A stretch of 64,000 bases of DNA from Macrostomum lignano (lineage: Eukaryota), in contig NIVC01000172.1 of assembly GCA_002269645.1 (NCBI GenBank), positions 272,558-336,557 on the forward strand, written 5' to 3'. The notes under the pieces were generated by a model, which had not been told where the DNA came from, searched no databases, and was given only the letters and a program-made list of their open reading frames with translations. Every line of letters begins with the position of its first letter. Position 1 is the first letter of the stretch. The position numbers were made by a program, and so were the translations under genes. Of this stretch, positions 1 to 64,000 are shown in pieces.

Positions 1-775
1 GTCTGTCCAGTGTTCTATCAGTCTGTCCAGTGTTCTATCAGACTGTCCAGTGTTCTATCAGTCTGTCCAGTGTTCTATCAGACTGTCCAGTGTTCTATCA
101 GTCTGGTCCAGTGTTCTATCAGTCTGTCCAGTGTTCTATCAGTCTGTCCAGTGTTCTATCAGTCTGTCCAGTGTTCTATCAGTCTGTCCAGTGTTTTATC
201 AGTCTGTCCTGTGTTCTATCAGTCTGTCCAGTGTTCTATCAGACTGTCCAGTGTTCTATCAGTCTGTCCAGTGTTCTATCAGACTGTCCAGTGTTCTATC
301 AGTCTGTCCAGTGTTCTATCAGTCTGTCCAGTGTTCTATCAGTCTGTCCAGTGTTCTATCAGACTGTCCAGTGTTCTATCAGTCTGTCCAGTGTTCTATC
401 AGTCTGTCCAGTGTTCTATCAGTCTGTCCAGTGTTCTATCAATCTGCCCAGTGTTCTATCAGTCTGTCCAGTGTTCTATCAGACTGTCCAGTGTTCTATC
501 AGTCTGTCCAGTGTTCTATCAGACTGTCCAGTGTTCTATCAGTCTGTCCAGTGTTCTATCAGTCTGTCCAGTGTTCTATCAGTCTGTCCAGTGTTCTATC
601 AGACTGTCCAGTGTTCTATCAGTCTGTCCAGTGTTCTATCAGTCTGTCCAGTGTTCTATCAGTCTGTCCAGTGTTCTATCAATCTGCCCAGTGTTCTATC
701 AGTCTGTCCAGTGTTCTATCAGTCTGTCCAGTGTTCTATCAGTCTGTCCAGTGTTTTATCAGTCTGTCCAGTGTT
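1..775. repeat. 20-bp minisatellite (GTCTGTCCAGTGTTCTATCA)n, cut by the window start
   Basis: Direct 20-bp periodicity; bases 241-480 are repeated at 481-720 with the same variants (240-bp higher-order unit). Confidence 0.97.
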
Positions 776-1186
776 CCAGAAAGGAATTCTGAGCTCAGTT
801 TCATTCCTATCCAAGCCACTATTTATTTATTTATTTATAACTAAATCTGAAGTCCGCACTCGCAGCAACCCGTTTCTTCTCTTTCATTTTAAAGCAGAGA
901 AAAGTGAAAGTAAGTTTAAGAGCACTTCATCTCATACAGGCCGCTAGAGAGCCACACAGAGCGTGAAATTGCATTGCCAATAATAATATATGCGGTCTTG
1001 TGCTGCTGTTTTATCTTAGTGAACCTTCCGCAAGGGCAAGCAATGTGGGCAGAGACGAGAAAGTGCAGTATAACAAGAGTAGGCAATCGTTTTAGTAGTA
1101 AATGTGCTAATTTGTATTGAAATTCGTTGTCCTTGATCTAACAAGAAACTCTGCTGCGAGTCAAAGAAAGAAAACTGCACATCTGA

Positions 1187-1800
1187 TGGAGGGGAGAGGG
1201 AGAGGAGAGACTGGAGAAAGGGGGAAAGGGGGAGAGAGGGGAGAGAGGGAGAGGAGAGGGTGAGAGGGAGAGGAGAGGGAGAGAGGGAGAGAGGGAGAGA
1301 GGGAGAGGAGAGGGAGAGAGGGAGATGAGAAGGAGAGAGGGAGAGAGGGGAGAGAGGGAGAGGAGAGGGAGAGAGGGAGAGGAGAGAGAGAGAGGGAGAG
1401 AGGGAGAGAGAGGGAGAAGAGAGGGAGAGAGGGAGAGAGGGGAGAGAGGGAGAGGAGAGGGAGAGAGGGAGAGAGGGGAGAGAGGGAGAGGAGAGGAAGA
1501 GAGGGAGAGAGGGGAGAGAGGGAGAGGAGAGGGAGAGAGGGAGAGAGGGGAGAGAGGGAGAGAGGGGAGAGAGGGAGAGAGGGAGAGAGGGGAGAGAGGG
1601 AGAGAGGAGAGAGGGGAGAGAGGAAAAAGAAGGGAGAGGGAGGAGAGGGAGAGAGGGAGAGAGGGGAGAGAGGGAGAGGAGAGGGAGAGAGGGAGAGAGG
1701 GGAGAGAGGAAAAAGAAGGGAGAGGGAGGAGAGGGAGAGGAGAGAGGACGGAGACAGGGAATAGAAGGGAGAGGGGAGAGGAGAGGGGAGGGGTGGGAGA
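1187..1800. repeat. Degenerate polypurine (GA/GGAGA) low-complexity tract
   Basis: Almost pure A/G on the + strand for about 600 bp. Confidence 0.95.
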
Positions 1801-2454
1801 GAGTGGAATAAAGGTTACAGAGAAGAGTAGGGGAAGCAGAGATCCAATTAACCTGAGAAACAGTTTTATTTAGCAAAGAAGTCAGAACAGACAGCTATAT
1901 TAAGCACATCATCAGCTGGTGCATTTTCATAAGCTTATTTAGTTCTTACAAAAAAGCAACAAGAGCCTTAGGTCCCCTAGATAAATATTTAGCAAAAACT
2001 ACTTATGTAAATAAGAGAAGCCTAAACCTAAGCCGCAGACTTGGGGATTGCGGTGGTTTGTTGTCCATGTTCTCTGCTGCTAAAGCGGATTAGGCATTTT
2101 CTAAGCCAGGGGTCATGGTTACTGCGTGTGCTCATCCCCTCCTCAACCCCCCGACTGTCTCAGCCAGCCCCCGACTCGCTTTCACTGCCAGCCTGGCAGC
2201 TGTGTGTTCCAGCTCCCGTCTGGACCAGCGAGCAACAGTGATTGAGTCAGCACAGCCGGATGAAATACATTTTGCCGATTGCAATATTTAATAGGGATTC
2301 AGTCACCTATGAGACGAAGCTCAAGATTCTGGTCAGCAAAATTCTTAGCAAGGCTAAAGTTCAGAGAAAGTTTAGGGCTGCTGTACACCCTTTGTGAGCG
2401 TGTGCCTCTACAAACAAACTAATTCGAGAGAGAAAACTGATTGCCTGCCGATAT

Positions 2455-2675
2455 GTAGCGGTATGTTGCTGTAGCAAAAATACCTACATGTAGCATAAAG
2501 CATTGTGTTCATTTTGTAGTAGCAAAAAATACCGACATGTAGCGTAAAGAATTTTGTTGTAGCAAAAAATACCGATATGTAGCGTAAAGCACTTTGTTGT
2601 AGCAAAAATACCGATATGTAGCGGAAAGCACTTTGTTGTAGCAAAAAATACCGATATGTAGCGGAAAGCACTTTA
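2455..2675. repeat. Short degenerate tandem repeat, about 39-bp unit (GTAGCAAAAAATACCGATATGTAGCG...)
   Basis: About 5 imperfect copies. Confidence 0.8.
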
Positions 2676-3139
2676 CGCAAAGCAAAAAATCGTCATTAAG
2701 GTCTTTTGAAATCATTGTTAAAATAGTGAAAAAACTGTCAGGAAAAAAGGCTGTTTTGGGATGGCGCGTTGAGGTAGGCGGAGCCGCAGCCGCCAGCCCT
2801 GACTCGCGACAGCGCAATTTCCTGCAGCCGACCCCTCTTGCCTCTAGAAGAAGCAAAAAAGCGACAAATTTCTTGGCACTGCTTTGCTCGCGCCTGGCGC
2901 GTACCTCAAGCTTTTCTTTTCTTTAGGCCGACACCGGGGCACCTCCGGAGCTATTCAAGTTCCTCAATTCAAAGAGAGGCACCGCGCTCCCTCGCATCTT
3001 GAGAGTCAAGAAGCTTCTACCCTGGCCATGCCCTGATTTAAAAAGGGCCTCACCTTAGCTACCAACACGGCCTCTCGTCTGCCCAAAAAGAATTACATGC
3101 ACAAGCGATGAGAAATTTTTATTGCCTTTTATAGGGAGA

Positions 3140-3986
3140 GGGGAAGGAGAGATGAGGGAGAGATGAGGGAGAGATGAGGGAGAGATGAGGGAGAGATGAG
3201 GGAGAGATGAGGGAGAGATGAGGGAGAGATGAGGGAGAGATGAGGGAGAGATGAGGGAAAGATGAGGGAGAGATGAGGGAGAGAGGAGGGAAAGATGAGG
3301 GAGAGATGAGAGAGAAATGAGGGAGAGAGGAGGGAAAGATGAGGGAGAGATGAGGGAGAGATGAGGGAGAGATGAGGGAGAGATGAGGGAGAGATGAGGG
3401 AGAGATGAGGGACAGATGAGGGAGAGATGAGGGAGAGATAAGGGAGAAATGAGGGAGAGATGAGGAAGAGACGAGGGAGAGCTGAGGGAGAGCTGAGGGA
3501 GAGATGAGGGAGAGATGAGGGACAGATGAGGGACAGATGAGGGAGAGATGAGGGAGAGATGAGAGAGAAATGAGGGAGAGAGGAGGGAAAGATGAGGGAG
3601 AGATGAGGGAGAGATGAGGGAGAGATGAGGGAGAGATGAGGGAGAGATGAGGGAGAGATGAGGGACAGATGAGGGACAGATGAGGGAGAGATGAGGGAGA
3701 GATGAGAGAGAAATGAGGGAGAGAGGAGGGAAAGATGAGGGAGAGATGAGGGAGAGATGAGGGAGAGATGAGGGAGAGATGAGGGAAAGATGAGGGAGAG
3801 ATGAGGGAGAGATGAGGGAGAGATGAGGGAGAGATGAGGGAGAGATGAGGGAGAGATGAGGGAGAGATGAGGGAGAGATGAGGGAGAGATGAGGGAGAGA
3901 TGAGGGAGAGATGAGGGAGAGATGAGGGAGAGATGAGGGAGAGATGAGGGAGAGATGAGGGAGAGATGAGGGAGAGATGAGGGAGA
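3140..3986. repeat. 11-bp minisatellite (GAGGGAGAGAT)n
   Basis: Direct periodicity, about 75 copies. Confidence 0.97.
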
Positions 3987-6569
3987 TAGAAGCCGGGCGA
4001 GAAAAGAAGAAAAGAGAAGGGTGTGAAAAGGATTGGAACGGGATGGCAGCGCCCAGTTCCATAATGCATGGAATCAGCAGCTCCATCTCCATAAATATTC
4101 AAAGCAGCAGACAGATGGAAAGTTCCATCAGAAAGCAGCCGGTTTCCATTCTCTCATCGCATCTCCTCGACACCATAAAAATATGGCCCCTGATTTCTCA
4201 GCAATATCAATTTGTCAGCCAACATTAATAGATAATTTATGGAGCTGGTACAGAAATTTCATTTTTTCTTGGCCGGGCTGAGATGTGGCCCGCATGAGGC
4301 AGAGGTTGGTAATTCAACGCTTTTAATATATTACACGCCTTAATGGGGGCGCATTTTGGCAGGCTGGCAGGTAATAAAACAAAAACACGAAGAGACTATC
4401 AGATCTCTTTTGGGACAGCTGGGGATTCAACCGAAATCCCAACGGGATGAGGAGCTGCTGCAAGAGATACATGGAGGGTTTGGTTGTACCTCATGTCTGA
4501 CAAGGGGTGCATGGGCGAGTGCGCCAACCATTCATTCCCACCTGCCTGTGTTCCAGTTGCTCAGACTTAATGGGGACACTGCCGCCGATGCCCCCTAATT
4601 AATAATTCAGTAAGCCGACCGACCGCGCCAGTTGATGAAGGAAAGGCAAAGGAGGCTGCGAGTCCCCAAGGCCAGCTCAAAGATTTTTAGCTACCAGAAA
4701 AAAAGAAGATATTAAATGCGAACAGAAACCTACGCGAGAGCATTTGTTTCATTGCTATCCTTCTCCTTGAATAACTGCATCTTGGAAGCCCGAGAACTCT
4801 GAGCTCTGCTTGCTCGGGCCCGGATGCGGCGCTAAAAGTCTTCCTGCAGCGGCATTGATCGCCGGGCTGCCTGCTCACCAACGCCCACCACCCCAACGCC
4901 GTGCACCTCAATGCCTGGCTTGGGCGATCATTATTGCCACGCGGTATGAACTTCCTTCTATCAATCTTGATCATCTGTTCTTGTAGTTTTTACTCCTCTT
5001 CCAATTCCACCGATAGTTGTAGGCTGGGTGCACATCTGGGAGAGTAGGGGTTTCATATCAGCAGATGTCAGAAGCAATCTGTAGTGGGAAATGTTGTCGA
5101 TCGCCCCCCCCCCCTGGCTCTCAAGTTCTACAATAGTCGATCTGACGTGTTTGGCGCCTCTTCCTGCAGCAAACGAGTTGTTTATCTTCGATTGCTAATC
5201 AAATCACTTGACAGAAGGCGAAAAATTCTACCGAAATAGCTCTCGTTAATTAGGCATTGGCAACAAACGGAAATGTGTTTGTCCCGAGCCACTTACTGCA
5301 CACTTCATTCCCATCAGTCGGAGCAATCCTGCATCCTACTACATCCTGGCTAATTTCCCACGTGCGCTGAAGGGCCCAACTTCTCCCAAGACATCCCCCC
5401 TCCTTCCAAGGTGAAACGCTTAGCAAATGCTCGACATCTTTCTCACCCTTCAGGCAAAAGCCCGCGCGCACTATTCAACTGCTGCTCAACTGTCAGGCGT
5501 CCTCATGGAAAGTGTCGACACTGGGCCAACACACGGATGTGTTGACTCTGCGCGGTCGAGCAGCCCAGAGCTGTGTGCATTATCGACGACAATCGTCAAT
5601 CAGACGCTGGATTGACGAGGCGCGCGATGCGGTTTCACCGCGACGCTTCCTTAGACCAGAAATGAGTACAAAGACGTAACGATCTAGTTGGTCTGTTTGC
5701 AGCCCATGTACAATCGCGTTCCGTGATCAGTAGAACCTTTCAGTAAAACGAAGTACTTGACTTTTCCAGATCTCATCTGGAACTCATGGCATTCGCACTT
5801 CTGGTCTTTCTTTCCGACCGATAAGCTTTTTTATTTTGCTTCCCTTCTCTCATCTTTCGCAGTGCCTTCGCTCTCTTCCGTTGCAATTCCACGCGTCCAA
5901 AAACCGGGTTCTCCCCTCAGCCCTCAAGGAGGCCAAAATATAGGAAAGAATTATGAGGCAAGATAAAATTTTGTGCAAGACGTTTAGGACCCGATTTGGG
6001 ACAGGCGCCAGGGCGGGAAAGAGTAGTGGGTAAGAGGGAGCGCACACCGATGCTGGAAACTATACGCCAAAGAGCAGGAAAAATATTCAGATGCAGTTTT
6101 TGTCCGAGAAAAAGTGTTGCCTTCTCTGAGACAGGGAGTTTTTCGTCCAAAGTGCGTGAATAAAAGTTATCGTTTTTAAAAGGTGCGCTTCTGTCTTAGA
6201 CTCACCTGCTCCGATGGACACCTCGGTGGCACTCTTTGACCTGATGGACGACAGTCCAAGATCTGGCAGGAGATTCAGAAGAAGATTTGATACCAGTAGA
6301 GCTGCTGCAGTCAAGACGATCAGCTTTGTCTGCAGAGAGTCAGGGGGGCTTGCGCGCTGAGGATTGTAGTGAGCGAGAGACAAACCAGTCCGGTTTAGTC
6401 CAGAAAACAAACAAATTCAGACCCTCCCACGAAGGCTGGAATTACTTTTATATTTAATCGATAACGCATGTACATATAAAATCAGAGCGCGCATGTACAT
6501 CGCATTCCCTTACCCCCAATCACTAACTAGCAGAACGAGCCAGTGAGTAAACTCACTTTACAACAAGGA

Positions 6570-6735
6570 TCTGGGAGGGCGGCTCAGCAACTGAGGATCT
6601 GGGAGGCTGCATGGCCAGCAGCTGAGGATCTGGGAGGCTGCATGGCCAGCAGCTGAGGATCTGGGAGGTTGCATGGCTCAGCAGCTGAGGATCTGGGAGG
6701 TTGCATGGCTCAGCAACTGAGGATCTGGGAGGATG
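6570..6735. repeat. 31-32-bp minisatellite (CTGAGGATCTGGGAGGCTGCATGGCCAGCAG)
   Basis: About 5 copies; CTGAGGATCTGGGAGG recurs at 6591, 6622, 6653, 6685, 6717. Confidence 0.9.
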
Positions 6736-7501
6736 GCCCAGCCTGAATCGACGCGAACTTAAAAAAGTATGGCGTCTGTGCCTGATCTTTTATGTAATTT
6801 TATTTATATCTCACTGCCGCAACAAAAAACGGTTGCATTCTTATTGCTATCTAAACGCCACCCCCCTCAAAAAGCTTCATGAGATTCGATTCTGCCTGCC
6901 CCATCTACTTTGTTCTCCAGGCCTCTTTGGGGAAGCAACGCCTCGGTGAACCTGGGAAAAAGGGAACAAAAGCAAATTAGGGAAAGTGTTCAGAGCTCAT
7001 AGGGGGCTGCTGGTGGCCCACAGGCTTCTTGTCTCTAGCAGAGGATGCAGCTCTTCCGCATCAAGAGAAACAGACAGACGGGCAGGCGACAGGGACCGGC
7101 CCTGTGCCATCGATCGGTGCGTCACAAAGCAAGCGGAAAAACTGGCTGCTGGTGGAGTAAACACGAGCTGGCTGCTATCAATTTACTTTTTTCTCTGTCT
7201 TCAGCCCAGATTAGCGGCTATGAACCAAATCTCGGGGTGTCCGGTTCGGGCAATGATGTCCAGCCTTCACTATATGATCTGTCACGGATTTGGGATTAAA
7301 ATCCCATAGCTACGAGTACTTGGCTAGCTACCGGTGTAGCTTTCATTCAAGGTATGGGGCGACATCATCTTACAGCGATTAGGGTCAAATTTCACTTTCG
7401 CTGTAGGGATTTAGGGACGCTGTAGGCAGTCGATCAGGGAGGGACTACAGAGCTCCCGCACAATGCTTCCAAACACGTACAGCAGGCATGCTGTAAAACC
7501 G

Positions 7502-8320
7502 CCTGACATCCGCTAAGAGTGACGCTTGCTAACCTGACATCCGCTAAGAGTGACGCTTGCTAGCCTGACATCCGCTAAGAGTGACGCTTGCTAGCCTGAC
7601 ATCCGCTAAGAGTGACACTTGCCACAGTTGCCAGCCTGATATCCGCTAAGAGTGACGCTTGTTAGCCTGACATCCGCTAAGAGTGACGCTTGCTAGCCTG
7701 ACATCCGCTAAGAGTGACGCTTGCTAGCCTGACATCCGCTAAGAGTGACACTTGCCACAGTTGCCAGCCTGATATCCGCTAAGAGTGACGCTTGTTAGCC
7801 TGACATCCGCTAAGAGTGACACTTGCTAACCTGACATCCGCTAAGAGTGACGCTTGTTAGCCTGACATCCGCTAAGAGTGACGCTTGCTAGCCTGACATC
7901 CGCTAAGAGTGACGCTTGCTAACCTGACATCCGCTAAGAGTGACGCTTGTTAGCCTGACATCCGCTAGAGTGACGCTTGCCACAGTTGCCAGCCTGATAT
8001 CCGCTAAGAGTGACGCTTGTTAGCCTGACATCCGCTAAGAGTGACACTTGCTAACCTGACATCCGCTAAGAGTGACGCTTGTTAGCCTGACATCCGCTAA
8101 GAGTGACGCTTGCTAGCCTGACATCCGCTAAGAGTGACGCTTGCTAACCTGACATCCGCTAAGAGTGACGCTTGTTAGCCTGACATCCGCTAGAGTGACG
8201 CTTGCTAACCTGACATCCGCTAAGAGTGACGCTTGCTAACCTGACATCCGCTAAGAGTGACGCTTGCTAGCCTGAAATCCGCTAAGAGTGACGCTTGACA
8301 GCCTGACATCACAACTAGCG
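7502..8320. repeat. 31-bp minisatellite (CCTGACATCCGCTAAGAGTGACGCTTGCTAG) with a recurrent 40-bp variant
   Basis: About 25 copies; a variant carrying GCCACAGTTGCCA recurs three times. Confidence 0.96.
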
Positions 8321-9004
8321 AATACCAGGTCAGCAGTCCGGGATCTCCCCATTATTAAACGTACCATTAGTCTAACAGAATAAACTTCCAGTAGAAACCT
8401 TACCTTGGTCGGCCGGCCAGGTCTCAGGGAAACGCAGACAATACGCGATATAATAAATCGTTGCATATTCATTAGCTTGGAAACAGAACTTCTAGGACTT
8501 GATGGATTGTCTGGTGACAGACGGACCTACGAAGACAAAATTTATACATGCGTAAAGCTGCCCCCATCCCCCTATTAGATCCCATGGGCCTGCGCCAGCG
8601 ATACAGCAGTGACCAATGGGATGTTAGAGTGGCCCGATCTCATTGGCTGAAAGACGCAGTCCTCCCATGTGTGACCCTTGGTAGGTGAAACCAGTTTTCT
8701 GCCTGTCCAAAAGCCTGGGGCATCAACGAACGAGGCTGGGCTCCGTCATCATTTTTTGCAACAACGCATTTGGATTTTATAAAAGCTAAAAAAACTATTG
8801 GACTGACAAAATAAGTGTTAGAATCATTACAAAATCCCATTTAGCTACGTCTCACTCAGCCCCAGTGGGATAATACGAGCATACATAGGCGGAAAATGGG
8901 GGATCCTGTAGTGTGTATGTCGACTCAAAATTTCTTCTATCTACTACTACTAATACTACTACTACTACAATATTCTCATACTATACCCATACTCATACTA
9001 CTAT

Positions 9005-9330
9005 TATATTCTTGGAATGTGTACACAGCTATACTCCTGGAATGTGTACACAGCTATATTCTTGGAATGTGTACACAGCTATATTCTTGGAATGCGTACC
9101 CAGCTATATTCTTGGAATGTGTACACAGCTATATTCTTGGAATGCGTACCCAGCTATATTCTTGGAATGTGTACACAGCTATATTCTTGGAATGTGTACA
9201 CAGCTATATTCTTGGAATGTGTACACAGCTATATTCTTGGAATGTGTACCCAGCTATATTCTGGAATGTGTACACAGCTATATTCTTGGAATGTGTACAC
9301 AGCTATATTCTTGGAATGCGTACCCAGCTA
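9005..9330. repeat. 25-bp minisatellite (ATATTCTTGGAATGTGTACACAGCT)
   Basis: About 13 copies. Confidence 0.95.
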
Positions 9331-10539
9331 GATTAAAATCGACGAGAGCATTGAAAACGGTTGACATATATCAAGGACACTGATTGAAACTGTTTCTCTT
9401 TTCAGCGCACAGGGTTGTACACGATAATACGAGCTAGCAGATGAGAGTTCAGATCAGTAGTATAAGGATTTACAAAGTTAAACGCAGACCACACAAGGCC
9501 AGTGTAAATAGTGTGTAAGTAACAGTGTAGAGAGCACGAGATCAGTACACAAGGCAATCATGCCTGTCCGGATCAAACAAGCGCAGTGTCGAGGTGTGAC
9601 ACGAGATTGCAAGAAAGTTTTCGGTTGTACTCTGTCAGCCGCCGTTCACCCATACATAAGATTAAGATGTTGGATCATCTCTATAGATTTTTCATAGAAT
9701 TTTTTACGGTGAAGGCGGCAAACAAGCCGCTTCTTTGAAAGTCAATTGAAGCTTGCTAGTTTTCTAAGAAATACACTGCGTTGAAATTGCTCTCGAATAA
9801 CAATAGAACAGGACGCTAGCGTAGGGAGTCGCGCATTGTTGTTTCATCTTGAAAGATTCAAGAGGCACGCATAGAACGGGCAGGCTGCTTCGACCTTGTT
9901 GAGTTGAGACACGACAAAGCATTTTGCTTGCTGTTCACAAATCATCGTTGAATCACGGCACGCTGGTTGGTTGCAAGAAAGGCACGCGGATACGTTCATT
10001 GATCGAATGAAGCTCTTAGCGGGTCACTTGTAATCTCGAAAATATTGTTGATAGGTCTCTAGCTTTATTTGTTACTTTCACTTTACGAGTAGTAAGCAGA
10101 TAATCTGAAGCGTAATTTTTGTGTAAAAATATTAACACTATTACAGATTATTGAGTCACAGTTGCGCGCGCTTGTACGTAAGCTATCACCCTTAAAATGC
10201 TAGAGTAAGCACTTCTCAAAGTTTCACCAACTGCACTCAATCTATTGGAATTGACAAACCGCGCAACTTCACACCACGTCCGGCTTTCGAGACCAAACAC
10301 ATTCACCTTTCACTGTCATGGTTTTTCGGTGGTGCAATGAGTGCAAGTGTGGCCGACGCAGCCTTGATGACGAGGCAGCTCCATGCGACTTCACATGGGT
10401 GCCTCACAACCTCACCGAGGATCGAAAATCGGAAAGTGCGCCGGTGCGAGTTCAAGCCCAAGAGACATTAAGCGACATTGTCACGCAACCGGCGAGAGAC
10501 ATTACTGCCCATTCCGCCGACTCACCTGAGCAGGCACAC

Positions 10540-10774
10540 AAGCGTGCGGATACAGACACACAGGAGTTTACAGCGGTCCTGACTTTATTTATCGTTAGGC
10601 ATGTACACTTCACTGTAGTGCTTTGGGGGTTGGCCCTCAATGGCCTTAATTGCACAAGAAGACCAAAGCCGTGATTCCAATTTAGCTCCAAAACTAATGT
10701 GACTGCACTTGGAATCGAGCCTGGTCCGCTGGCACATCAAAGCGCCGCGCCGTAGACCACTGGGCTACGGCGCC
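10540..10774 (-). mobile_element. tRNA-derived SINE-like element (pseudo-tRNA head plus body)
   Basis: Minus strand 10774-10701 reads GGCGCCG TAGCCCAGTGG TCTACGGCGCGGCGCTTTGATGTGCCAGCGGACCA GGCTCGATTCC AAGTGCAGTCA, with Pol III A-box and B-box but a mispaired acceptor stem. The body (10545-10635) has a second diverged copy at about 27665-27765. Confidence 0.65.
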
Positions 10775-11394
10775 TCCAGGCTGGAGCCTGCACGCAGTGT
10801 AGTGTCAGCATGTGTTACGTATATTGTAAGCTGCATTTTTCTTGCGTCCCTCCCACCTCTTTTTTGATTCGTGTCTAAATCACAAAAATGTCTGTGCGCA
10901 GGTCGTATTGTGTAAAATTGCAAATACCATTGGCAGGATATACAATAGCTGGTATGATGTTTAATATTAGGCATGAAATTATACACATACTTGTCACATT
11001 ACAAGCAAGATAAAGCTTGCAGTGGAAACTGTATTTATGTAGCTATTTTTTTACTGAAATATGCTTATTTTTACGCAAAAAAGCATAAGACAAGACAAAA
11101 ATTAGAACAAAAAGCAAATTACACAAGTAACATAGATTTTCAAAATAGGATTATAAATAGTTGAAGCATAGATCAATAGACCAATGTTTATCATCCTTTA
11201 AAGATTGACAGTGAAGGTGGACAGAAAGCAGTTAAAAAAATCATTTTTGCTGGATTAAATATATAATCTCTCAGATAAAAACATGTAGTCAATATGCGTG
11301 TATTGATGAAGATTTCTGGTGCGACGTCAAATAAGCAATAATTTCACATAGAAACTTTTGTAACTTAATGAGAATGCCTGATAAAATAATAAGT

Positions 11395-11965
11395 TAACCA
11401 CTCCAACCTCACTTTACGTTCATTGACTGATAAGATAAGAGTTATCCATTTCAAACCTCACTCAACTTTCATTGGCTGATAAGATAAGAGTTATCCATTT
11501 CAAACCTCACTCGACTCTCATTGGCTGATAAGATAAGAGTTAACCATTCAAAACCCCACTCGACTCTCATTGGCTGATAAGATAAGAGTTAACCATTCAA
11601 AACCTCACTCGACTCTCATTGGCTGATAAGATAAGAGTTAACCATTCCAAACCTCACTCGACTCTCATTGGCTGATAAGATAAGAGTTAACCATTCCAAA
11701 CCTCACTCGACTCTCATTGGCTGATAAGATAAGAGTTAACCATTCCAAACCTCACTCGACTCTCATTGGCTGATAAGATAAGAGTTAACCATTCCAAACC
11801 TCACTCGACTCTCATAGGCTGATAAGATAAGAGTTAACCATTCCAAACCTCACTCGACTCTCATTGGCTGATAAGATAAGAGTTAACCATTCCAAACCTC
11901 ACTCGACTCTCATTGGCTGATAAGATAAGAGTTATCCATTCCAAGCCTTACTTAACTCTCATTGG
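11395..11965. repeat. 49-bp minisatellite (CCATTCCAAACCTCACTCGACTCTCATTGGCTGATAAGATAAGAGTTAA)
   Basis: About 11 copies ending about 80 bp downstream of the CHMP6 stop. Confidence 0.96.
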
Positions 11966-12046
11966 CCGATACAAATTTAACACCCAATCGAACAAAACGC
12001 TCAGGGGCCGTCGCCGGCAAGCAATAATCTTTCGGATACCCAGGCC

Positions 12047-12688
12047 TCAACTTGCTGGCACAGCTTCGCGTTTCTTGGCTTCAGATCGCGGTTTCTGCTT
12101 CTGACCGGCGGCGACATCTTCGGCTTGGTCGGGCAGCTGGTCAGTTGGCACGCTGGGCAGCTTGGCCGTCTCAGTCTCAGTCTGAGCCAGAAGAGCGTCC
12201 AGCTCAGCCTCGCATTCGTTCTCGTCATCCTCGGTGAGTTTCCCACCGGAGAGCAGGGCGTCAACCTGTCGCTGATACTCAACAGCCTCCTGAGTCTCGT
12301 CGAGTACGGCCTCGACTCGCTCCAGACTCAGGAAGGCGTTCAACTCTTTCAGCGCCTTGTTGCCAGCCTCCAGTCCGGCAACCACCTGACTCTGCACCTG
12401 AGCGAACTCGATATCCTGCACCAGCCGTTCCAGATTGTCCAACTGTTGATCGGCTTTCTCTAGCAGAGTCTCCTGGCGTTTCTTCTTTCTTAGAAGAAGC
12501 AACGCTTTGTCTTTGCGCCCGGCGTCCAGCAGTTGCTTAGCAGCGGCTTTGTCAGCCTTCATATGATTCTCAACTCGACGTTGATATTTTTTCAGCTCAT
12601 CGCGTTGATGCTTCAACTGCAGCACGGCGCGGTCCTGCTCCGTGACAGAGGCCGCCTTCGGCTGCTTCTTGCTAAATATGCTGCCCAT
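12047..12688 (-). CDS. CHMP6: Charged multivesicular body protein 6 / Vps20 (ESCRT-III, Snf7 family), intronless, 213 aa
   Basis: MGSIFS N-myristoylation start; VTEQDRAVLQLKHQRDELKKYQRR and KALLLLRKKKRQETLLEKADQQLDNLERLVQDIEFAQ match CHMP6/Vps20; acidic C-terminus with LPSVP MIM-like motif. Confidence 0.95.
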   Translation of the reverse strand: MGSIFSKKQPKAASVTEQDRAVLQLKHQRDELKKYQRRVENHMKADKAAAKQLLDAGRKDKALLLLRKKKRQETLLEKADQQLDNLERLVQDIEFAQVQSQVVAGLEAGNKALKELNAFLSLERVEAVLDETQEAVEYQRQVDALLSGGKLTEDDENECEAELDALLAQTETETAKLPSVPTDQLPDQAEDVAAGQKQKPRSEAKKREAVPAS

Positions 12689-12814
12689 GCAAGTAAATCG
12701 AGATAAAATACTCTTAAATACTGCCTTCAGTAGAATAGAGGCTAATGTAATCTAACTAATCCAGTGGTCTATTTAAAACTAATAATATCTGCCTCAAATC
12801 TGAAGCTATTTTGC

Positions 12815-13140
12815 CAACCAAGGACTCCTAAATAGTAGCAACTGGACGGAACATGGGTTATAAAGCCTAAGACTACAATATAGTAGCATCTGGAAAAGGC
12901 ATAGGTTATAAAGTCAAGGACTCCTAAATAGTAGCAAATGGCCGGGAAACGGGTAATAAAGCCTAAGAGTAAAATAGTAGCACCTTGATGAGAAATGGTA
13001 ATAAAGGCAACCAAGGACTACTAAATAGTAGCAAATGGCCGGGAAACGGGTAATAAAGCCTAAGAGTAAAATAGTAGCACCTTGATGAGAAATGGTAATA
13101 AAGGCAACCAAGGACTACTAAATAGTAGCAACTGGACGAG
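12815..13140. repeat. 97-bp tandem repeat (two about 48-bp subunits) just upstream of CHMP6
   Basis: CAAGGACT(C/A)CTAAATAGTAGCA recurs at 12915, 13012, 13109, plus a partial copy near 12819. Confidence 0.85.
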
Positions 13141-13736
13141 AATTAAGCAAAAAATACTACTAAAAAGTGGCATTTAACGGGTTTGTATTGAATGAAAATT
13201 AAAGGCCATTTAAAACTTCAACCTAGTCTAGGCTAAATAAACAAAAGCAAAGCAAAGAATCGAACACAACAGACAATTGAAGCGCAAAAAAAGAAAAACA
13301 ACAGGCATGCGTTCAGAGAAACCAGCCGCTATCATCTCTGCTTTATAAAGACTATTTTCGTGCGCCTGGTGGTAAACAGGTTTTTGACTGGCCAAGCTTT
13401 TATTTTCATAGCGTCAACGGTACCCAGGGGTGTGGTGGTCAGCTTTGCGAGATTATCAAGTTAATGAAAAGAAGGGGATTATATATCAATACAAGTTATT
13501 TATTAAACGAATTTTACACGGTAGACCGAAGGGGCAAGTTTAAAGATACGCTTTTTAGATCTGATAACAGGAAAAAACTAACGACTTTCCTTCCAGCGGA
13601 GACGCGATAACTACTTGTAGGTCATAGAATATACTCGTATACAGCTTTATTTAACTGTTTAGTTAAATTTAGTTAGTTTAGTATATCGAATATACAGCTT
13701 TAATTAACTGTTTGAATGCAATAATTTACTAAGTAC

Positions 13737-15487
13737 GGATGATAAGAGTAATAAGAGCCAGGGAGATAAGAGCGAATGAGATAAGAGTCAGGGAGAGAAG
13801 AGTCAGGGAGATAAGAGCCAGGGAGATAAGAGCCAGAGAGATAAGAGTCAGGGAGATAAGAGTCAGAGAGATAAGAGCCAGGGAGATAAGAGCCAGGGAG
13901 ATAAGAGTCAGGGAGATAAGAGCCAGGGAGATAAGAGCCAGGGAGATAAGAGTCAGGGAGATAAGAGTCAGGGAGATAAGAGCCAGGGAGATAAGAGCCA
14001 GGGAGATAAGAGCCAGGGAGATAAGAGTCAGGGAGATAAGAGCCAGGAAGATAAGAGTCAGGGAGATAAGAGCCAGGGAGATAAGAGTCAGGGAGATAAG
14101 AGTCAGGGAGATAAGAGCCAGGGAGATAAGAGTCAGGGAGATAAGAGCCAGGGAGATAAGAGTCAGGGAGATAAGAGTCAGGGAGATAAGAGTCAGGGAG
14201 ATAAGAGTCAGAGAGATAAGAGTCAGGGAGATAAGAGTCAGGGAGATAAGAGTCAGAGAGATAAGAGCCAGGGAGATAAGAGCCAGAGAGATAAGAGTCA
14301 GGGAGATAAGAGTCAGAGAGATAAGAGCCAGGGAGATAAGAGCCAGGGAGATAAGAGTCAGGGAGATAAGAGCCAGGGAGATAAGAGCCAGGGAGATAAG
14401 AGTCAGGGAGATAAGAGTCAGGGAGATAAGAGCCAGGGAGATAAGAGCCAGGGAGATAAGAGTCAGGGAGATAAGAGCCAGGAAGATAAGAGTCAGGGAG
14501 ATAAGAGCCAGGGAGATAAGAGTCAGGGAGATAAGAGTCAGGGAGATAAGAGCCAGGGAGATAAGAGTCAGGGAGATAAGAGCCAGGGAGATAAGAGTCA
14601 GGGAGATAAGAGTCAGGGAGATAAGAGTCAGGGAGATAAGAGTCAGAGAGATAAGAGTCAGGGAGATAAGAGTCAGGGAGATAAGAGTCAGAGAGATAAG
14701 AGTCAGGGAGATAAGATCCAGGGAGATAAGAGCCAGGGAGATAAGAGCCAGAGAGATAAGAGCCAGGGAGATAAGAGTCAGGGAGATAAGAGCCAGGGAG
14801 ATAAGAGTCAGAGAGATAAGAGTCAGGGAGATAAGAGTCAGGGAGATAAGAGTCAGGGAGATAAGAGTCAGGGAGATAAGAGTCAGAGAGATAAGAGTCA
14901 GGGAGATAAGAGTCAGGGAGATAAGAGTCAGGGAGATAAGAGTCAGGGAGATAAGAGCCAGGGAGATAAGAGCCAGGGAGATAAGAGCCAGGGAGATAAG
15001 AGCCAGAGAGATAAGAGTCAGGGAGATAAGAGTCAGGGAGATAAGAGCCAGGGAGATAAGAGCCAGGGAGATAAGAGCCAGGGAGATAAGAGCCAGGGAG
15101 ATAAGAGCCAGAGAGATAAGAGTCAGGGAGATAAGAGTCAGGGAGATAAGAGTCAGGGAGATAAGAGTCAGAGAGATAAGAGTCAGGGAGATAAGAGTCA
15201 GGGAGATAAGAGTCAGGGAGATAAGAGTCAGGGAGATAAGAGCCAGGGAGATAAGAGCCAGGGAGATAAGAGCCAGGGAGATAAGAGCCAGAGAGATAAG
15301 AGTCAGGGAGATAAGAGTCAGGGAGATAAGAGCCAGGGAGATAAGAGCCAGGGAGATAAGAGCCAGGGAGATAAGAGCCAGGGAGATAAGAGCCAGAGAG
15401 ATAAGAGCCAGGGAGATAAGAGTCAGGGAGATAAGAGCCAGGGAGATAAGAGTCAGGGAGATAAGAGCCAGAGATAAGAGTCAGATA
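13737..15487. repeat. 15-bp minisatellite (GAGATAAGAG[T/C]CAGG)n, about 1.75 kb
   Basis: Direct periodicity with two alternating variants, about 115 copies. Confidence 0.98.
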
Positions 15488-16400
15488 TGATGATTTGTAA
15501 AGAAATTGTAAAGTAACAGGCTGTGCAGAAACAAAATATCATTAAAGCTAGCACAGTGGATGAGTAGTTAATAGAGGGGTCACACACCGCGGTTACAGCG
15601 ACTCGACTCGGGGCATTCTCAGGTAAATGCACAGATGCAGCAAGCAGATAAATAATTAAGCACAGATCAAACGGGGAGGCAGATTTTCAGGATTAAATTC
15701 AAAATATTATGATATTAATAATAATAACGGTAGACTATGTTACGACTTTAATAGGCAAACACAAACTGTGGCGCACAGGTTATTAAATAAATAAATAAAT
15801 AATTGGTAACAAAGAAACAGCTTATAAAGTAAGTCACAGTACCGATTAACCCATAGCAGACGCTGAGAATATCAAAATCTTGACGGCTTAAAAAATATTA
15901 AAACAAACTAAAACAGTTTTGATCAAAATTTGGGCAAAGTAGCGAAGAAAAACAGACCGGGACTACTGATTACTATATAGAAAACTAATAATTTCATTAA
16001 ACAGTAAACATACACTTTAGCTAAGGTAGCATGCAGAAGACACGGGGCGATGCGGATGACCATTTAGATAAGAGAACGCAAGGAAGTCGGCCATATTTTG
16101 CCTGCTTTTATTCTAAGATATGTGAAAAATTGAACAATTTTTAACTACTCACAATTGCCGTTCAAACAGGCCTGTATGCAGCTAGGGCCGAATACATGTA
16201 TAGTTATTAGCCAGGCTAGCCAATGCACCGCCAATGCACCGCTGCGAGAGGCACAAGGGTCACACAGTACATTGGATTCAATTTTACTCACGGGCATCAG
16301 AAACAGGACGGCGGGACAATCAGGGATACCTCATAACAGTAAATAACCCTTTAATGGGAGTTCGAAGCCGAGTTATGATTATTAATTGTGATTTTACGAT

Positions 16401-16465
16401 TTATGATTGCTGATCGTCCTGACCGCCGCCTCTGCCGCCGCCGCCGCGACCGCCTCGATTGGAAT
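16401..16465 (-). CDS. FMR1: FMR1/FXR-family gene, exon 7 (last coding exon: DSNRGGRGGGGRGGGQDDQQS*)
   Basis: Acceptor TTCGCAG at 16466-16467; phase 1 matches the exon 6 donor G|GTAAGT; RGG-type content; TAA at 16403-16401. Confidence 0.7.
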
Positions 16466-16519
16466 CTGCGAATGGCAGCAAATCAATTTGCAATTGAAAC
16501 TTGAAAGCTAAAACTGCTG

Positions 16520-17040
16520 ATTGAGGTCGGGATTCCCCATCTCAAAAATAACCCAGATTGGGATTTCCCACTTAAAAATACCCCATATTGGGATTCCCTA
16601 CCCAAAAATACCCTAGATTGGGATTCACCACCTAAAAAACCCAGATTGGGACTTCCACCCAAAAATCCCCCCAGATGGGGATTCTGTGCCAAAAAATCTC
16701 CCAGATTGGGATTTCCCACCCAAAAATCTCACAGATGGGGATTCCCACCCAAAAATCTCTCAGATTGGGATTCCACACCTAAAAATACCCCAGATTGGGA
16801 TTCACACCTATAAATACCCTAGATTGGAATTCCCCACTAAAAAATACCCCATATTGGGATTTACCACCAAAAAATCCCTCAGATTGGGATTCCCCACCCA
16901 AAATACCCCTGATTGGGATTACCACCCAAAAATCTATCAGATTGGGATTCCCCACCTAAAAATACCCTAGATTGGGATTTCCCACCCAAAAATCTTTCAG
17001 ATTGGGATTCCCCATCTAAAAATATCGCATTTCCCACCCT
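16520..17040. repeat. About 29-30-bp degenerate minisatellite (GATTGGGATTCCCCACC...AAAAATACCCCA) filling FMR1 intron 6
   Basis: GATTGGGATT recurs about every 29-30 bp. Confidence 0.9.
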
Positions 17041-17057
17041 GAAAACCCTTCACTTAC

Positions 17058-17598
17058 CACCAGCCCTAGAAGGCATTGGTCGGCGATTCATCGCAGGATA
17101 ATCGTTGCCATCCGCCGAGTCGGCGCCACCATCCTGCTGCTGCCGCTGCTGATGGCCACCCCGACGACCTCTGCCATAGCCGCCTCCGTACGGCCGCCGA
17201 CCGCCGCCTCCACCTCGGAGGCTCTGCACAGCAGAGTCAGTGTGGTAGCCCTTCTCATCCTGGCTTGTATCGGAGTCGCCGCGACCTCCGCCGCCTCCGC
17301 CACCGTTGGCGCCGCCGCCGCTTCCTCCTCCAGCGGAGTTGTCGTCACGCCGGTAGGGCAGAGGAGGTCCGCCGCCTCCGCCTCCGCGTCTGGGACCTCC
17401 GCGTCCTCCACGTCCACCGCCTCCGCGTCTCGGACCTCCGCTTCCGCCGGCGTAGCCTCCGCCAAAGCCGCCGCCGCCGCCGCCGTAGCCTCCGTAGGCA
17501 TAGGGCGGGCCGCCGCCAGCTCCGTCGCTGTCGTAGGCGCGACTTTGCTGACGCAACTTAGCGGTTATCTCTTCGCGCTGGTGGGACAGCTCGTCTAC
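17058..17598 (-). CDS. FMR1: FMR1/FXR-family gene, exon 6 (end of KH2 helix plus Gly/Arg-rich RGG C-terminus)
   Basis: Acceptor TTGCAG|GTAGAC; VDELSHQREEITAKLRQ matches FMRP VDQLRLERLQIDEQLRQ; RGGRGGPRRGG boxes; 541 bp, ends in phase 1 at GTAAGT. Confidence 0.88.
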
Positions 17599-17689
17599 CT
17601 GCAAGGGGGTAGGGTGGGGAGCGTACGTGTGAGTGTAGTACGTGTATACCAATCCACTATTTCTCCGTTACTACATCTACCTTCCTTTA

Positions 17690-18245
17690 CTCTTATCTCT
17701 CTTCATTCACTCTTCATTCACTCTCATCTCCCATCATTCACTCTCATCTCCCTTCATTCACTCTTATCTCCCTTCATTCACTCTTATCTCCCTTCATTCA
17801 CTCTTAACTCCATTCATTCACTCCCATCTCCATTAATTCACTCCCATCTTCCTTCATTCACTCACATCTTCCTTCATTCACTCTCATCTCCCTTCATTCA
17901 CTCTCATCTCCCTTCATTCACTCCCATCTTCCTTCATTCACTCCCATCTCCCCTCATTCACTCCCATCTCCATTCATTCACTCCCATCTCCCTTCATTCA
18001 CTCCCATCTCCCTTCATTCACTCCCATCTCCCTTCATTCACTCCCATCTCCCTTCATTCACTCCCATCTCCCCTCATTCACTCCCATCTCCATTCATTCA
18101 CTCCCATCTCCCTTCATTCACTCCTATCTCCCTTCATTCACTCCCATCTCCCTTCATTCACTCCCATCTCCCTTCAGTCACTTCCATCTCTCTTCATTCA
18201 CTCCCATCTCTCTTCATTCACTCTCATCTCCATTCATTCACTCCC
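17690..18245. repeat. 20-bp minisatellite (CTCCCATCTCCCTTCATTCA) filling FMR1 intron 5
   Basis: Direct periodicity. Confidence 0.95.
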
Positions 18246-18268
18246 ATCGCACTTGCCAGCTAACGCAC

Positions 18269-18454
18269 CTGTTTAAGCGTATCAATATGGTAGTCCAGCA
18301 TGAACTTGGCATTGTCAACGGACTCCTTGGTGCCAACAAAGATGAAGGGCACCATATCGCCAGAGGATTGGTCGCCGTCGTCAGCAGAGTTCATCTGACG
18401 CTCGTCGTCGCCTTCAACGCGGACTCGAATGACGCCAGCTTTGTCCACAATGTC
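18269..18454 (-). CDS. FMR1: FMR1/FXR-family gene, exon 5 (KH2 second half)
   Basis: CAG|[15 protein letters not shown]...[29 protein letters not shown]|GTGCGT matches FMRP EIVDKSGVVRVRIE...[29 protein letters not shown]; 186 bp, phase 0-0. Confidence 0.93.
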
Positions 18455-18529
18455 CTGCGGGAGCAGGTCGGAGCGGAAAATTAAATTTTCACTTAGAAGC
18501 TCACAGAAGCTCAATCATTATCTAATCTA

Positions 18530-19090
18530 CAATCGCATTATCTCACAAGAATTTTCTTGTGAATTATCTCACGTCTAGAATCTCACTCATTATCTGGCCT
18601 AGAATCTCACTCATTATCTCACCTAGAATTTTACTCATTATCTCACCTAGAATCTCACTCATTATCTCACCTAGAATCTCACTCATTATCTCACCTAGAA
18701 CCTCACTCATTATCTCACCTAGAATCTCACTCATTATCTCACCTAGAATTTTACTCATTATCTCACCTAGAATCTCACTCATTATCTCACCTAGAATCTC
18801 ACTCATTATCTCACCTAGAATCTCACTCATTATCTCACCTAGAATTTTACTCATTATCTCACCTAGAATTTTACTCATTATCTCACCTAGAATCTCACTC
18901 ATTATCTCACCTAGAATCTCACTCATTATCTCACCTAGAATCTCACTCATTATCTCACCTAGAATCTCACTCATTATCTCACCTAGTATCTCACTCATTA
19001 TCTTACCAAGAATCATACTCATTATCTCAGCTATATTGGAATCTAACTTATTATCTCACCTAGAATCTCACGCATTATCTCACGCCTAGA
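18530..19090. repeat. 24-bp minisatellite (CTAGAATCTCACTCATTATCTCAC) filling FMR1 intron 4
   Basis: Direct periodicity. Confidence 0.95.
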
Positions 19091-19162
19091 ATCTCATGCT
19101 TATATTATCTAGAAAATACTTAAATAACCCCACCAAGTTAGCCACTGGATTTGGGAACACAC

Positions 19163-19348
19163 CTGGATATTATTGCCGCTCTTGCCAATGACCCGGCTAA
19201 CCAACTGCCTGGGCACTCTGTACGCCTCCTCAGTGTACTCCAGCATCGCTCGGGCACGCCGGCAGGCCTCGGCGTTGTCTCCGTAGATGCGAAATACGCC
19301 CTGGTCTTTGTCCAGTTCCACTCCAGATACGCCGTGCACTTGGCGGGC
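19163..19348 (-). CDS. FMR1: FMR1/FXR-family gene, exon 4 (KH1 end and KH2 start)
   Basis: AAG|ARQVHGVSGVELDKDQGVFRIYGD...RVPRQLVSRVIGKSGNNIQ|GTGTGT matches FMRP [24 protein letters not shown]...QVPRNLVGKVIGKNGKLIQ; 186 bp. Confidence 0.93.
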
Positions 19349-19439
19349 CTTGTAGAAGAAAGCAGACAAATTACAGCGGGATTTCGAAGAATCTCAGGGT
19401 CTACTTTGGAGCGAACCGCACTCTTCTATCTTGGATGAT

Positions 19440-20160
19440 GATGACCTTCCCCGTCCAGAGTGACCTTCCCCATCCATCTGGGAGTGACCTTGCCCATCCA
19501 ACTCGGAGTGACCTTCCCCATCCATCTGGGAGTGACCTTCCCCATCCATCTGGGAGTGACCTTCCTCATCCATCTGGGAGTGACCTTCCCCATCCATCTG
19601 GGAGTGACTTCCCCATCCAACTCGGAGTGACCTTGCCCATCCAACTCAGAGTGACCTTCCCCATCCATCTGGGAGTGACCTTGCCCATCCAACTCGGAGT
19701 GACCTTCCCCATCCATCTGGGAGTGACCTTCCCCATCCATCTGGGAGTGACCTTCCCCATCCATCTGGGAGTGACCTTCCCCATCCATCTGGGAGTGACC
19801 TTCCTCATCCATCTGGGAGTGACCTTCCCCATCCATCTGGGAGTGACCTTCCTCATCCATCTGGGAGTGACCTTCCCCATCCATCTGGGAGTGACTTCCC
19901 CATCCAACTCGGAGTGACCTTGCCCATCCAACTCAGAGTGACCTTCCCCATCCATCTGGGAGTGACCTTCCCCATCCATCTGGGAGTGACTTCCCCATCC
20001 AACTCGGAGTGACCTTCCCCATCAGCTGGGAGTGACCTTCCCCATCCATCTGGAAATGACCTTCCCCATCCAGCTGGGAGTGACCTTCCCCATTCAGCTG
20101 GAATTGACCTTCCCCATCCATCTGGAAATGACCTTCCCCATCCAACTGTGGGTGACATTC
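19440..20160. repeat. 24-bp minisatellite (GAGTGACCTTCCCCATCCATCTGG) filling FMR1 intron 3
   Basis: Direct periodicity with 23-bp variants. Confidence 0.95.
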
Positions 20161-20204
20161 CATTGCCAAGCTATCAGAGAATCACAACCCTGCAGGAGTC
20201 TCAC

Positions 20205-20472
20205 CTGTCCAATATTGGATCCGTGAGCTCCGATAGCCAGGCCCATAAGGCTGGCCGGTACGGAGAACTCCTCCATGAGCTGGCCGCCGGACACGTGCGT
20301 GTGCTCAAGCCGCCTGGCCAGTTCGTCAGTGCGCTGTTTAATTAAACATTTCTGCCGCACCCCGCGCAGGAACAGCTCTTCAATTAGCGATAGGCGATTA
20401 ATATCTGCCTCATCAGCTGACAGAATGCTTAAACGGGTTCCGCAGACCAGGATTAGGTAGGGCGAACGAAAC
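20205..20472 (-). CDS. FMR1: FMR1/FXR-family gene, exon 3 (KH0 end and KH1 GxxG loop)
   Basis: Polypyrimidine acceptor TTCCCTCTCCTCTTCTAG; RLSILSADEADINRLSLIEELFLRGVRQKCLIKQRTDELARRLE...EEFSVPASLMGLAIGAHGSNIGQ|GTGAGA matches FMRP QLVILS...LMGLAIGTHGANIQQ; 268 bp. Confidence 0.9.
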
Positions 20473-20699
20473 CTAGAAGAGGAGAGGGAATCAGTGAGAC
20501 AGTAGTGACTTGAGTACTCAAAAAGGCTAATAGTTAAAACTTAAACAGCGAATCATACTACTGAAAACAAAAATAAAAGTAGCAAGAGTGGAATCCAACA
20601 AAAAAATTTTTTTTAAAAATAGGTATAATTTATTAATCAGAAAGGGCCATACTTAAGAGGTGGAAAGGCAAAATCAGATTGAAGACAGCTAGTTAAGCA

Positions 20700-20993
20700 G
20701 GTTAAAAAGAGGCAGATAAGCAGGCTGGAGAGAGGCAGATAAGCAGGCTGAAGAGAGGCAGATAAGCAGGCTGAAGAGAGGCAGATAAGCAGGCTGAAGA
20801 GAGGTAAATAAGCAGACTGAAGAGAGGCAGATAAGCAGACTGAAGAGAGGCAGATAAGCAGGCTGAAGAGAGGCAGATAAGCAGGCTGAAGAGAGGCAGA
20901 TAAGCCGGCAGGAGAGAGGCAGATAAGCAGGCTGGAGAGAGGCAGATAAGCAGACTGGAGAGAGGCAGATAAGCAGACTGAAGAGAGGCAGAT
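20700..20993. repeat. 20-bp minisatellite (AAGAGAGGCAGATAAGCAGG/CTG variants) in FMR1 intron 2
   Basis: Direct periodicity. Confidence 0.93.
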
Positions 20994-21014
20994 ACATTAT
21001 ACAGTTGCACAAAC

Positions 21015-21397
21015 CTTCGCACGAGATCGCCGTGAATCTCTGGCTCGGCCACCCGATCAGCCACATCGTGAGGGACTGTGATGTCGCGCCTATACAGCCG
21101 AACTCCTGCCAAAGGCTTAGCGGAACCTCGCAGTCTGACCCGATTCCGATCGACAACATCCTGAGCTCCGGAGTGCTTGAACACGCACACAACAAATTCG
21201 CCTTTGACACTGCGGACCGTGGCTGGCCACCAGCAGGCTTCTGCGGAGCTGAACACTTCCACTTCCTCGTTGTCGCTTAGCGAGGGCTGAACACAGCTGT
21301 CGCCGTAGACATAGGCGTCATTGAGCGGCACGGATGCAGTGTGACCAGTGCTGTCTACGTACTCCACAGTCGAGTCAGTCACGTTTTGAATACTCAG
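21015..21397 (-). CDS. FMR1: FMR1/FXR-family gene, exon 2 (Agenet/Tudor domains)
   Basis: Acceptor TCTAG|LSIQNVTDST...EEVEVFSSAEACWWPATVRSVKGEFVV...DITVPHDVADRVAEPEIHGDL matches FMRP DEVEVYS...CCWWLAKVRMIKGEFYV...[20 protein letters not shown]. Donor AG|GTTTGT (phase 2) chosen because it joins exon 3 in frame. Confidence 0.88.
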
Positions 21398-24300
21398 CTA
21401 GATTTTATAATTGATTTAGGTATAAAAATATGCAATTCCGGTTATAAAATTAGTATATGCAATTTTTTGGTAAGTTAGCATGCCATGTTTTACCTATCTG
21501 CCATTAAAGCATTGCAACTTAAGCATGAAATCTGATATAAGCTACAGCAGCATGCTAAGCATTTTTTTAGTTTCATATTTAGATCTAAACTTCTTAAGTG
21601 GTCACTTTCTACAAAACCAAACTTCTGAAAAAATATTTAGTTAATTGAGCTAGATAGACCCTCATAGAATGCAAGGTTTAGAATATAAAATTGGCATATT
21701 TACAGGTTGGAATTAACATTTGATTATTGGTACTTTTATATTGCATGTTAATATCCTTTTTATTTTATTTCAGATGATTTCAAATAAAAAGATGATGTCA
21801 TATTTTTATAATTTTTTTTTTAGTTTCTTGCTCTAAACTGCTGTGACTTCAAAAATAAAATGGATACTTTAAAAAAATTCTTTTCAATGAATTGTTGCTA
21901 TATATAGGGAGCATTGAATAGCATAATGCCTAACTGATATGATTCTTAATATATGAGCATAGTTCTGTAGTCTAGGGAAAATAAAAACTTGTCTTTAAAA
22001 AATAAAATATGTTACCTTGAACTTTAAATGATATTTTAACAATGGTTCAAGTGTAATGCTGCAATTAAAGCTTGAACTATTTGTTGTGAAAACAAATTTA
22101 ACTATTTTTAATAGTGTAGATTTGTAGGAAAAAAAACAAAATGTATATTAATTGCATATCTTATTTCAACTTTTTTAAATAACTAAGTAAAAATTAACTA
22201 AATAGTTGACATATTGACATGCTGTTATAGTATAGTAGCTTTTATACTAGCTTTTAACTCTATTAGCTAGCAATTTTTTTCCCAAGTTTGGGAAGCTAAT
22301 CGACACCTGGAGTTTCATTTTACCATCAATGTTTCAGGCCTAGAATACCAAAAGGCATTGGGATTTTGCTAAAATCAAAAACTTAGAGTTAATAGCTCTT
22401 TGTAAACAGTTATTAAATTAAAAGTTAAATTTAAGTAACTAAAAGAGTTATAAGTTCGAAAACAAATCTATTTTGTTTCAAAATTTTATGTTTCCCCTAT
22501 CTTCCATTTTTTCTTTTGTTTATCTATAATCTAAACTGTTTCAATCTGCACCTCATCAAAGTCTGTCTGATCAAAGATCATTAAACTGATAATATATTTA
22601 AAGTTTATTTACTTAGCCATTGAGCTGGTCGACACCATTGTGTCCCGCCTTTAAAAAATCCTGTGAACTGTGGCTGTAGCTCATCTGGCTACTGGCAGCC
22701 GCTATAAAACATGGCAACAAGTGGACCATTCTTGTAGTGCATGGCCACTGATTGCGCAGCCACTTTTGGCTAAAGGGGCTTGCCGAGAAAGAAAAGATTA
22801 ACTTTTCACATTAAATTTAAAGTGCAATTATTGTGTAAATTTTATCATTCAAGCCTTAGAAATATTGTAATCAAATAACTAAATTGTTCTAAATAGTGAC
22901 TTATAGGTAAAGGCATACTGAGAAGTCATGTGGCTAATAGTTTAGCATGGTAACCTAAGTGCTAAGGCACTGGTGTTTGGTAGTTAGCTGTCTGGTGGCT
23001 TTCAAATCACTTATTTAGTCTGCGCTAGAGAATTGACTTATGCTCTTGATTATTGAATCTGCAAATACATATTTATAAGATATTTGGTATATTTACTGCT
23101 ATATAGCTCTATATATGCTAGATCTATTTATAAAATTATAGCTAGTTTTATGCATTTGCTTGTTTCTCAGACTGTTTTCCATGATAAGTTGCCAAAACAG
23201 ATACATGGCACATGTTCCTGGATGCATTCCAGTTTGGTGGCAACTTAAAAGGTAAGCCTATTGATGTTTGTTTTTCTCAGCAGAACATAATGCATTCAGG
23301 TTTGAAATTAAGCTATTTTCATGTGATTTAGTTTTAAAAATTTGACCAAAAGCTAAGTGTGGTGCTTGTCACTTTAACTGCACACTGATTACTTGTAGTC
23401 AAAGTCAAAATTGAGGGTAAGAATACAGGTGATATGACATGTTAAAATGATTTGGATCTATCAAATAAAATTATATAAATGTTTGATTGCTAGAATGTTG
23501 TCTGCCTCTGCAGTTGATATATACCCTAATATACATCCACAATTGATTAAATACTAGACATTAGTTCAATAAAGCATATTGCAAATTAAATGGCATTGTG
23601 ATTTCCTATTTCTTGTAGAAGAGCAGCCATTTTTGTGAGCCATTTATAAGCACTTGCCAGACAATGAGTGACAGTGGCTGGAAGAAAGAGCCAAGCAAGT
23701 AAATTGTGATAAAGAGGAACCTATTGGAAGTGGGAAGTTACAGCATTCTACCCAAGATTTAGTGAGAAAAATATCTCTTAGCTATGATTAAATTTTCTCT
23801 CAAATTTTTTATGTTCTCACACATTTTTGCATGTTAAAACAATTTATTGATGCATGGAAAATTATCAATCACAATGTTTTAAAAGTCCATAAAAAATTCC
23901 TTAAAACAATGTGAAAAAAATTATAATTTTCTTTAACCTGGGACAATGGGATGTCAGTCTAATAGTTGGTAATTTTTTTTACTTCCTGCCTCTATATAAA
24001 AAACTCAGCTTTAATATACCTTAGCTTTTTTAATATATCATTTATTTGTTCATTTTACAATTGCAACATGATATAGATACATATATTTTCCTATATTATA
24101 GCTTGCCTTTCACTAGAACACTGATTTTGACAACATGACAAAGGTTGAACTGTGGAAAATTATTGCCAAGCAATAGTTGTAAGCCAAGTTCTATAAGTTT
24201 CTTTTTATTATAATAATGAATATGTTTAGCTAGTTTATTATAATTATCAAATTGGAAATTGAATTTGATCTATTATATATTTTATTATTACATTTCCTCA

Positions 24301-26342
24301 CTCTGCCTTTATGATCAGGGGCCACAAATGAAAAAGGTAGACTGATTTATAAGTCCTACCCTGCGCAAGGAACATGAACAAAGTGGTCTGCAGATATGTC
24401 AATGAATGTGGAAATAACCCAATATTCCCAAGAGTAGCTTTGACATATTGCCAAGTTGATCCCAAAAAATAATTTTGTTCTAACTAGTTGGCCAGAGAAA
24501 AAAGGCCAATCAAAGGGGCTATCTATCAAAAACCTGCATGGATAGGAATCAATACCAATAGCTGAACTACTAGTCAATGGTGGCCTGAGTCCTCTGCCTC
24601 TAAACTCTCTGCTGCCCTCAGAAGTCACCACCAACATCTAGAGTTAAATTTAGAATCTTGACACCTAATGGCCAGGTGTCCATTTCTGTCCAGCAGGACA
24701 CTCGTATTAAAAAATTATTTGTTTATATTATTATGTGTCTTATATTTTAAAAGACTTTGTACTACTTACAAGCCCTGACTTTCTAATAAGGATTTAGGGA
24801 TTTTAAGGATTTGATATGGAATGCTAAAATTGTAATAAAAAATAATTGCCTTTGTTAAAAAAAGGCATGCAAATTGAGCTACGGCTTTGTTGTTAAAATA
24901 AGGTGCCATTTAAAACTAGCGCAGATCAGTTCTAAAGAACCCTGTGGTATTTATTTATTTTATTGAAATGATGAGATGGCCATGGATTTAATATGTGTAA
25001 AATTATCTTATAGGTCTTTGTAACCTGCTTTTGTATATTCTTATATATAAACAATCTTTTGATTTATGTTGGTACATTATACACTTAATATTACATAATC
25101 ATTGATATTCATTCGTCTAAAACCATTCACCTATAAAGTGAGTCTTTTATTCAAATTTAGTTTTTTTTCTCATTCAGAAATCAGAATACTAGTAGCCAGA
25201 CTATACATTATATCTATATCTGAGATGCTAAAAACAAATTATCCTAACAGACTTTGCCATCATTTTTTTATTTTTTACAAATAAATAAGAGTTTACCACA
25301 AATGGTTTTCATAGTTTGTTTTCGCACAATAGCTTTTAATTTTTTTAGGATAGTACAGATCTATAAGCAATATGTGTACTGTATATGTGTACTATGTGTA
25401 TTTTTGTATATGATTATTTCTAACTGTTTATCATTAGTTCAACTTGTCTCTTGAGATTTGGCTCTGGACTGCATTCCAAAATATATTTGAATATAGTTAG
25501 GATGTCTATGGTTTATGTCTATGTCCATTTTGCTTTTATTCCTAAAAATCACTACCAAAATTATCTAGATATTTAGGCATAGCACAAAAAGCAACTTTTG
25601 GCCCATTAGGGAAGCCCTGGCTGTTTGTTGTCTTGTCATATAGGAGTTTATAGTGCATAGACATTGCCAACTTAGTGTTCGAAGTGAGGCACGAATCTGG
25701 TGCTGGTAGGTATAAATACACAAAATTTATAACAATGGTGCAAAAATTTTATCCAAAATAAATATTTAATAATTTAATGAGACTTTTAAAAGTTTACTTA
25801 CATTCATCATATTTTTATAGAAGCATAAAATTTTATAGCAATACTATATGCTTTCATAAATTTATAAACCTTAAAAAATGATAAGCAAGACATTTTTTGG
25901 CTTAACACAATTTTAAAGATTTCAAAAGGATCTGACTTGGCTTTTGTCTATGGTCCAAATGCATATATGCAAAATTTTATTGAGAATGAATAGTGGAAGC
26001 TCAGTAAATATATTGATACAATGATTTAGGCAGTTGTTATTTGCACTGTACCATGTAAATATTGCTGGTATTATTTACACAGTAACTGAAAAAATACCTT
26101 ATAAATAATTATCCTACTAGGTTCCTGTATCTTATATTTTCATACAAATTTTAACTAACTAAAGTTAGTAGATAGAGTTTAGGCATGATTTATAATGTGT
26201 TTATAGCTTGGCCACTAAGCTAGCATTTTTATTAGCTTTTAATACTATTAATAATGCAAAGTAAAAAGGGTGTTCAAAAGAAATGAATGATAATGCAACT
26301 TATTTGCCTTCAAAGGATAGATTTGTGGTCAAATATATGTAT

Positions 26343-27502
26343 GGGTCTATGAAATTTGCTTGTGAGAAGTTTGCTTGCCAAAGTTTGCTTGCGGGACTTT
26401 TGCTTGCGGAATTTTGCTTGCCAAAGTCTGCTTGCCGAACTTTGCTTGCAGAATTTTGCTTGCAGAATTTTGCCTGCCGAAGTTTGCTTGCCGAGCTTTG
26501 CTTGCTGAACTTTGCTTGCTGAACTTTGCTTGCCGAATTTTTCTTGCAGGAAATTTACTTGCTGCACATAAGCTTGCCAAAGTTTGCTTGCAGGAAATTT
26601 GCTTGCCGAACTTTGCTTGCAGGAAATTTTCTTGCAAGGTTTGCCAGTCAAAGTTTTGCGGAACCTTAAAGAACCTATTTTTGAGCTCTTGTATTTCTAA
26701 TTTTCATTTTCTAAGATTTGTGGAAGTCGCCTATAGTGTTATGATTTTGTATGAGGATATGGCGGATTATTAATTACATTTTATATACTAAAATATTATT
26801 AGTATATGCATTATTATACATTAGCATCACTGCAATTATCATACCTGCTCAATCGTGCTGAAATCAGGAACTACAAAAATTTATACTGTTACCAATCCCT
26901 ATCTATCTACCTATACTAAATCTCTAAGCATTCTATATACTACATTCTTAGAATGAAACTCTATAAGCCTAGTTTGAAAGCTGAATGTCAAGTCAGTTTA
27001 CGTCGACCCTGATAAGAATCCACTCGCAAAGCATCTGTAGTAAGTAACAATTGACTGACCAACTTTACAAGCAATCAAAACAAGCAAGCAAACAAGAAAA
27101 TAATTCTGCAAGTTAAAACCTTGCGATTGTGTGATTGCAAATTTCTAGAAAGCAGACATCAAAATTTCGCAAGCAAAGTTTGGCAAGCAAAATTCCTACA
27201 AGCAAAGCTCGGCAAGCAAACTTTGGCAGGCAAAGTTCCTGCAAGCAAATTTCCTGCAAGCAAAGTTCGGCAAGCAAACTTCAGCAAGCAAAATTCCACA
27301 AGCAAAGTTCGGCAAGCAAAATTCCGCAAGCAAACTTCGGCAAGCAAACTTCGGCAAGCAAAGTTCGGCAAGCAAACTTCGGCAAGCAAACTTCGGCAAG
27401 CAAAGTTCGGCAAGCAAACTTTGGCAAGCAAAGTTCGGCAAGCAAAATTCCTGCAAGCAAAGTTCGGCAAGCAAACTTCCCGCAAGCAAATGTCGTACTC
27501 CC
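26343..27502. mobile_element. Non-autonomous foldback-type DNA element with internally repetitive inverted arms (GCAAGCAAA-type repeats) and an 8-bp TSD
   Basis: Left end GGGTCTATGAAATTTGCTTGTGAGAAGTTTGCTTGCC versus reverse complement of right end GGGAGTACGACATTTGCTTGCGGGAAGTTTGCTTGCC. ATATGTAT flanks both sides (26335-26342, 27503-27510). Arms about 300 and 360 bp around an AT-rich spacer. Confidence 0.85.
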
Positions 27503-27664
27503 ATATGTATAATAGCTATAAATACTATACAATATATAATTTTTTATTTAATAGAGGCAGGGGGGTTGTGTGCACCCTAGTGCACTTTAAGCAACATAGG
27601 CACACAACCAGCGAGAGTCATTACTGCCCATTCCACTAATTCCCCTAAGTAGGCATACAAGCAT

Positions 27665-27765
27665 GCGGATACGTATGCAGGCACACACTTATACAGGAGT
27701 GTACAGCGGCCCTAAGTTTATTTATTGTTAGGCATGTACACTTCACTGCACCTTGGGGGTTAGCT
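27665..27765 (-). mobile_element. Second, decayed copy of the SINE body seen at 10545-10635
   Basis: CAGGAGTGTACAGCGGCCCTAAGTTTATTTATTGTTAGGCATGTACACTTCACTG versus CAGGAGTTTACAGCGGTCCTGACTTTATTTATCGTTAGGCATGTACACTTCACTG. Confidence 0.75.
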
Positions 27766-28209
27766 GCCTTTTGATATCAACAATGTTGGGAATAGGTCCA
27801 ATATTTTATTATTCTAATAATATCACCAATACCATTTGCGTATGTAAGTATTAGACCTTAACACTTTTAGCAGCATCAACTATAGTATTATAATACTTTT
27901 TTAAGTTTAATATGCCTATATGTATTCTAACACTTTTTTATAAAAGAATATTATTCTTTTTATATTTAAACAAGCTGTTGAAACCTGCAGATTTTGAACC
28001 CAGGAAATTCTAATCCCCGGAACTATTTTTGCATGTATTCAAAGATCAAACTCAAACAAAAACTTGTTAATAGTTAGGATAGAGTTAAATATAAAATAGA
28101 ATAAATTTGTATAAAATTAGGATTTAAGGCAAACATGGATATTGTTGGCTGGGATGCTGCATAGAATGTTAGGCAAACTTTGGCCTCTATCTCTGCCTTT
28201 CCCTACATC

Positions 28210-28615
28210 CCTTGGATCATTTGAAACTTCTATCTTCTCTTCTGTTTCCTCTTTTCTCTCACATCTTTTCTCTCTCTCCTCTTATTTCCTCTTTTCTTAT
28301 TCCTCTCTCCCCCTCTCTTTCCCCTGCCTATCTCCTCTCTTCTTTGTCTTTTCTAATCTCTTTTCTTATCTCCTCTCTGCTCTTTCATCTCTGCTTTCTT
28401 GTCACTCTTTTCTACTCTCCTTTCTTATTAATCCTGTCTCATCTCTCCCCTCTTTTCTCTCCCTCTTCTCACCTTTACTCTTTCCTCTCCCTCCTCTCTC
28501 CTTTCCTCTTGCTTATTCCTCCCCTATTCTCTGCTCTCTCCTTATCCCCTGTCTCTCCTCTTATCTTCTATCATTCTCTTATCCCCTCTCTTGCCTCTCC
28601 TCTTTTCTAATAGTT
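28210..28615. repeat. Degenerate polypyrimidine (CT-rich) tract in FMR1 intron 1
   Basis: Overwhelmingly C/T on the + strand. Confidence 0.85.
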
Positions 28616-30322
28616 TATTCTTTCTCCTTTCCACTTGCATCTAGCTTGTAGCCATGAGCTGGATTTTTTATCTGGCCTTTGAGGTTAATGAGCCAATCCC
28701 TGCTTCAAAAGCCAATTTGTGGGACATAGTACTATCATGGTTGTTATCATTTCTTATGCTTTAATCACCTCATCTTTTTGGCCAATTAGTAGCCCTGAGA
28801 GAAATTTGTGTATTTCCAGCTCTATTGCAGTTTGCAGTAGTCTAGCAACCAAGGACATACACATTTCTTGAGAGCCATTTAAATTTTAAAGTACCTTATG
28901 CAAATTTTAATGTTAAAATTTTATGGTATAACTAATTCAGTAGGATTGCATTGTAATGGGTTATTCATTAATTTTTTGCTATTTTTACAAACCATCCTAC
29001 ATCGCCTTGATTTGCTATCAACTGTTAAATTGCTGCAGACTTATCTATATAGAGGACAATGGTTTGAATCTCTCGCTAAACTTTCATGGCCACAGATACT
29101 ATAAACACTATGTTTATAATATTTGTGGTCATGGCTAAGCATAGCTTCTTCACCTGCTGGGGTGCAAAGAAGGCTATAAAAAAGCTATACCAAAACAATG
29201 TACATTCATTATATACACTGAGCCCTATTGTTAGACCCTTAGTCTAGGCTAGGGAAGGAAGTGAGTGAGTGGCACAAACAACAGAAAAAGCAAACAAATT
29301 TCACATGCTTACAGTTTCCATTTTGATTGAGTTACAGAGCTGAGATTTTATATTTAGACTACAGATTCTAGAATAACTAAATAGGCCACTTAGTAAATTT
29401 GTGTTAACTACTTTCAGTTTAATAGAAAGTTAAACAGAAGCATTTTAATGTATTTTTAAAGCAAAGGCTCATTCACTGGCAGTTTTTACTCCTAGCATAA
29501 ACCCTCCAACCTTTCCTTTTCACACTACCTCCACCCTATCCAAATTTCCAGCCTAAAGCTGCCTTGTTTGTTTCAGTGGACTTGCCAAAGTACACTATTG
29601 TAGAACTAATTAGCAACCTTTGGCTCGAAGTGGTCTCGCAACCTTTGTGGGCTGCAAACGGAGGCGATGGAATGCGCGTGGCAGGAATGCAACCCAGAAA
29701 CGAGCACAGTTTGACCACATGCTCATGCATTTTTGTGAGCATCATTGCGCTGTCAACTGCCGCACTATCACACTGCTGGCTCTTCGGTCCAATCATTGGC
29801 TCTTCATCTGCAACCTCAACCTCTGCAATCCATTCTACTGTCTGCCAAAGCAGCCATTGCGGTGCTATTACTGCATGCTCAGAGCCACCGATATGCAGCA
29901 TTGCTTTGCTAGCACCTTTAACACTACGCTAGGCAACAAGCATAGAAGTGCCAAGTATGCGGAAGTGTGCACTGTAGTCAGAACCACCGCGGAGCAAGCA
30001 GTTCTGATGATGCAACCAGCTCAATGTGGGCAGCTAGTCTGGCAGGATGACCTTGCAATTCAGGCAGCGAGGGAAGATCTGGAGAGGCTCCACTTGAGCA
30101 GGCAACTCTGGCGACTGTCTACCTATAGCGCCAACAACCACAACATAACTTTAAAAAAAAGAATATAGGCATATTTAAAAGAAATGATTATATATTATAT
30201 TTATATTTATAAGTTCTTTCATGGTTGCTATGCAAGGATAGAATTCTTACTTGGGGGTAAGAAAATGTGCACGCACGTTTTTGGAGCAGCGTGCAAGTGT
30301 GCACATTAGCTGTAAAAAAAGT

Positions 30323-30970
30323 TAGTGTTCAACTGTAGCCGTAGCTACGGCTATGGGATCCTATAGCAAATATGGTAAAATAGGTGCCTACAGCAGCCAA
30401 GGATATGCCTACAGTAGCTAGCTACTCTTACAGCTACAACTATGGAAATATGGTAGTTGTTGTCACATTCCGTAGATTCCCATAGCCATAATTATTAATG
30501 TTAAAAAATTGAAAAAATATTAGAAACAGGTAGAGTAAAACAAAGATACTTTTAGTAAACTGTATTATCAACTTAGAAACTTTTAAAATATACCTAAAAA
30601 CTACAATAAAACACTAGCAAACTCTAATTTTTTATTAATGTGAAAAAGTTCAGCATTAGTACTTTCAGTAATGATTAAGTATTGTTGCTCTAAAAAAGAT
30701 GAAATATAATCTTACAAAGGCAATCAAGTGTTTCTTTTATTTTCTAACTTAATTTGCACTAGGTTATCTTCTAACTTAACACTAGGTTATCTTCTTGATT
30801 CAAAATATTTTGTTTTCTAGACTTTTTGTTAAAACTATGGCTACGGGAACTATAGGAATGTGGTAATATTGGGGTCCCTATAGCTATGAAATATGGAGGA
30901 TTGGAATAAGCCATAGTTTTGCTTATGGCTACAGCTATGATACATGGACCCTCCTTATGGCGGAACACTA
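30323..30970. mobile_element. MITE, hAT-like termini TAGTGTTC...GAACACTA
   Basis: 8-bp terminal inverted repeat; direct flank AAAAAGT on both sides (7 of 8 bp of a TSD); internal inverted match CATTCCGTAGATTCCCATAGCCATA (about 30466-30490) versus CTATGGCTACGGGAACTATAGGAATG (about 30836-30861). Confidence 0.6.
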
Positions 30971-32279
30971 AAAAAGTCATGCAGATCATGGCCTATGTGC
31001 TAAAAAAAGATATTTCTAGTTTTTCAATTCTATGCTGACATAAATTAAAAAGTTGTACTTTAAGTGTCTAGTAGCTTGAACACTATTTTTAGAGAAAATT
31101 CTCTAAATAATTCTCTAAATAATTAATCTAAATCTAAATAATAATTCTCTAAATAATCTCTAAATAAATAATCATAATTCTTTAAAAATTATGAGTTTCA
31201 CTAAACTTTAAAGAAATTTTTTTTCTAAAAACTATTATACTTTGTTTTACTTTTGTTTTGAAATTTTCTGGCATAAAAACAACTTTCCAGTCTATGAAAA
31301 ATAGGAGAACTTGAGCATGCATACATCACATAACACATAACCATGTTGAATGCATGTAAAAATCCTGTTTATGATTCTGTGGCAAACAGTTTCTTATGCA
31401 ACCACATACGAATGGAGCATGCACACACCTTCTTTAAGAGCGCACAAGTAGGTTCCTTTTTAGCACATAAGCGTGCATGAATTTGACAAGCGGCACAAAT
31501 GCATAACAACTTTTGTGCAAGAATTCTATATATTATAATGTGCACAAGTAATACATCTTTTTGTTTTTTTATAACTATTCTTATTAAGTAGGATTTTAAT
31601 ATGGGATATAAGATTAAAATTTATTGTTATAACTTAGGTCTATACCAATAATATAGGATTTTAATTGTTAAATAGTTTGAATTTGAATTTATTAATTAAT
31701 CATTTGATTTAGACTCAACTAAATCCTTGAAATTTTAATTTCAATTTAATATAGGCTAGACTATACAGTTGTATAGGTTAAAATAAAACAAATATAAAGT
31801 ACTAAGCTATCATAATCCAGTTAAACTCGACAAGTAGTTGAAATCGCATAATAATTATTTTGTTTAATTATTAATTTATAAGTTTAAAATTTAATATGAT
31901 TGTAACAAAATGCTGATTGTGACTTTACTAAGAAGTGCCAATACACAATAATAGTGAACAGCAAAGTTAAAAACTAGTAATTTTTGTTTGTAAGTCTTAA
32001 ATTTTTGCAATAGCCATAGGCTACTTTTTTGAGTATCATTATCAAAATCATCACTTTAGATCATTACTTTTTTGAGTATTGATATCCAAAACTAAATACC
32101 AATATGCTGTTATGCTTATATCGCCAGATATAATATCCAGACATAATATCTCTTTAATGATTTCTTGACAAAAGGAATAACACAACTACAACTAAGGCTA
32201 AGCCTAGAGCTATATAACAATGACAACAACAAAGCAACTCTTACCAACCTTCACAGCCATACAGAGAAAAAAGTCTTAC

Positions 32280-32342
32280 TTGTCTATATTCTCCACGAGA
32301 TCCTCTAACTTCCAGTTGCAAGGGTTGAGCCGCTTGAGCCAT
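32280..32342 (-). CDS. FMR1: FMR1/FXR-family gene, exon 1 (MAQAAQPLQLEVRGSRGEYRQ)
   Basis: Matches the FMRP N-terminus MEELVVEVRGSNGAFYK; ends at donor CAA|GTAAGA in phase 0, the position of vertebrate FMR1 intron 1. Confidence 0.85.
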
Positions 32343-33118
32343 TGAAGAAATAATATAAGTGAAATGATGTTACTAAACGACGACTGCAATATTTCTTTCA
32401 ATTTTTGTCAACGCAAATGAGAAAGACTTTACAAACCGGTATGAAACCGTAAAAATGAATAAGTATAAAGTGAGCAAGGTAGGATAGGATTGCTAATTAA
32501 GGCTTATTAAGCTAATGACAATTACTAAGTTTCAGGATAATTTACAGACCCCGTTCGTTTCGTTTCGTTTCGTTTAGTGTGATCGAATTTATTGTAGCAT
32601 TTCATCCATAAAGAAAAAGAAGGTGATCAACCACTTATGAGCTTTAATTTTTGAACTTTAAAACCATTAAATATAATTTGCGGCAGTTCAAATTAGGCAT
32701 TTACACTTTTAACGTTTTCTGCTTGAAGTATTGTTATAGCTAAATAAAAACCCGTCGATATACATGTCTTCACTTTTGTACTTTTAATGTATTCATAAAG
32801 AGAATGTAATGTAGGAATCTAAGAAAGAGTGGAATTTAATATAAATTACGATGTACATAAAAAACAATATGCGTTTTGAACCAGTTAATGTCAGTTAGTT
32901 GGCTGGCAAATAGCCGACTTAATTGAGGAAATTAACAAAAGTTACCGCCATGCCAGACACTAACAAGAAATTAGCCGTAGTCGTCCTTGATTAAGAAAGA
33001 TGAGGCTAAGATCTTTCTTTAATAAAAAACAGAAACTATGTTTCCTATCTTGGCAAGGTAATTTCGGTAAACCTGCGACGTATAGTTATGAACATGAGTT
33101 GTACATATTGCATGTGGC

Positions 33119-33264
33119 CAGTGTTTGGGCAAGTTACATTGAAAAAAGTAACTTCCGGTTAAGTAACTTCCGGTTCCAGGAAAATTAACTTCCTGCACTT
33201 TTTCCGGTATCGGTACTTTTTAAAAAAGTAATTGCCGGAAGTGCCGGAATTTTGCCCAACACTG
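33119..33264. mobile_element. 146-bp hAT-type MITE with a perfect 8-bp TSD
   Basis: Ends CAGTGTTTGGGCAA...TTGCCCAACACTG; CATGTGGC duplicated at 33111-33118 and 33265-33272. Confidence 0.9.
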
Positions 33265-33610
33265 CATGTGGCCGGTCAATAATAAGCTGTTGTGAGATGA
33301 GTGCCAACATATTGATTCGCATTGATTAAGAAATGTATTTTATGCAGAAACTCTGTTAAATGAAAGCCCTAGTTTGACGATTGATAAAGCAATGTGAAAA
33401 TTCCCTATATACAGTAGTGTATGTTTTTTACAGTATTTAAATACACATACTTAAGTTACATTAGATCTAAACATTCCAACAGACTATACTTGAGAAGATG
33501 TACATTTAAAAAACATGTAAATCAAAAGAAATAAGATTGGTCAGCTAAAGGGCCAATCAGGCTGATTAAATTTTTCGGGTTTGCACGCCCCCTAAGCACA
33601 GCTCAGCGTT

Positions 33611-33985
33611 CTAGCTGGGACTCGCAGGTAACTTGCGCAAGGCGCAGTAGACTCCCAAGTGCAGGGTCTCTGTCGCCTGGGATATAGATCGAGGCAACGA
33701 GGCACTCCGTGGAGAGAGATGATTAGATTGGATGACACAGAGGTCTCCATCTGAGAGATCAGTCCTCAGCCAAGCCCGGAGATGGCTGGCAGCGAGGATA
33801 GCCGCTCTAGGGCGGCTGTTCCCCGGGCCACACACATAAAAGTCAGAGTAGCCAGAAGGAATGTTGGGCAACTTACCATTGCGCATCCAGGGTCCCTGGA
33901 TCAGGATGAGGCCTGGCCCGTACAGCTCATCAGATTTACTGACGCAGATACGCAATGCTGTAGATTTATTTGCAGACAGAATTTC
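33611..33985 (-). pseudogene. Apurinic-like endonuclease N-terminus of LINE ORF2, frameshifted and truncated
   Basis: LQINLQHCVSAS, then after a frameshift LILIQGPW...SRPRAAIL...LSDGDLCVI; these match the non-LTR APE motifs QxNLxH, DxxLIQEPW, PRAxI, SxxDL. Confidence 0.8.
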
Positions 33986-34144
33986 GCTCCTTTGGCAGCG
34001 TGTGGAGCTTTATTTATGCTGTATTAAATGCAATAGCTGGTTAGAAATCCGGGCCATCAAGGAGACTTGGACAGCAAATCGTCCTCGTCTCAGGCCGTTG
34101 GGGCTTGACTGGAAGATGGGAGTTGGTCGACGTCCATGGCCTCC

Positions 34145-35558
34145 TCACCCCCACCAGCCCCCCCCCCCAGCAAAGTCCTCGGGCTCCGATGACAGGATGG
34201 AGGAAGCTTCCTCATCTGCATCTTTGCCTTCAGACCCCACCATAGTGGCCGAGGAGAGCTTGGATTCTGAAGACCCGGCCTTATCCTCAACTCCTTCTCC
34301 GACTGGCAGGTTCGGTTCTCGGGGCTTGGCCGGAGCCGTCACCGCGGTCGTCGAACTGCTGCTAGCAGAGGGGCGAGACGCAGCTCCGGCTTTGGGATCG
34401 GCTTGCACCTTTCCTTGGGCCTTAGACTGCGCCCCGCTCTTGCTGGAGATGTCGGGGTTGGCAGTAGCCTTCCCTTTGGCAGACTTTCCTCGGCGCATCT
34501 TGAGCTTGAGGGCACCCAGCTGGAAAAAGGATCCATTAGGGTACCGACTCGCCCAAGCGTTGGAAAGGCCGAGGACAATTGAGTTGCCCGTCTCCCCCCT
34601 GCGGACTTTGCGGTGATACACCAGTCCACTAGCAGGGAGGTCGGGGTTCAGACGCAGTAGGACCCGGCGGACAACGTCAGGTCCAGCTGCGGTGCTCTTA
34701 GCAGGGACAAAAACCACATAGGGTATTGTCTTTGGACGCCGGCCTTTGCGAAGAAAAAGAGCTCCAAGGAGCATCCAAGAAGACTGTCGGCAGCCGCTGG
34801 AGCAGCTGCTGAGCGTCCTCCTCACTACTAGAAACAATGAGAACGAATGTGCTTCGCAGCACCATCCGCTCAATGCCGATGGAGATTCCCTCCTCGACAG
34901 TCAGCTCAATCAGATAGGAGTCAATGGCCCTCCACACTTTTTGAAGCTGATCAGTGATCCAGTCCTGGTCGCGACCTAGAATGATCACTCCTGGGATTTC
35001 GGCCTTGGCCTTCGCCGCAAATGTAGCTCCCGAAGGAACCTCCTTGTTGGCAGTGGCCATTTGTTGCGCCGTGGTTTCGGCCTCAGCAGCCGCAGCAGCA
35101 TCTCCAGGGAGCGCCACCGCTGAACTACCGGAGCTTCCACCGGCCGGCCCGTCTGGTTGCCTTGGGACGCCAGTCGCTTCAGCATCTATGGTGGACGCCG
35201 CTTTGGCCCCCGCAGCTCCCTTCTTGGCCTGCCTTTTGGCGCGTTGCTTAGCGCGTTTGCGCTCAAGCCGAGCCCGCTGAGCTTCGTCGGATCTGCCAGA
35301 TTTGGCCGGTCCTTTAGGCTCAGAGCCCGCGGTTCCCTTAGATCCACCAGCGGAGCTGGCAGGTCTTTGAGTACTTTGGTTTTTGTAGCTCTGGTCGGAT
35401 CTGCCAGCAGAGCCAGCCGGTCCTTCCTTTGCCACAGTTGCATCAGTCAGTTGGGATCTGCCAGCAGGGCCGGCCGGTCCTTCTGACTGAGGTTGGGGTT
35501 TAGAAGGGTCCCCATCCCTAGATTTGGTTTGTTTGTCCATAGTCGGCTCGAAGGCCAT
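34145..35558 (-). pseudogene. LINE ORF1 (gag-like, DUF4780-like), frameshifted near 34750-34800
   Basis: Two overlapping ORFs (34698-35558, 34145-34873) join into a low-complexity N-terminus followed by VVFVPAKSTAAGPDVVRRVLLRLNPDLP...GNSIVLGLS, resembling ORF1 of R1/LOA-group elements. Confidence 0.6.
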
Positions 35559-37604
35559 GAAAAAGGTTGGTGGGCTACCCTCGAAGGGGCGCGGTACCCA
35601 CCCGGCCGCTCCACCTGACCGGGCAGTAGGCCAAAAGAACCCTCAAGGCTGGCCCGACACCAGGAGGGGGACCGCCAGCGACCGGACTACTCCCCGGCCT
35701 TCCAGCCCATCGGCACGGTCGAACACCTTAGGCATTAGAGGGTACGTTGAGCAGTACCACGGCCTGCGGACTGGTAGCCAGACCCGCATACCCAAGTTCG
35801 GCAAAAACCACTGGATGGGTCACCAGCGCCGGAGCCCTAGGGTCTGCCTTGAACACTCGCGGGGACGAGTACCCCTGAGTCGGCTTGCGAAACAGCGTGG
35901 GGGGGGGGGTCTGCGGCTGCCAGCGGCAAATAGAGGGTGCAGACCTCCCACCAGCCTTGACCTGCTGAAGATAGGGGCAGGCGTGGAGCATCGCAGACCT
36001 TAGCCCATGGGCCTGGTCTGTCTCATACTGTCTCATTCTGTCTCATAAAAGTCTAGGCTAAGCAAGATAATAAAGCATTGGCATAATGTACTGAAATGTA
36101 TATCGCCATACACAATTCACAATACAGCATAGGAGGCCTGGCTAAAGTGCAACACAGGGCCCAGCTAAGCTCTATTCATAGTGCATATTGTCTTTTCAGA
36201 TGCAGTAACAAAAATAGTTAGGCTACTAGGCTTTTTACGAAGATCGGTTCCAGAACCAGAATCGGTAGGAAAGTGAAAAGCTTCGAACCCATTTTATGTT
36301 CGTCAGTCTTTATAATTTAATTAAGTCTTTCATTGACTTCGCTTCGTCTTGGATATGACAAAAACAGAGTGCTAATATATCAATAATAAAAAATGACAAC
36401 TTAAAATATATTTTACTGTTAAAGTGTAAACATGGCAACCGATCAAGAAAATTTCTCAAACCGAATTCCAGAATCGGATCACGGTTCTGGTACCGATTCT
36501 GAAAACGGAACAGACAATATGAAAAGCTTCGAACCGATTCTGATTTTGGAATCGGTAATATGAAAAGCCATTTAAGATTGACTTCTATCTACCCTCTACC
36601 TTTGATAAAAAAACACAAAAATGTTGCGAACAAATTAAATACTTTGAATCGTGCAGTCTAGAAAGGTCAAGAATGTGACAATATATGAAAACAAAATATA
36701 AGCGAAAAGAAGCTGATTATACTCAAATAAAATGTTTGCATATAATTTTTTTGCATTCAATAGTTAATTCAAATTTTCATAATTATTCTGTTATTTCTTT
36801 CTACATTTATTAGTCGATTTTACGTCACTTCACACCCATGCCCAAAGCTTATACATTTGTTAGTTTTGACTTTAATAAACAGGACTGCTCTAGAGAGAGT
36901 GCTCTCAAAAACGAACTTCTATACTATCTGTGAAGTTTTTAGTATAATATATAGCCTCAACTATCGGTTAATTGTAAAAAACAGATTCGCCATTAAGTTG
37001 TAACAGATGCAATTGAAATTGTAATCAATTGAAAAAGTTGCAATTATGGTGTGTAACGAAATTGCAATTTTTTACAATTTTCTTGCATTATATCGATTTT
37101 TAGCGCGATCCCACTCATCTGGTGCTTTGGGGGAGAAACGCCGCGACTACCCTTTATGACTTCCCCCCAGCGCAGCTCACGCGTTTTACAACGTTTGCCT
37201 TGCCTGTTTATTGAAAATTCCTTCGACAAAGCAAAAGCAAAGCAAGAGTAGCTTTCTTTGTAAAGAAATTTAGCTAGCCAAAAAAGAAATCGTGAATGCT
37301 CGCCCATTTTTCGAATGTCTTGAACGTACGTTGGCGCGAAAGCCGCTAAAACTATAAAAAAAATACAACATCCGGCTGCTGAGATTAAAATTGTTGGCCT
37401 TGTCTTGCAGAGCTTAGACAAATACAGAATCTGTGCGTTTTATTTTAATCATAAATTGGATGCCAGTCAGATTTTTACGTGTGGTGGCAGATGTCAGAAT
37501 TCGTGCAAAAAATCGCCAAGCAGAAATTGGCAAATGCAACTGACTGACTTTGGACGGAAGCAACCTTCGACTGTGAATTTGAATTTAGATTTTCACTCAA
37601 CATA

Positions 37605-37903
37605 ACGATCGTGGCAAACGATCTATCCAGGCCCTCGGGGTCTTTTGAAGCTTCACAATACATGTAGCAATCCGGCCCGCTCAAGGCTTGTGTCTCTTCT
37701 CAGCTCTCTTCTCTCTAATCTCTTCTCTTCTCACGCACTGTCCTGTCCTCTCCCCTCTCATTTATTCATTCGCCTCTCCCTTCTCCAGCTATTTCTCTGT
37801 TCTCAATTCTCTGCCCTGTCCTCTCGATCTCTGCCCCCTGGCCCGCAGACATGCGCTAAATTCTCCATCTGGCCGTTGAGTTGAAAAAGTTTGCCGACCC
37901 CTG
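37605..37903. mobile_element. Probable decayed hAT-type MITE (right terminus recognisable)
   Basis: Ends TTGAAAAAGTTTGCCGACCCCTG (reverse complement CAGGGGTCGGCAAAC..., a common hAT terminus) with internal GGCCCG motifs; left end degenerate, no TSD found. Confidence 0.4.
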
Positions 37904-38799
37904 ATCTAATACTCGTATAGAGACGAAATTATAGTGCACTTTGTACTTGCAGATTTTCGCACTTTAACTATTGACCATTTTGTTAAACCAAACTGACATT
38001 GCATGCTTTTCACTAACGATCCGCGCCTGTCAAGGTGTTAAGCTGTTCAATACAATTCATCCAGCGAGCCGAGCTGCCCATGTTTAGTTTGCAACACACC
38101 GAAATGACTGCATTCGCAGCTGGAAGAAGCTCCAGCGCATCCCAAGATTTACAGCCGTCGTCTGTTGCAGAGCAAAAAGAAACAGAACTTGCCGCACCCG
38201 ATCGTTGCAGCAATTGCAAAGACAAATCGTTTTTTCGGCTTGTGTGTGAGGATTTTGCGGTGCATTTGTTACATAGGAAGTTGTTTCAGAAAATTCAAAG
38301 CTACATAGAGTACAATTGAAAGGCCTGGCACTAGGTCCAGCTTGTTTGGGACAATACAGCTAGCAGATGAATCGATGAGGACCGAAGCTGCAGAGGAGGG
38401 GGTCAGTGGAAAATGCTAGGGCAGAAGTATGCCACTTGCTACCGTTGCTACAACTTTCCTGTTTGAAAAAGTGTCAGCCAAGGTTTTGTTTAAGTTTAGG
38501 AGACGGGAAACCATTTCAGCGCTTGTTCCAAAAACAGACCAATGGTGGCTTCGAAACCTCACCGCAAGCACCCACAGAGAAGTAAAACAGTAAATGACAA
38601 GTGGCTGGGATGATAGACAAACATGATGTTGATGTACCATTGGTTTCTTCACACACAGTAGTGCACAAAAGGTTCATGAAAAGTTTGACACCTTCGAATC
38701 TTGACCAGCTTGGTGACTTATCGGGGGGGGGGGGTAAAATATAAATCATCATCGGCAAAAAATGCTGTCAGAAATGTTAAAAACGCCGAGTGCCCGCCT

Positions 38800-39060
38800 G
38801 TCTATCGCCAGTAGGATGCCTGCAGCGTCAGCCGGAGTCGCCGACGGCGCACCATGTCGCTTGGACGGACCGGTGTTCCACGCTGGTAACTCGCTCATAG
38901 CCGATCTTGAAGGCCAGCGCACCAACCTGTGGTTCAAGCGAGTCTTTTCATCATCCAAGTCTCGGCGTTGTACAGCAGAACGGTCTCGACTACCGCTTGA
39001 AACAACGCCGCCCTCTGTCGGTCGGGTAGGGCCTCGGGCCTCAAACGAATAAAAGGCAGC
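38800..39060 (-). pseudogene. Degenerate fragment of a non-LTR (RTE-like) ORF2 C-terminal region
   Basis: Minus-strand AALFQAVVETVLLYNAETW (39011-38955) and downstream RRRRLRL resemble the post-RT motifs FxxxVxSVLLYGxETW and RRLRxAGH. Confidence 0.55.
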
Positions 39061-39712
39061 CCAAGCAAGTCCACGTCAACGCCGCGCATCCTTGCAGAAG
39101 TCAGGAACCAGAAGGTGAATGCTCGTAATACAGGCAGCAGTGTGCAGTCGGATAACAGGGCAAATCGGAATAGGTTTATAGAAATTTTTGCAAACTTTCC
39201 AGGCCCCGACTGTAGAAAATCAACAAGTTAACAAGAAAACGCAGTTCTGCAGTGCAAGCGTACACAAATTCAGCTCGAATTTCCAGACAGAAAAACAAAT
39301 GGCCTCATTAAAACAACCTTTTTCGCTGTTCAAGAACGTGCTCTGAATCCTTAAAAATTCATTCTGCTGGGAGGTATGCAAACACTCGTCAAGTAATTTG
39401 TGAAATGATGGGTTAAGAGCGCGCACGTATTGGTTGCGTGAAGCGAGACCAGGCACACCGTGGCGTCGTCAACAAGTGTTAGCTTTAATCCGACTCTCTC
39501 CTCACCAGCCTAAGTTAGGGGCGTTGTGACGCAAATTGCATCGCCCACAGTCGAGATGGGCGTGGTGTAAATTGCGTCACTTTGGTCTGGACTCTGAGAA
39601 AAGTTGACTGCTGCATAGTTTCGGGTGGAAACTTGAACATTCTGCTGAGCGTGAGGTGTCATCTTGCTGTGACTACAGTCACAATGACTACAGTCACTAT
39701 TGTGACTGTAGG

Positions 39713-40418
39713 CAGTGGCGTAGCCAGGAATTTCAATTGGGGGGGGGGCCGGGTTGGCTTGGCTGGCCATGCCTTATGCCATTGCCACTTTTGGCGCCGC
39801 AGGCACTCATATTGGCGCCGCAGGCACTCATTTTAGCGCCGCAGGCACTCATTTTGGTGCCGCAGGCACTCATTTTGGTGCCGCAGGCACTCATTTTGGC
39901 GCGGCAGGCACTCATTTTGGCGCCGCAGGCACTCATTTTAGCGCCGCAGGCACTCATTTTAGCGCCGCAGGCACTCATTTTGGCGAAGCAGGCACTCATT
40001 TTGGCGCCGCAGGCACTCATTTTGGCGCCGCAGGCACTCATTTTAGCGCCGCAGGCACCCATTTTGGCGCCGCAGGCACTCATTTTGGCGCGGCAGGCAC
40101 TCATTTTGGCGCCGCAGGCACTCATTTTAGCGCCGCAGGCACTCATTTTAGCGCCGCAGGCACTCATTTTGGCGAAGCAGGCACTCATTTTGGCGCCGCA
40201 GGCACTCATTTTGGCGAAGCAGGCACTCATTTTGGCGCCGCAGGCACTCATTTTGGCGCCGCAGGCACTCATTTTAGCGCCGCAGGCACTCATTTTAGCG
40301 CCGCAGGCACTCATTTTGGCGAAGCAGGCACTCATTTTGGCGCGGCAGGCACTCATTTTGGCGCCGCAGGCACTCATTTTAGCGCCGCAGGCACTCATTT
40401 TGGCGCCGCAGGCACTCA
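39713..40418. repeat. 21-bp minisatellite (GCGCCGCAGGCACTCATTTTG/A)n preceded by a CAGTGGCGTAGCCAGG TE-like terminus
   Basis: About 30 copies at 39789-40418; CAGTGGCGTAGCCAGG at 39713 resembles DNA-transposon/MITE ends, but no matching right end was found. Confidence 0.9.
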
Positions 40419-41104
40419 ATTGCCTCATGGTTTTTGGTACCCGCCGCACCCAATCCCCCCCCTCCCCAGGCGATGCATTTTATTGCTCCATAAATGTTGA
40501 AATGTCCCCAGGATTTTTCGTAAGAAACAGAAATGCATGCCACACACAAGTAACTTGCACAACGGTAAAGATGGCAGTAGTCCAGAAGCAAAACATTCCA
40601 GAACCCACTTATCCTAGGACAAAATTTATCAACTACAGCCTAGCTGAAGCTGATGGTCGCTGAACTGCCTTAACACTACACGATCCCTTACAATGAATGC
40701 CTCTCGCTGCATCATGCATGACAATCGATATAGATATAGATAGACATACCGTCAGCGGGGTCAGTAAACTATCTGAAACTACTACATGATTTATACGTTC
40801 TGATCTTCTGCCAGCGATAAGCGGAACCTCTTTACCATCCCTTCAAATGCTGCAGATTAGATCCAGGTGTGCGCACTGTATATAGTTAAAGAAAAGTACG
40901 GAAAAACAATATATATAAACTGCAGTATTATACGAAGACAAGTAGCTTCTTCGTAAAAGGCCATAGTTTCAGTGGAACGACATTTTTTTCTTCCTATATG
41001 TTTTTCTATTGCGATTCATACAGAGACACGAAAATTCCAATAAAAACCCACAAATCAAGCCTGAGCATCATCAGTGATATTTTAGTTCAGCAGTTCCAGT
41101 CATT

Positions 41105-41657
<553 letters not shown>

Positions 41658-42571
41658 ACTTATATAAATTTCATGCTATCGAAATGAAATGAACCACTTC
41701 TCATGTACTTCCTAACACCTTAAATCCAGGGCTTGCGGATGCCGCCAGAGCCCGCATGCACGCACCGGTCTAGTCCCATTTTCACGCTTGTCCGCAGCGG
41801 AATTCTGCACGCCTTTTTGCCGTTCCAGATTTCTTTGCGAGTCCCTCCCATTCTTTGAGCTTGCCGCCAGCTGGCCAGAGCCCAGGCAGTTCTGGGGGAG
41901 AAGGAGAAGAAGCAAGTGGGAGGAGAGCCAAGTCTTGGCCTGGGCGAAAAAAATTGGAAAAAATTGACGGTATCGTCTACTCTCCCAGGTCTTTTTCGCG
42001 TCATTCAGCGCAGCTCGCCCGCTATTCTAAGAAATCGGATCCCGACTCTCGGCTGTTGGAACAGCGCTGGACCTTCTCTGAGACGGGTTACGGGACCGCG
42101 GCCAGGGCGTCTCCCTCTCGCGGTCTCTTCTCTCGCATCCGACTCACACTCTGACTCTCCTCCACAGTGCCGCGTCTATGTAGCGGAAATCTTTAGCTAC
42201 CTCAGACGACGTCAAATGTAAGAATTCTGAGAGGAACGAGGAAAGCACTGCCTGCCTATTCTGGTTGGCTCTCGATCGCTCTCCCAGCCATCGAATCCGA
42301 CAGGCAGCCACCTCCGCAATGGGCTCTGAGGTCTGCCGGTCATTGGGCCGCGCGGGTTTCTCTTCTGCAATCGCTTTTTGCCTTCTCGATTCTCCCCAGA
42401 GACGAGGAGAAATAGGAAAGGGGATGAAAACATGGGGAAAAAGAAAGCACAGGGATTTAAAGAAAAATAGAAGAAAATATCAGGAGCATCAGCTGAAAGA
42501 CGCCGCTTAGATAGACTACTAGGACGCTCTTGCTGAATTCCCTGGCAAACCTCTGACTGCAACTAGTAGCG

Positions 42572-43661
42572 ATGTCGTCAACCAGCTACTGCCTGCCGAA
42601 AGCCCTCAGTGTGATTGGGAATGTCACTGCGAATGGCACCGGAAGCTCTGCTGACGATGCCTTATCCGTGTACGAGGTGGTCTTCTACGCTTTGCTTGCC
42701 ACCGCGGCCAGCGCCGTGACGGCGTTCGGCAATCTACTGGTTCTGGTGTCTTTCCGCATCGACCGGCAGCTGCAGACGGTCAGCAACTATTACTTGATGT
42801 CTCTTGCGGTAGCCGATCTCCTCATAGGCTTTGTGTCGATGCCTATCTATACTGTCTACCTGTTGGTCACTTACTGGCCATTTGACATTATAGTGTGCAA
42901 CCTGTACCTCTGCTTTGACTACACAATGTGTAACGCGTCTGTAGCCAGCCTCCTTATTATCTCCATTGACCGATACCGCTCGGTGACGAGTCCCCTTATC
43001 TACAGGAGCCAGCGAACTCCTAAACGCGCCCTGATAATGATCACCTGTGCCTGGGTTGTCTCCATCATCCTATGGAGCCCCCTAATCATCTTATCTTCGG
43101 CCACTAAGGAGGACAAAGTTGCCACAGTCTGCCAGGTGGAGTTCATCAACGACAATCCCTACCTGACATTTTTCACGTCAATAATGGCATTTTTTCTTCC
43201 TGTAACCGTCATGACGATTTTGTATGTCCGCATCTTTCGCGAGACGAAAAAGCGCCAACGCGAGCTGCAGAGTCTTCAAGCCGGATGCGGCGGTGGCGGA
43301 GGAGGATCCACAGCGGCGGCAGCATCGTCGAACGACGAATCTCGCACGCGTCACCAAAATCGACGTCGTCGCTTTGACGGCAGATCCTTACTGCGACGCT
43401 GCGTCCGCGGTTTAGTTGACAGCGACGACGACGGGGGCAGCGGCGACAACAACAACGACGGAGACAGCGGCGGCGGCGTCGGCGGCGGAGCAGCCGTAAC
43501 CGAGGAGGAAGCCGACTGCTGGGAGACAGTGCGCGAGGACCGGCCGGTGTTCACGCAACATTTCCCCAGGTCGACGTCGTATTTTCGAGTCAACTACCAG
43601 GCGGGCAGGCGAGGCAGACCGGCTGAATCTTCGCTGACGTCGCTGCCTGGAAACTCAACCT
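42572..43661 (+). CDS. CHRM: Muscarinic acetylcholine receptor, exon 1 (TM1-TM5 and start of i3 loop)
   Basis: GNLLVLVSFRIDRQLQTVSNYYLMSLAVADLLIGFVSMP; TM3 Asp in CFDYTMCNAS...IDRY; TFFTSIMAFFLP; donor ACCT|GTGAGT phase 1. Subtype or orthology not assignable. Confidence 0.93.
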
Positions 43662-44044
43662 GTGAGTGCGAGGCTTCACAGAAAGTGTGATGCAATTTTA
43701 AACGGTGCAATTAATTTCTGCTCAAAACGAGATTTTGGCAGAGTTTTTTATTTTACTAGGTGGAGTATTCAAAAGACCGTAAGCTCTGCAGAGCGTGCAC
43801 TTTCTGTACGCAGTAATAATGGATATCCGAGACGATTCGAACATTTTCTTGAGTAGCGGCTTGGAAATCCGCCAGCTAATTCTTTCATTGTCTATTAAAT
43901 CAATGGTGGTAATTTGAGAACCACTCTCCGGAGGGTAATGCAAATGTATCAGATCATTCACATTCAGTCGTCATAATGTGCGAGCATTAAATAGAAAGAC
44001 TCAGAGATTTGTCATTCCAATATCCCTCCAATCCCATTCGACAG

Positions 44045-44204
44045 ATCCCGACATTGATGACAGAATCGAGGAGGTTGACGAACAGCAGGAGTGCCTGACG
44101 TATGTGGTTTGGATTCGCCTCCCGGATGCCAGCGGTCAGACGAGGATTCAATTGAGGTCAAAGCGAACAGCAGCTTCAAGTTCTGAGCAGCAACTGTCAA
44201 CGAG
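44045..44204 (+). CDS. CHRM: Muscarinic receptor, exon 2 (i3 loop)
   Basis: Acceptor CATTCGACAG (phase 1) and donor AG|GTAACT (phase 2) fit both neighbours; YVVWIRLP resembles the YTILIRLP i3 motif of invertebrate type-A receptors. Confidence 0.75.
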
Positions 44205-44308
44205 GTAACTATTTTTAAAAAATCTGTTAACTGTCTAATTTCCCGCTCAATTTACGATTTTTAGGTAATAAAAAAAAATTTCACGACCAATCATGACCAA
44301 ATTTCTAG

Positions 44309-44874
44309 ATGTGTCATGGGCCAAGAAGCGACAGGCAATATTCATTCGCGAGGACAGCAGCAACAGACGCCTCAACAGCAACAGCAGCAACAGGTGGCGA
44401 TTGTAGTTGCTAACGCCTCAGCGTCATCTGCCGACGCCTCTGCCGCAACCGGTGCAGCCGCCGCCGACGCCTCCGCCGGGAGCCGATTTGACAGCGCAAA
44501 GTCGAACGCCACGGCTGACAGCGGCATCGACAGCATCGGCGGCGGCGGCGATGGGCCGGCAGGTCTGCGCCGGGTCGGCTCCCCACCGAAGCAGCCGGCA
44601 CCAACGTCTCGTCGACCGTCGCACGCCCAGCAGCAGCAGCAGACGCAGAAGCCGCAAGCAAACAGCGGGCCAAAGACCAGCAGCAGCTCCAACAGCAGCA
44701 AAAAGGAGACAAAAAACGAACAGAAAGCAGCCAAGACGCTGAGCGCTATTCTACTCGTGTTCATAGTCACCTGGATACCGTACAACGTGTTCACGCTGAT
44801 CAGAGCGGTGTACAGGGCACACTGTCCGGACGAGTACTTTCGGCCGCTGATCCCTGACACACTGTACAATTTTG
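44309..44874 (+). CDS. CHRM: Muscarinic receptor, exon 3 (i3 loop end, TM6, ECL3)
   Basis: Acceptor TTTCTAG; EQKAAKTLSAILLVFIVTWIPYN with the muscarinic Tyr-Asn pair; donor G|GTGAGA. Confidence 0.9.
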
Positions 44875-45663
44875 GTGAGAGATTTTAAAGAGCATAGTAA
44901 ACTGTTATTTATCATTCTTTCTTAGACGGCGAGACTCATTACCATAGCTGTCAATTAATTCGTGACGATAGAATGGGATGAGACGTAAAATCGTCGTTAA
45001 AAGAAAATAGAAACGTCATAAGTTACTTTATTACCGTGTGCAGAACCTGCGATACGGGGCTGAAAGAAGAATATATTTTTCTTTGCACCACATCGGGTTT
45101 TGTTTGTTTCTCACGCATGGTCGTAGTATCGACAAGTACATTCGGTGTAGCGTCCTTGATGAATAATTTGTACTCAAGTACCATCAGAAAACAAAACGGT
45201 TCCTACAAGGCATGATAATCAAATATCTTCGTGATTTACTAATTTCGAATTTAAATGTGGAAGAATCCTCACAACTAAGATGCAGTTGAGCATTCTCTGC
45301 AAGCTCTGCGAAAACGAAAAAGAATTCCTGCCAGTTCAGCAGAGAAAAAAGAATCGAAAGCTGCACCTGCGACCAGTCTCACGACGCCTCATCGCTCCGA
45401 ACTCGCCAGCGCTCTCCCTCGCTCTCTCTCCTCCTACGTGATTGCAGTTCGGATAAAGGAAAAAACTCAAAATAAAATTGTACCCATTTTAAGCAGTAAA
45501 AGAAGGACAAAATCCTTGGAGATTGTCGATCTGGCCGGAATACAAGTAGAGAAAACTCGGACATTTTCACGCTTGAATGCCCTGACCGAGAGAGCTGACA
45601 CAGTCAGGGCCGGGGACCGATCCCATAGTTGACATTCTTCGAAGTGCCACTTCGCGTCTCTTC

Positions 45664-45792
<129 letters not shown>

Positions 45793-47158
45793 GCTTTCAA
45801 TTTCCGTCTGTCCTGCGGTCGCCTCCGGGCGTAGTAGAGCTCGTCTCGGGACGCGCTGTTGCGTGAAGAATGAGAAACGCCATCATTCTCTTCGCCTTTT
45901 CCCTGTCAGTTTCGAAACACTTGCTTCGGCGTGTGCTGCTTTTTTGTACGATGTTTTTCCATTCTAGAAAGTCAGCTCAACTGCTTTCATGAGCTTTCTT
46001 AGTTCGCCTTCCAATACTCTGGTATAGCAGCAGACACGGCAGCAGAAACTTTCTCTGCAAAACGAGAGAGCAGAACTCAGGAAACTTCTTGTCGCCTCCC
46101 ACGGTCTTACCGTTTCCTGTCTTCGCCTGTCTCTCGGCTTCCGGTTCTGAGGGCGCGCGGTTTTTTTGTTTCAGTGCTGCTATTGACTTTGTGGGAGGGG
46201 GGAGTTTGAGGAATTCTGGGACGATGAGGCGTCAATCTTGACTGACGAAGGCAAACAGCGTCTCCAGTTATTGATCTATTGATAGGATTTTTCTACAGGA
46301 AGCTGCGAGCCAAGAAGCGAAGCTATTTTTAATGTCTAAACGTCCTTGGAGCTGAAAAACTGCAGGTGCAGTATAACTTTGGAAGCATCTCAGACATGAA
46401 ATTTCAGCTTCTTCGGCTGGTTGGCAGTCCGAGAGGGCGCCAACGCAGACAAGGAGGTTGTTGGAAGCCTCCTGCTGCATCAACTGAGGACATCTGAAGG
46501 AGCGCCCAGCGTTAGGAGCCGGAGAGGGCAGCAATATATGCTTTCCCAGGGGAGTGGGGCATGCGCCCGCTTCAGATTTTCTTTTATAAGACGGGACCAT
46601 TCCTAACCGATCTCATGATCCAAGCCTATATGAGATTTCTGGCAAGAGAAATAAAACTCACCACTGCCTGCCTTTCAGAAGTGGCTCAAAGACTGCTTGA
46701 CAGGCACTCTATGCGCGGGAAGTGCACAGAGTCCTTTACCTAGAACACAAAAATTTTGGTCTTTCTCTTTTTTCCTTCGTTTTTTGTCCCTAAACTTAGC
46801 CCCGTCAGCGGTGCGGCAGGGAAACCAACCGCAGCCGCGCTTGTCCACACCCCGTGTTGCCATTTTGCTCCGGGCCAACCTTCTTTTTCACTCCCCCAGC
46901 CACCGCAGGCCGTTAATTTTTCACTGCCTCCCTAATTCTGCCTGGGTGACCCTCATTCCAGCTGCAGTCCGCAGCCCTCTGTGTGCGTGTTCGAATTCCT
47001 TCATGGCCAAGAACTATTTGCAGCTCCTCATTTACTTTTTGCACCTATTGGCTTACCCTACAATGTCCCCTGGGCTAGTAGAAAGTCCAGTTTTGGTTTT
47101 TGTGAAAAAATTCGTCACAAATCTTACGCGTTCGCTATCCTTCCACGCGACTTTCCAG

Positions 47159-47364
47159 GCTACTGGCTGTGCTACCTGAACTCGACCATGAATCCAGTCT
47201 GTTACGCTCTTTGCAACGCTAATTTTCGTCGGACATTCTGGAAAATTCTCACCTGCAAGAGTCGAAAGCGACGCACACTGCGCCATCTTGGCCAAGGTTT
47301 GTACAGCCATACGCGCGTTGTGCACGCGGTTGCACCGACTGCGGGCACGCGTCAGCCACGCTGA
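47159..47364 (+). CDS. CHRM: Muscarinic receptor, exon 4 (TM7, helix 8, C-tail)
   Basis: TTCCAG|GC completes [27 protein letters not shown]; stop TGA at 47362-47364. Spliced CDS is 2022 bp, 673 aa. Confidence 0.93.
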
Positions 47365-48199
47365 CCAATCAGAGAGAGCGAGAGAGAGAGGGGGATAGAG
47401 CTGAATAGCGACCCGCTTTGTTTTCTACCCCTAACCCTAACATTCTTTTTCTAGTCTAACCCTCAGCTATGCGTACATTTGGCGTACAAGCCTGCTGCAC
47501 CACCACCTCACTGAAACTCTAACCCGCACGAAAAGTTAAAAACTGAGTTTTGACTGAGTTGCACTTTATTAACTCTTATTTATTGATAATTTACTTGACC
47601 TAATAAGCACATAACTAATTATAACTATTTTTCACCTAATTATACCGACTGCACAGATGGTTTTATTGGCTCGCTCTTATCGCTGAGTTTTGATTATCAA
47701 ATCAAATAGATTTAATGGTAATTACTCCATTATTATTGAGATCCCCCAAATTTGGCAGATGGGACTTCCATTCTTAACAAAATCCATTGTGAATATATCA
47801 ATATGGTTTTTCCTGTCTATACATTTACTTACCGTCTGTTATGACTGCAGTTTAATTGACTGTAAAAAAATATTTGCGTGCCTTTGAATACGAGCTGAGA
47901 ATAATTGATTAAAACATATTTTAGCTTGACAAGCCCGTCTTTGATAGGGCTAGAATTTTGTGTTATTTTATTTCGGATGTTATATTGATACACCTGCGTT
48001 AACCTGCACAAATAATTATAAAATTATCTTTTTAACCTACACCAACGTTTGTGTTTCGCTTTATTTTATTCCTGCATACCTTCCTTCTGGTTGCATCACG
48101 CATCCGGTTTGATGCATGGCGTTTGCTGGGATGAGATGGTTATTACTGCACCGTGCACGATCCTCGTACTAACGGGAATAACAAAAAGTCTGTCTTAGT

Positions 48200-48660
<461 letters not shown>

Positions 48661-49369
48661 AGTGTCTGCCTGTTCTATTCTGTCTGTCTTTCAATTTCTT
48701 CCATTAACTCAAGAAGTTGCGCTGACTTTCTCTAAATTTGGGCTGACATCTGAGCCTCTATTTAGAGTCGCTCGTAGTCCGCCTGCCTGTCTGTCTTTCT
48801 TTCGCCAGCGCAGTGCAGCTTTCAGCATACAGCCCCCTTCTTTCTGTCCGCTTCCATTCAGCAGGACCACGGGCTTTGTGTCGGGCTTGGGCGCGCCACT
48901 GCCACTGCCCAGGAGTCGCCGCAGCCTCCTCTTTATAGTTTGCCCAAGGCCTCGGCTTCCCAAAACAGCTTTTGTTGTTAGTAGACCTCCATGGCAGTGG
49001 GTTTCAACTTTTCCCGTTTCCCAATCCTGTCCGCCCTGCCTTGTCGCAGATTCTGCGTGCCCAACTGCGCCTCATCTGCCTTTGAAAAACTCTTTCTGGG
49101 ATTTCTCGGCTGATGTTCGGGCCGCTTGGCTGCTTGGCTAGGTTAAACCAACAGCCGAAATTGACGACGTAATTTCGTGCGTTTATTTTTAACTCGGAAA
49201 TGGCATCAGCTGGCCGACCGACTAATCTCAAACAAAAACAGAAAAAAGATGGCGATCGAGATACATTTAAAAGAATGCAGATTAAAGGATTGGAAGGATT
49301 GGTTTGGGGAAGAAAGTTCGGGAAAAACTTATGACTGGAAGGAGTGCAGAGAAACATATGGTTAGCGGA

Positions 49370-49790
49370 GATGGATGCAGGGAGGGAAGATGGATGCAGG
49401 GAGGGGAGATGGATGACGAGAGGGAAGATGGATGCAGGGAGGGGAGATGGATGCAGGGAGGGGAGATGGATGCAGGGAGGGGAGATGGATGCAGGGAGGG
49501 GAGATGGATGCAGGGAGGGGAGATGGATGCAGGGAGGGGAGATGGATGCAGGGAGGGAAGATGGATGCAGGGAGGGGAGATGGATGCAGGGAGGGGAGAT
49601 GGATGCAGGGAGGGGAGATGGATGCAGGGAGGGAAGATGGATGCAGGGAGGGGAGATAGATGCAGGGAGGGGAGATGGATGCAGGGAGGGGAGATGGATT
49701 TAAGGAGGTATGGATGCAGGGAGGGGAGATAGATGTAGGGAGGGGAGATGGATTTAAGGATGGGATATGGATGCAGGGAGGGGAGATAGA
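49370..49790. repeat. 19-bp minisatellite (GATGGATGCAGGGAGGGGA)
   Basis: About 20 copies. Confidence 0.95.
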
Positions 49791-50586
49791 TGCAGGAAAA
49801 GATGGATGTATGGGCACAGGAGCAGCGTGTATGAGGTAAAAGCTCTAGCTAATGAGAGCCCTGCACGATCATGCAGCCAAGTGATTTTGTTTCCAAGAAA
49901 GCAACAAAACAAAGCATCAGAACCTCTTGGCGCCCGCTGCCACCAACTGTGCCATTGCGTGCGACCTGCGCGCGTCAAAGTTTGCAATTAAAACTTTCTG
50001 GAGGAGCGAGCTATCCTCTGCCACTAGGCGGATGGCAGAGGTCGAGCCCCAGCCTCTCTCGGGACACCAACCTGAAACCCGTCAGTTCGCGGCCCAGCTG
50101 AGCGGAACCTAATGATGGCGAGGGTGACGGGCCGGGGGGCTCTCGGCTCCGTCATTTTCTGCGGCCGATTTCCCCGGATCCCTTTGGGTTTCTCCTCTCT
50201 CGGCGGCCAGGATTTCTTCTATTAGCGAACTTTTACCGATCGCTTCGCTCGGCTGCTTTTGCTTTGCCCTACCTTATGCCGTCTGGCGGCTCTGCTTCGA
50301 GAAGAAGAGGGTTGGGGGTTGGGTGCTCTCTAAAAAAGTTAAAGATTTCGCATGTCAACTCGTCTGAATGACTTTGGCCAACCTTGAATGACTGGCTGGC
50401 TGGGAGAAGGGAGGGAGAAAGCAGGGCTCAAGTCAGAGCTGATGTCAAAAAAGCACCCATGCATCAGCTGCTGGGATGACTCAAGCATGAGAAGTGGCCC
50501 AACTCTTCAGTTTCACCTGCATCTTCCCTGGCTTCTCAACTTGCTTAGATATTCGTGTGTGAATTGCTCAGTACGCTCGTACACTA

Positions 50587-51160
<574 letters not shown>

Positions 51161-53863
51161 CAACTATTTATTTCAGGTCCAAAGGTGATCAGCTGAGGTG
51201 CCGAGACCGACCAGTCCTGGTAAAAGCGCCCCAGTCTTGATTCGGTTCCCATTTAACGGACAAACAGACCTCATATTACATGTGCAATACATTTTTATAA
51301 CTTGTAAAAATAAAAGAGTTACGTAAAAAATCTCGCCAGAGCTGCTGCATCGAGTAGCAGAACAGCTTCAGACAGACTGAATCGCTTGTACTCTATAATA
51401 TATGCTTCATACTGGACTGCCCTTTGTTTTCATCATCAATTCATTTCCTAAAAGCAGCAACCAGAAGCACGCCGGTTGTGTGCTTCGCCGTTCTCTCAAG
51501 TGCTGCCCGAAATTAATTCAGCATTCAAAAACTCTGAGAAGAGTTGGCCGCCAGATTTTGACTCAGAAGAACATGCAGCCACACACACCCAAATAATTGA
51601 TCTCCACTTGTGGGCGAGGCTGGTCTCTCTCCCAGATTTCCTACAGCTTTCGCTGAGCGATGCAATCTTTAAATAGGGAAATTGTGTGTGTGTGAGAGAG
51701 AGGAGAGATGGAGCTTTATGGCCTGGAGACCGAAATCTGGCAGACCGGTCCTGAGCTCATCGATAACGTTTTATTGAATGCGCTGGCCTCCAGCAGCTGC
51801 TCTCTCCTGCTGTGCAGTTCTTGAGGGCACTTGAGGATCGGGCCGTGCGTGGGGGGTAGCTATGAGACTAGTAAGGGGTGGCAAAGAAGACCCTTGGCCA
51901 AGTATTTCTAATTGGTTACATGCAACTCAGAGGTTTACTGCTGGCTTCATTTATTGATTAATTTTAATCAACGATGATTTCCTGTTCATTTCTGTTCTGA
52001 TAGGCTCCATGCAAGCTCATGACGTGCTAAAATATGTATCTATTTTTAACCGAGAAACGGTGTTTTCATAGCCATACTGAGCTGCCAATTACTTGTCATT
52101 CTGGCTTTATTGAATGCTACTCCCTTCAAGCTGAAGCTACGTAAAAGGTCACTCAGACACTGCCTGGCTCAAACGCAAGAATTAAAGCGATTTGAATGGA
52201 CTGGAGAGTCCTAAGCCAGAAAGTGCCTCCGAGAGTCCGTTCCCTTGTGGCTCGACCTCCCCCCCCCCATGTTCCAGCAAGGCGACCTTTGAGCCACTCG
52301 AGCGAGTCCGTCACCTATGATTTGATCAGGCAAATCATAACTGGATTATGTGACTCAACTGGGCCGTGCTGGGAGACGCCAACGTGGGGCAGTCTGAAGG
52401 ATTGACTTTCCCGGACTCGGAATCGGCGGTCTCAAAGTCTCGGCTTGAGCTGCCCATCGGTCTTCGTTCAAGTGCCGCTTAAGGTGTGCGAGAGAATAAT
52501 GACGATTCTTCAACTCTGAGTTAGTTGAGGCCCTCTTCTAAGCTTACTTTCCCAGACGGCTGAGTTGCGCCACTGTCGGAGAACTTGAGCAGTTCTCTGC
52601 AATCTGACTGTCGGTTGTCTGGTTAAAAATTTTCTGAAACCTTGACCCCCAGATTTTGTACTTCAGTGTTTTTTGGGACACTTTGATCCCGAGTTAATTG
52701 GGAAAATAAACCGGCAAATACTGCCTCCAGAAGCCTGTGTGGAGCGACGAATCAGTGGGGGGCGCCACGGTCCCCTACATCCAAGGCTACAGAGCTTTGA
52801 GCCTTGCTCAAGGATGCCTAGCTGGACACTGTCTTGGCTTTAGCCTTCTAAACCACTGAAGCGTTTTTCGCCATTTGCTCTTCTTAAAGCAATGTTGAAA
52901 TTTTAGCTGGGGAAAAGTTTTAAGTCTTGAATTTGTTTGGCACGCAAAGTCCCCATCCTCAAACTGTCTGTGTATCTATCCCTTTCTCTCTATCTCAGTG
53001 GTTCTTTCAGTACCGAGAGCCGGGTTTGACTTTTTTTCACAGTCTTCAAAGCAAGCCTTTTCGTTATTTTCTCGCTTCGCTGCGCCGGCAACTTTGAAAG
53101 GAGAAACGGCCGGCTCTCTTTCTTTTCGAGGGGAAGAACCGAAAAATCTTGCTGATCCAGTCCGACCGATTCCAGCCCGTAACACTCTGGATATGCTACT
53201 CGAAGTTGAAAGTAGCCATGTGAGCAAAGTAGCAACCAGACATTATCTACGATAAATGATGCTTGTTACAAGAACTGATGTTGCATGCCTGACTTGCAAG
53301 TAAATCTACGTACGGCAGGTAGAGCTCATTAGTTGGTTCGACATCAGTTTTGAATGCAGTGCAGGTGAATGCTGAGTTGAAAGGAATTCCTGAATTACAA
53401 TTCAGCCCCCTATGGCTATCCTTAGATAGAAAACGAATAAAATTTCCAACAAGACAGGCTGCCCCTATTTCTCTCGGGTTCCCTAGTCAGGGAATAATGA
53501 GCCCTGTTCCACCTTAGCTGCTCTACGTCATGAGCTAAAGGATTTTCCTCAGACAATATGAGAAGAGATGAGGTTTCCAAATGAATAGAAAGTATAGAGG
53601 AGACTCGTGCTGCATGGGGGGACGACCTGACTTTGCTTGGCTTCCAAGTCGTGTAATATTGGATGAAAATGCTGCACAGATCTGCTGTGCAGGCTATCGG
53701 AACAGATCGATATAAGAGTGCACCTGTTTGCACCTATCACTACTCCTACGATCGTAATTATAGGTTGGTAATCAAGTTGCATCCAGTTTTCAGTTCGCCT
53801 GCACTTAAACTGCTTGACTATTTCTTGTTTAGTGATTTCACCACAGAAAGTGTGAGCTTTTAG

Positions 53864-54113
53864 ATGTATGTATGTATGTATGTATGTATGTATGTATGTA
53901 TGTATGTATGTATGTATGTATGTATGTATGTATGTATGTATGTATGTATGTATGTATGTATGTATGTATGTATGTATGTATGTATGTATGTATGTATGTA
54001 TGTATGTATGTATGTATGTATGTATGTATGTATGTATGTATGTATGTATGTATGTATGTATGTATGTATGTATGCATGTATGTATGTATGTATGTATGTA
54101 TGTATCTATGTAT
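53864..54113. repeat. (TATG)n microsatellite
   Basis: Direct. Confidence 0.98.
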
Positions 54114-56831
54114 GAATTTAATTGAAAGCATCTATCTATCTCAACTACAATTACGAATTAGAAACTCGGAAAAAACTATAAATTTAATATAATACTACAA
54201 TTTAAGCTAAAATTTACTAAAAATTAATTCACTGTTCTCCATCTGAAGTCCATCATGAATCCCCTTAAAAAGTTTCACGATGGAAGGGGCTTCATAAACC
54301 AACGAGTGTTGCCTGATTGTCCGAAATGCTCCCAGATCTATTAATAACTGCATGGCCTCCCCGCTCTCAGCTGCCACAAGAGCATCACGGAAGTGACGGT
54401 TCCCTGTCGACTTTTTAGCGGCTAAATTTGTTATACCGTTAGACCAAGCCGCTGTGAGGTACCGACCGCATGCAAGGCTGCTGGCTGTAAGTGCAGTCAG
54501 CCAATGAGAGCCGCCTGAGTAGGCGGTTCCCTTATTATTTCTCTTCTATGCAGTCAGGCCAGACGATAGGGCGAGAAGAGGGAAGGAGACTCATGCCGGA
54601 TCCGTGATGCGCGCGAAAGATATGAATTGTGCCGATAAGTACTAAAGCCACTCTTGGCTTTGTTGACTCGCAAAACCGGTCGTTTCCTCGCCCAACAGGA
54701 CTTTTGCGGAGAAGCGTTCAAAGCGAAATTGTGAGTTTATCTTCGCTTCTTCTCTTGTACTAATTATTTAGCAGCTCCGCTCGCGGCCAACGTTATCTGG
54801 TGCTTGACTTGTGCACAGCCATGGGGAGGGGGGCCAGCCCCCATCAAGGCACAGAAACTGTACATGCCTGACGATTAGAAAGTCAGGGCCGATGGGCAGA
54901 AATGCCTCGGCGTTGATTGCATGATGATGTCAGCAAAGGCGTTGCGCCAGTGTGCCTGCAACCAGGATAAAAACAGGAAAAACAGGACCGAGAGTTGAGT
55001 TAAACTGACAAGGGCCGACTTCCGATTAAACTGTTGAATAGAGCCTGGGATCGTGTACTAATTATTTCAATCATTAATTTTCCATTACGGATATGAAATT
55101 TTTTCGCCCGCGTCCTTGATTTGAAACCAAGAGATCCGAGATATATTTTTTACAGTTAGGAAATAAAATTTCGTCACGGGATCTAGGCTTAAATCAATAA
55201 CAATAATTAGCGACTCAAATTGCAAAAATGGGAGCTAAAACGGGGCTTATCTCTCACACAGCTCAGGCCCATCTCTTGATGAAGAAATGTTGAAACTGGC
55301 CGATAAGCGCACCTACAGGTACCCAACACTTTCCTACACAGCAAATTTCGATTTGGTACGAACTGGCAAAAACAGATTAACAAATCTTTGACTAACACAC
55401 CTGGGCAATTTCTGAGAATTATGGCAACTATGATACACGCACCTTTCTTAGAAACAGATCTAGCTGTGATAAACACAGCTCAATTATGCATCCATGTTTC
55501 CGTAAAAACACATTTCAACACCCTATGAGTAGCGCATGCATTTCAACTCTACCATTTCTGAGACCCAGATCGTGAACACTGCCAGTGACTCTGAGCTTGT
55601 TCCTGGTTGCTAGAAAAGTACAGCGTTGTAGATTTTCCGCGGCCTGCGGGACGAAAGAATCGAAATCGGAGGCTTAACTGCATCATCTTACTAAGCTAAG
55701 CGATAGCGTCTTGTCGATAGCCGTTCGCCATCGTTGGAGTTGCAGTTCTCTATCAGTCCACTTGATGCTCCTTTGACATATACTGCCTATACTCGTAGCA
55801 TAAGGCGAGATTTCTGTAGAATATCTCGCTATCTGCCTCTTTATTTGATCTCGCACCGAACACGACCCGCTTCTCCAGTCATCCGTTGGAGAAGCTCTCA
55901 TTACTCAGCCCACTCGCTACATAACAAGAGACAATCGGCTAAAAAGAGACTCACGAAGAGCTGCTTCCTGATCGAGGCAAAAGGCTCAACAAGCCGCTAG
56001 AATGTCACGGATATGCTATTTTTAGTTTATGGAAGATGCACTTTAAGAGTTTGTACTGGCTGGAGGAACAGAGCTTTCCAGTCAATTAGTTAATCAAGAC
56101 AGTAGGGACTGAGAGTATAAGTCTTAATCTATCAAATCGAGCTCTCGACAAAGATAAGCCACTTAGTACTTTGTATTCCTTTACTCTTTAGTGGGACAAG
56201 CCTCTAAGAATATCAGGAAATACAGTGTATAGGCACTCAAACTTGTGTACTATGATGCAGTGGCATATGCAGTTGAAGGTTGAGTGTGCTGAGTCGCGTG
56301 CGTACATGTACTACCACATTTGAGCTCCTAAGTAGTCGAAAAATAAACTACCGAGTATTTTCCTATTTTAATAGTTGGAATGCCAAGCCATTTTGTCCGC
56401 CCGTCAAGACCACACGTCAGACCAAATGTGTCTGCATCAGCTCTATGCTCGTTGGTCTGTGGCCACTTGTGCTACCTGTGCCACACGTTGAAGGTCTAGA
56501 AGCTCCGCTTGGGGAAGGCTAGTGACCAACGATGTCAGAAATGATGCAGACACGTGTGGTCCACGTGCTGATGAAATTTTCCGGCTTGAAAAGGCCGCAC
56601 TGAGGCGCAGTGCTGTATTGAACACACTAGCGCTTATGGGAAAAAATCCGACCTTCTGGTAGAATCGTTGAATATCTCGACGGTCCAGAGGGCTTGGCAA
56701 CTTGGTTCTTGTTTGAAAAGGTGCTTAAATAGCTTTACTTTTGTTGAAATGCAATGAATGCAATCTTTTCTTGGACATTTTTTATATTGGTCTTTTTTTA
56801 ATAAAAACCGATTTTCAGCAGCTCCGACTTC

Positions 56832-57488
56832 ATGCCCGAACAGAGCTGCGACTATCGAGTAGCCGTGTTCGGTTCCGCCGGAGTCGGCAAGTCCTCCCTG
56901 GTGCAACGGTTTATTCGCGGCACATTCAAGGAGGCCTACACCCCTACAGTTGAGGACACGTACCGCCAGGTTATTAGCAATGATAAACAGGTGTGTACGC
57001 TGCAGATCACGGACACAACCGGTTCGCACCAGTTCCCGGCAATGATGCGACTCAGCATGAGCAAGGGTCACGCGTTTGTCCTCGTGTACTCGGTGACCGC
57101 TCGGGCCAGCCTGATCGAGCTGAATACTGTGGTCAGTGAGCTGCGCGAGATCAAAGGCGCCGACATTGCCAGCACGCCGGTGATGCTGGTGGCGAATAAG
57201 TGCGACGAACCGGCCAGCAGCCGGGAGGTGAGCCGCGACGCCGGAGCTGCCGTGGCCGCCAGATGGAACTGCGGCTTCATTGAGACGTCGGCCAAGGAGA
57301 ACGTGAACGTCAGCGAAGCCTTCGTCCAGCTACTGCGCATGGACAAGGAGCGCGACATGGCGCTGCTGTGTGAGGCCGCCTGGCAGCAGCCCTTAGCAAC
57401 ATCCGGTGCCTCGTCCGGTAGAGGCCGCGGCAGCGGTAGCGGCTCAACAAATCGCAGATCGGGCAGTCGAAAGTGTGCCCTCATGTAG
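56832..57488 (+). CDS. DIRAS: Di-Ras small GTPase, intronless CDS, 218 aa
   Basis: [27 protein letters not shown]...[13 protein letters not shown] and [26 protein letters not shown] are DIRAS1/2 signatures; NKCD, ETSAK and C-terminal CAAX box CALM. Confidence 0.95.
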
Positions 57489-58429
57489 CAGAAAAGCATT
57501 CATTGCCCTACTTATCTGTATGTGTGTGCGATATAGTGTTGTGTTTTCCACTGAGCGTGACACGGTCAGACAAGACACTTTTCATTTCTTCAGCTCTTGT
57601 CTTACTCTTTTTAGACTAGCGTTCGTAGAAAGCAAAAAGTTCCTGCTTGCGAAAGCGAATTGCGAACGTGCTGTTTCCAGAATGCGAGCCAATACTCGGG
57701 TCACGCGTTTGTTCAAAAGATGAGTCGAAAAGTTGTTTACCAGATTTGTATATAACTATATATTTTTGTTGCATTGCGACCCTGTAACTACGGCAACTTT
57801 GGAAAAAATTCCCACGATACATTGAGAGAGGGCACTCTAGCTTGTTTGTTGAGCTGGTTGTTGCGATTCTACATGTAATACTTCAGTAAAAACTTAATAA
57901 ATCATCTATTTTTAATCCTCCAGAAGTCGTAGAGCATTTCTGTGTCATGAGAGAAATGTAACTAACTATAATTTAGCCTAAAGGCTACTAAAGACTTCTA
58001 ATTTTTTAAGACGGTGCACACACCATCTATAGTGATCAAGTCACCTAATGGGCCGTATGCAGAAAGCTTAGTCCCGGGACTGGATGGTTTTGAAATCGGT
58101 ATGCACAAAACCAAATCGAGACCAATCTAGGCAGGCTAGACCGAACCGAACGCCCAACTTAGGCGACATTTTTAAAGGATTCCCGCTGTCTATGGTCCAA
58201 ACTGATACATTTCTTGTAGAGGAGACAGATAATTAGATAGCCAGAATAAAGAAGATAGCCGCTCCATTACGCATCTAGAAGAGAACCGTATAGATAGATC
58301 ACCCTTGTTGCAGAAGATCCTCGAGTAGTGAACTGACCCAATTCACTGCCCAGTTGACCTCAAGAAAGGTGTACTGTTATCTGGCATCAAAAAGGGCCTG
58401 GACATTAATTAATCGAATGGTAGTTTTTT

Positions 58430-58540
58430 AGTTGCCAAATTCGTCCGGAAATCGGATAGCAATAGCACCGATTACATGGAGCAGTTGCCAAATTCGTCCG
58501 GAAATCAGATAGCAATAGCACCGATTACATGGAGCAGTTG
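58430..58540. repeat. 53-bp tandem duplication adjoining the left end of the transposon
   Basis: AGTTGCCAAATTCGTCCGGAAATC(G/A)GATAGCAATAGCACCGATTACATGGAGC at 58430 and 58483. Confidence 0.9.
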
Positions 58541-58545
58541 ACAAA

Positions 58546-59865
58546 GGGGATGTCAACTTAAGCACCAGAATGGAGCCCGAAGTTCAGCTCCGGACCAAAC
58601 CGACTGCAATCGATAACTTGTCGGCCCAGACGACTAGAATCGCCGAGACATCCCATCCGGCTCCCTTCCTTGGGGTCCCAGGGGATAAAGGGGATAAAAT
58701 GGGGATCTCATGTCAACTTAAGGCTCTGGAATGGAGCCCGAAGTTCAGCTCCGGACCAAACCGACTGCAATCGATAACTTGTCGGCCCAGACGAGTAGAA
58801 TCGCCGAGACATCCCATCCGGCTCCCTTCCTTGGGGTCCCAGGGGATAAAGGGGATAAAATGGGGATCTCATGTCAACTTAAGGCTCTGGAATGGAGCCC
58901 GAAGTTCAGCTCCGGACCAAACCGACTGCAATCGATAACTTGTCGGCCCAGACGACTAGAATCGCCGAGACATCCCATCCGGCTCCCTTCCTTGGGGTCC
59001 CAGGGGATAAAGGGGATAAAATGGGGATCTCATGTCAACTTAAGGCTCTGGAATGGAGCCCGAAGTTCAGCTCCGGACCAAACCGACTGCAATCGATAAC
59101 TTGTCGGCCCAGACGACTAGAATCGCCGAGACATCCCATCCGGCTCCCTTCCTTGGGGTCCCAGGGGATAAAGGGGATAAAATGGGGATCTCATGTCAAC
59201 TTAAGGCTCTGGAATGGAGCCCGAAGTTCAGCTCCGGCCCAAACCGACTGCAATCGATAAGTTGTCGGCCCAGACGACTAGAATCGCCGAGACATCCCAT
59301 CCGGCTCCCTTCCTTGGGGTCCCAGGGGATAAAGGGGATAAAATGGGGATCTCATGTCAACTTAAGGCTCTGGAATGGAGCCCGAAGTTCAGCTCCGGCC
59401 CAAACCGACTGCAATCGATAAGTTGTCGGCCCAGACGACTAGAATCGCCGAGACATCCCATCCGGCTCCCTTCCTTGGGGTCCCAGGGGATAAAGGGGAT
59501 AAAATGGGGATCTCATGTCAACTTAAGGCCCTGGAATGGAGCCCGAAGTTCAGCTCCGGACCAAACCGACTGCAATCGATAACTTGTCGGCCCAGACGAC
59601 TAGAATCGCCGAGACATCCCATCCGGCTCCCTTCCTTGGGGTCCCAGGGGATAAAGGGGATAAAATGGGGATCTCATGTCAACTTAAGGCCCTGGAATGG
59701 AGCCCGAAGTTCAGCTCCGGACCAAACCGACTGCAATCGATAAGTTGTCGGCCCAGACGACTAGAATCGCCGAGACATCCCATCCGGTTTCAAGTGACGA
59801 AGCTCTATTCAATTCGAATATCGCATTAGCGGGTGTATTTTATTTCAGCTATTATACATTGATTG
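58546..59865 (+). repeat. Left TIR: seven 160-161-bp units, a partial eighth and about 78 bp of unique inner sequence
   Basis: ATGTCAACTTAAG at 58550, 58710, 58871, 59032, 59193, 59354, 59515, 59676; the array stops at CATCCGG 59787. Confidence 0.95.
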
Positions 59866-60471
59866 TTAAGTAATAAAAATGATTTGCTCGTATCGAAACC
59901 TGTTAAAAATGCTGATCTGGAAACTCAGTTTGAAAAAATTAACTTGTAAATTCGTTTGGTTATTAGTAAGCAGAACTTTTGACGATAAACCGAAACCATG
60001 TATATTGGTAAAATAAAGAATATCACGCAAGGCTGTACAAGTTATGACGTAATGGATACAAAGCATATCATGCAAAGCTGTACAAGTTATCAAAGTAATA
60101 AAAACAAAGCATGTCATGCAAAGCAGCACACGTTTTTAAGCAAATAAAGTAACGCCTCTCACGCAAAGCTTAGTAAAATCATAATTGCAAAAGTTTCTCA
60201 GTCCTAAGAAACGGTTTTTGGGTTTAAGTTCTTTGCTTCAGTAAAAAATACTTCCAATTTTTAGTTAATTGTGAGTCTAAAAGAAATTGAAACAACTAAT
60301 TCAAAGCTTTTGTTATTTGATGTCAGTCTGAATTATCTTCACATGTAACCTATGGTACGTAAAGAATGCGTGAGATGACATTGTTTCTTAATCTGCATGT
60401 CCTTTAAAATCTGCAATACAAAACGTACAGTACACTCGCTTAAAACAATTGTATTTTCGCTAAAAATGCTT

Positions 60472-63408
60472 TTACGAGTTTAAAAGTGCAACGAGCACGA
60501 TGCACTCAGGCTCACGTACGAACGGGTTATAGTCTGACGTAACTTTCATGTCGTCAATTCTCGTCCACACACAGCTCAGTACGCTTGCTGTGAAATGTCC
60601 CGATTTCAGTCGGTTTCCATGGTGTGATATTGTGGCCACTGGCTTACCAAGTGTAGAAACACCCCCTGACCTTGAAGAAAAGCTTACAGGAGTTTGAAGC
60701 TTAAGGTGGCCATCCATACTAGCACGATCAAGATATATCAGGGTAAACTTTCCAGGTGTTACTACGATCTCTTGATTACAATCGCCCAGGCAATTGGCGT
60801 CCGAACATTTCACTACCTGAGGAGCGACAAAAGCGCAGAAGATTTTGTCTAAACTGACAATTGAGCGCTCAAATTGACAGAGAGGAATGCAAATCACTCT
60901 GTTATCGATTGTGCCAACAGGAACTTCAGCACTTGTGCGCTGGCAATCCCGACAAGTTTGAATGAGTGAAAATTCTGTGAAAGCATCTGATGACAGAAAT
61001 TCCAGATGTATTAGAAGCGTTTGAACAAATTCGTTGACGCAATGGTGCTGATTTGTTTGAAATGAATCTGGATGTTGCAACCGAACTGCCGTTAACAGTG
61101 GAGTGACTGTTGCAGACCGCTGTTGCATCTCCGTCAGAAGACGAAGCAGCTCTCGATGGACTTGGTCGTTGCTAGTCTCTTTTAAAATGCATCCATTAGA
61201 ATGCAGGCAGAGAAACAATTGCACTGCTGCATTTGCGTAGCACTGCAGGCCATTATTTGGCAACCCAAATAACTTCTTCGGCGAATTCAATGAACCAGTA
61301 GCATTTGAACTGTGCCTCTGTTCATCTTGCTGCGATTCAGCACTGTCTCTGCGAGGTGCATTTGGAGCTGGATGACCACCAGATTGATCATTGTAAAGAT
61401 TGGCAATCAGTGCTTTTGGCAAAGCACTGTCAATAAATCGGAAGCTGCTGCCGCACATGTTGTAGCTTTCGGGGTGATATGCATAACAGCCTAGCATTCT
61501 AACCACAGCCATAACATGACTGTCACACCCTGCTGTCCTGCTTCCGGCCTTTGAGGATGAAAAGTAGCCATGCAGACGCAGCAGCCCCGAGTCACGAAAT
61601 CCGAATCGGTTACCACTTGCAGTTTCGCAAATACGAAGGACAACTCGGTAAGTTTTTGACCGATGACGGGAATGAAGAACGGCTAAATATATCCAAGATG
61701 GCCTCCATTCTCCAAACTTACTGCTCCACCCCTTTGGTGGCGCTCGCTGATGAAACTTCCAGCATTTTAAATGGCTTGGCAGTTCAGAAATCAACAATTC
61801 GAAATCGCGCCACGAGTCTCCAGCGTAGCTACTGAGCACCTCATGAACTCTGACGTTTTCGATGTAGCGTTTTGACTGAAGAACGTGGTATGGGCCGATG
61901 CTAAGCTCTTCCAGATTTCTTTCGTCAACGCTGGGGAACCCTGAACTTTCAGGGTCCAGGGGATCCACTGCTGTCCATTTTCGGGTAGAACTCGTTGGTA
62001 TTCGAGTCAAATCGCAATTGTACTCAAGTTGCTCAATTTCGTCTAGCTCATTCGCAATGAAAAGACGTTTAGCAAAGTTCCGTCCGTATTCGAACATGGA
62101 GCAATCTGACCATGACGGCGGCAGACTCCTTGTAGCTTGAAATCCTGGATGCGAACGGTTGAATTTTGCCATGGAGTTTTCAATAACAACATCGAGCCGG
62201 CTGCGTTCGGTAAACTCTGGGGCATGTAGCCATTGGTACGGCTCCTGTCGCTCATTTATGCATTTGTCCTGCTTGATTGCAGCAAAGCTACATTCTACGA
62301 GATAACGGAAAAGCGTAGCGCAGCGACTTGTATTTGCTTCGATTGATGTAAGCTTTCCTGGTATTGATCGGTCACCAACAGGAGCCTCATTATTTACAAA
62401 TTCAAACTGCTCGTTTAGAACTCGGTCACCTGGACTGGTCGGAAATAGAAGCGTCGTGCAGCCTTTACTATTAGTCTCTATAAAGTCGCGGAAGTTAACC
62501 GAAGTTGGTGAACAAAGTTGGTGGCTGTAACCTTTGTCGAAAATGCCAATAACGTGATAATCTTTCTGTACAGAGCACAGAATGCGCAACAAAATGGGCT
62601 CTATTAGTCCTTCAGCCTCCATGTCAACTTGCATTGCAGTCAAATTCCCATCGCCCATTGTTGGCGAGATAGCGGCGGTAAGGGGAGCGGTGTAGATAAT
62701 TTTTCCTCTACTGTTGACAACCGCCATTTTTTTGTTCACATTCATTTTCTTGCCGGAAAAGTAAGTTCGAATTTGCGTGTGGTGTGAGCTGCTCTTAGGG
62801 AGATAAAAGTAAGTATGATCACCCACTAGAAGAACAAGCTTCTTGCCTTTGAGTAGTGTGTGAAATACACCGAGAATAAATTGATCGCGTACTACATTTT
62901 CCTCAAGCAGAGTCTGAATCGGAGTCGACGCTATCGACCTCGGTTGATATGGATCCCGTAGGTACTGCTCCTTGGCAATCTCCCAAAAAATGTCGCATGC
63001 TCTTTGGGCAGAAATGTTGAAATCGAAAGCTAATGATTGAAAGCTGCAACCTTGGCGAAGCTTCTTCAGGTACAAAAATATTCGAGATGGCTTTGTCAAA
63101 ATACGAAGGCGAGATACTTCTGGTAACATTTCTGAGAAGCTATCGAAATCACTATAGCTAAGACCGCAAATACGTTTGAACTCCTTCTCATTTGCGGTTC
63201 GTGGAAAAAGGTTTGGGTTCAAAAAAACTTTCACATACTTACCACCGACCGCAAGAAACTGAAGCGCCTCTCGTGCGTTTCTCGGAGGCGCGAAGGCTCC
63301 AGACGATTCAGATGAGCAGCGACCACATCTAGTCGTTTCGAGATGTCGGTTCAAATTGGCTGCTTTGCTGAATTGATGACCACATTGAGAGCAAGTAAAA
63401 TCGGACAT
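60472..63408 (-). CDS. 978-aa transposase-USP fusion: Zn finger, HTH, DDE_Tnp_4-like core, SWIM-like motif, ubiquitin-specific protease (C19) domain
   Basis: First ATG at 63408 (the ORF track starts at an upstream TTG). CSQCGHQFSKAANLNRH zinc finger; LYLKKLRQGCSFQSLAFDFNISAQRACDIF HTH; D (GDHT, 62820), D (FDKGY, 62538), E (RYLVECSF, 62295); GLPNNGLQCYANAAVQ Cys box (61242); HHGNRLKSGHFTA His box (60597); WTRIDDMKV (60555). Confidence 0.9.
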   Translation of the reverse strand: MSDFTCSQCGHQFSKAANLNRHLETTRCGRCSSESSGAFAPPRNAREALQFLAVGGKYVKVFLNPNLFPRTANEKEFKRICGLSYSDFDSFSEMLPEVSRLRILTKPSRIFLYLKKLRQGCSFQSLAFDFNISAQRACDIFWEIAKEQYLRDPYQPRSIASTPIQTLLEENVVRDQFILGVFHTLLKGKKLVLLVGDHTYFYLPKSSSHHTQIRTYFSGKKMNVNKKMAVVNSRGKIIYTAPLTAAISPTMGDGNLTAMQVDMEAEGLIEPILLRILCSVQKDYHVIGIFDKGYSHQLCSPTSVNFRDFIETNSKGCTTLLFPTSPGDRVLNEQFEFVNNEAPVGDRSIPGKLTSIEANTSRCATLFRYLVECSFAAIKQDKCINERQEPYQWLHAPEFTERSRLDVVIENSMAKFNRSHPGFQATRSLPPSWSDCSMFEYGRNFAKRLFIANELDEIEQLEYNCDLTRIPTSSTRKWTAVDPLDPESSGFPSVDERNLEELSIGPYHVLQSKRYIENVRVHEVLSSYAGDSWRDFELLISELPSHLKCWKFHQRAPPKGWSSKFGEWRPSWIYLAVLHSRHRSKTYRVVLRICETASGNRFGFRDSGLLRLHGYFSSSKAGSRTAGCDSHVMAVVRMLGCYAYHPESYNMCGSSFRFIDSALPKALIANLYNDQSGGHPAPNAPRRDSAESQQDEQRHSSNATGSLNSPKKLFGLPNNGLQCYANAAVQLFLCLHSNGCILKETSNDQVHRELLRLLTEMQQRSATVTPLLTAVRLQHPDSFQTNQHHCVNEFVQTLLIHLEFLSSDAFTEFSLIQTCRDCQRTSAEVPVGTIDNRVICIPLCQFERSIVSLDKIFCAFVAPQVVKCSDANCLGDCNQEIVVTPGKFTLIYLDRASMDGHLKLQTPVSFSSRSGGVSTLGKPVATISHHGNRLKSGHFTASVLSCVWTRIDDMKVTSDYNPFVREPECIVLVALLNS

Positions 63409-63644
63409 TACTAGCAAGTATAAAACGCAATCTGCAACAAATCTGCACCTGTCATAAAACTAAGTAAGAAAAACTGACCAAAACCTTAACTTCATTAATA
63501 TATCACTTAAAATATATCACTTAAACTAATGCTACAAATACTTGACGCACAGTATCAAAAATCTCTCGCCTAAAGTGGTCAAATCAAAACCGCGAAAACA
63601 TTCTCAAAAATCCGGAAAAATTAAACGACGGAAATATTACAATG

Positions 63645-64000
63645 CAAACAATATATAATAGCTAAAATAAAATACACCCGCTAATGCGATATTCGAATAG
63701 AATAGAGCTTCGTCACTTGAAACCGGATGGGATGTCTCGGCGATTCTAGTCGTCTGGGCCGACAACTTATCGATTGCAGTCGGTTTGGTCCGGAGCTGAA
63801 CTTCGGGCTCCATTCCAGAGCCTTAAGTTGACACGAGATCCCCATTTTATCCCCTTTATCCCCTGGGACCCCAAGGAAGGGAGCCGGATGGGATGTCTCG
63901 GCGATTCTAGTCGTCTGGGCCGACAAGTTATCGATTGCAGTCGGTTTGGTCCGGAGCTGAACTTCGGGCTCCATTCCAGAGCCTTAAGTTGACATGAGAT
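63645..64000 (-). repeat. Right TIR (inverted copy of the left arm), cut by the window end
   Basis: TATAATAGCTAAAATAAAATACACCCGCTAATGCG...GAAACCGG mirrors 59787-59856, followed by inverted 161-bp units from 63723. Confidence 0.95.

Follow-up and report, generated by a model that had tools for sequence, protein, structure and literature searches.

A single ORF joins a transposase to a ubiquitin-specific protease

An intact reading frame in a 64-kb stretch of metazoan DNA (the window, meaning the whole stretch that was analyzed) joins a DNA transposase to a ubiquitin-specific protease (USP), and this raises the question of what kind of locus encodes such a protein. The ORF listing placed a minus-strand ORF at 60472..63417, encoding 981 aa from a TTG codon and 978 aa from the first ATG (63408). 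The latter frame (60472..63408, minus strand, stop codon included) contained no internal stops, in agreement with the single uninterrupted, intronless ORF described in the initial annotation. AF2 modeling of the fusion protein gave a mean pLDDT of 86.2 and revealed two globular modules with a disordered linker between them. The linker (aa 677-714; 61267..61380, minus strand; residues 677-718 in the model) was of low complexity, had pLDDT values of 27-40 and was not conserved among relatives. Each transposase and USP motif quoted in the initial annotation was found where it had been placed, namely GDHTY (residues 196-200), GDGNL (252-256), FDKGY (290-294) and RYLVE (368-372) in the transposase half, and NNGLQCY (718-724), QHHCVNEF (787-794), CRDC (819-822), CSDANC (868-873), SGHFTA (936-941) and WTRIDD (948-953) in the USP half. 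Both domain calls, and with them the in-frame fusion, were upheld by the analyses described below.

The transposase half belongs to the DDE_Tnp_4/PHIS group

The protein begins with a C2H2 zinc finger (aa 4-25; 63334..63399, minus strand), which aligned with zinc fingers in the PDB and scored below the Pfam zf-C2H2 cut-off (18.6-20 bits). This is followed by a putative HTH_Tnp_4-like helix-turn-helix (aa 104-142; 62983..63099, minus strand). The HTH_Tnp_4 (PF13613) match that had been anticipated was found at this position, but its score of 22.7-24 bits was under the cut-off of 27; 11 of 82 family members matched the same profile (best E-value 7.3e-7). The anticipated match to DDE_Tnp_4 (PF13359) was absent for the window protein itself, even allowing E-values up to 10. 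We also examined its relatives. An exhaustive HMMER search linked residues 1-676 to 131 proteins, many of them with strong DDE_Tnp_4 matches. With the window protein as query against 1.84 billion representative proteins, phmmer reached P0051, P0062, P0063, P0067, P0072, P0079 and P0091 at E-values of 1e-8 to 1e-4, and the DDE_Tnp_4 E-values of these seven proteins were 7e-13 to 3e-22. The closer relatives P0006 and P0008 also exceeded the DDE_Tnp_4 cut-off.

The DDE catalytic core (aa ~190-380; 62269..62841, minus strand; D197, D291, E372) was delimited from family alignment columns, the DDE_Tnp_4 scores of relatives and the model, in which it consists of alternating strands and helices with pLDDT >90. 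The catalytic order and context described for PHIS transposases is D..K..D(GxxD)..D..P..R-x3-E (Han et al. 2014, PMC4122938), and D197, K221/222, D253, D291, P301 and R368-x3-E372 were conserved in our alignment. The spacing between D291 and E372 (80 residues between them) exceeds the published PHIS range. Foldseek searches with the transposase half returned no significant solved homologue; the best matches were the P element and Tn5 transposases (E-values of 0.1-0.7). On the basis of transitive homology through the phmmer-linked relatives and the conserved D, D and E columns, we assign the transposase to the DDE_Tnp_4/PHIS group, as first proposed. A transposase C-terminal module (aa 400-676; 61381..62211, minus strand), defined by family-wide conservation and pLDDT >90, was common to the whole family, canonical DDE_Tnp_4 proteins included. 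This module ends in the remnant of a SWIM-type finger (aa ~612-645, GCDSHV), in which only C628 and H631 are left and the first Cys pair (CxC) is missing. Most relatives retain the full CxC...CCxH SWIM ligands, with weak Pfam SWIM matches in two members.

The C-terminal half is a compact USP domain with conserved catalytic residues

The USP (peptidase C19) domain (aa 715-978; 60475..61266, minus strand) was identified by Pfam UCH, Foldseek and motif conservation. Pfam UCH (PF00443) matched aa 715-958 with an E-value of 2.6e-9 and covered profile positions 2-237 of 254; the score of 37.5 bits passed the curated cut-off of 23.9, as the initial annotation had expected. The AF2 model likewise had a USP fold, with Foldseek matches to the solved structures of USP1, USP18, USP35, USP36, Ubp8, USP15, USP21 and USP14 at a probability of 1.00. 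Target TM-scores against USPs were 0.5-0.57, and the pLDDT of the domain was mostly 80-94. These profile and structure matches to USPs are far beyond chance. The oxyanion residue N718, the catalytic residues C723, H938 and D952, and the finger cysteines C819, C822, C868 and C873 were all present, with the oxyanion Asn five residues before the Cys as first noted. In an alignment with USP12, the Cys box, His box and WxxxDD motif of the fusion protein were correctly placed. No orthology of the domain to a given USP subfamily was demonstrable.

Of the nine lineages aligned, eight have kept the catalytic Cys, His and Asp/Asn together with the oxyanion Asn, despite identities of 25-35%. The exception, P0014, is a fragment that lacks the Cys box and has Ser in the catalytic Asp column. 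The zinc-finger cysteines were mostly retained. The QQDAxEF box read in the initial annotation is present as QHHCVNEF, but in a degenerate form in which Cys takes the place of Asp. P0007, P0014, P0183 and P0193 share this replacement; the Asp is kept in P0022, P0033 and P0046. In canonical USPs this Asp helps to hold the ubiquitin tail, and substrate recognition by the fusion's USP may therefore differ from theirs. We predict, with fairly good confidence, that the domain is a working enzyme whose target is ubiquitin or a ubiquitin-like modifier.

The fusion recurs in distant relatives

The same fusion, with both halves in one ORF, was found in at least seven further lineages at <50% identity: P0010, P0022, P0033, P0046, P0183, P0193/P0195/P0197 and P0001+P0007. 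These relatives are distant, several come from ocean metagenomes, and they derive from separate assemblies and projects (ENA/TARA, Logan, JGI). The initial annotation had proposed a hunt for multi-copy elements with this architecture, and several of the fusion lineages proved to be multi-copy with intact ORFs. The exact P0033 protein occurred on 19 contigs; the six that were retrieved, each from a different sample and three from TARA Oceans, were >99% identical. The P0010 cluster comprised 12 distinct intact variants of 1048-1050 aa. Relatives in the family that have no USP were also found, so the USP is not essential to the family. Among relatives, C2H2 fingers were located at the same place or, often, in a separate ORF1. 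The nearest relative, L001, has decayed: it contains a premature stop and a frame change. The recurrence of the fusion in distant relatives makes it look like a selected design.

We also estimated selection in the P0010 lineage. For the two more diverged pairs, dN/dS was 0.15-0.16 in the transposase half and 0.39-0.48 in the USP half, with a synonymous excess (P = 0.002 and P = 0.026). In one close pair the USP dN/dS was 0.74, which is not significantly below 1. These substitution patterns show purifying selection on both halves, in the P0010 lineage only, with the USP half evolving faster and under less constraint than the transposase half.

The weaker constraint on the USP half would also fit a dead or repurposed domain, which might be a binder of ubiquitin or a ubiquitin-like protein through which the transposase is brought to ubiquitinated chromatin, or a protease for SUMO, NEDD8 or an ISG15/Fubi-like modifier. 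The altered QQD box in the window protein and the four other lineages and the compactness of the domain (~260 aa) fit this explanation, and among the best structural matches USP18 acts on ISG15 and USP36 on Fubi. However, a pure binder would not need the catalytic and oxyanion residues that eight of nine lineages have kept, and the zinc-finger cysteines have mostly been retained as well. We consider a dead or repurposed domain unlikely.

The ORF lies between long inverted repeats

The ORF is flanked by inverted arms. The left arm is an array of a 161-bp unit (58550..59787; 7.7 copies, 98% matches) identified by tandem and inverted repeat analysis, and each of its units matches the 63723-64000 array with 98-99% complementarity. 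On the ORF side of the left array lies a non-tandem part of 88 bp (59788..59875), which pairs with the inner unique part of the right inverted repeat (63635..63722). The right arm continues as the 161-bp array in reverse orientation (63723..64000, identified from inverted-repeat pairs) and reaches the end of the window. The arm pair 59510-59875/63635-64000 spans 366 nt, with 97% complementarity. Between the left arm and the ORF is an AT-rich spacer (59876..60471, minus strand), which contains no ORF with a family match, is presumed to be the 3' UTR and carries degenerate 45-bp repeats at 60010-60148. An AT-rich stretch 5' of the ATG (63409..63634, minus strand), read from the sequence and containing no ORF, presumably holds the promoter and 5' UTR. 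Just beyond the left array, Tandem Repeats Finder identified a 53-bp tandem repeat (58430..58545, 2.2 copies), which may belong to the left end of the element.

The terminal inverted repeats (TIRs) of the initial annotation are therefore real inverted repeats, but they take the form of long 161-bp tandem arrays with their outer ends outside the window. Because the right array extends past the window end, the outer ends of the element are not in view. Termini were also looked for in the contigs of relatives, and none was resolved. Target-site duplications differ by group: Harbinger elements duplicate TWA, ISL2EU elements duplicate AT, and Spy elements, which insert at AAA|TTT, produce none. The mobility of this copy is unproven, since no other copy can be seen and the window does not include the termini or the target-site duplication.

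A former transposase-USP fusion that has become an immobile host gene, with a cellular role in, for example, chromatin or repair regulation, would also present as a single intact ORF. No second copy of the fusion element was found within the 64-kb window, the ORF adjoins ordinary host genes such as one for a DIRAS-like GTPase, and the SWIM-type finger is degenerate in the window lineage. Domestication is known both for Harbinger-type transposases and for transposon-borne deubiquitinases (PMC9741609). Against this, the flanking inverted repeats persist at 97-99% identity, the left one over >1.3 kb. Domesticated transposon genes normally lose their inverted repeats. The window protein keeps an intact DDE triad, relatives exist in multiple copies that are nearly identical across many samples, and the closest relative is decayed, as transposon copies should be. 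We therefore regard domestication as improbable.

An artefact, be it an assembly chimera, a read-through of neighboring genes or a private, functionless capture, is scarcely credible: transposons do capture fragments of host genes, the linker is disordered and unconserved and USP-less relatives exist, but the same domain order in one ORF in independent projects and in lineages of 22-51% identity rules out a chimera or one-off capture, the other fusion ORFs translate without interruption and so are not gene-calling errors over frameshifts, the catalytic residues are conserved and the dN/dS of the USP half is below 1.

Taken together, these data indicate that the locus is probably a PHIS cut-and-paste DNA transposon (PIF/Harbinger-ISL2EU-Spy) in a metazoan genome, whose single gene encodes a transposase that carries a compact, probably active USP-type deubiquitinase.

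Comparison with known transposons and cellular USPs

Like PHIS elements (PIF/Harbinger, ISL2EU, Spy, Pangu and Nuwa), the window element combines the D...K...D...D...P...R-x3-E layout with a putative HTH ahead of the core and flanking inverted repeats. As in Spy elements, which can have long TIRs, there is a single ORF, and its transposase part measures ~700 aa (PMC4122938, PMC11304231, PMC4482050). In contrast, a C-terminal USP is not mentioned in the PHIS literature examined, the spacing between the second D and the E is longer in the window protein, whose sequence has diverged beyond the reach of a direct DDE_Tnp_4 match in Pfam, and inverted arms made of 161-bp tandem arrays are unlike those of PHIS elements. 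ISL2EU has a THAP domain and a YqaJ-exonuclease ORF; the window element has neither, nor any second ORF, and has a C2H2 finger instead. PIF/Harbinger has a Myb/SANT second ORF, which the window element lacks, and the ORF1 of its relatives encodes C2H2 fingers.

Deubiquitinase-type domains have been described in other transposons. In the Helitron-like HLE2 elements, UCH (PF00443) was reported in 2024 as a stably included domain (PMC11417382). Helentrons carry active VTD deubiquitinases as well as OTU domains, which are untested, and protection from proteasomal degradation has been proposed (PMC9741609). These Helitron-like elements (Helentron/HLE2) resemble the window element as eukaryotic DNA transposons whose main protein has a papain-fold deubiquitinase-type domain, but they are rolling-circle elements with RepHel and without a DDE transposase or TIRs, whereas the window element is of the DDE cut-and-paste type. 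No Rep (HUH endonuclease) or helicase domain was detected in the fusion ORF or the element by ORF listing and Pfam. MULE/KAONASHI, Zisupton and Ginger are DDE transposons with Ulp1/C48 or OTU cysteine proteases. They differ from the fusion in protease clan and substrate (SUMO-type C48, OTU) and in transposase superfamily, and their protease is often a separate ORF. Cellular USPs (USP1, USP12/46, USP18, USP35/36, Ubp8) share their fold and catalytic motifs with the fusion's USP, and stand-alone USPs of small eukaryotes, found among housekeeping genes, are comparable to it in identity (24-29%). Unlike the cellular enzymes, the fusion's USP is minimal, without UBL, DUSP or ZnF-UBP domains, has the Asp-to-Cys change in the QQD box and is covalently tied to a transposase.

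A search of the full-text literature, with Repbase and Dfam outside its scope, found no report of a USP fused to a DDE transposase. The suspicion of novelty in the initial annotation thus held for this combination, but not for transposon-borne UCH domains as such, which were already known from HLE2.

Proposed role of the USP

In the cut-and-paste transposon that we favor, the C2H2 finger and HTH would bind the element ends, and the RNase-H-like DDE core would cut and join DNA. The family-specific C-terminal module with its SWIM-type finger would then lead, through the flexible linker, to the compact USP, a putative active isopeptidase that would be carried along with the transposase and act locally. 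Most likely, the USP would strip degradative ubiquitin off the transposase or transpososome and so prolong its survival. Alternatively or additionally, it may erase ubiquitin on histone H2A/H2B, or act on repair factors (PCNA/FANCD2-type), at the donor or target site. Self-protection of the transposase as the main role of the USP is a suggestion that we make tentatively.

Implications

The fusion proteins escape Pfam DDE_Tnp_4 and have uninformative entries in protein collections, where those with a name read 'hypothetical protein'. Genomes of marine eukaryotes are therefore likely to hold more of this family than their annotations show. Spy-type relatives transpose in human cells (PMC11304231), so the contribution of the USP is directly testable with catalytic-Cys-mutant and USP-deleted forms. 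For builders of gene-transfer tools, both the small USP and the principle of tethering it may also be of interest. Rolling-circle elements and herpesviruses carry proteases that reverse ubiquitin marks (PMC9741609, PMC11417382), and the retention of a USP fixed to a DDE transposase across numerous diverged lineages would mean that the same pressure bears on cut-and-paste elements. The fusion suggests that ubiquitin is a point at which hosts control transposition. It is possible, though somewhat doubtful, that these proteins represent an ancient, previously undescribed PHIS-type lineage in which, for the first time, a DDE transposase comes with an active USP of its own. This would imply that host ubiquitination of the transposase, or of chromatin or repair factors where transposition takes place, acts as a general brake on DNA transposition and that these elements can release it.

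Results

A single long minus-strand ORF occupies 60472-63417; the reading frame from its first ATG (63408) is uninterrupted and 978 residues long. The initial annotation had described a DNA transposase fused in frame to a ubiquitin-specific protease (USP, peptidase C19) here, and every peptide motif quoted there was found at its position in the translation. An AlphaFold2 model, computed from an alignment of 82 family members, had a mean pLDDT of 86.2 and comprised two globular modules separated by a disordered linker (residues 677-718). Gly-Gly self-cleavage in this linker, comparable to that of viral papain-like proteases, was rejected; the window linker contains an 'SGG', and this is not kept in relatives.

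Analysis of the C-terminal half with Pfam revealed UCH (PF00443) on residues 715-958, covering nearly the full profile and scoring 37.5 bits (curated cut-off, 23.9). The best PDB sequence match of this half was USP12, with the Cys box, His box and WxxxDD aligned as expected. When the PDB was searched by structure with Foldseek, the top 50 matches were all USPs or USP-fold coronavirus papain-like proteases, led by USP1, USP18, USP35, USP36, Ubp8, USP15, USP21 and USP14 (probability 1.00). A catalytic set was present (N718 as oxyanion residue, C723, H938 and D952), as were the zinc-ribbon cysteines C819, C822, C868 and C873. The profile match, predicted fold and catalytic set bear out the earlier C19 call, and the C-terminal half is a predicted USP. 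The Asp of its QQD box is absent, with Cys at residue 790 instead (QHHCVNEF; window 61039-61041). Cys also occupies this column in four related proteins (P0007, P0014, P0183 and P0193) and Asp in the other fusion lineages; the substitution may mean that particular lineages hold the ubiquitin tail differently.

For the transposase half, Pfam analysis of the window protein gave a near-threshold HTH_Tnp_4 match and a weak C2H2 finger. DDE_Tnp_4, which had been expected alongside HTH_Tnp_4 and UCH, was not matched; only UCH exceeded its cut-off. In a PDB sequence search with the whole protein, C2H2 fingers were the only matches. A word-indexed protein search identified one relative, on a JGI metagenome contig, and an exhaustive HMMER search against 1.84 billion representatives identified 131 proteins. 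The nearer of these aligned over residues ~35-670 with 27-35% identity; those farther away were ordinary transposases of the DDE_Tnp_4 plus HTH_Tnp_4 type, and their Pfam E-values reached 3e-22. The conserved columns of the family alignment included D197 (GDHTY), D253 (GDGNL), D291 (FDKGY) and R368-x3-E372. Compared with the published signature of the PIF/Harbinger-ISL2EU-Spy (PHIS) superfamily (PMC4122938), the residues of the window core fit, but its D2-E spacing is longer. The module that follows the core (residues 400-676) is common to the whole family and closes with a SWIM-type CxC...CCxH finger, which is complete in most relatives; in the window (residues 612-645; 61474-61575) and the lineage of contig L001 the first cysteine pair has been lost. 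Residues 1-676 modeled separately reached a pLDDT of 91.2 and a pTM of 0.87, and Foldseek found no significant solved counterpart for this module, the best being the P element and Tn5 transposases (E 0.1-0.7). Relatives that match DDE_Tnp_4 and the conserved D, D and E columns uphold the original transposase call, and the N-terminal 676 residues are, on sequence grounds, a divergent DDE transposase of the DDE_Tnp_4/PHIS kind.

The ORF had been placed between TIRs. Inverted repeats do flank the gene, with arms that are 97-99% complementary, but their outer termini lie beyond view. Each arm has an inner unique stretch of 88 bp (59788-59875, mirrored at 63635-63722) and, outward of it, an array built from a 161-bp tandem unit, with 7.7 copies on the left (58550-59787). 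On the right, the array begins at 63723, and the window ends within it. Since the outer ends are beyond view, a target-site duplication cannot be seen either. The remaining 57 kb of the window contained no further copy of the element or of any of its parts.

The surroundings are those of a tandem-repeat-rich metazoan genome, the metazoan nature of the DNA being suggested by four kinds of gene. Directly left of the element is a DIRAS-like Ras GTPase on the plus strand (56832-57488), and a CHMP6-like Snf7 protein lies on the minus strand (12047-12688); both look intronless. A plus-strand rhodopsin-family GPCR of aminergic type is divided between two ORFs, one for TM1-5 (42572-43690) and one for TM6-7 (44316-44888). 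This split falls around a long, low-complexity third loop, and an intron or frameshift may account for it. An ORF with a weak Pfam match to the Agenet domain (17050-17652) and a downstream RGG-rich ORF (20702-21382), both on the minus strand, resemble exons of an FMR1-like gene. The window had no Rfam matches. In a GC-rich island at 33800-36000 (~60% GC compared with ~44% elsewhere), both strands carried overlapping 240-290-aa ORFs, none of which had a Pfam match. Long mini- and microsatellite arrays were abundant (1-4100, 13700-15500, 18500-19900, 39600-40700 and 48100-51200), and the satellite arrays produced spurious long ORFs in several frames.

The combination of transposase and USP in one ORF recurred in P0010 (1048 aa), P0022 (955 aa), P0033 (1119 aa), P0046 (1639 aa, with N-terminal C2H2 fingers) and P0183, P0193, P0195 and P0197 (1010-1380 aa). 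These lineages, drawn from TARA Oceans and other ENA assemblies, Logan and JGI, were 22-51% identical to the window protein. The closest relative (L001:900-3023, JGI metagenome 3300040801; 51% identity) is a decayed copy: a stop follows residue 560, the conserved segment SRTAGCDCHV comes next in a different frame, and the contig runs out just before the USP. P0007 supplies the missing C-terminal part of this P0001 lineage; the tail of L001 recurs at its N-terminus, and a USP follows. The fusion lineages are multi-copy. The exact P0033 protein was present on 19 contigs, six of which were retrieved and represented six samples with DNA >99% identical, and the P0010 cluster comprised twelve distinct intact variants of 1048-1050 aa. 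An assembly chimera or a one-off capture is excluded, as the fusion occurs in assemblies of independent projects with the USP catalytic residues conserved; the same architecture across diverged lineages confirms the one-ORF fusion as genuine. Other relatives have no USP (P0003-P0006 and their cluster members), and no USP-like sequence was found downstream of P0004. P0017 (634 aa) has the reverse order, with a USP fragment N-terminal to a transposase fragment, and may be a gene call running through two adjacent copies.

We also examined the relatives for element ends. The six P0033-lineage contigs share sequence from ~L002:866 past the end of L002, with no recognizable TIR; the sole left-flank difference rests on two flank variants. 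Contig L008 was no more informative on termini or target-site duplications. Searches of the metagenome-contig collection with a protein query and a 3-sequence alignment query returned no further copies or closer relatives with flanks.

The relatives also differed in an accessory DNA-binding part. The P0033 and P0010 lineages have a separate upstream ORF1 of 454 and 580 aa, respectively (L002:1568-2932 and L013:202-1944), which starts with C2H2 fingers and has no family match beyond them. A comparable region is fused to the N-terminus in P0003-P0005 and P0046. The window has no ORF1, and a single C2H2 finger (residues 4-25) is left, fused to the transposase.

Selection was assessed between P0010-lineage copies whose proteins are 6-7% different. 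These pairs gave dN/dS values of 0.15-0.16 for the transposase and 0.39-0.48 for the USP, where the synonymous excess was significant (P = 0.002 and P = 0.026); a closer pair was uninformative. The USP Cys, His and Asp/Asn were kept in 8/9 aligned lineages, the exception being the fragment P0014, with Ser at the Asp column. Taken together, dN/dS in the P0010 lineage and the retained catalytic residues show the USP to be, as judged from sequence, under selection.

All-against-all BLAST of the USP domains grouped the window with P0007, P0014 and P0066, and placed P0046, P0069, P0083 and P0022 in a second group; otherwise, distances among the transposon USPs were about the same as their distances to cellular USPs of small eukaryotes. 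In a rough NJ tree of transposase cores, the window's group was sister to canonical DDE_Tnp_4 proteins, with the USP-bearing lineages scattered within it. This scatter and the similar distance to cellular USPs fit one ancient fusion with losses as well as repeated captures. Two stand-alone USPs (L014:5342-6364 and L015:8001-9143) were 24-26% identical to the window USP. They lie on compact, intron-poor eukaryote contigs beside housekeeping genes including ribosomal S27e, TCP1, SRP54 and myosin, and are classed as cellular and not transposon genes.

Discussion

The element in the window appears to belong to an undescribed lineage of PHIS-type transposons with a built-in USP, and we consider it likely that it represents a fusion of transposase and deubiquitinase that is encoded by a transposon and under selection. 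PHIS transposons have been described in detail and are known to acquire accessory enzymes, TET/JBP among them (PMC12730594); the PHIS literature examined does not mention a ubiquitin protease. The initial annotation suspected that the fusion was new. Searches of the full-text literature gave no account of a DDE transposase with a fused USP, though such an element may already be catalogued in Repbase or Dfam. UCH domains were reported in 2024 as stably included in Helitron-like HLE2 elements, alongside OTU and VTD (PMC11417382), and these are the nearest precedent. By description, the single ORF, transposase part of ~700 aa and long TIRs resemble those of Spy (PMC11304231). Harbinger elements carry a Myb/SANT ORF, and ISL2EU elements a THAP domain and a YqaJ ORF (PMC4482050); in this family a C2H2 part stands in their place, and the C2H2 ORF1 seems to be the counterpart of the Harbinger Myb/SANT ORF.

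Our analyses establish the domain order, two catalytic sets and a flexible tether, and show that the fusion recurs and is under selection. In the mechanism we propose, the C2H2 finger and HTH would bind to recurring sites within the long inverted arms, for which the 161-bp units are candidates, the DDE core would excise and integrate the element, and the tethered USP would strip ubiquitin locally. We favor a role in shielding the transposase or transpososome from ubiquitin-dependent degradation; such protection has also been proposed for the VTD deubiquitinases of Helentrons, which are active (PMC9741609). The main alternative is that the USP edits histone or repair-factor ubiquitination at the break. 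The altered QQD box also leaves open a different ubiquitin-like modifier as the substrate. The fusion is a robust and directly testable finding that broadens a theme already known in further classes of transposon and does not found a new one.
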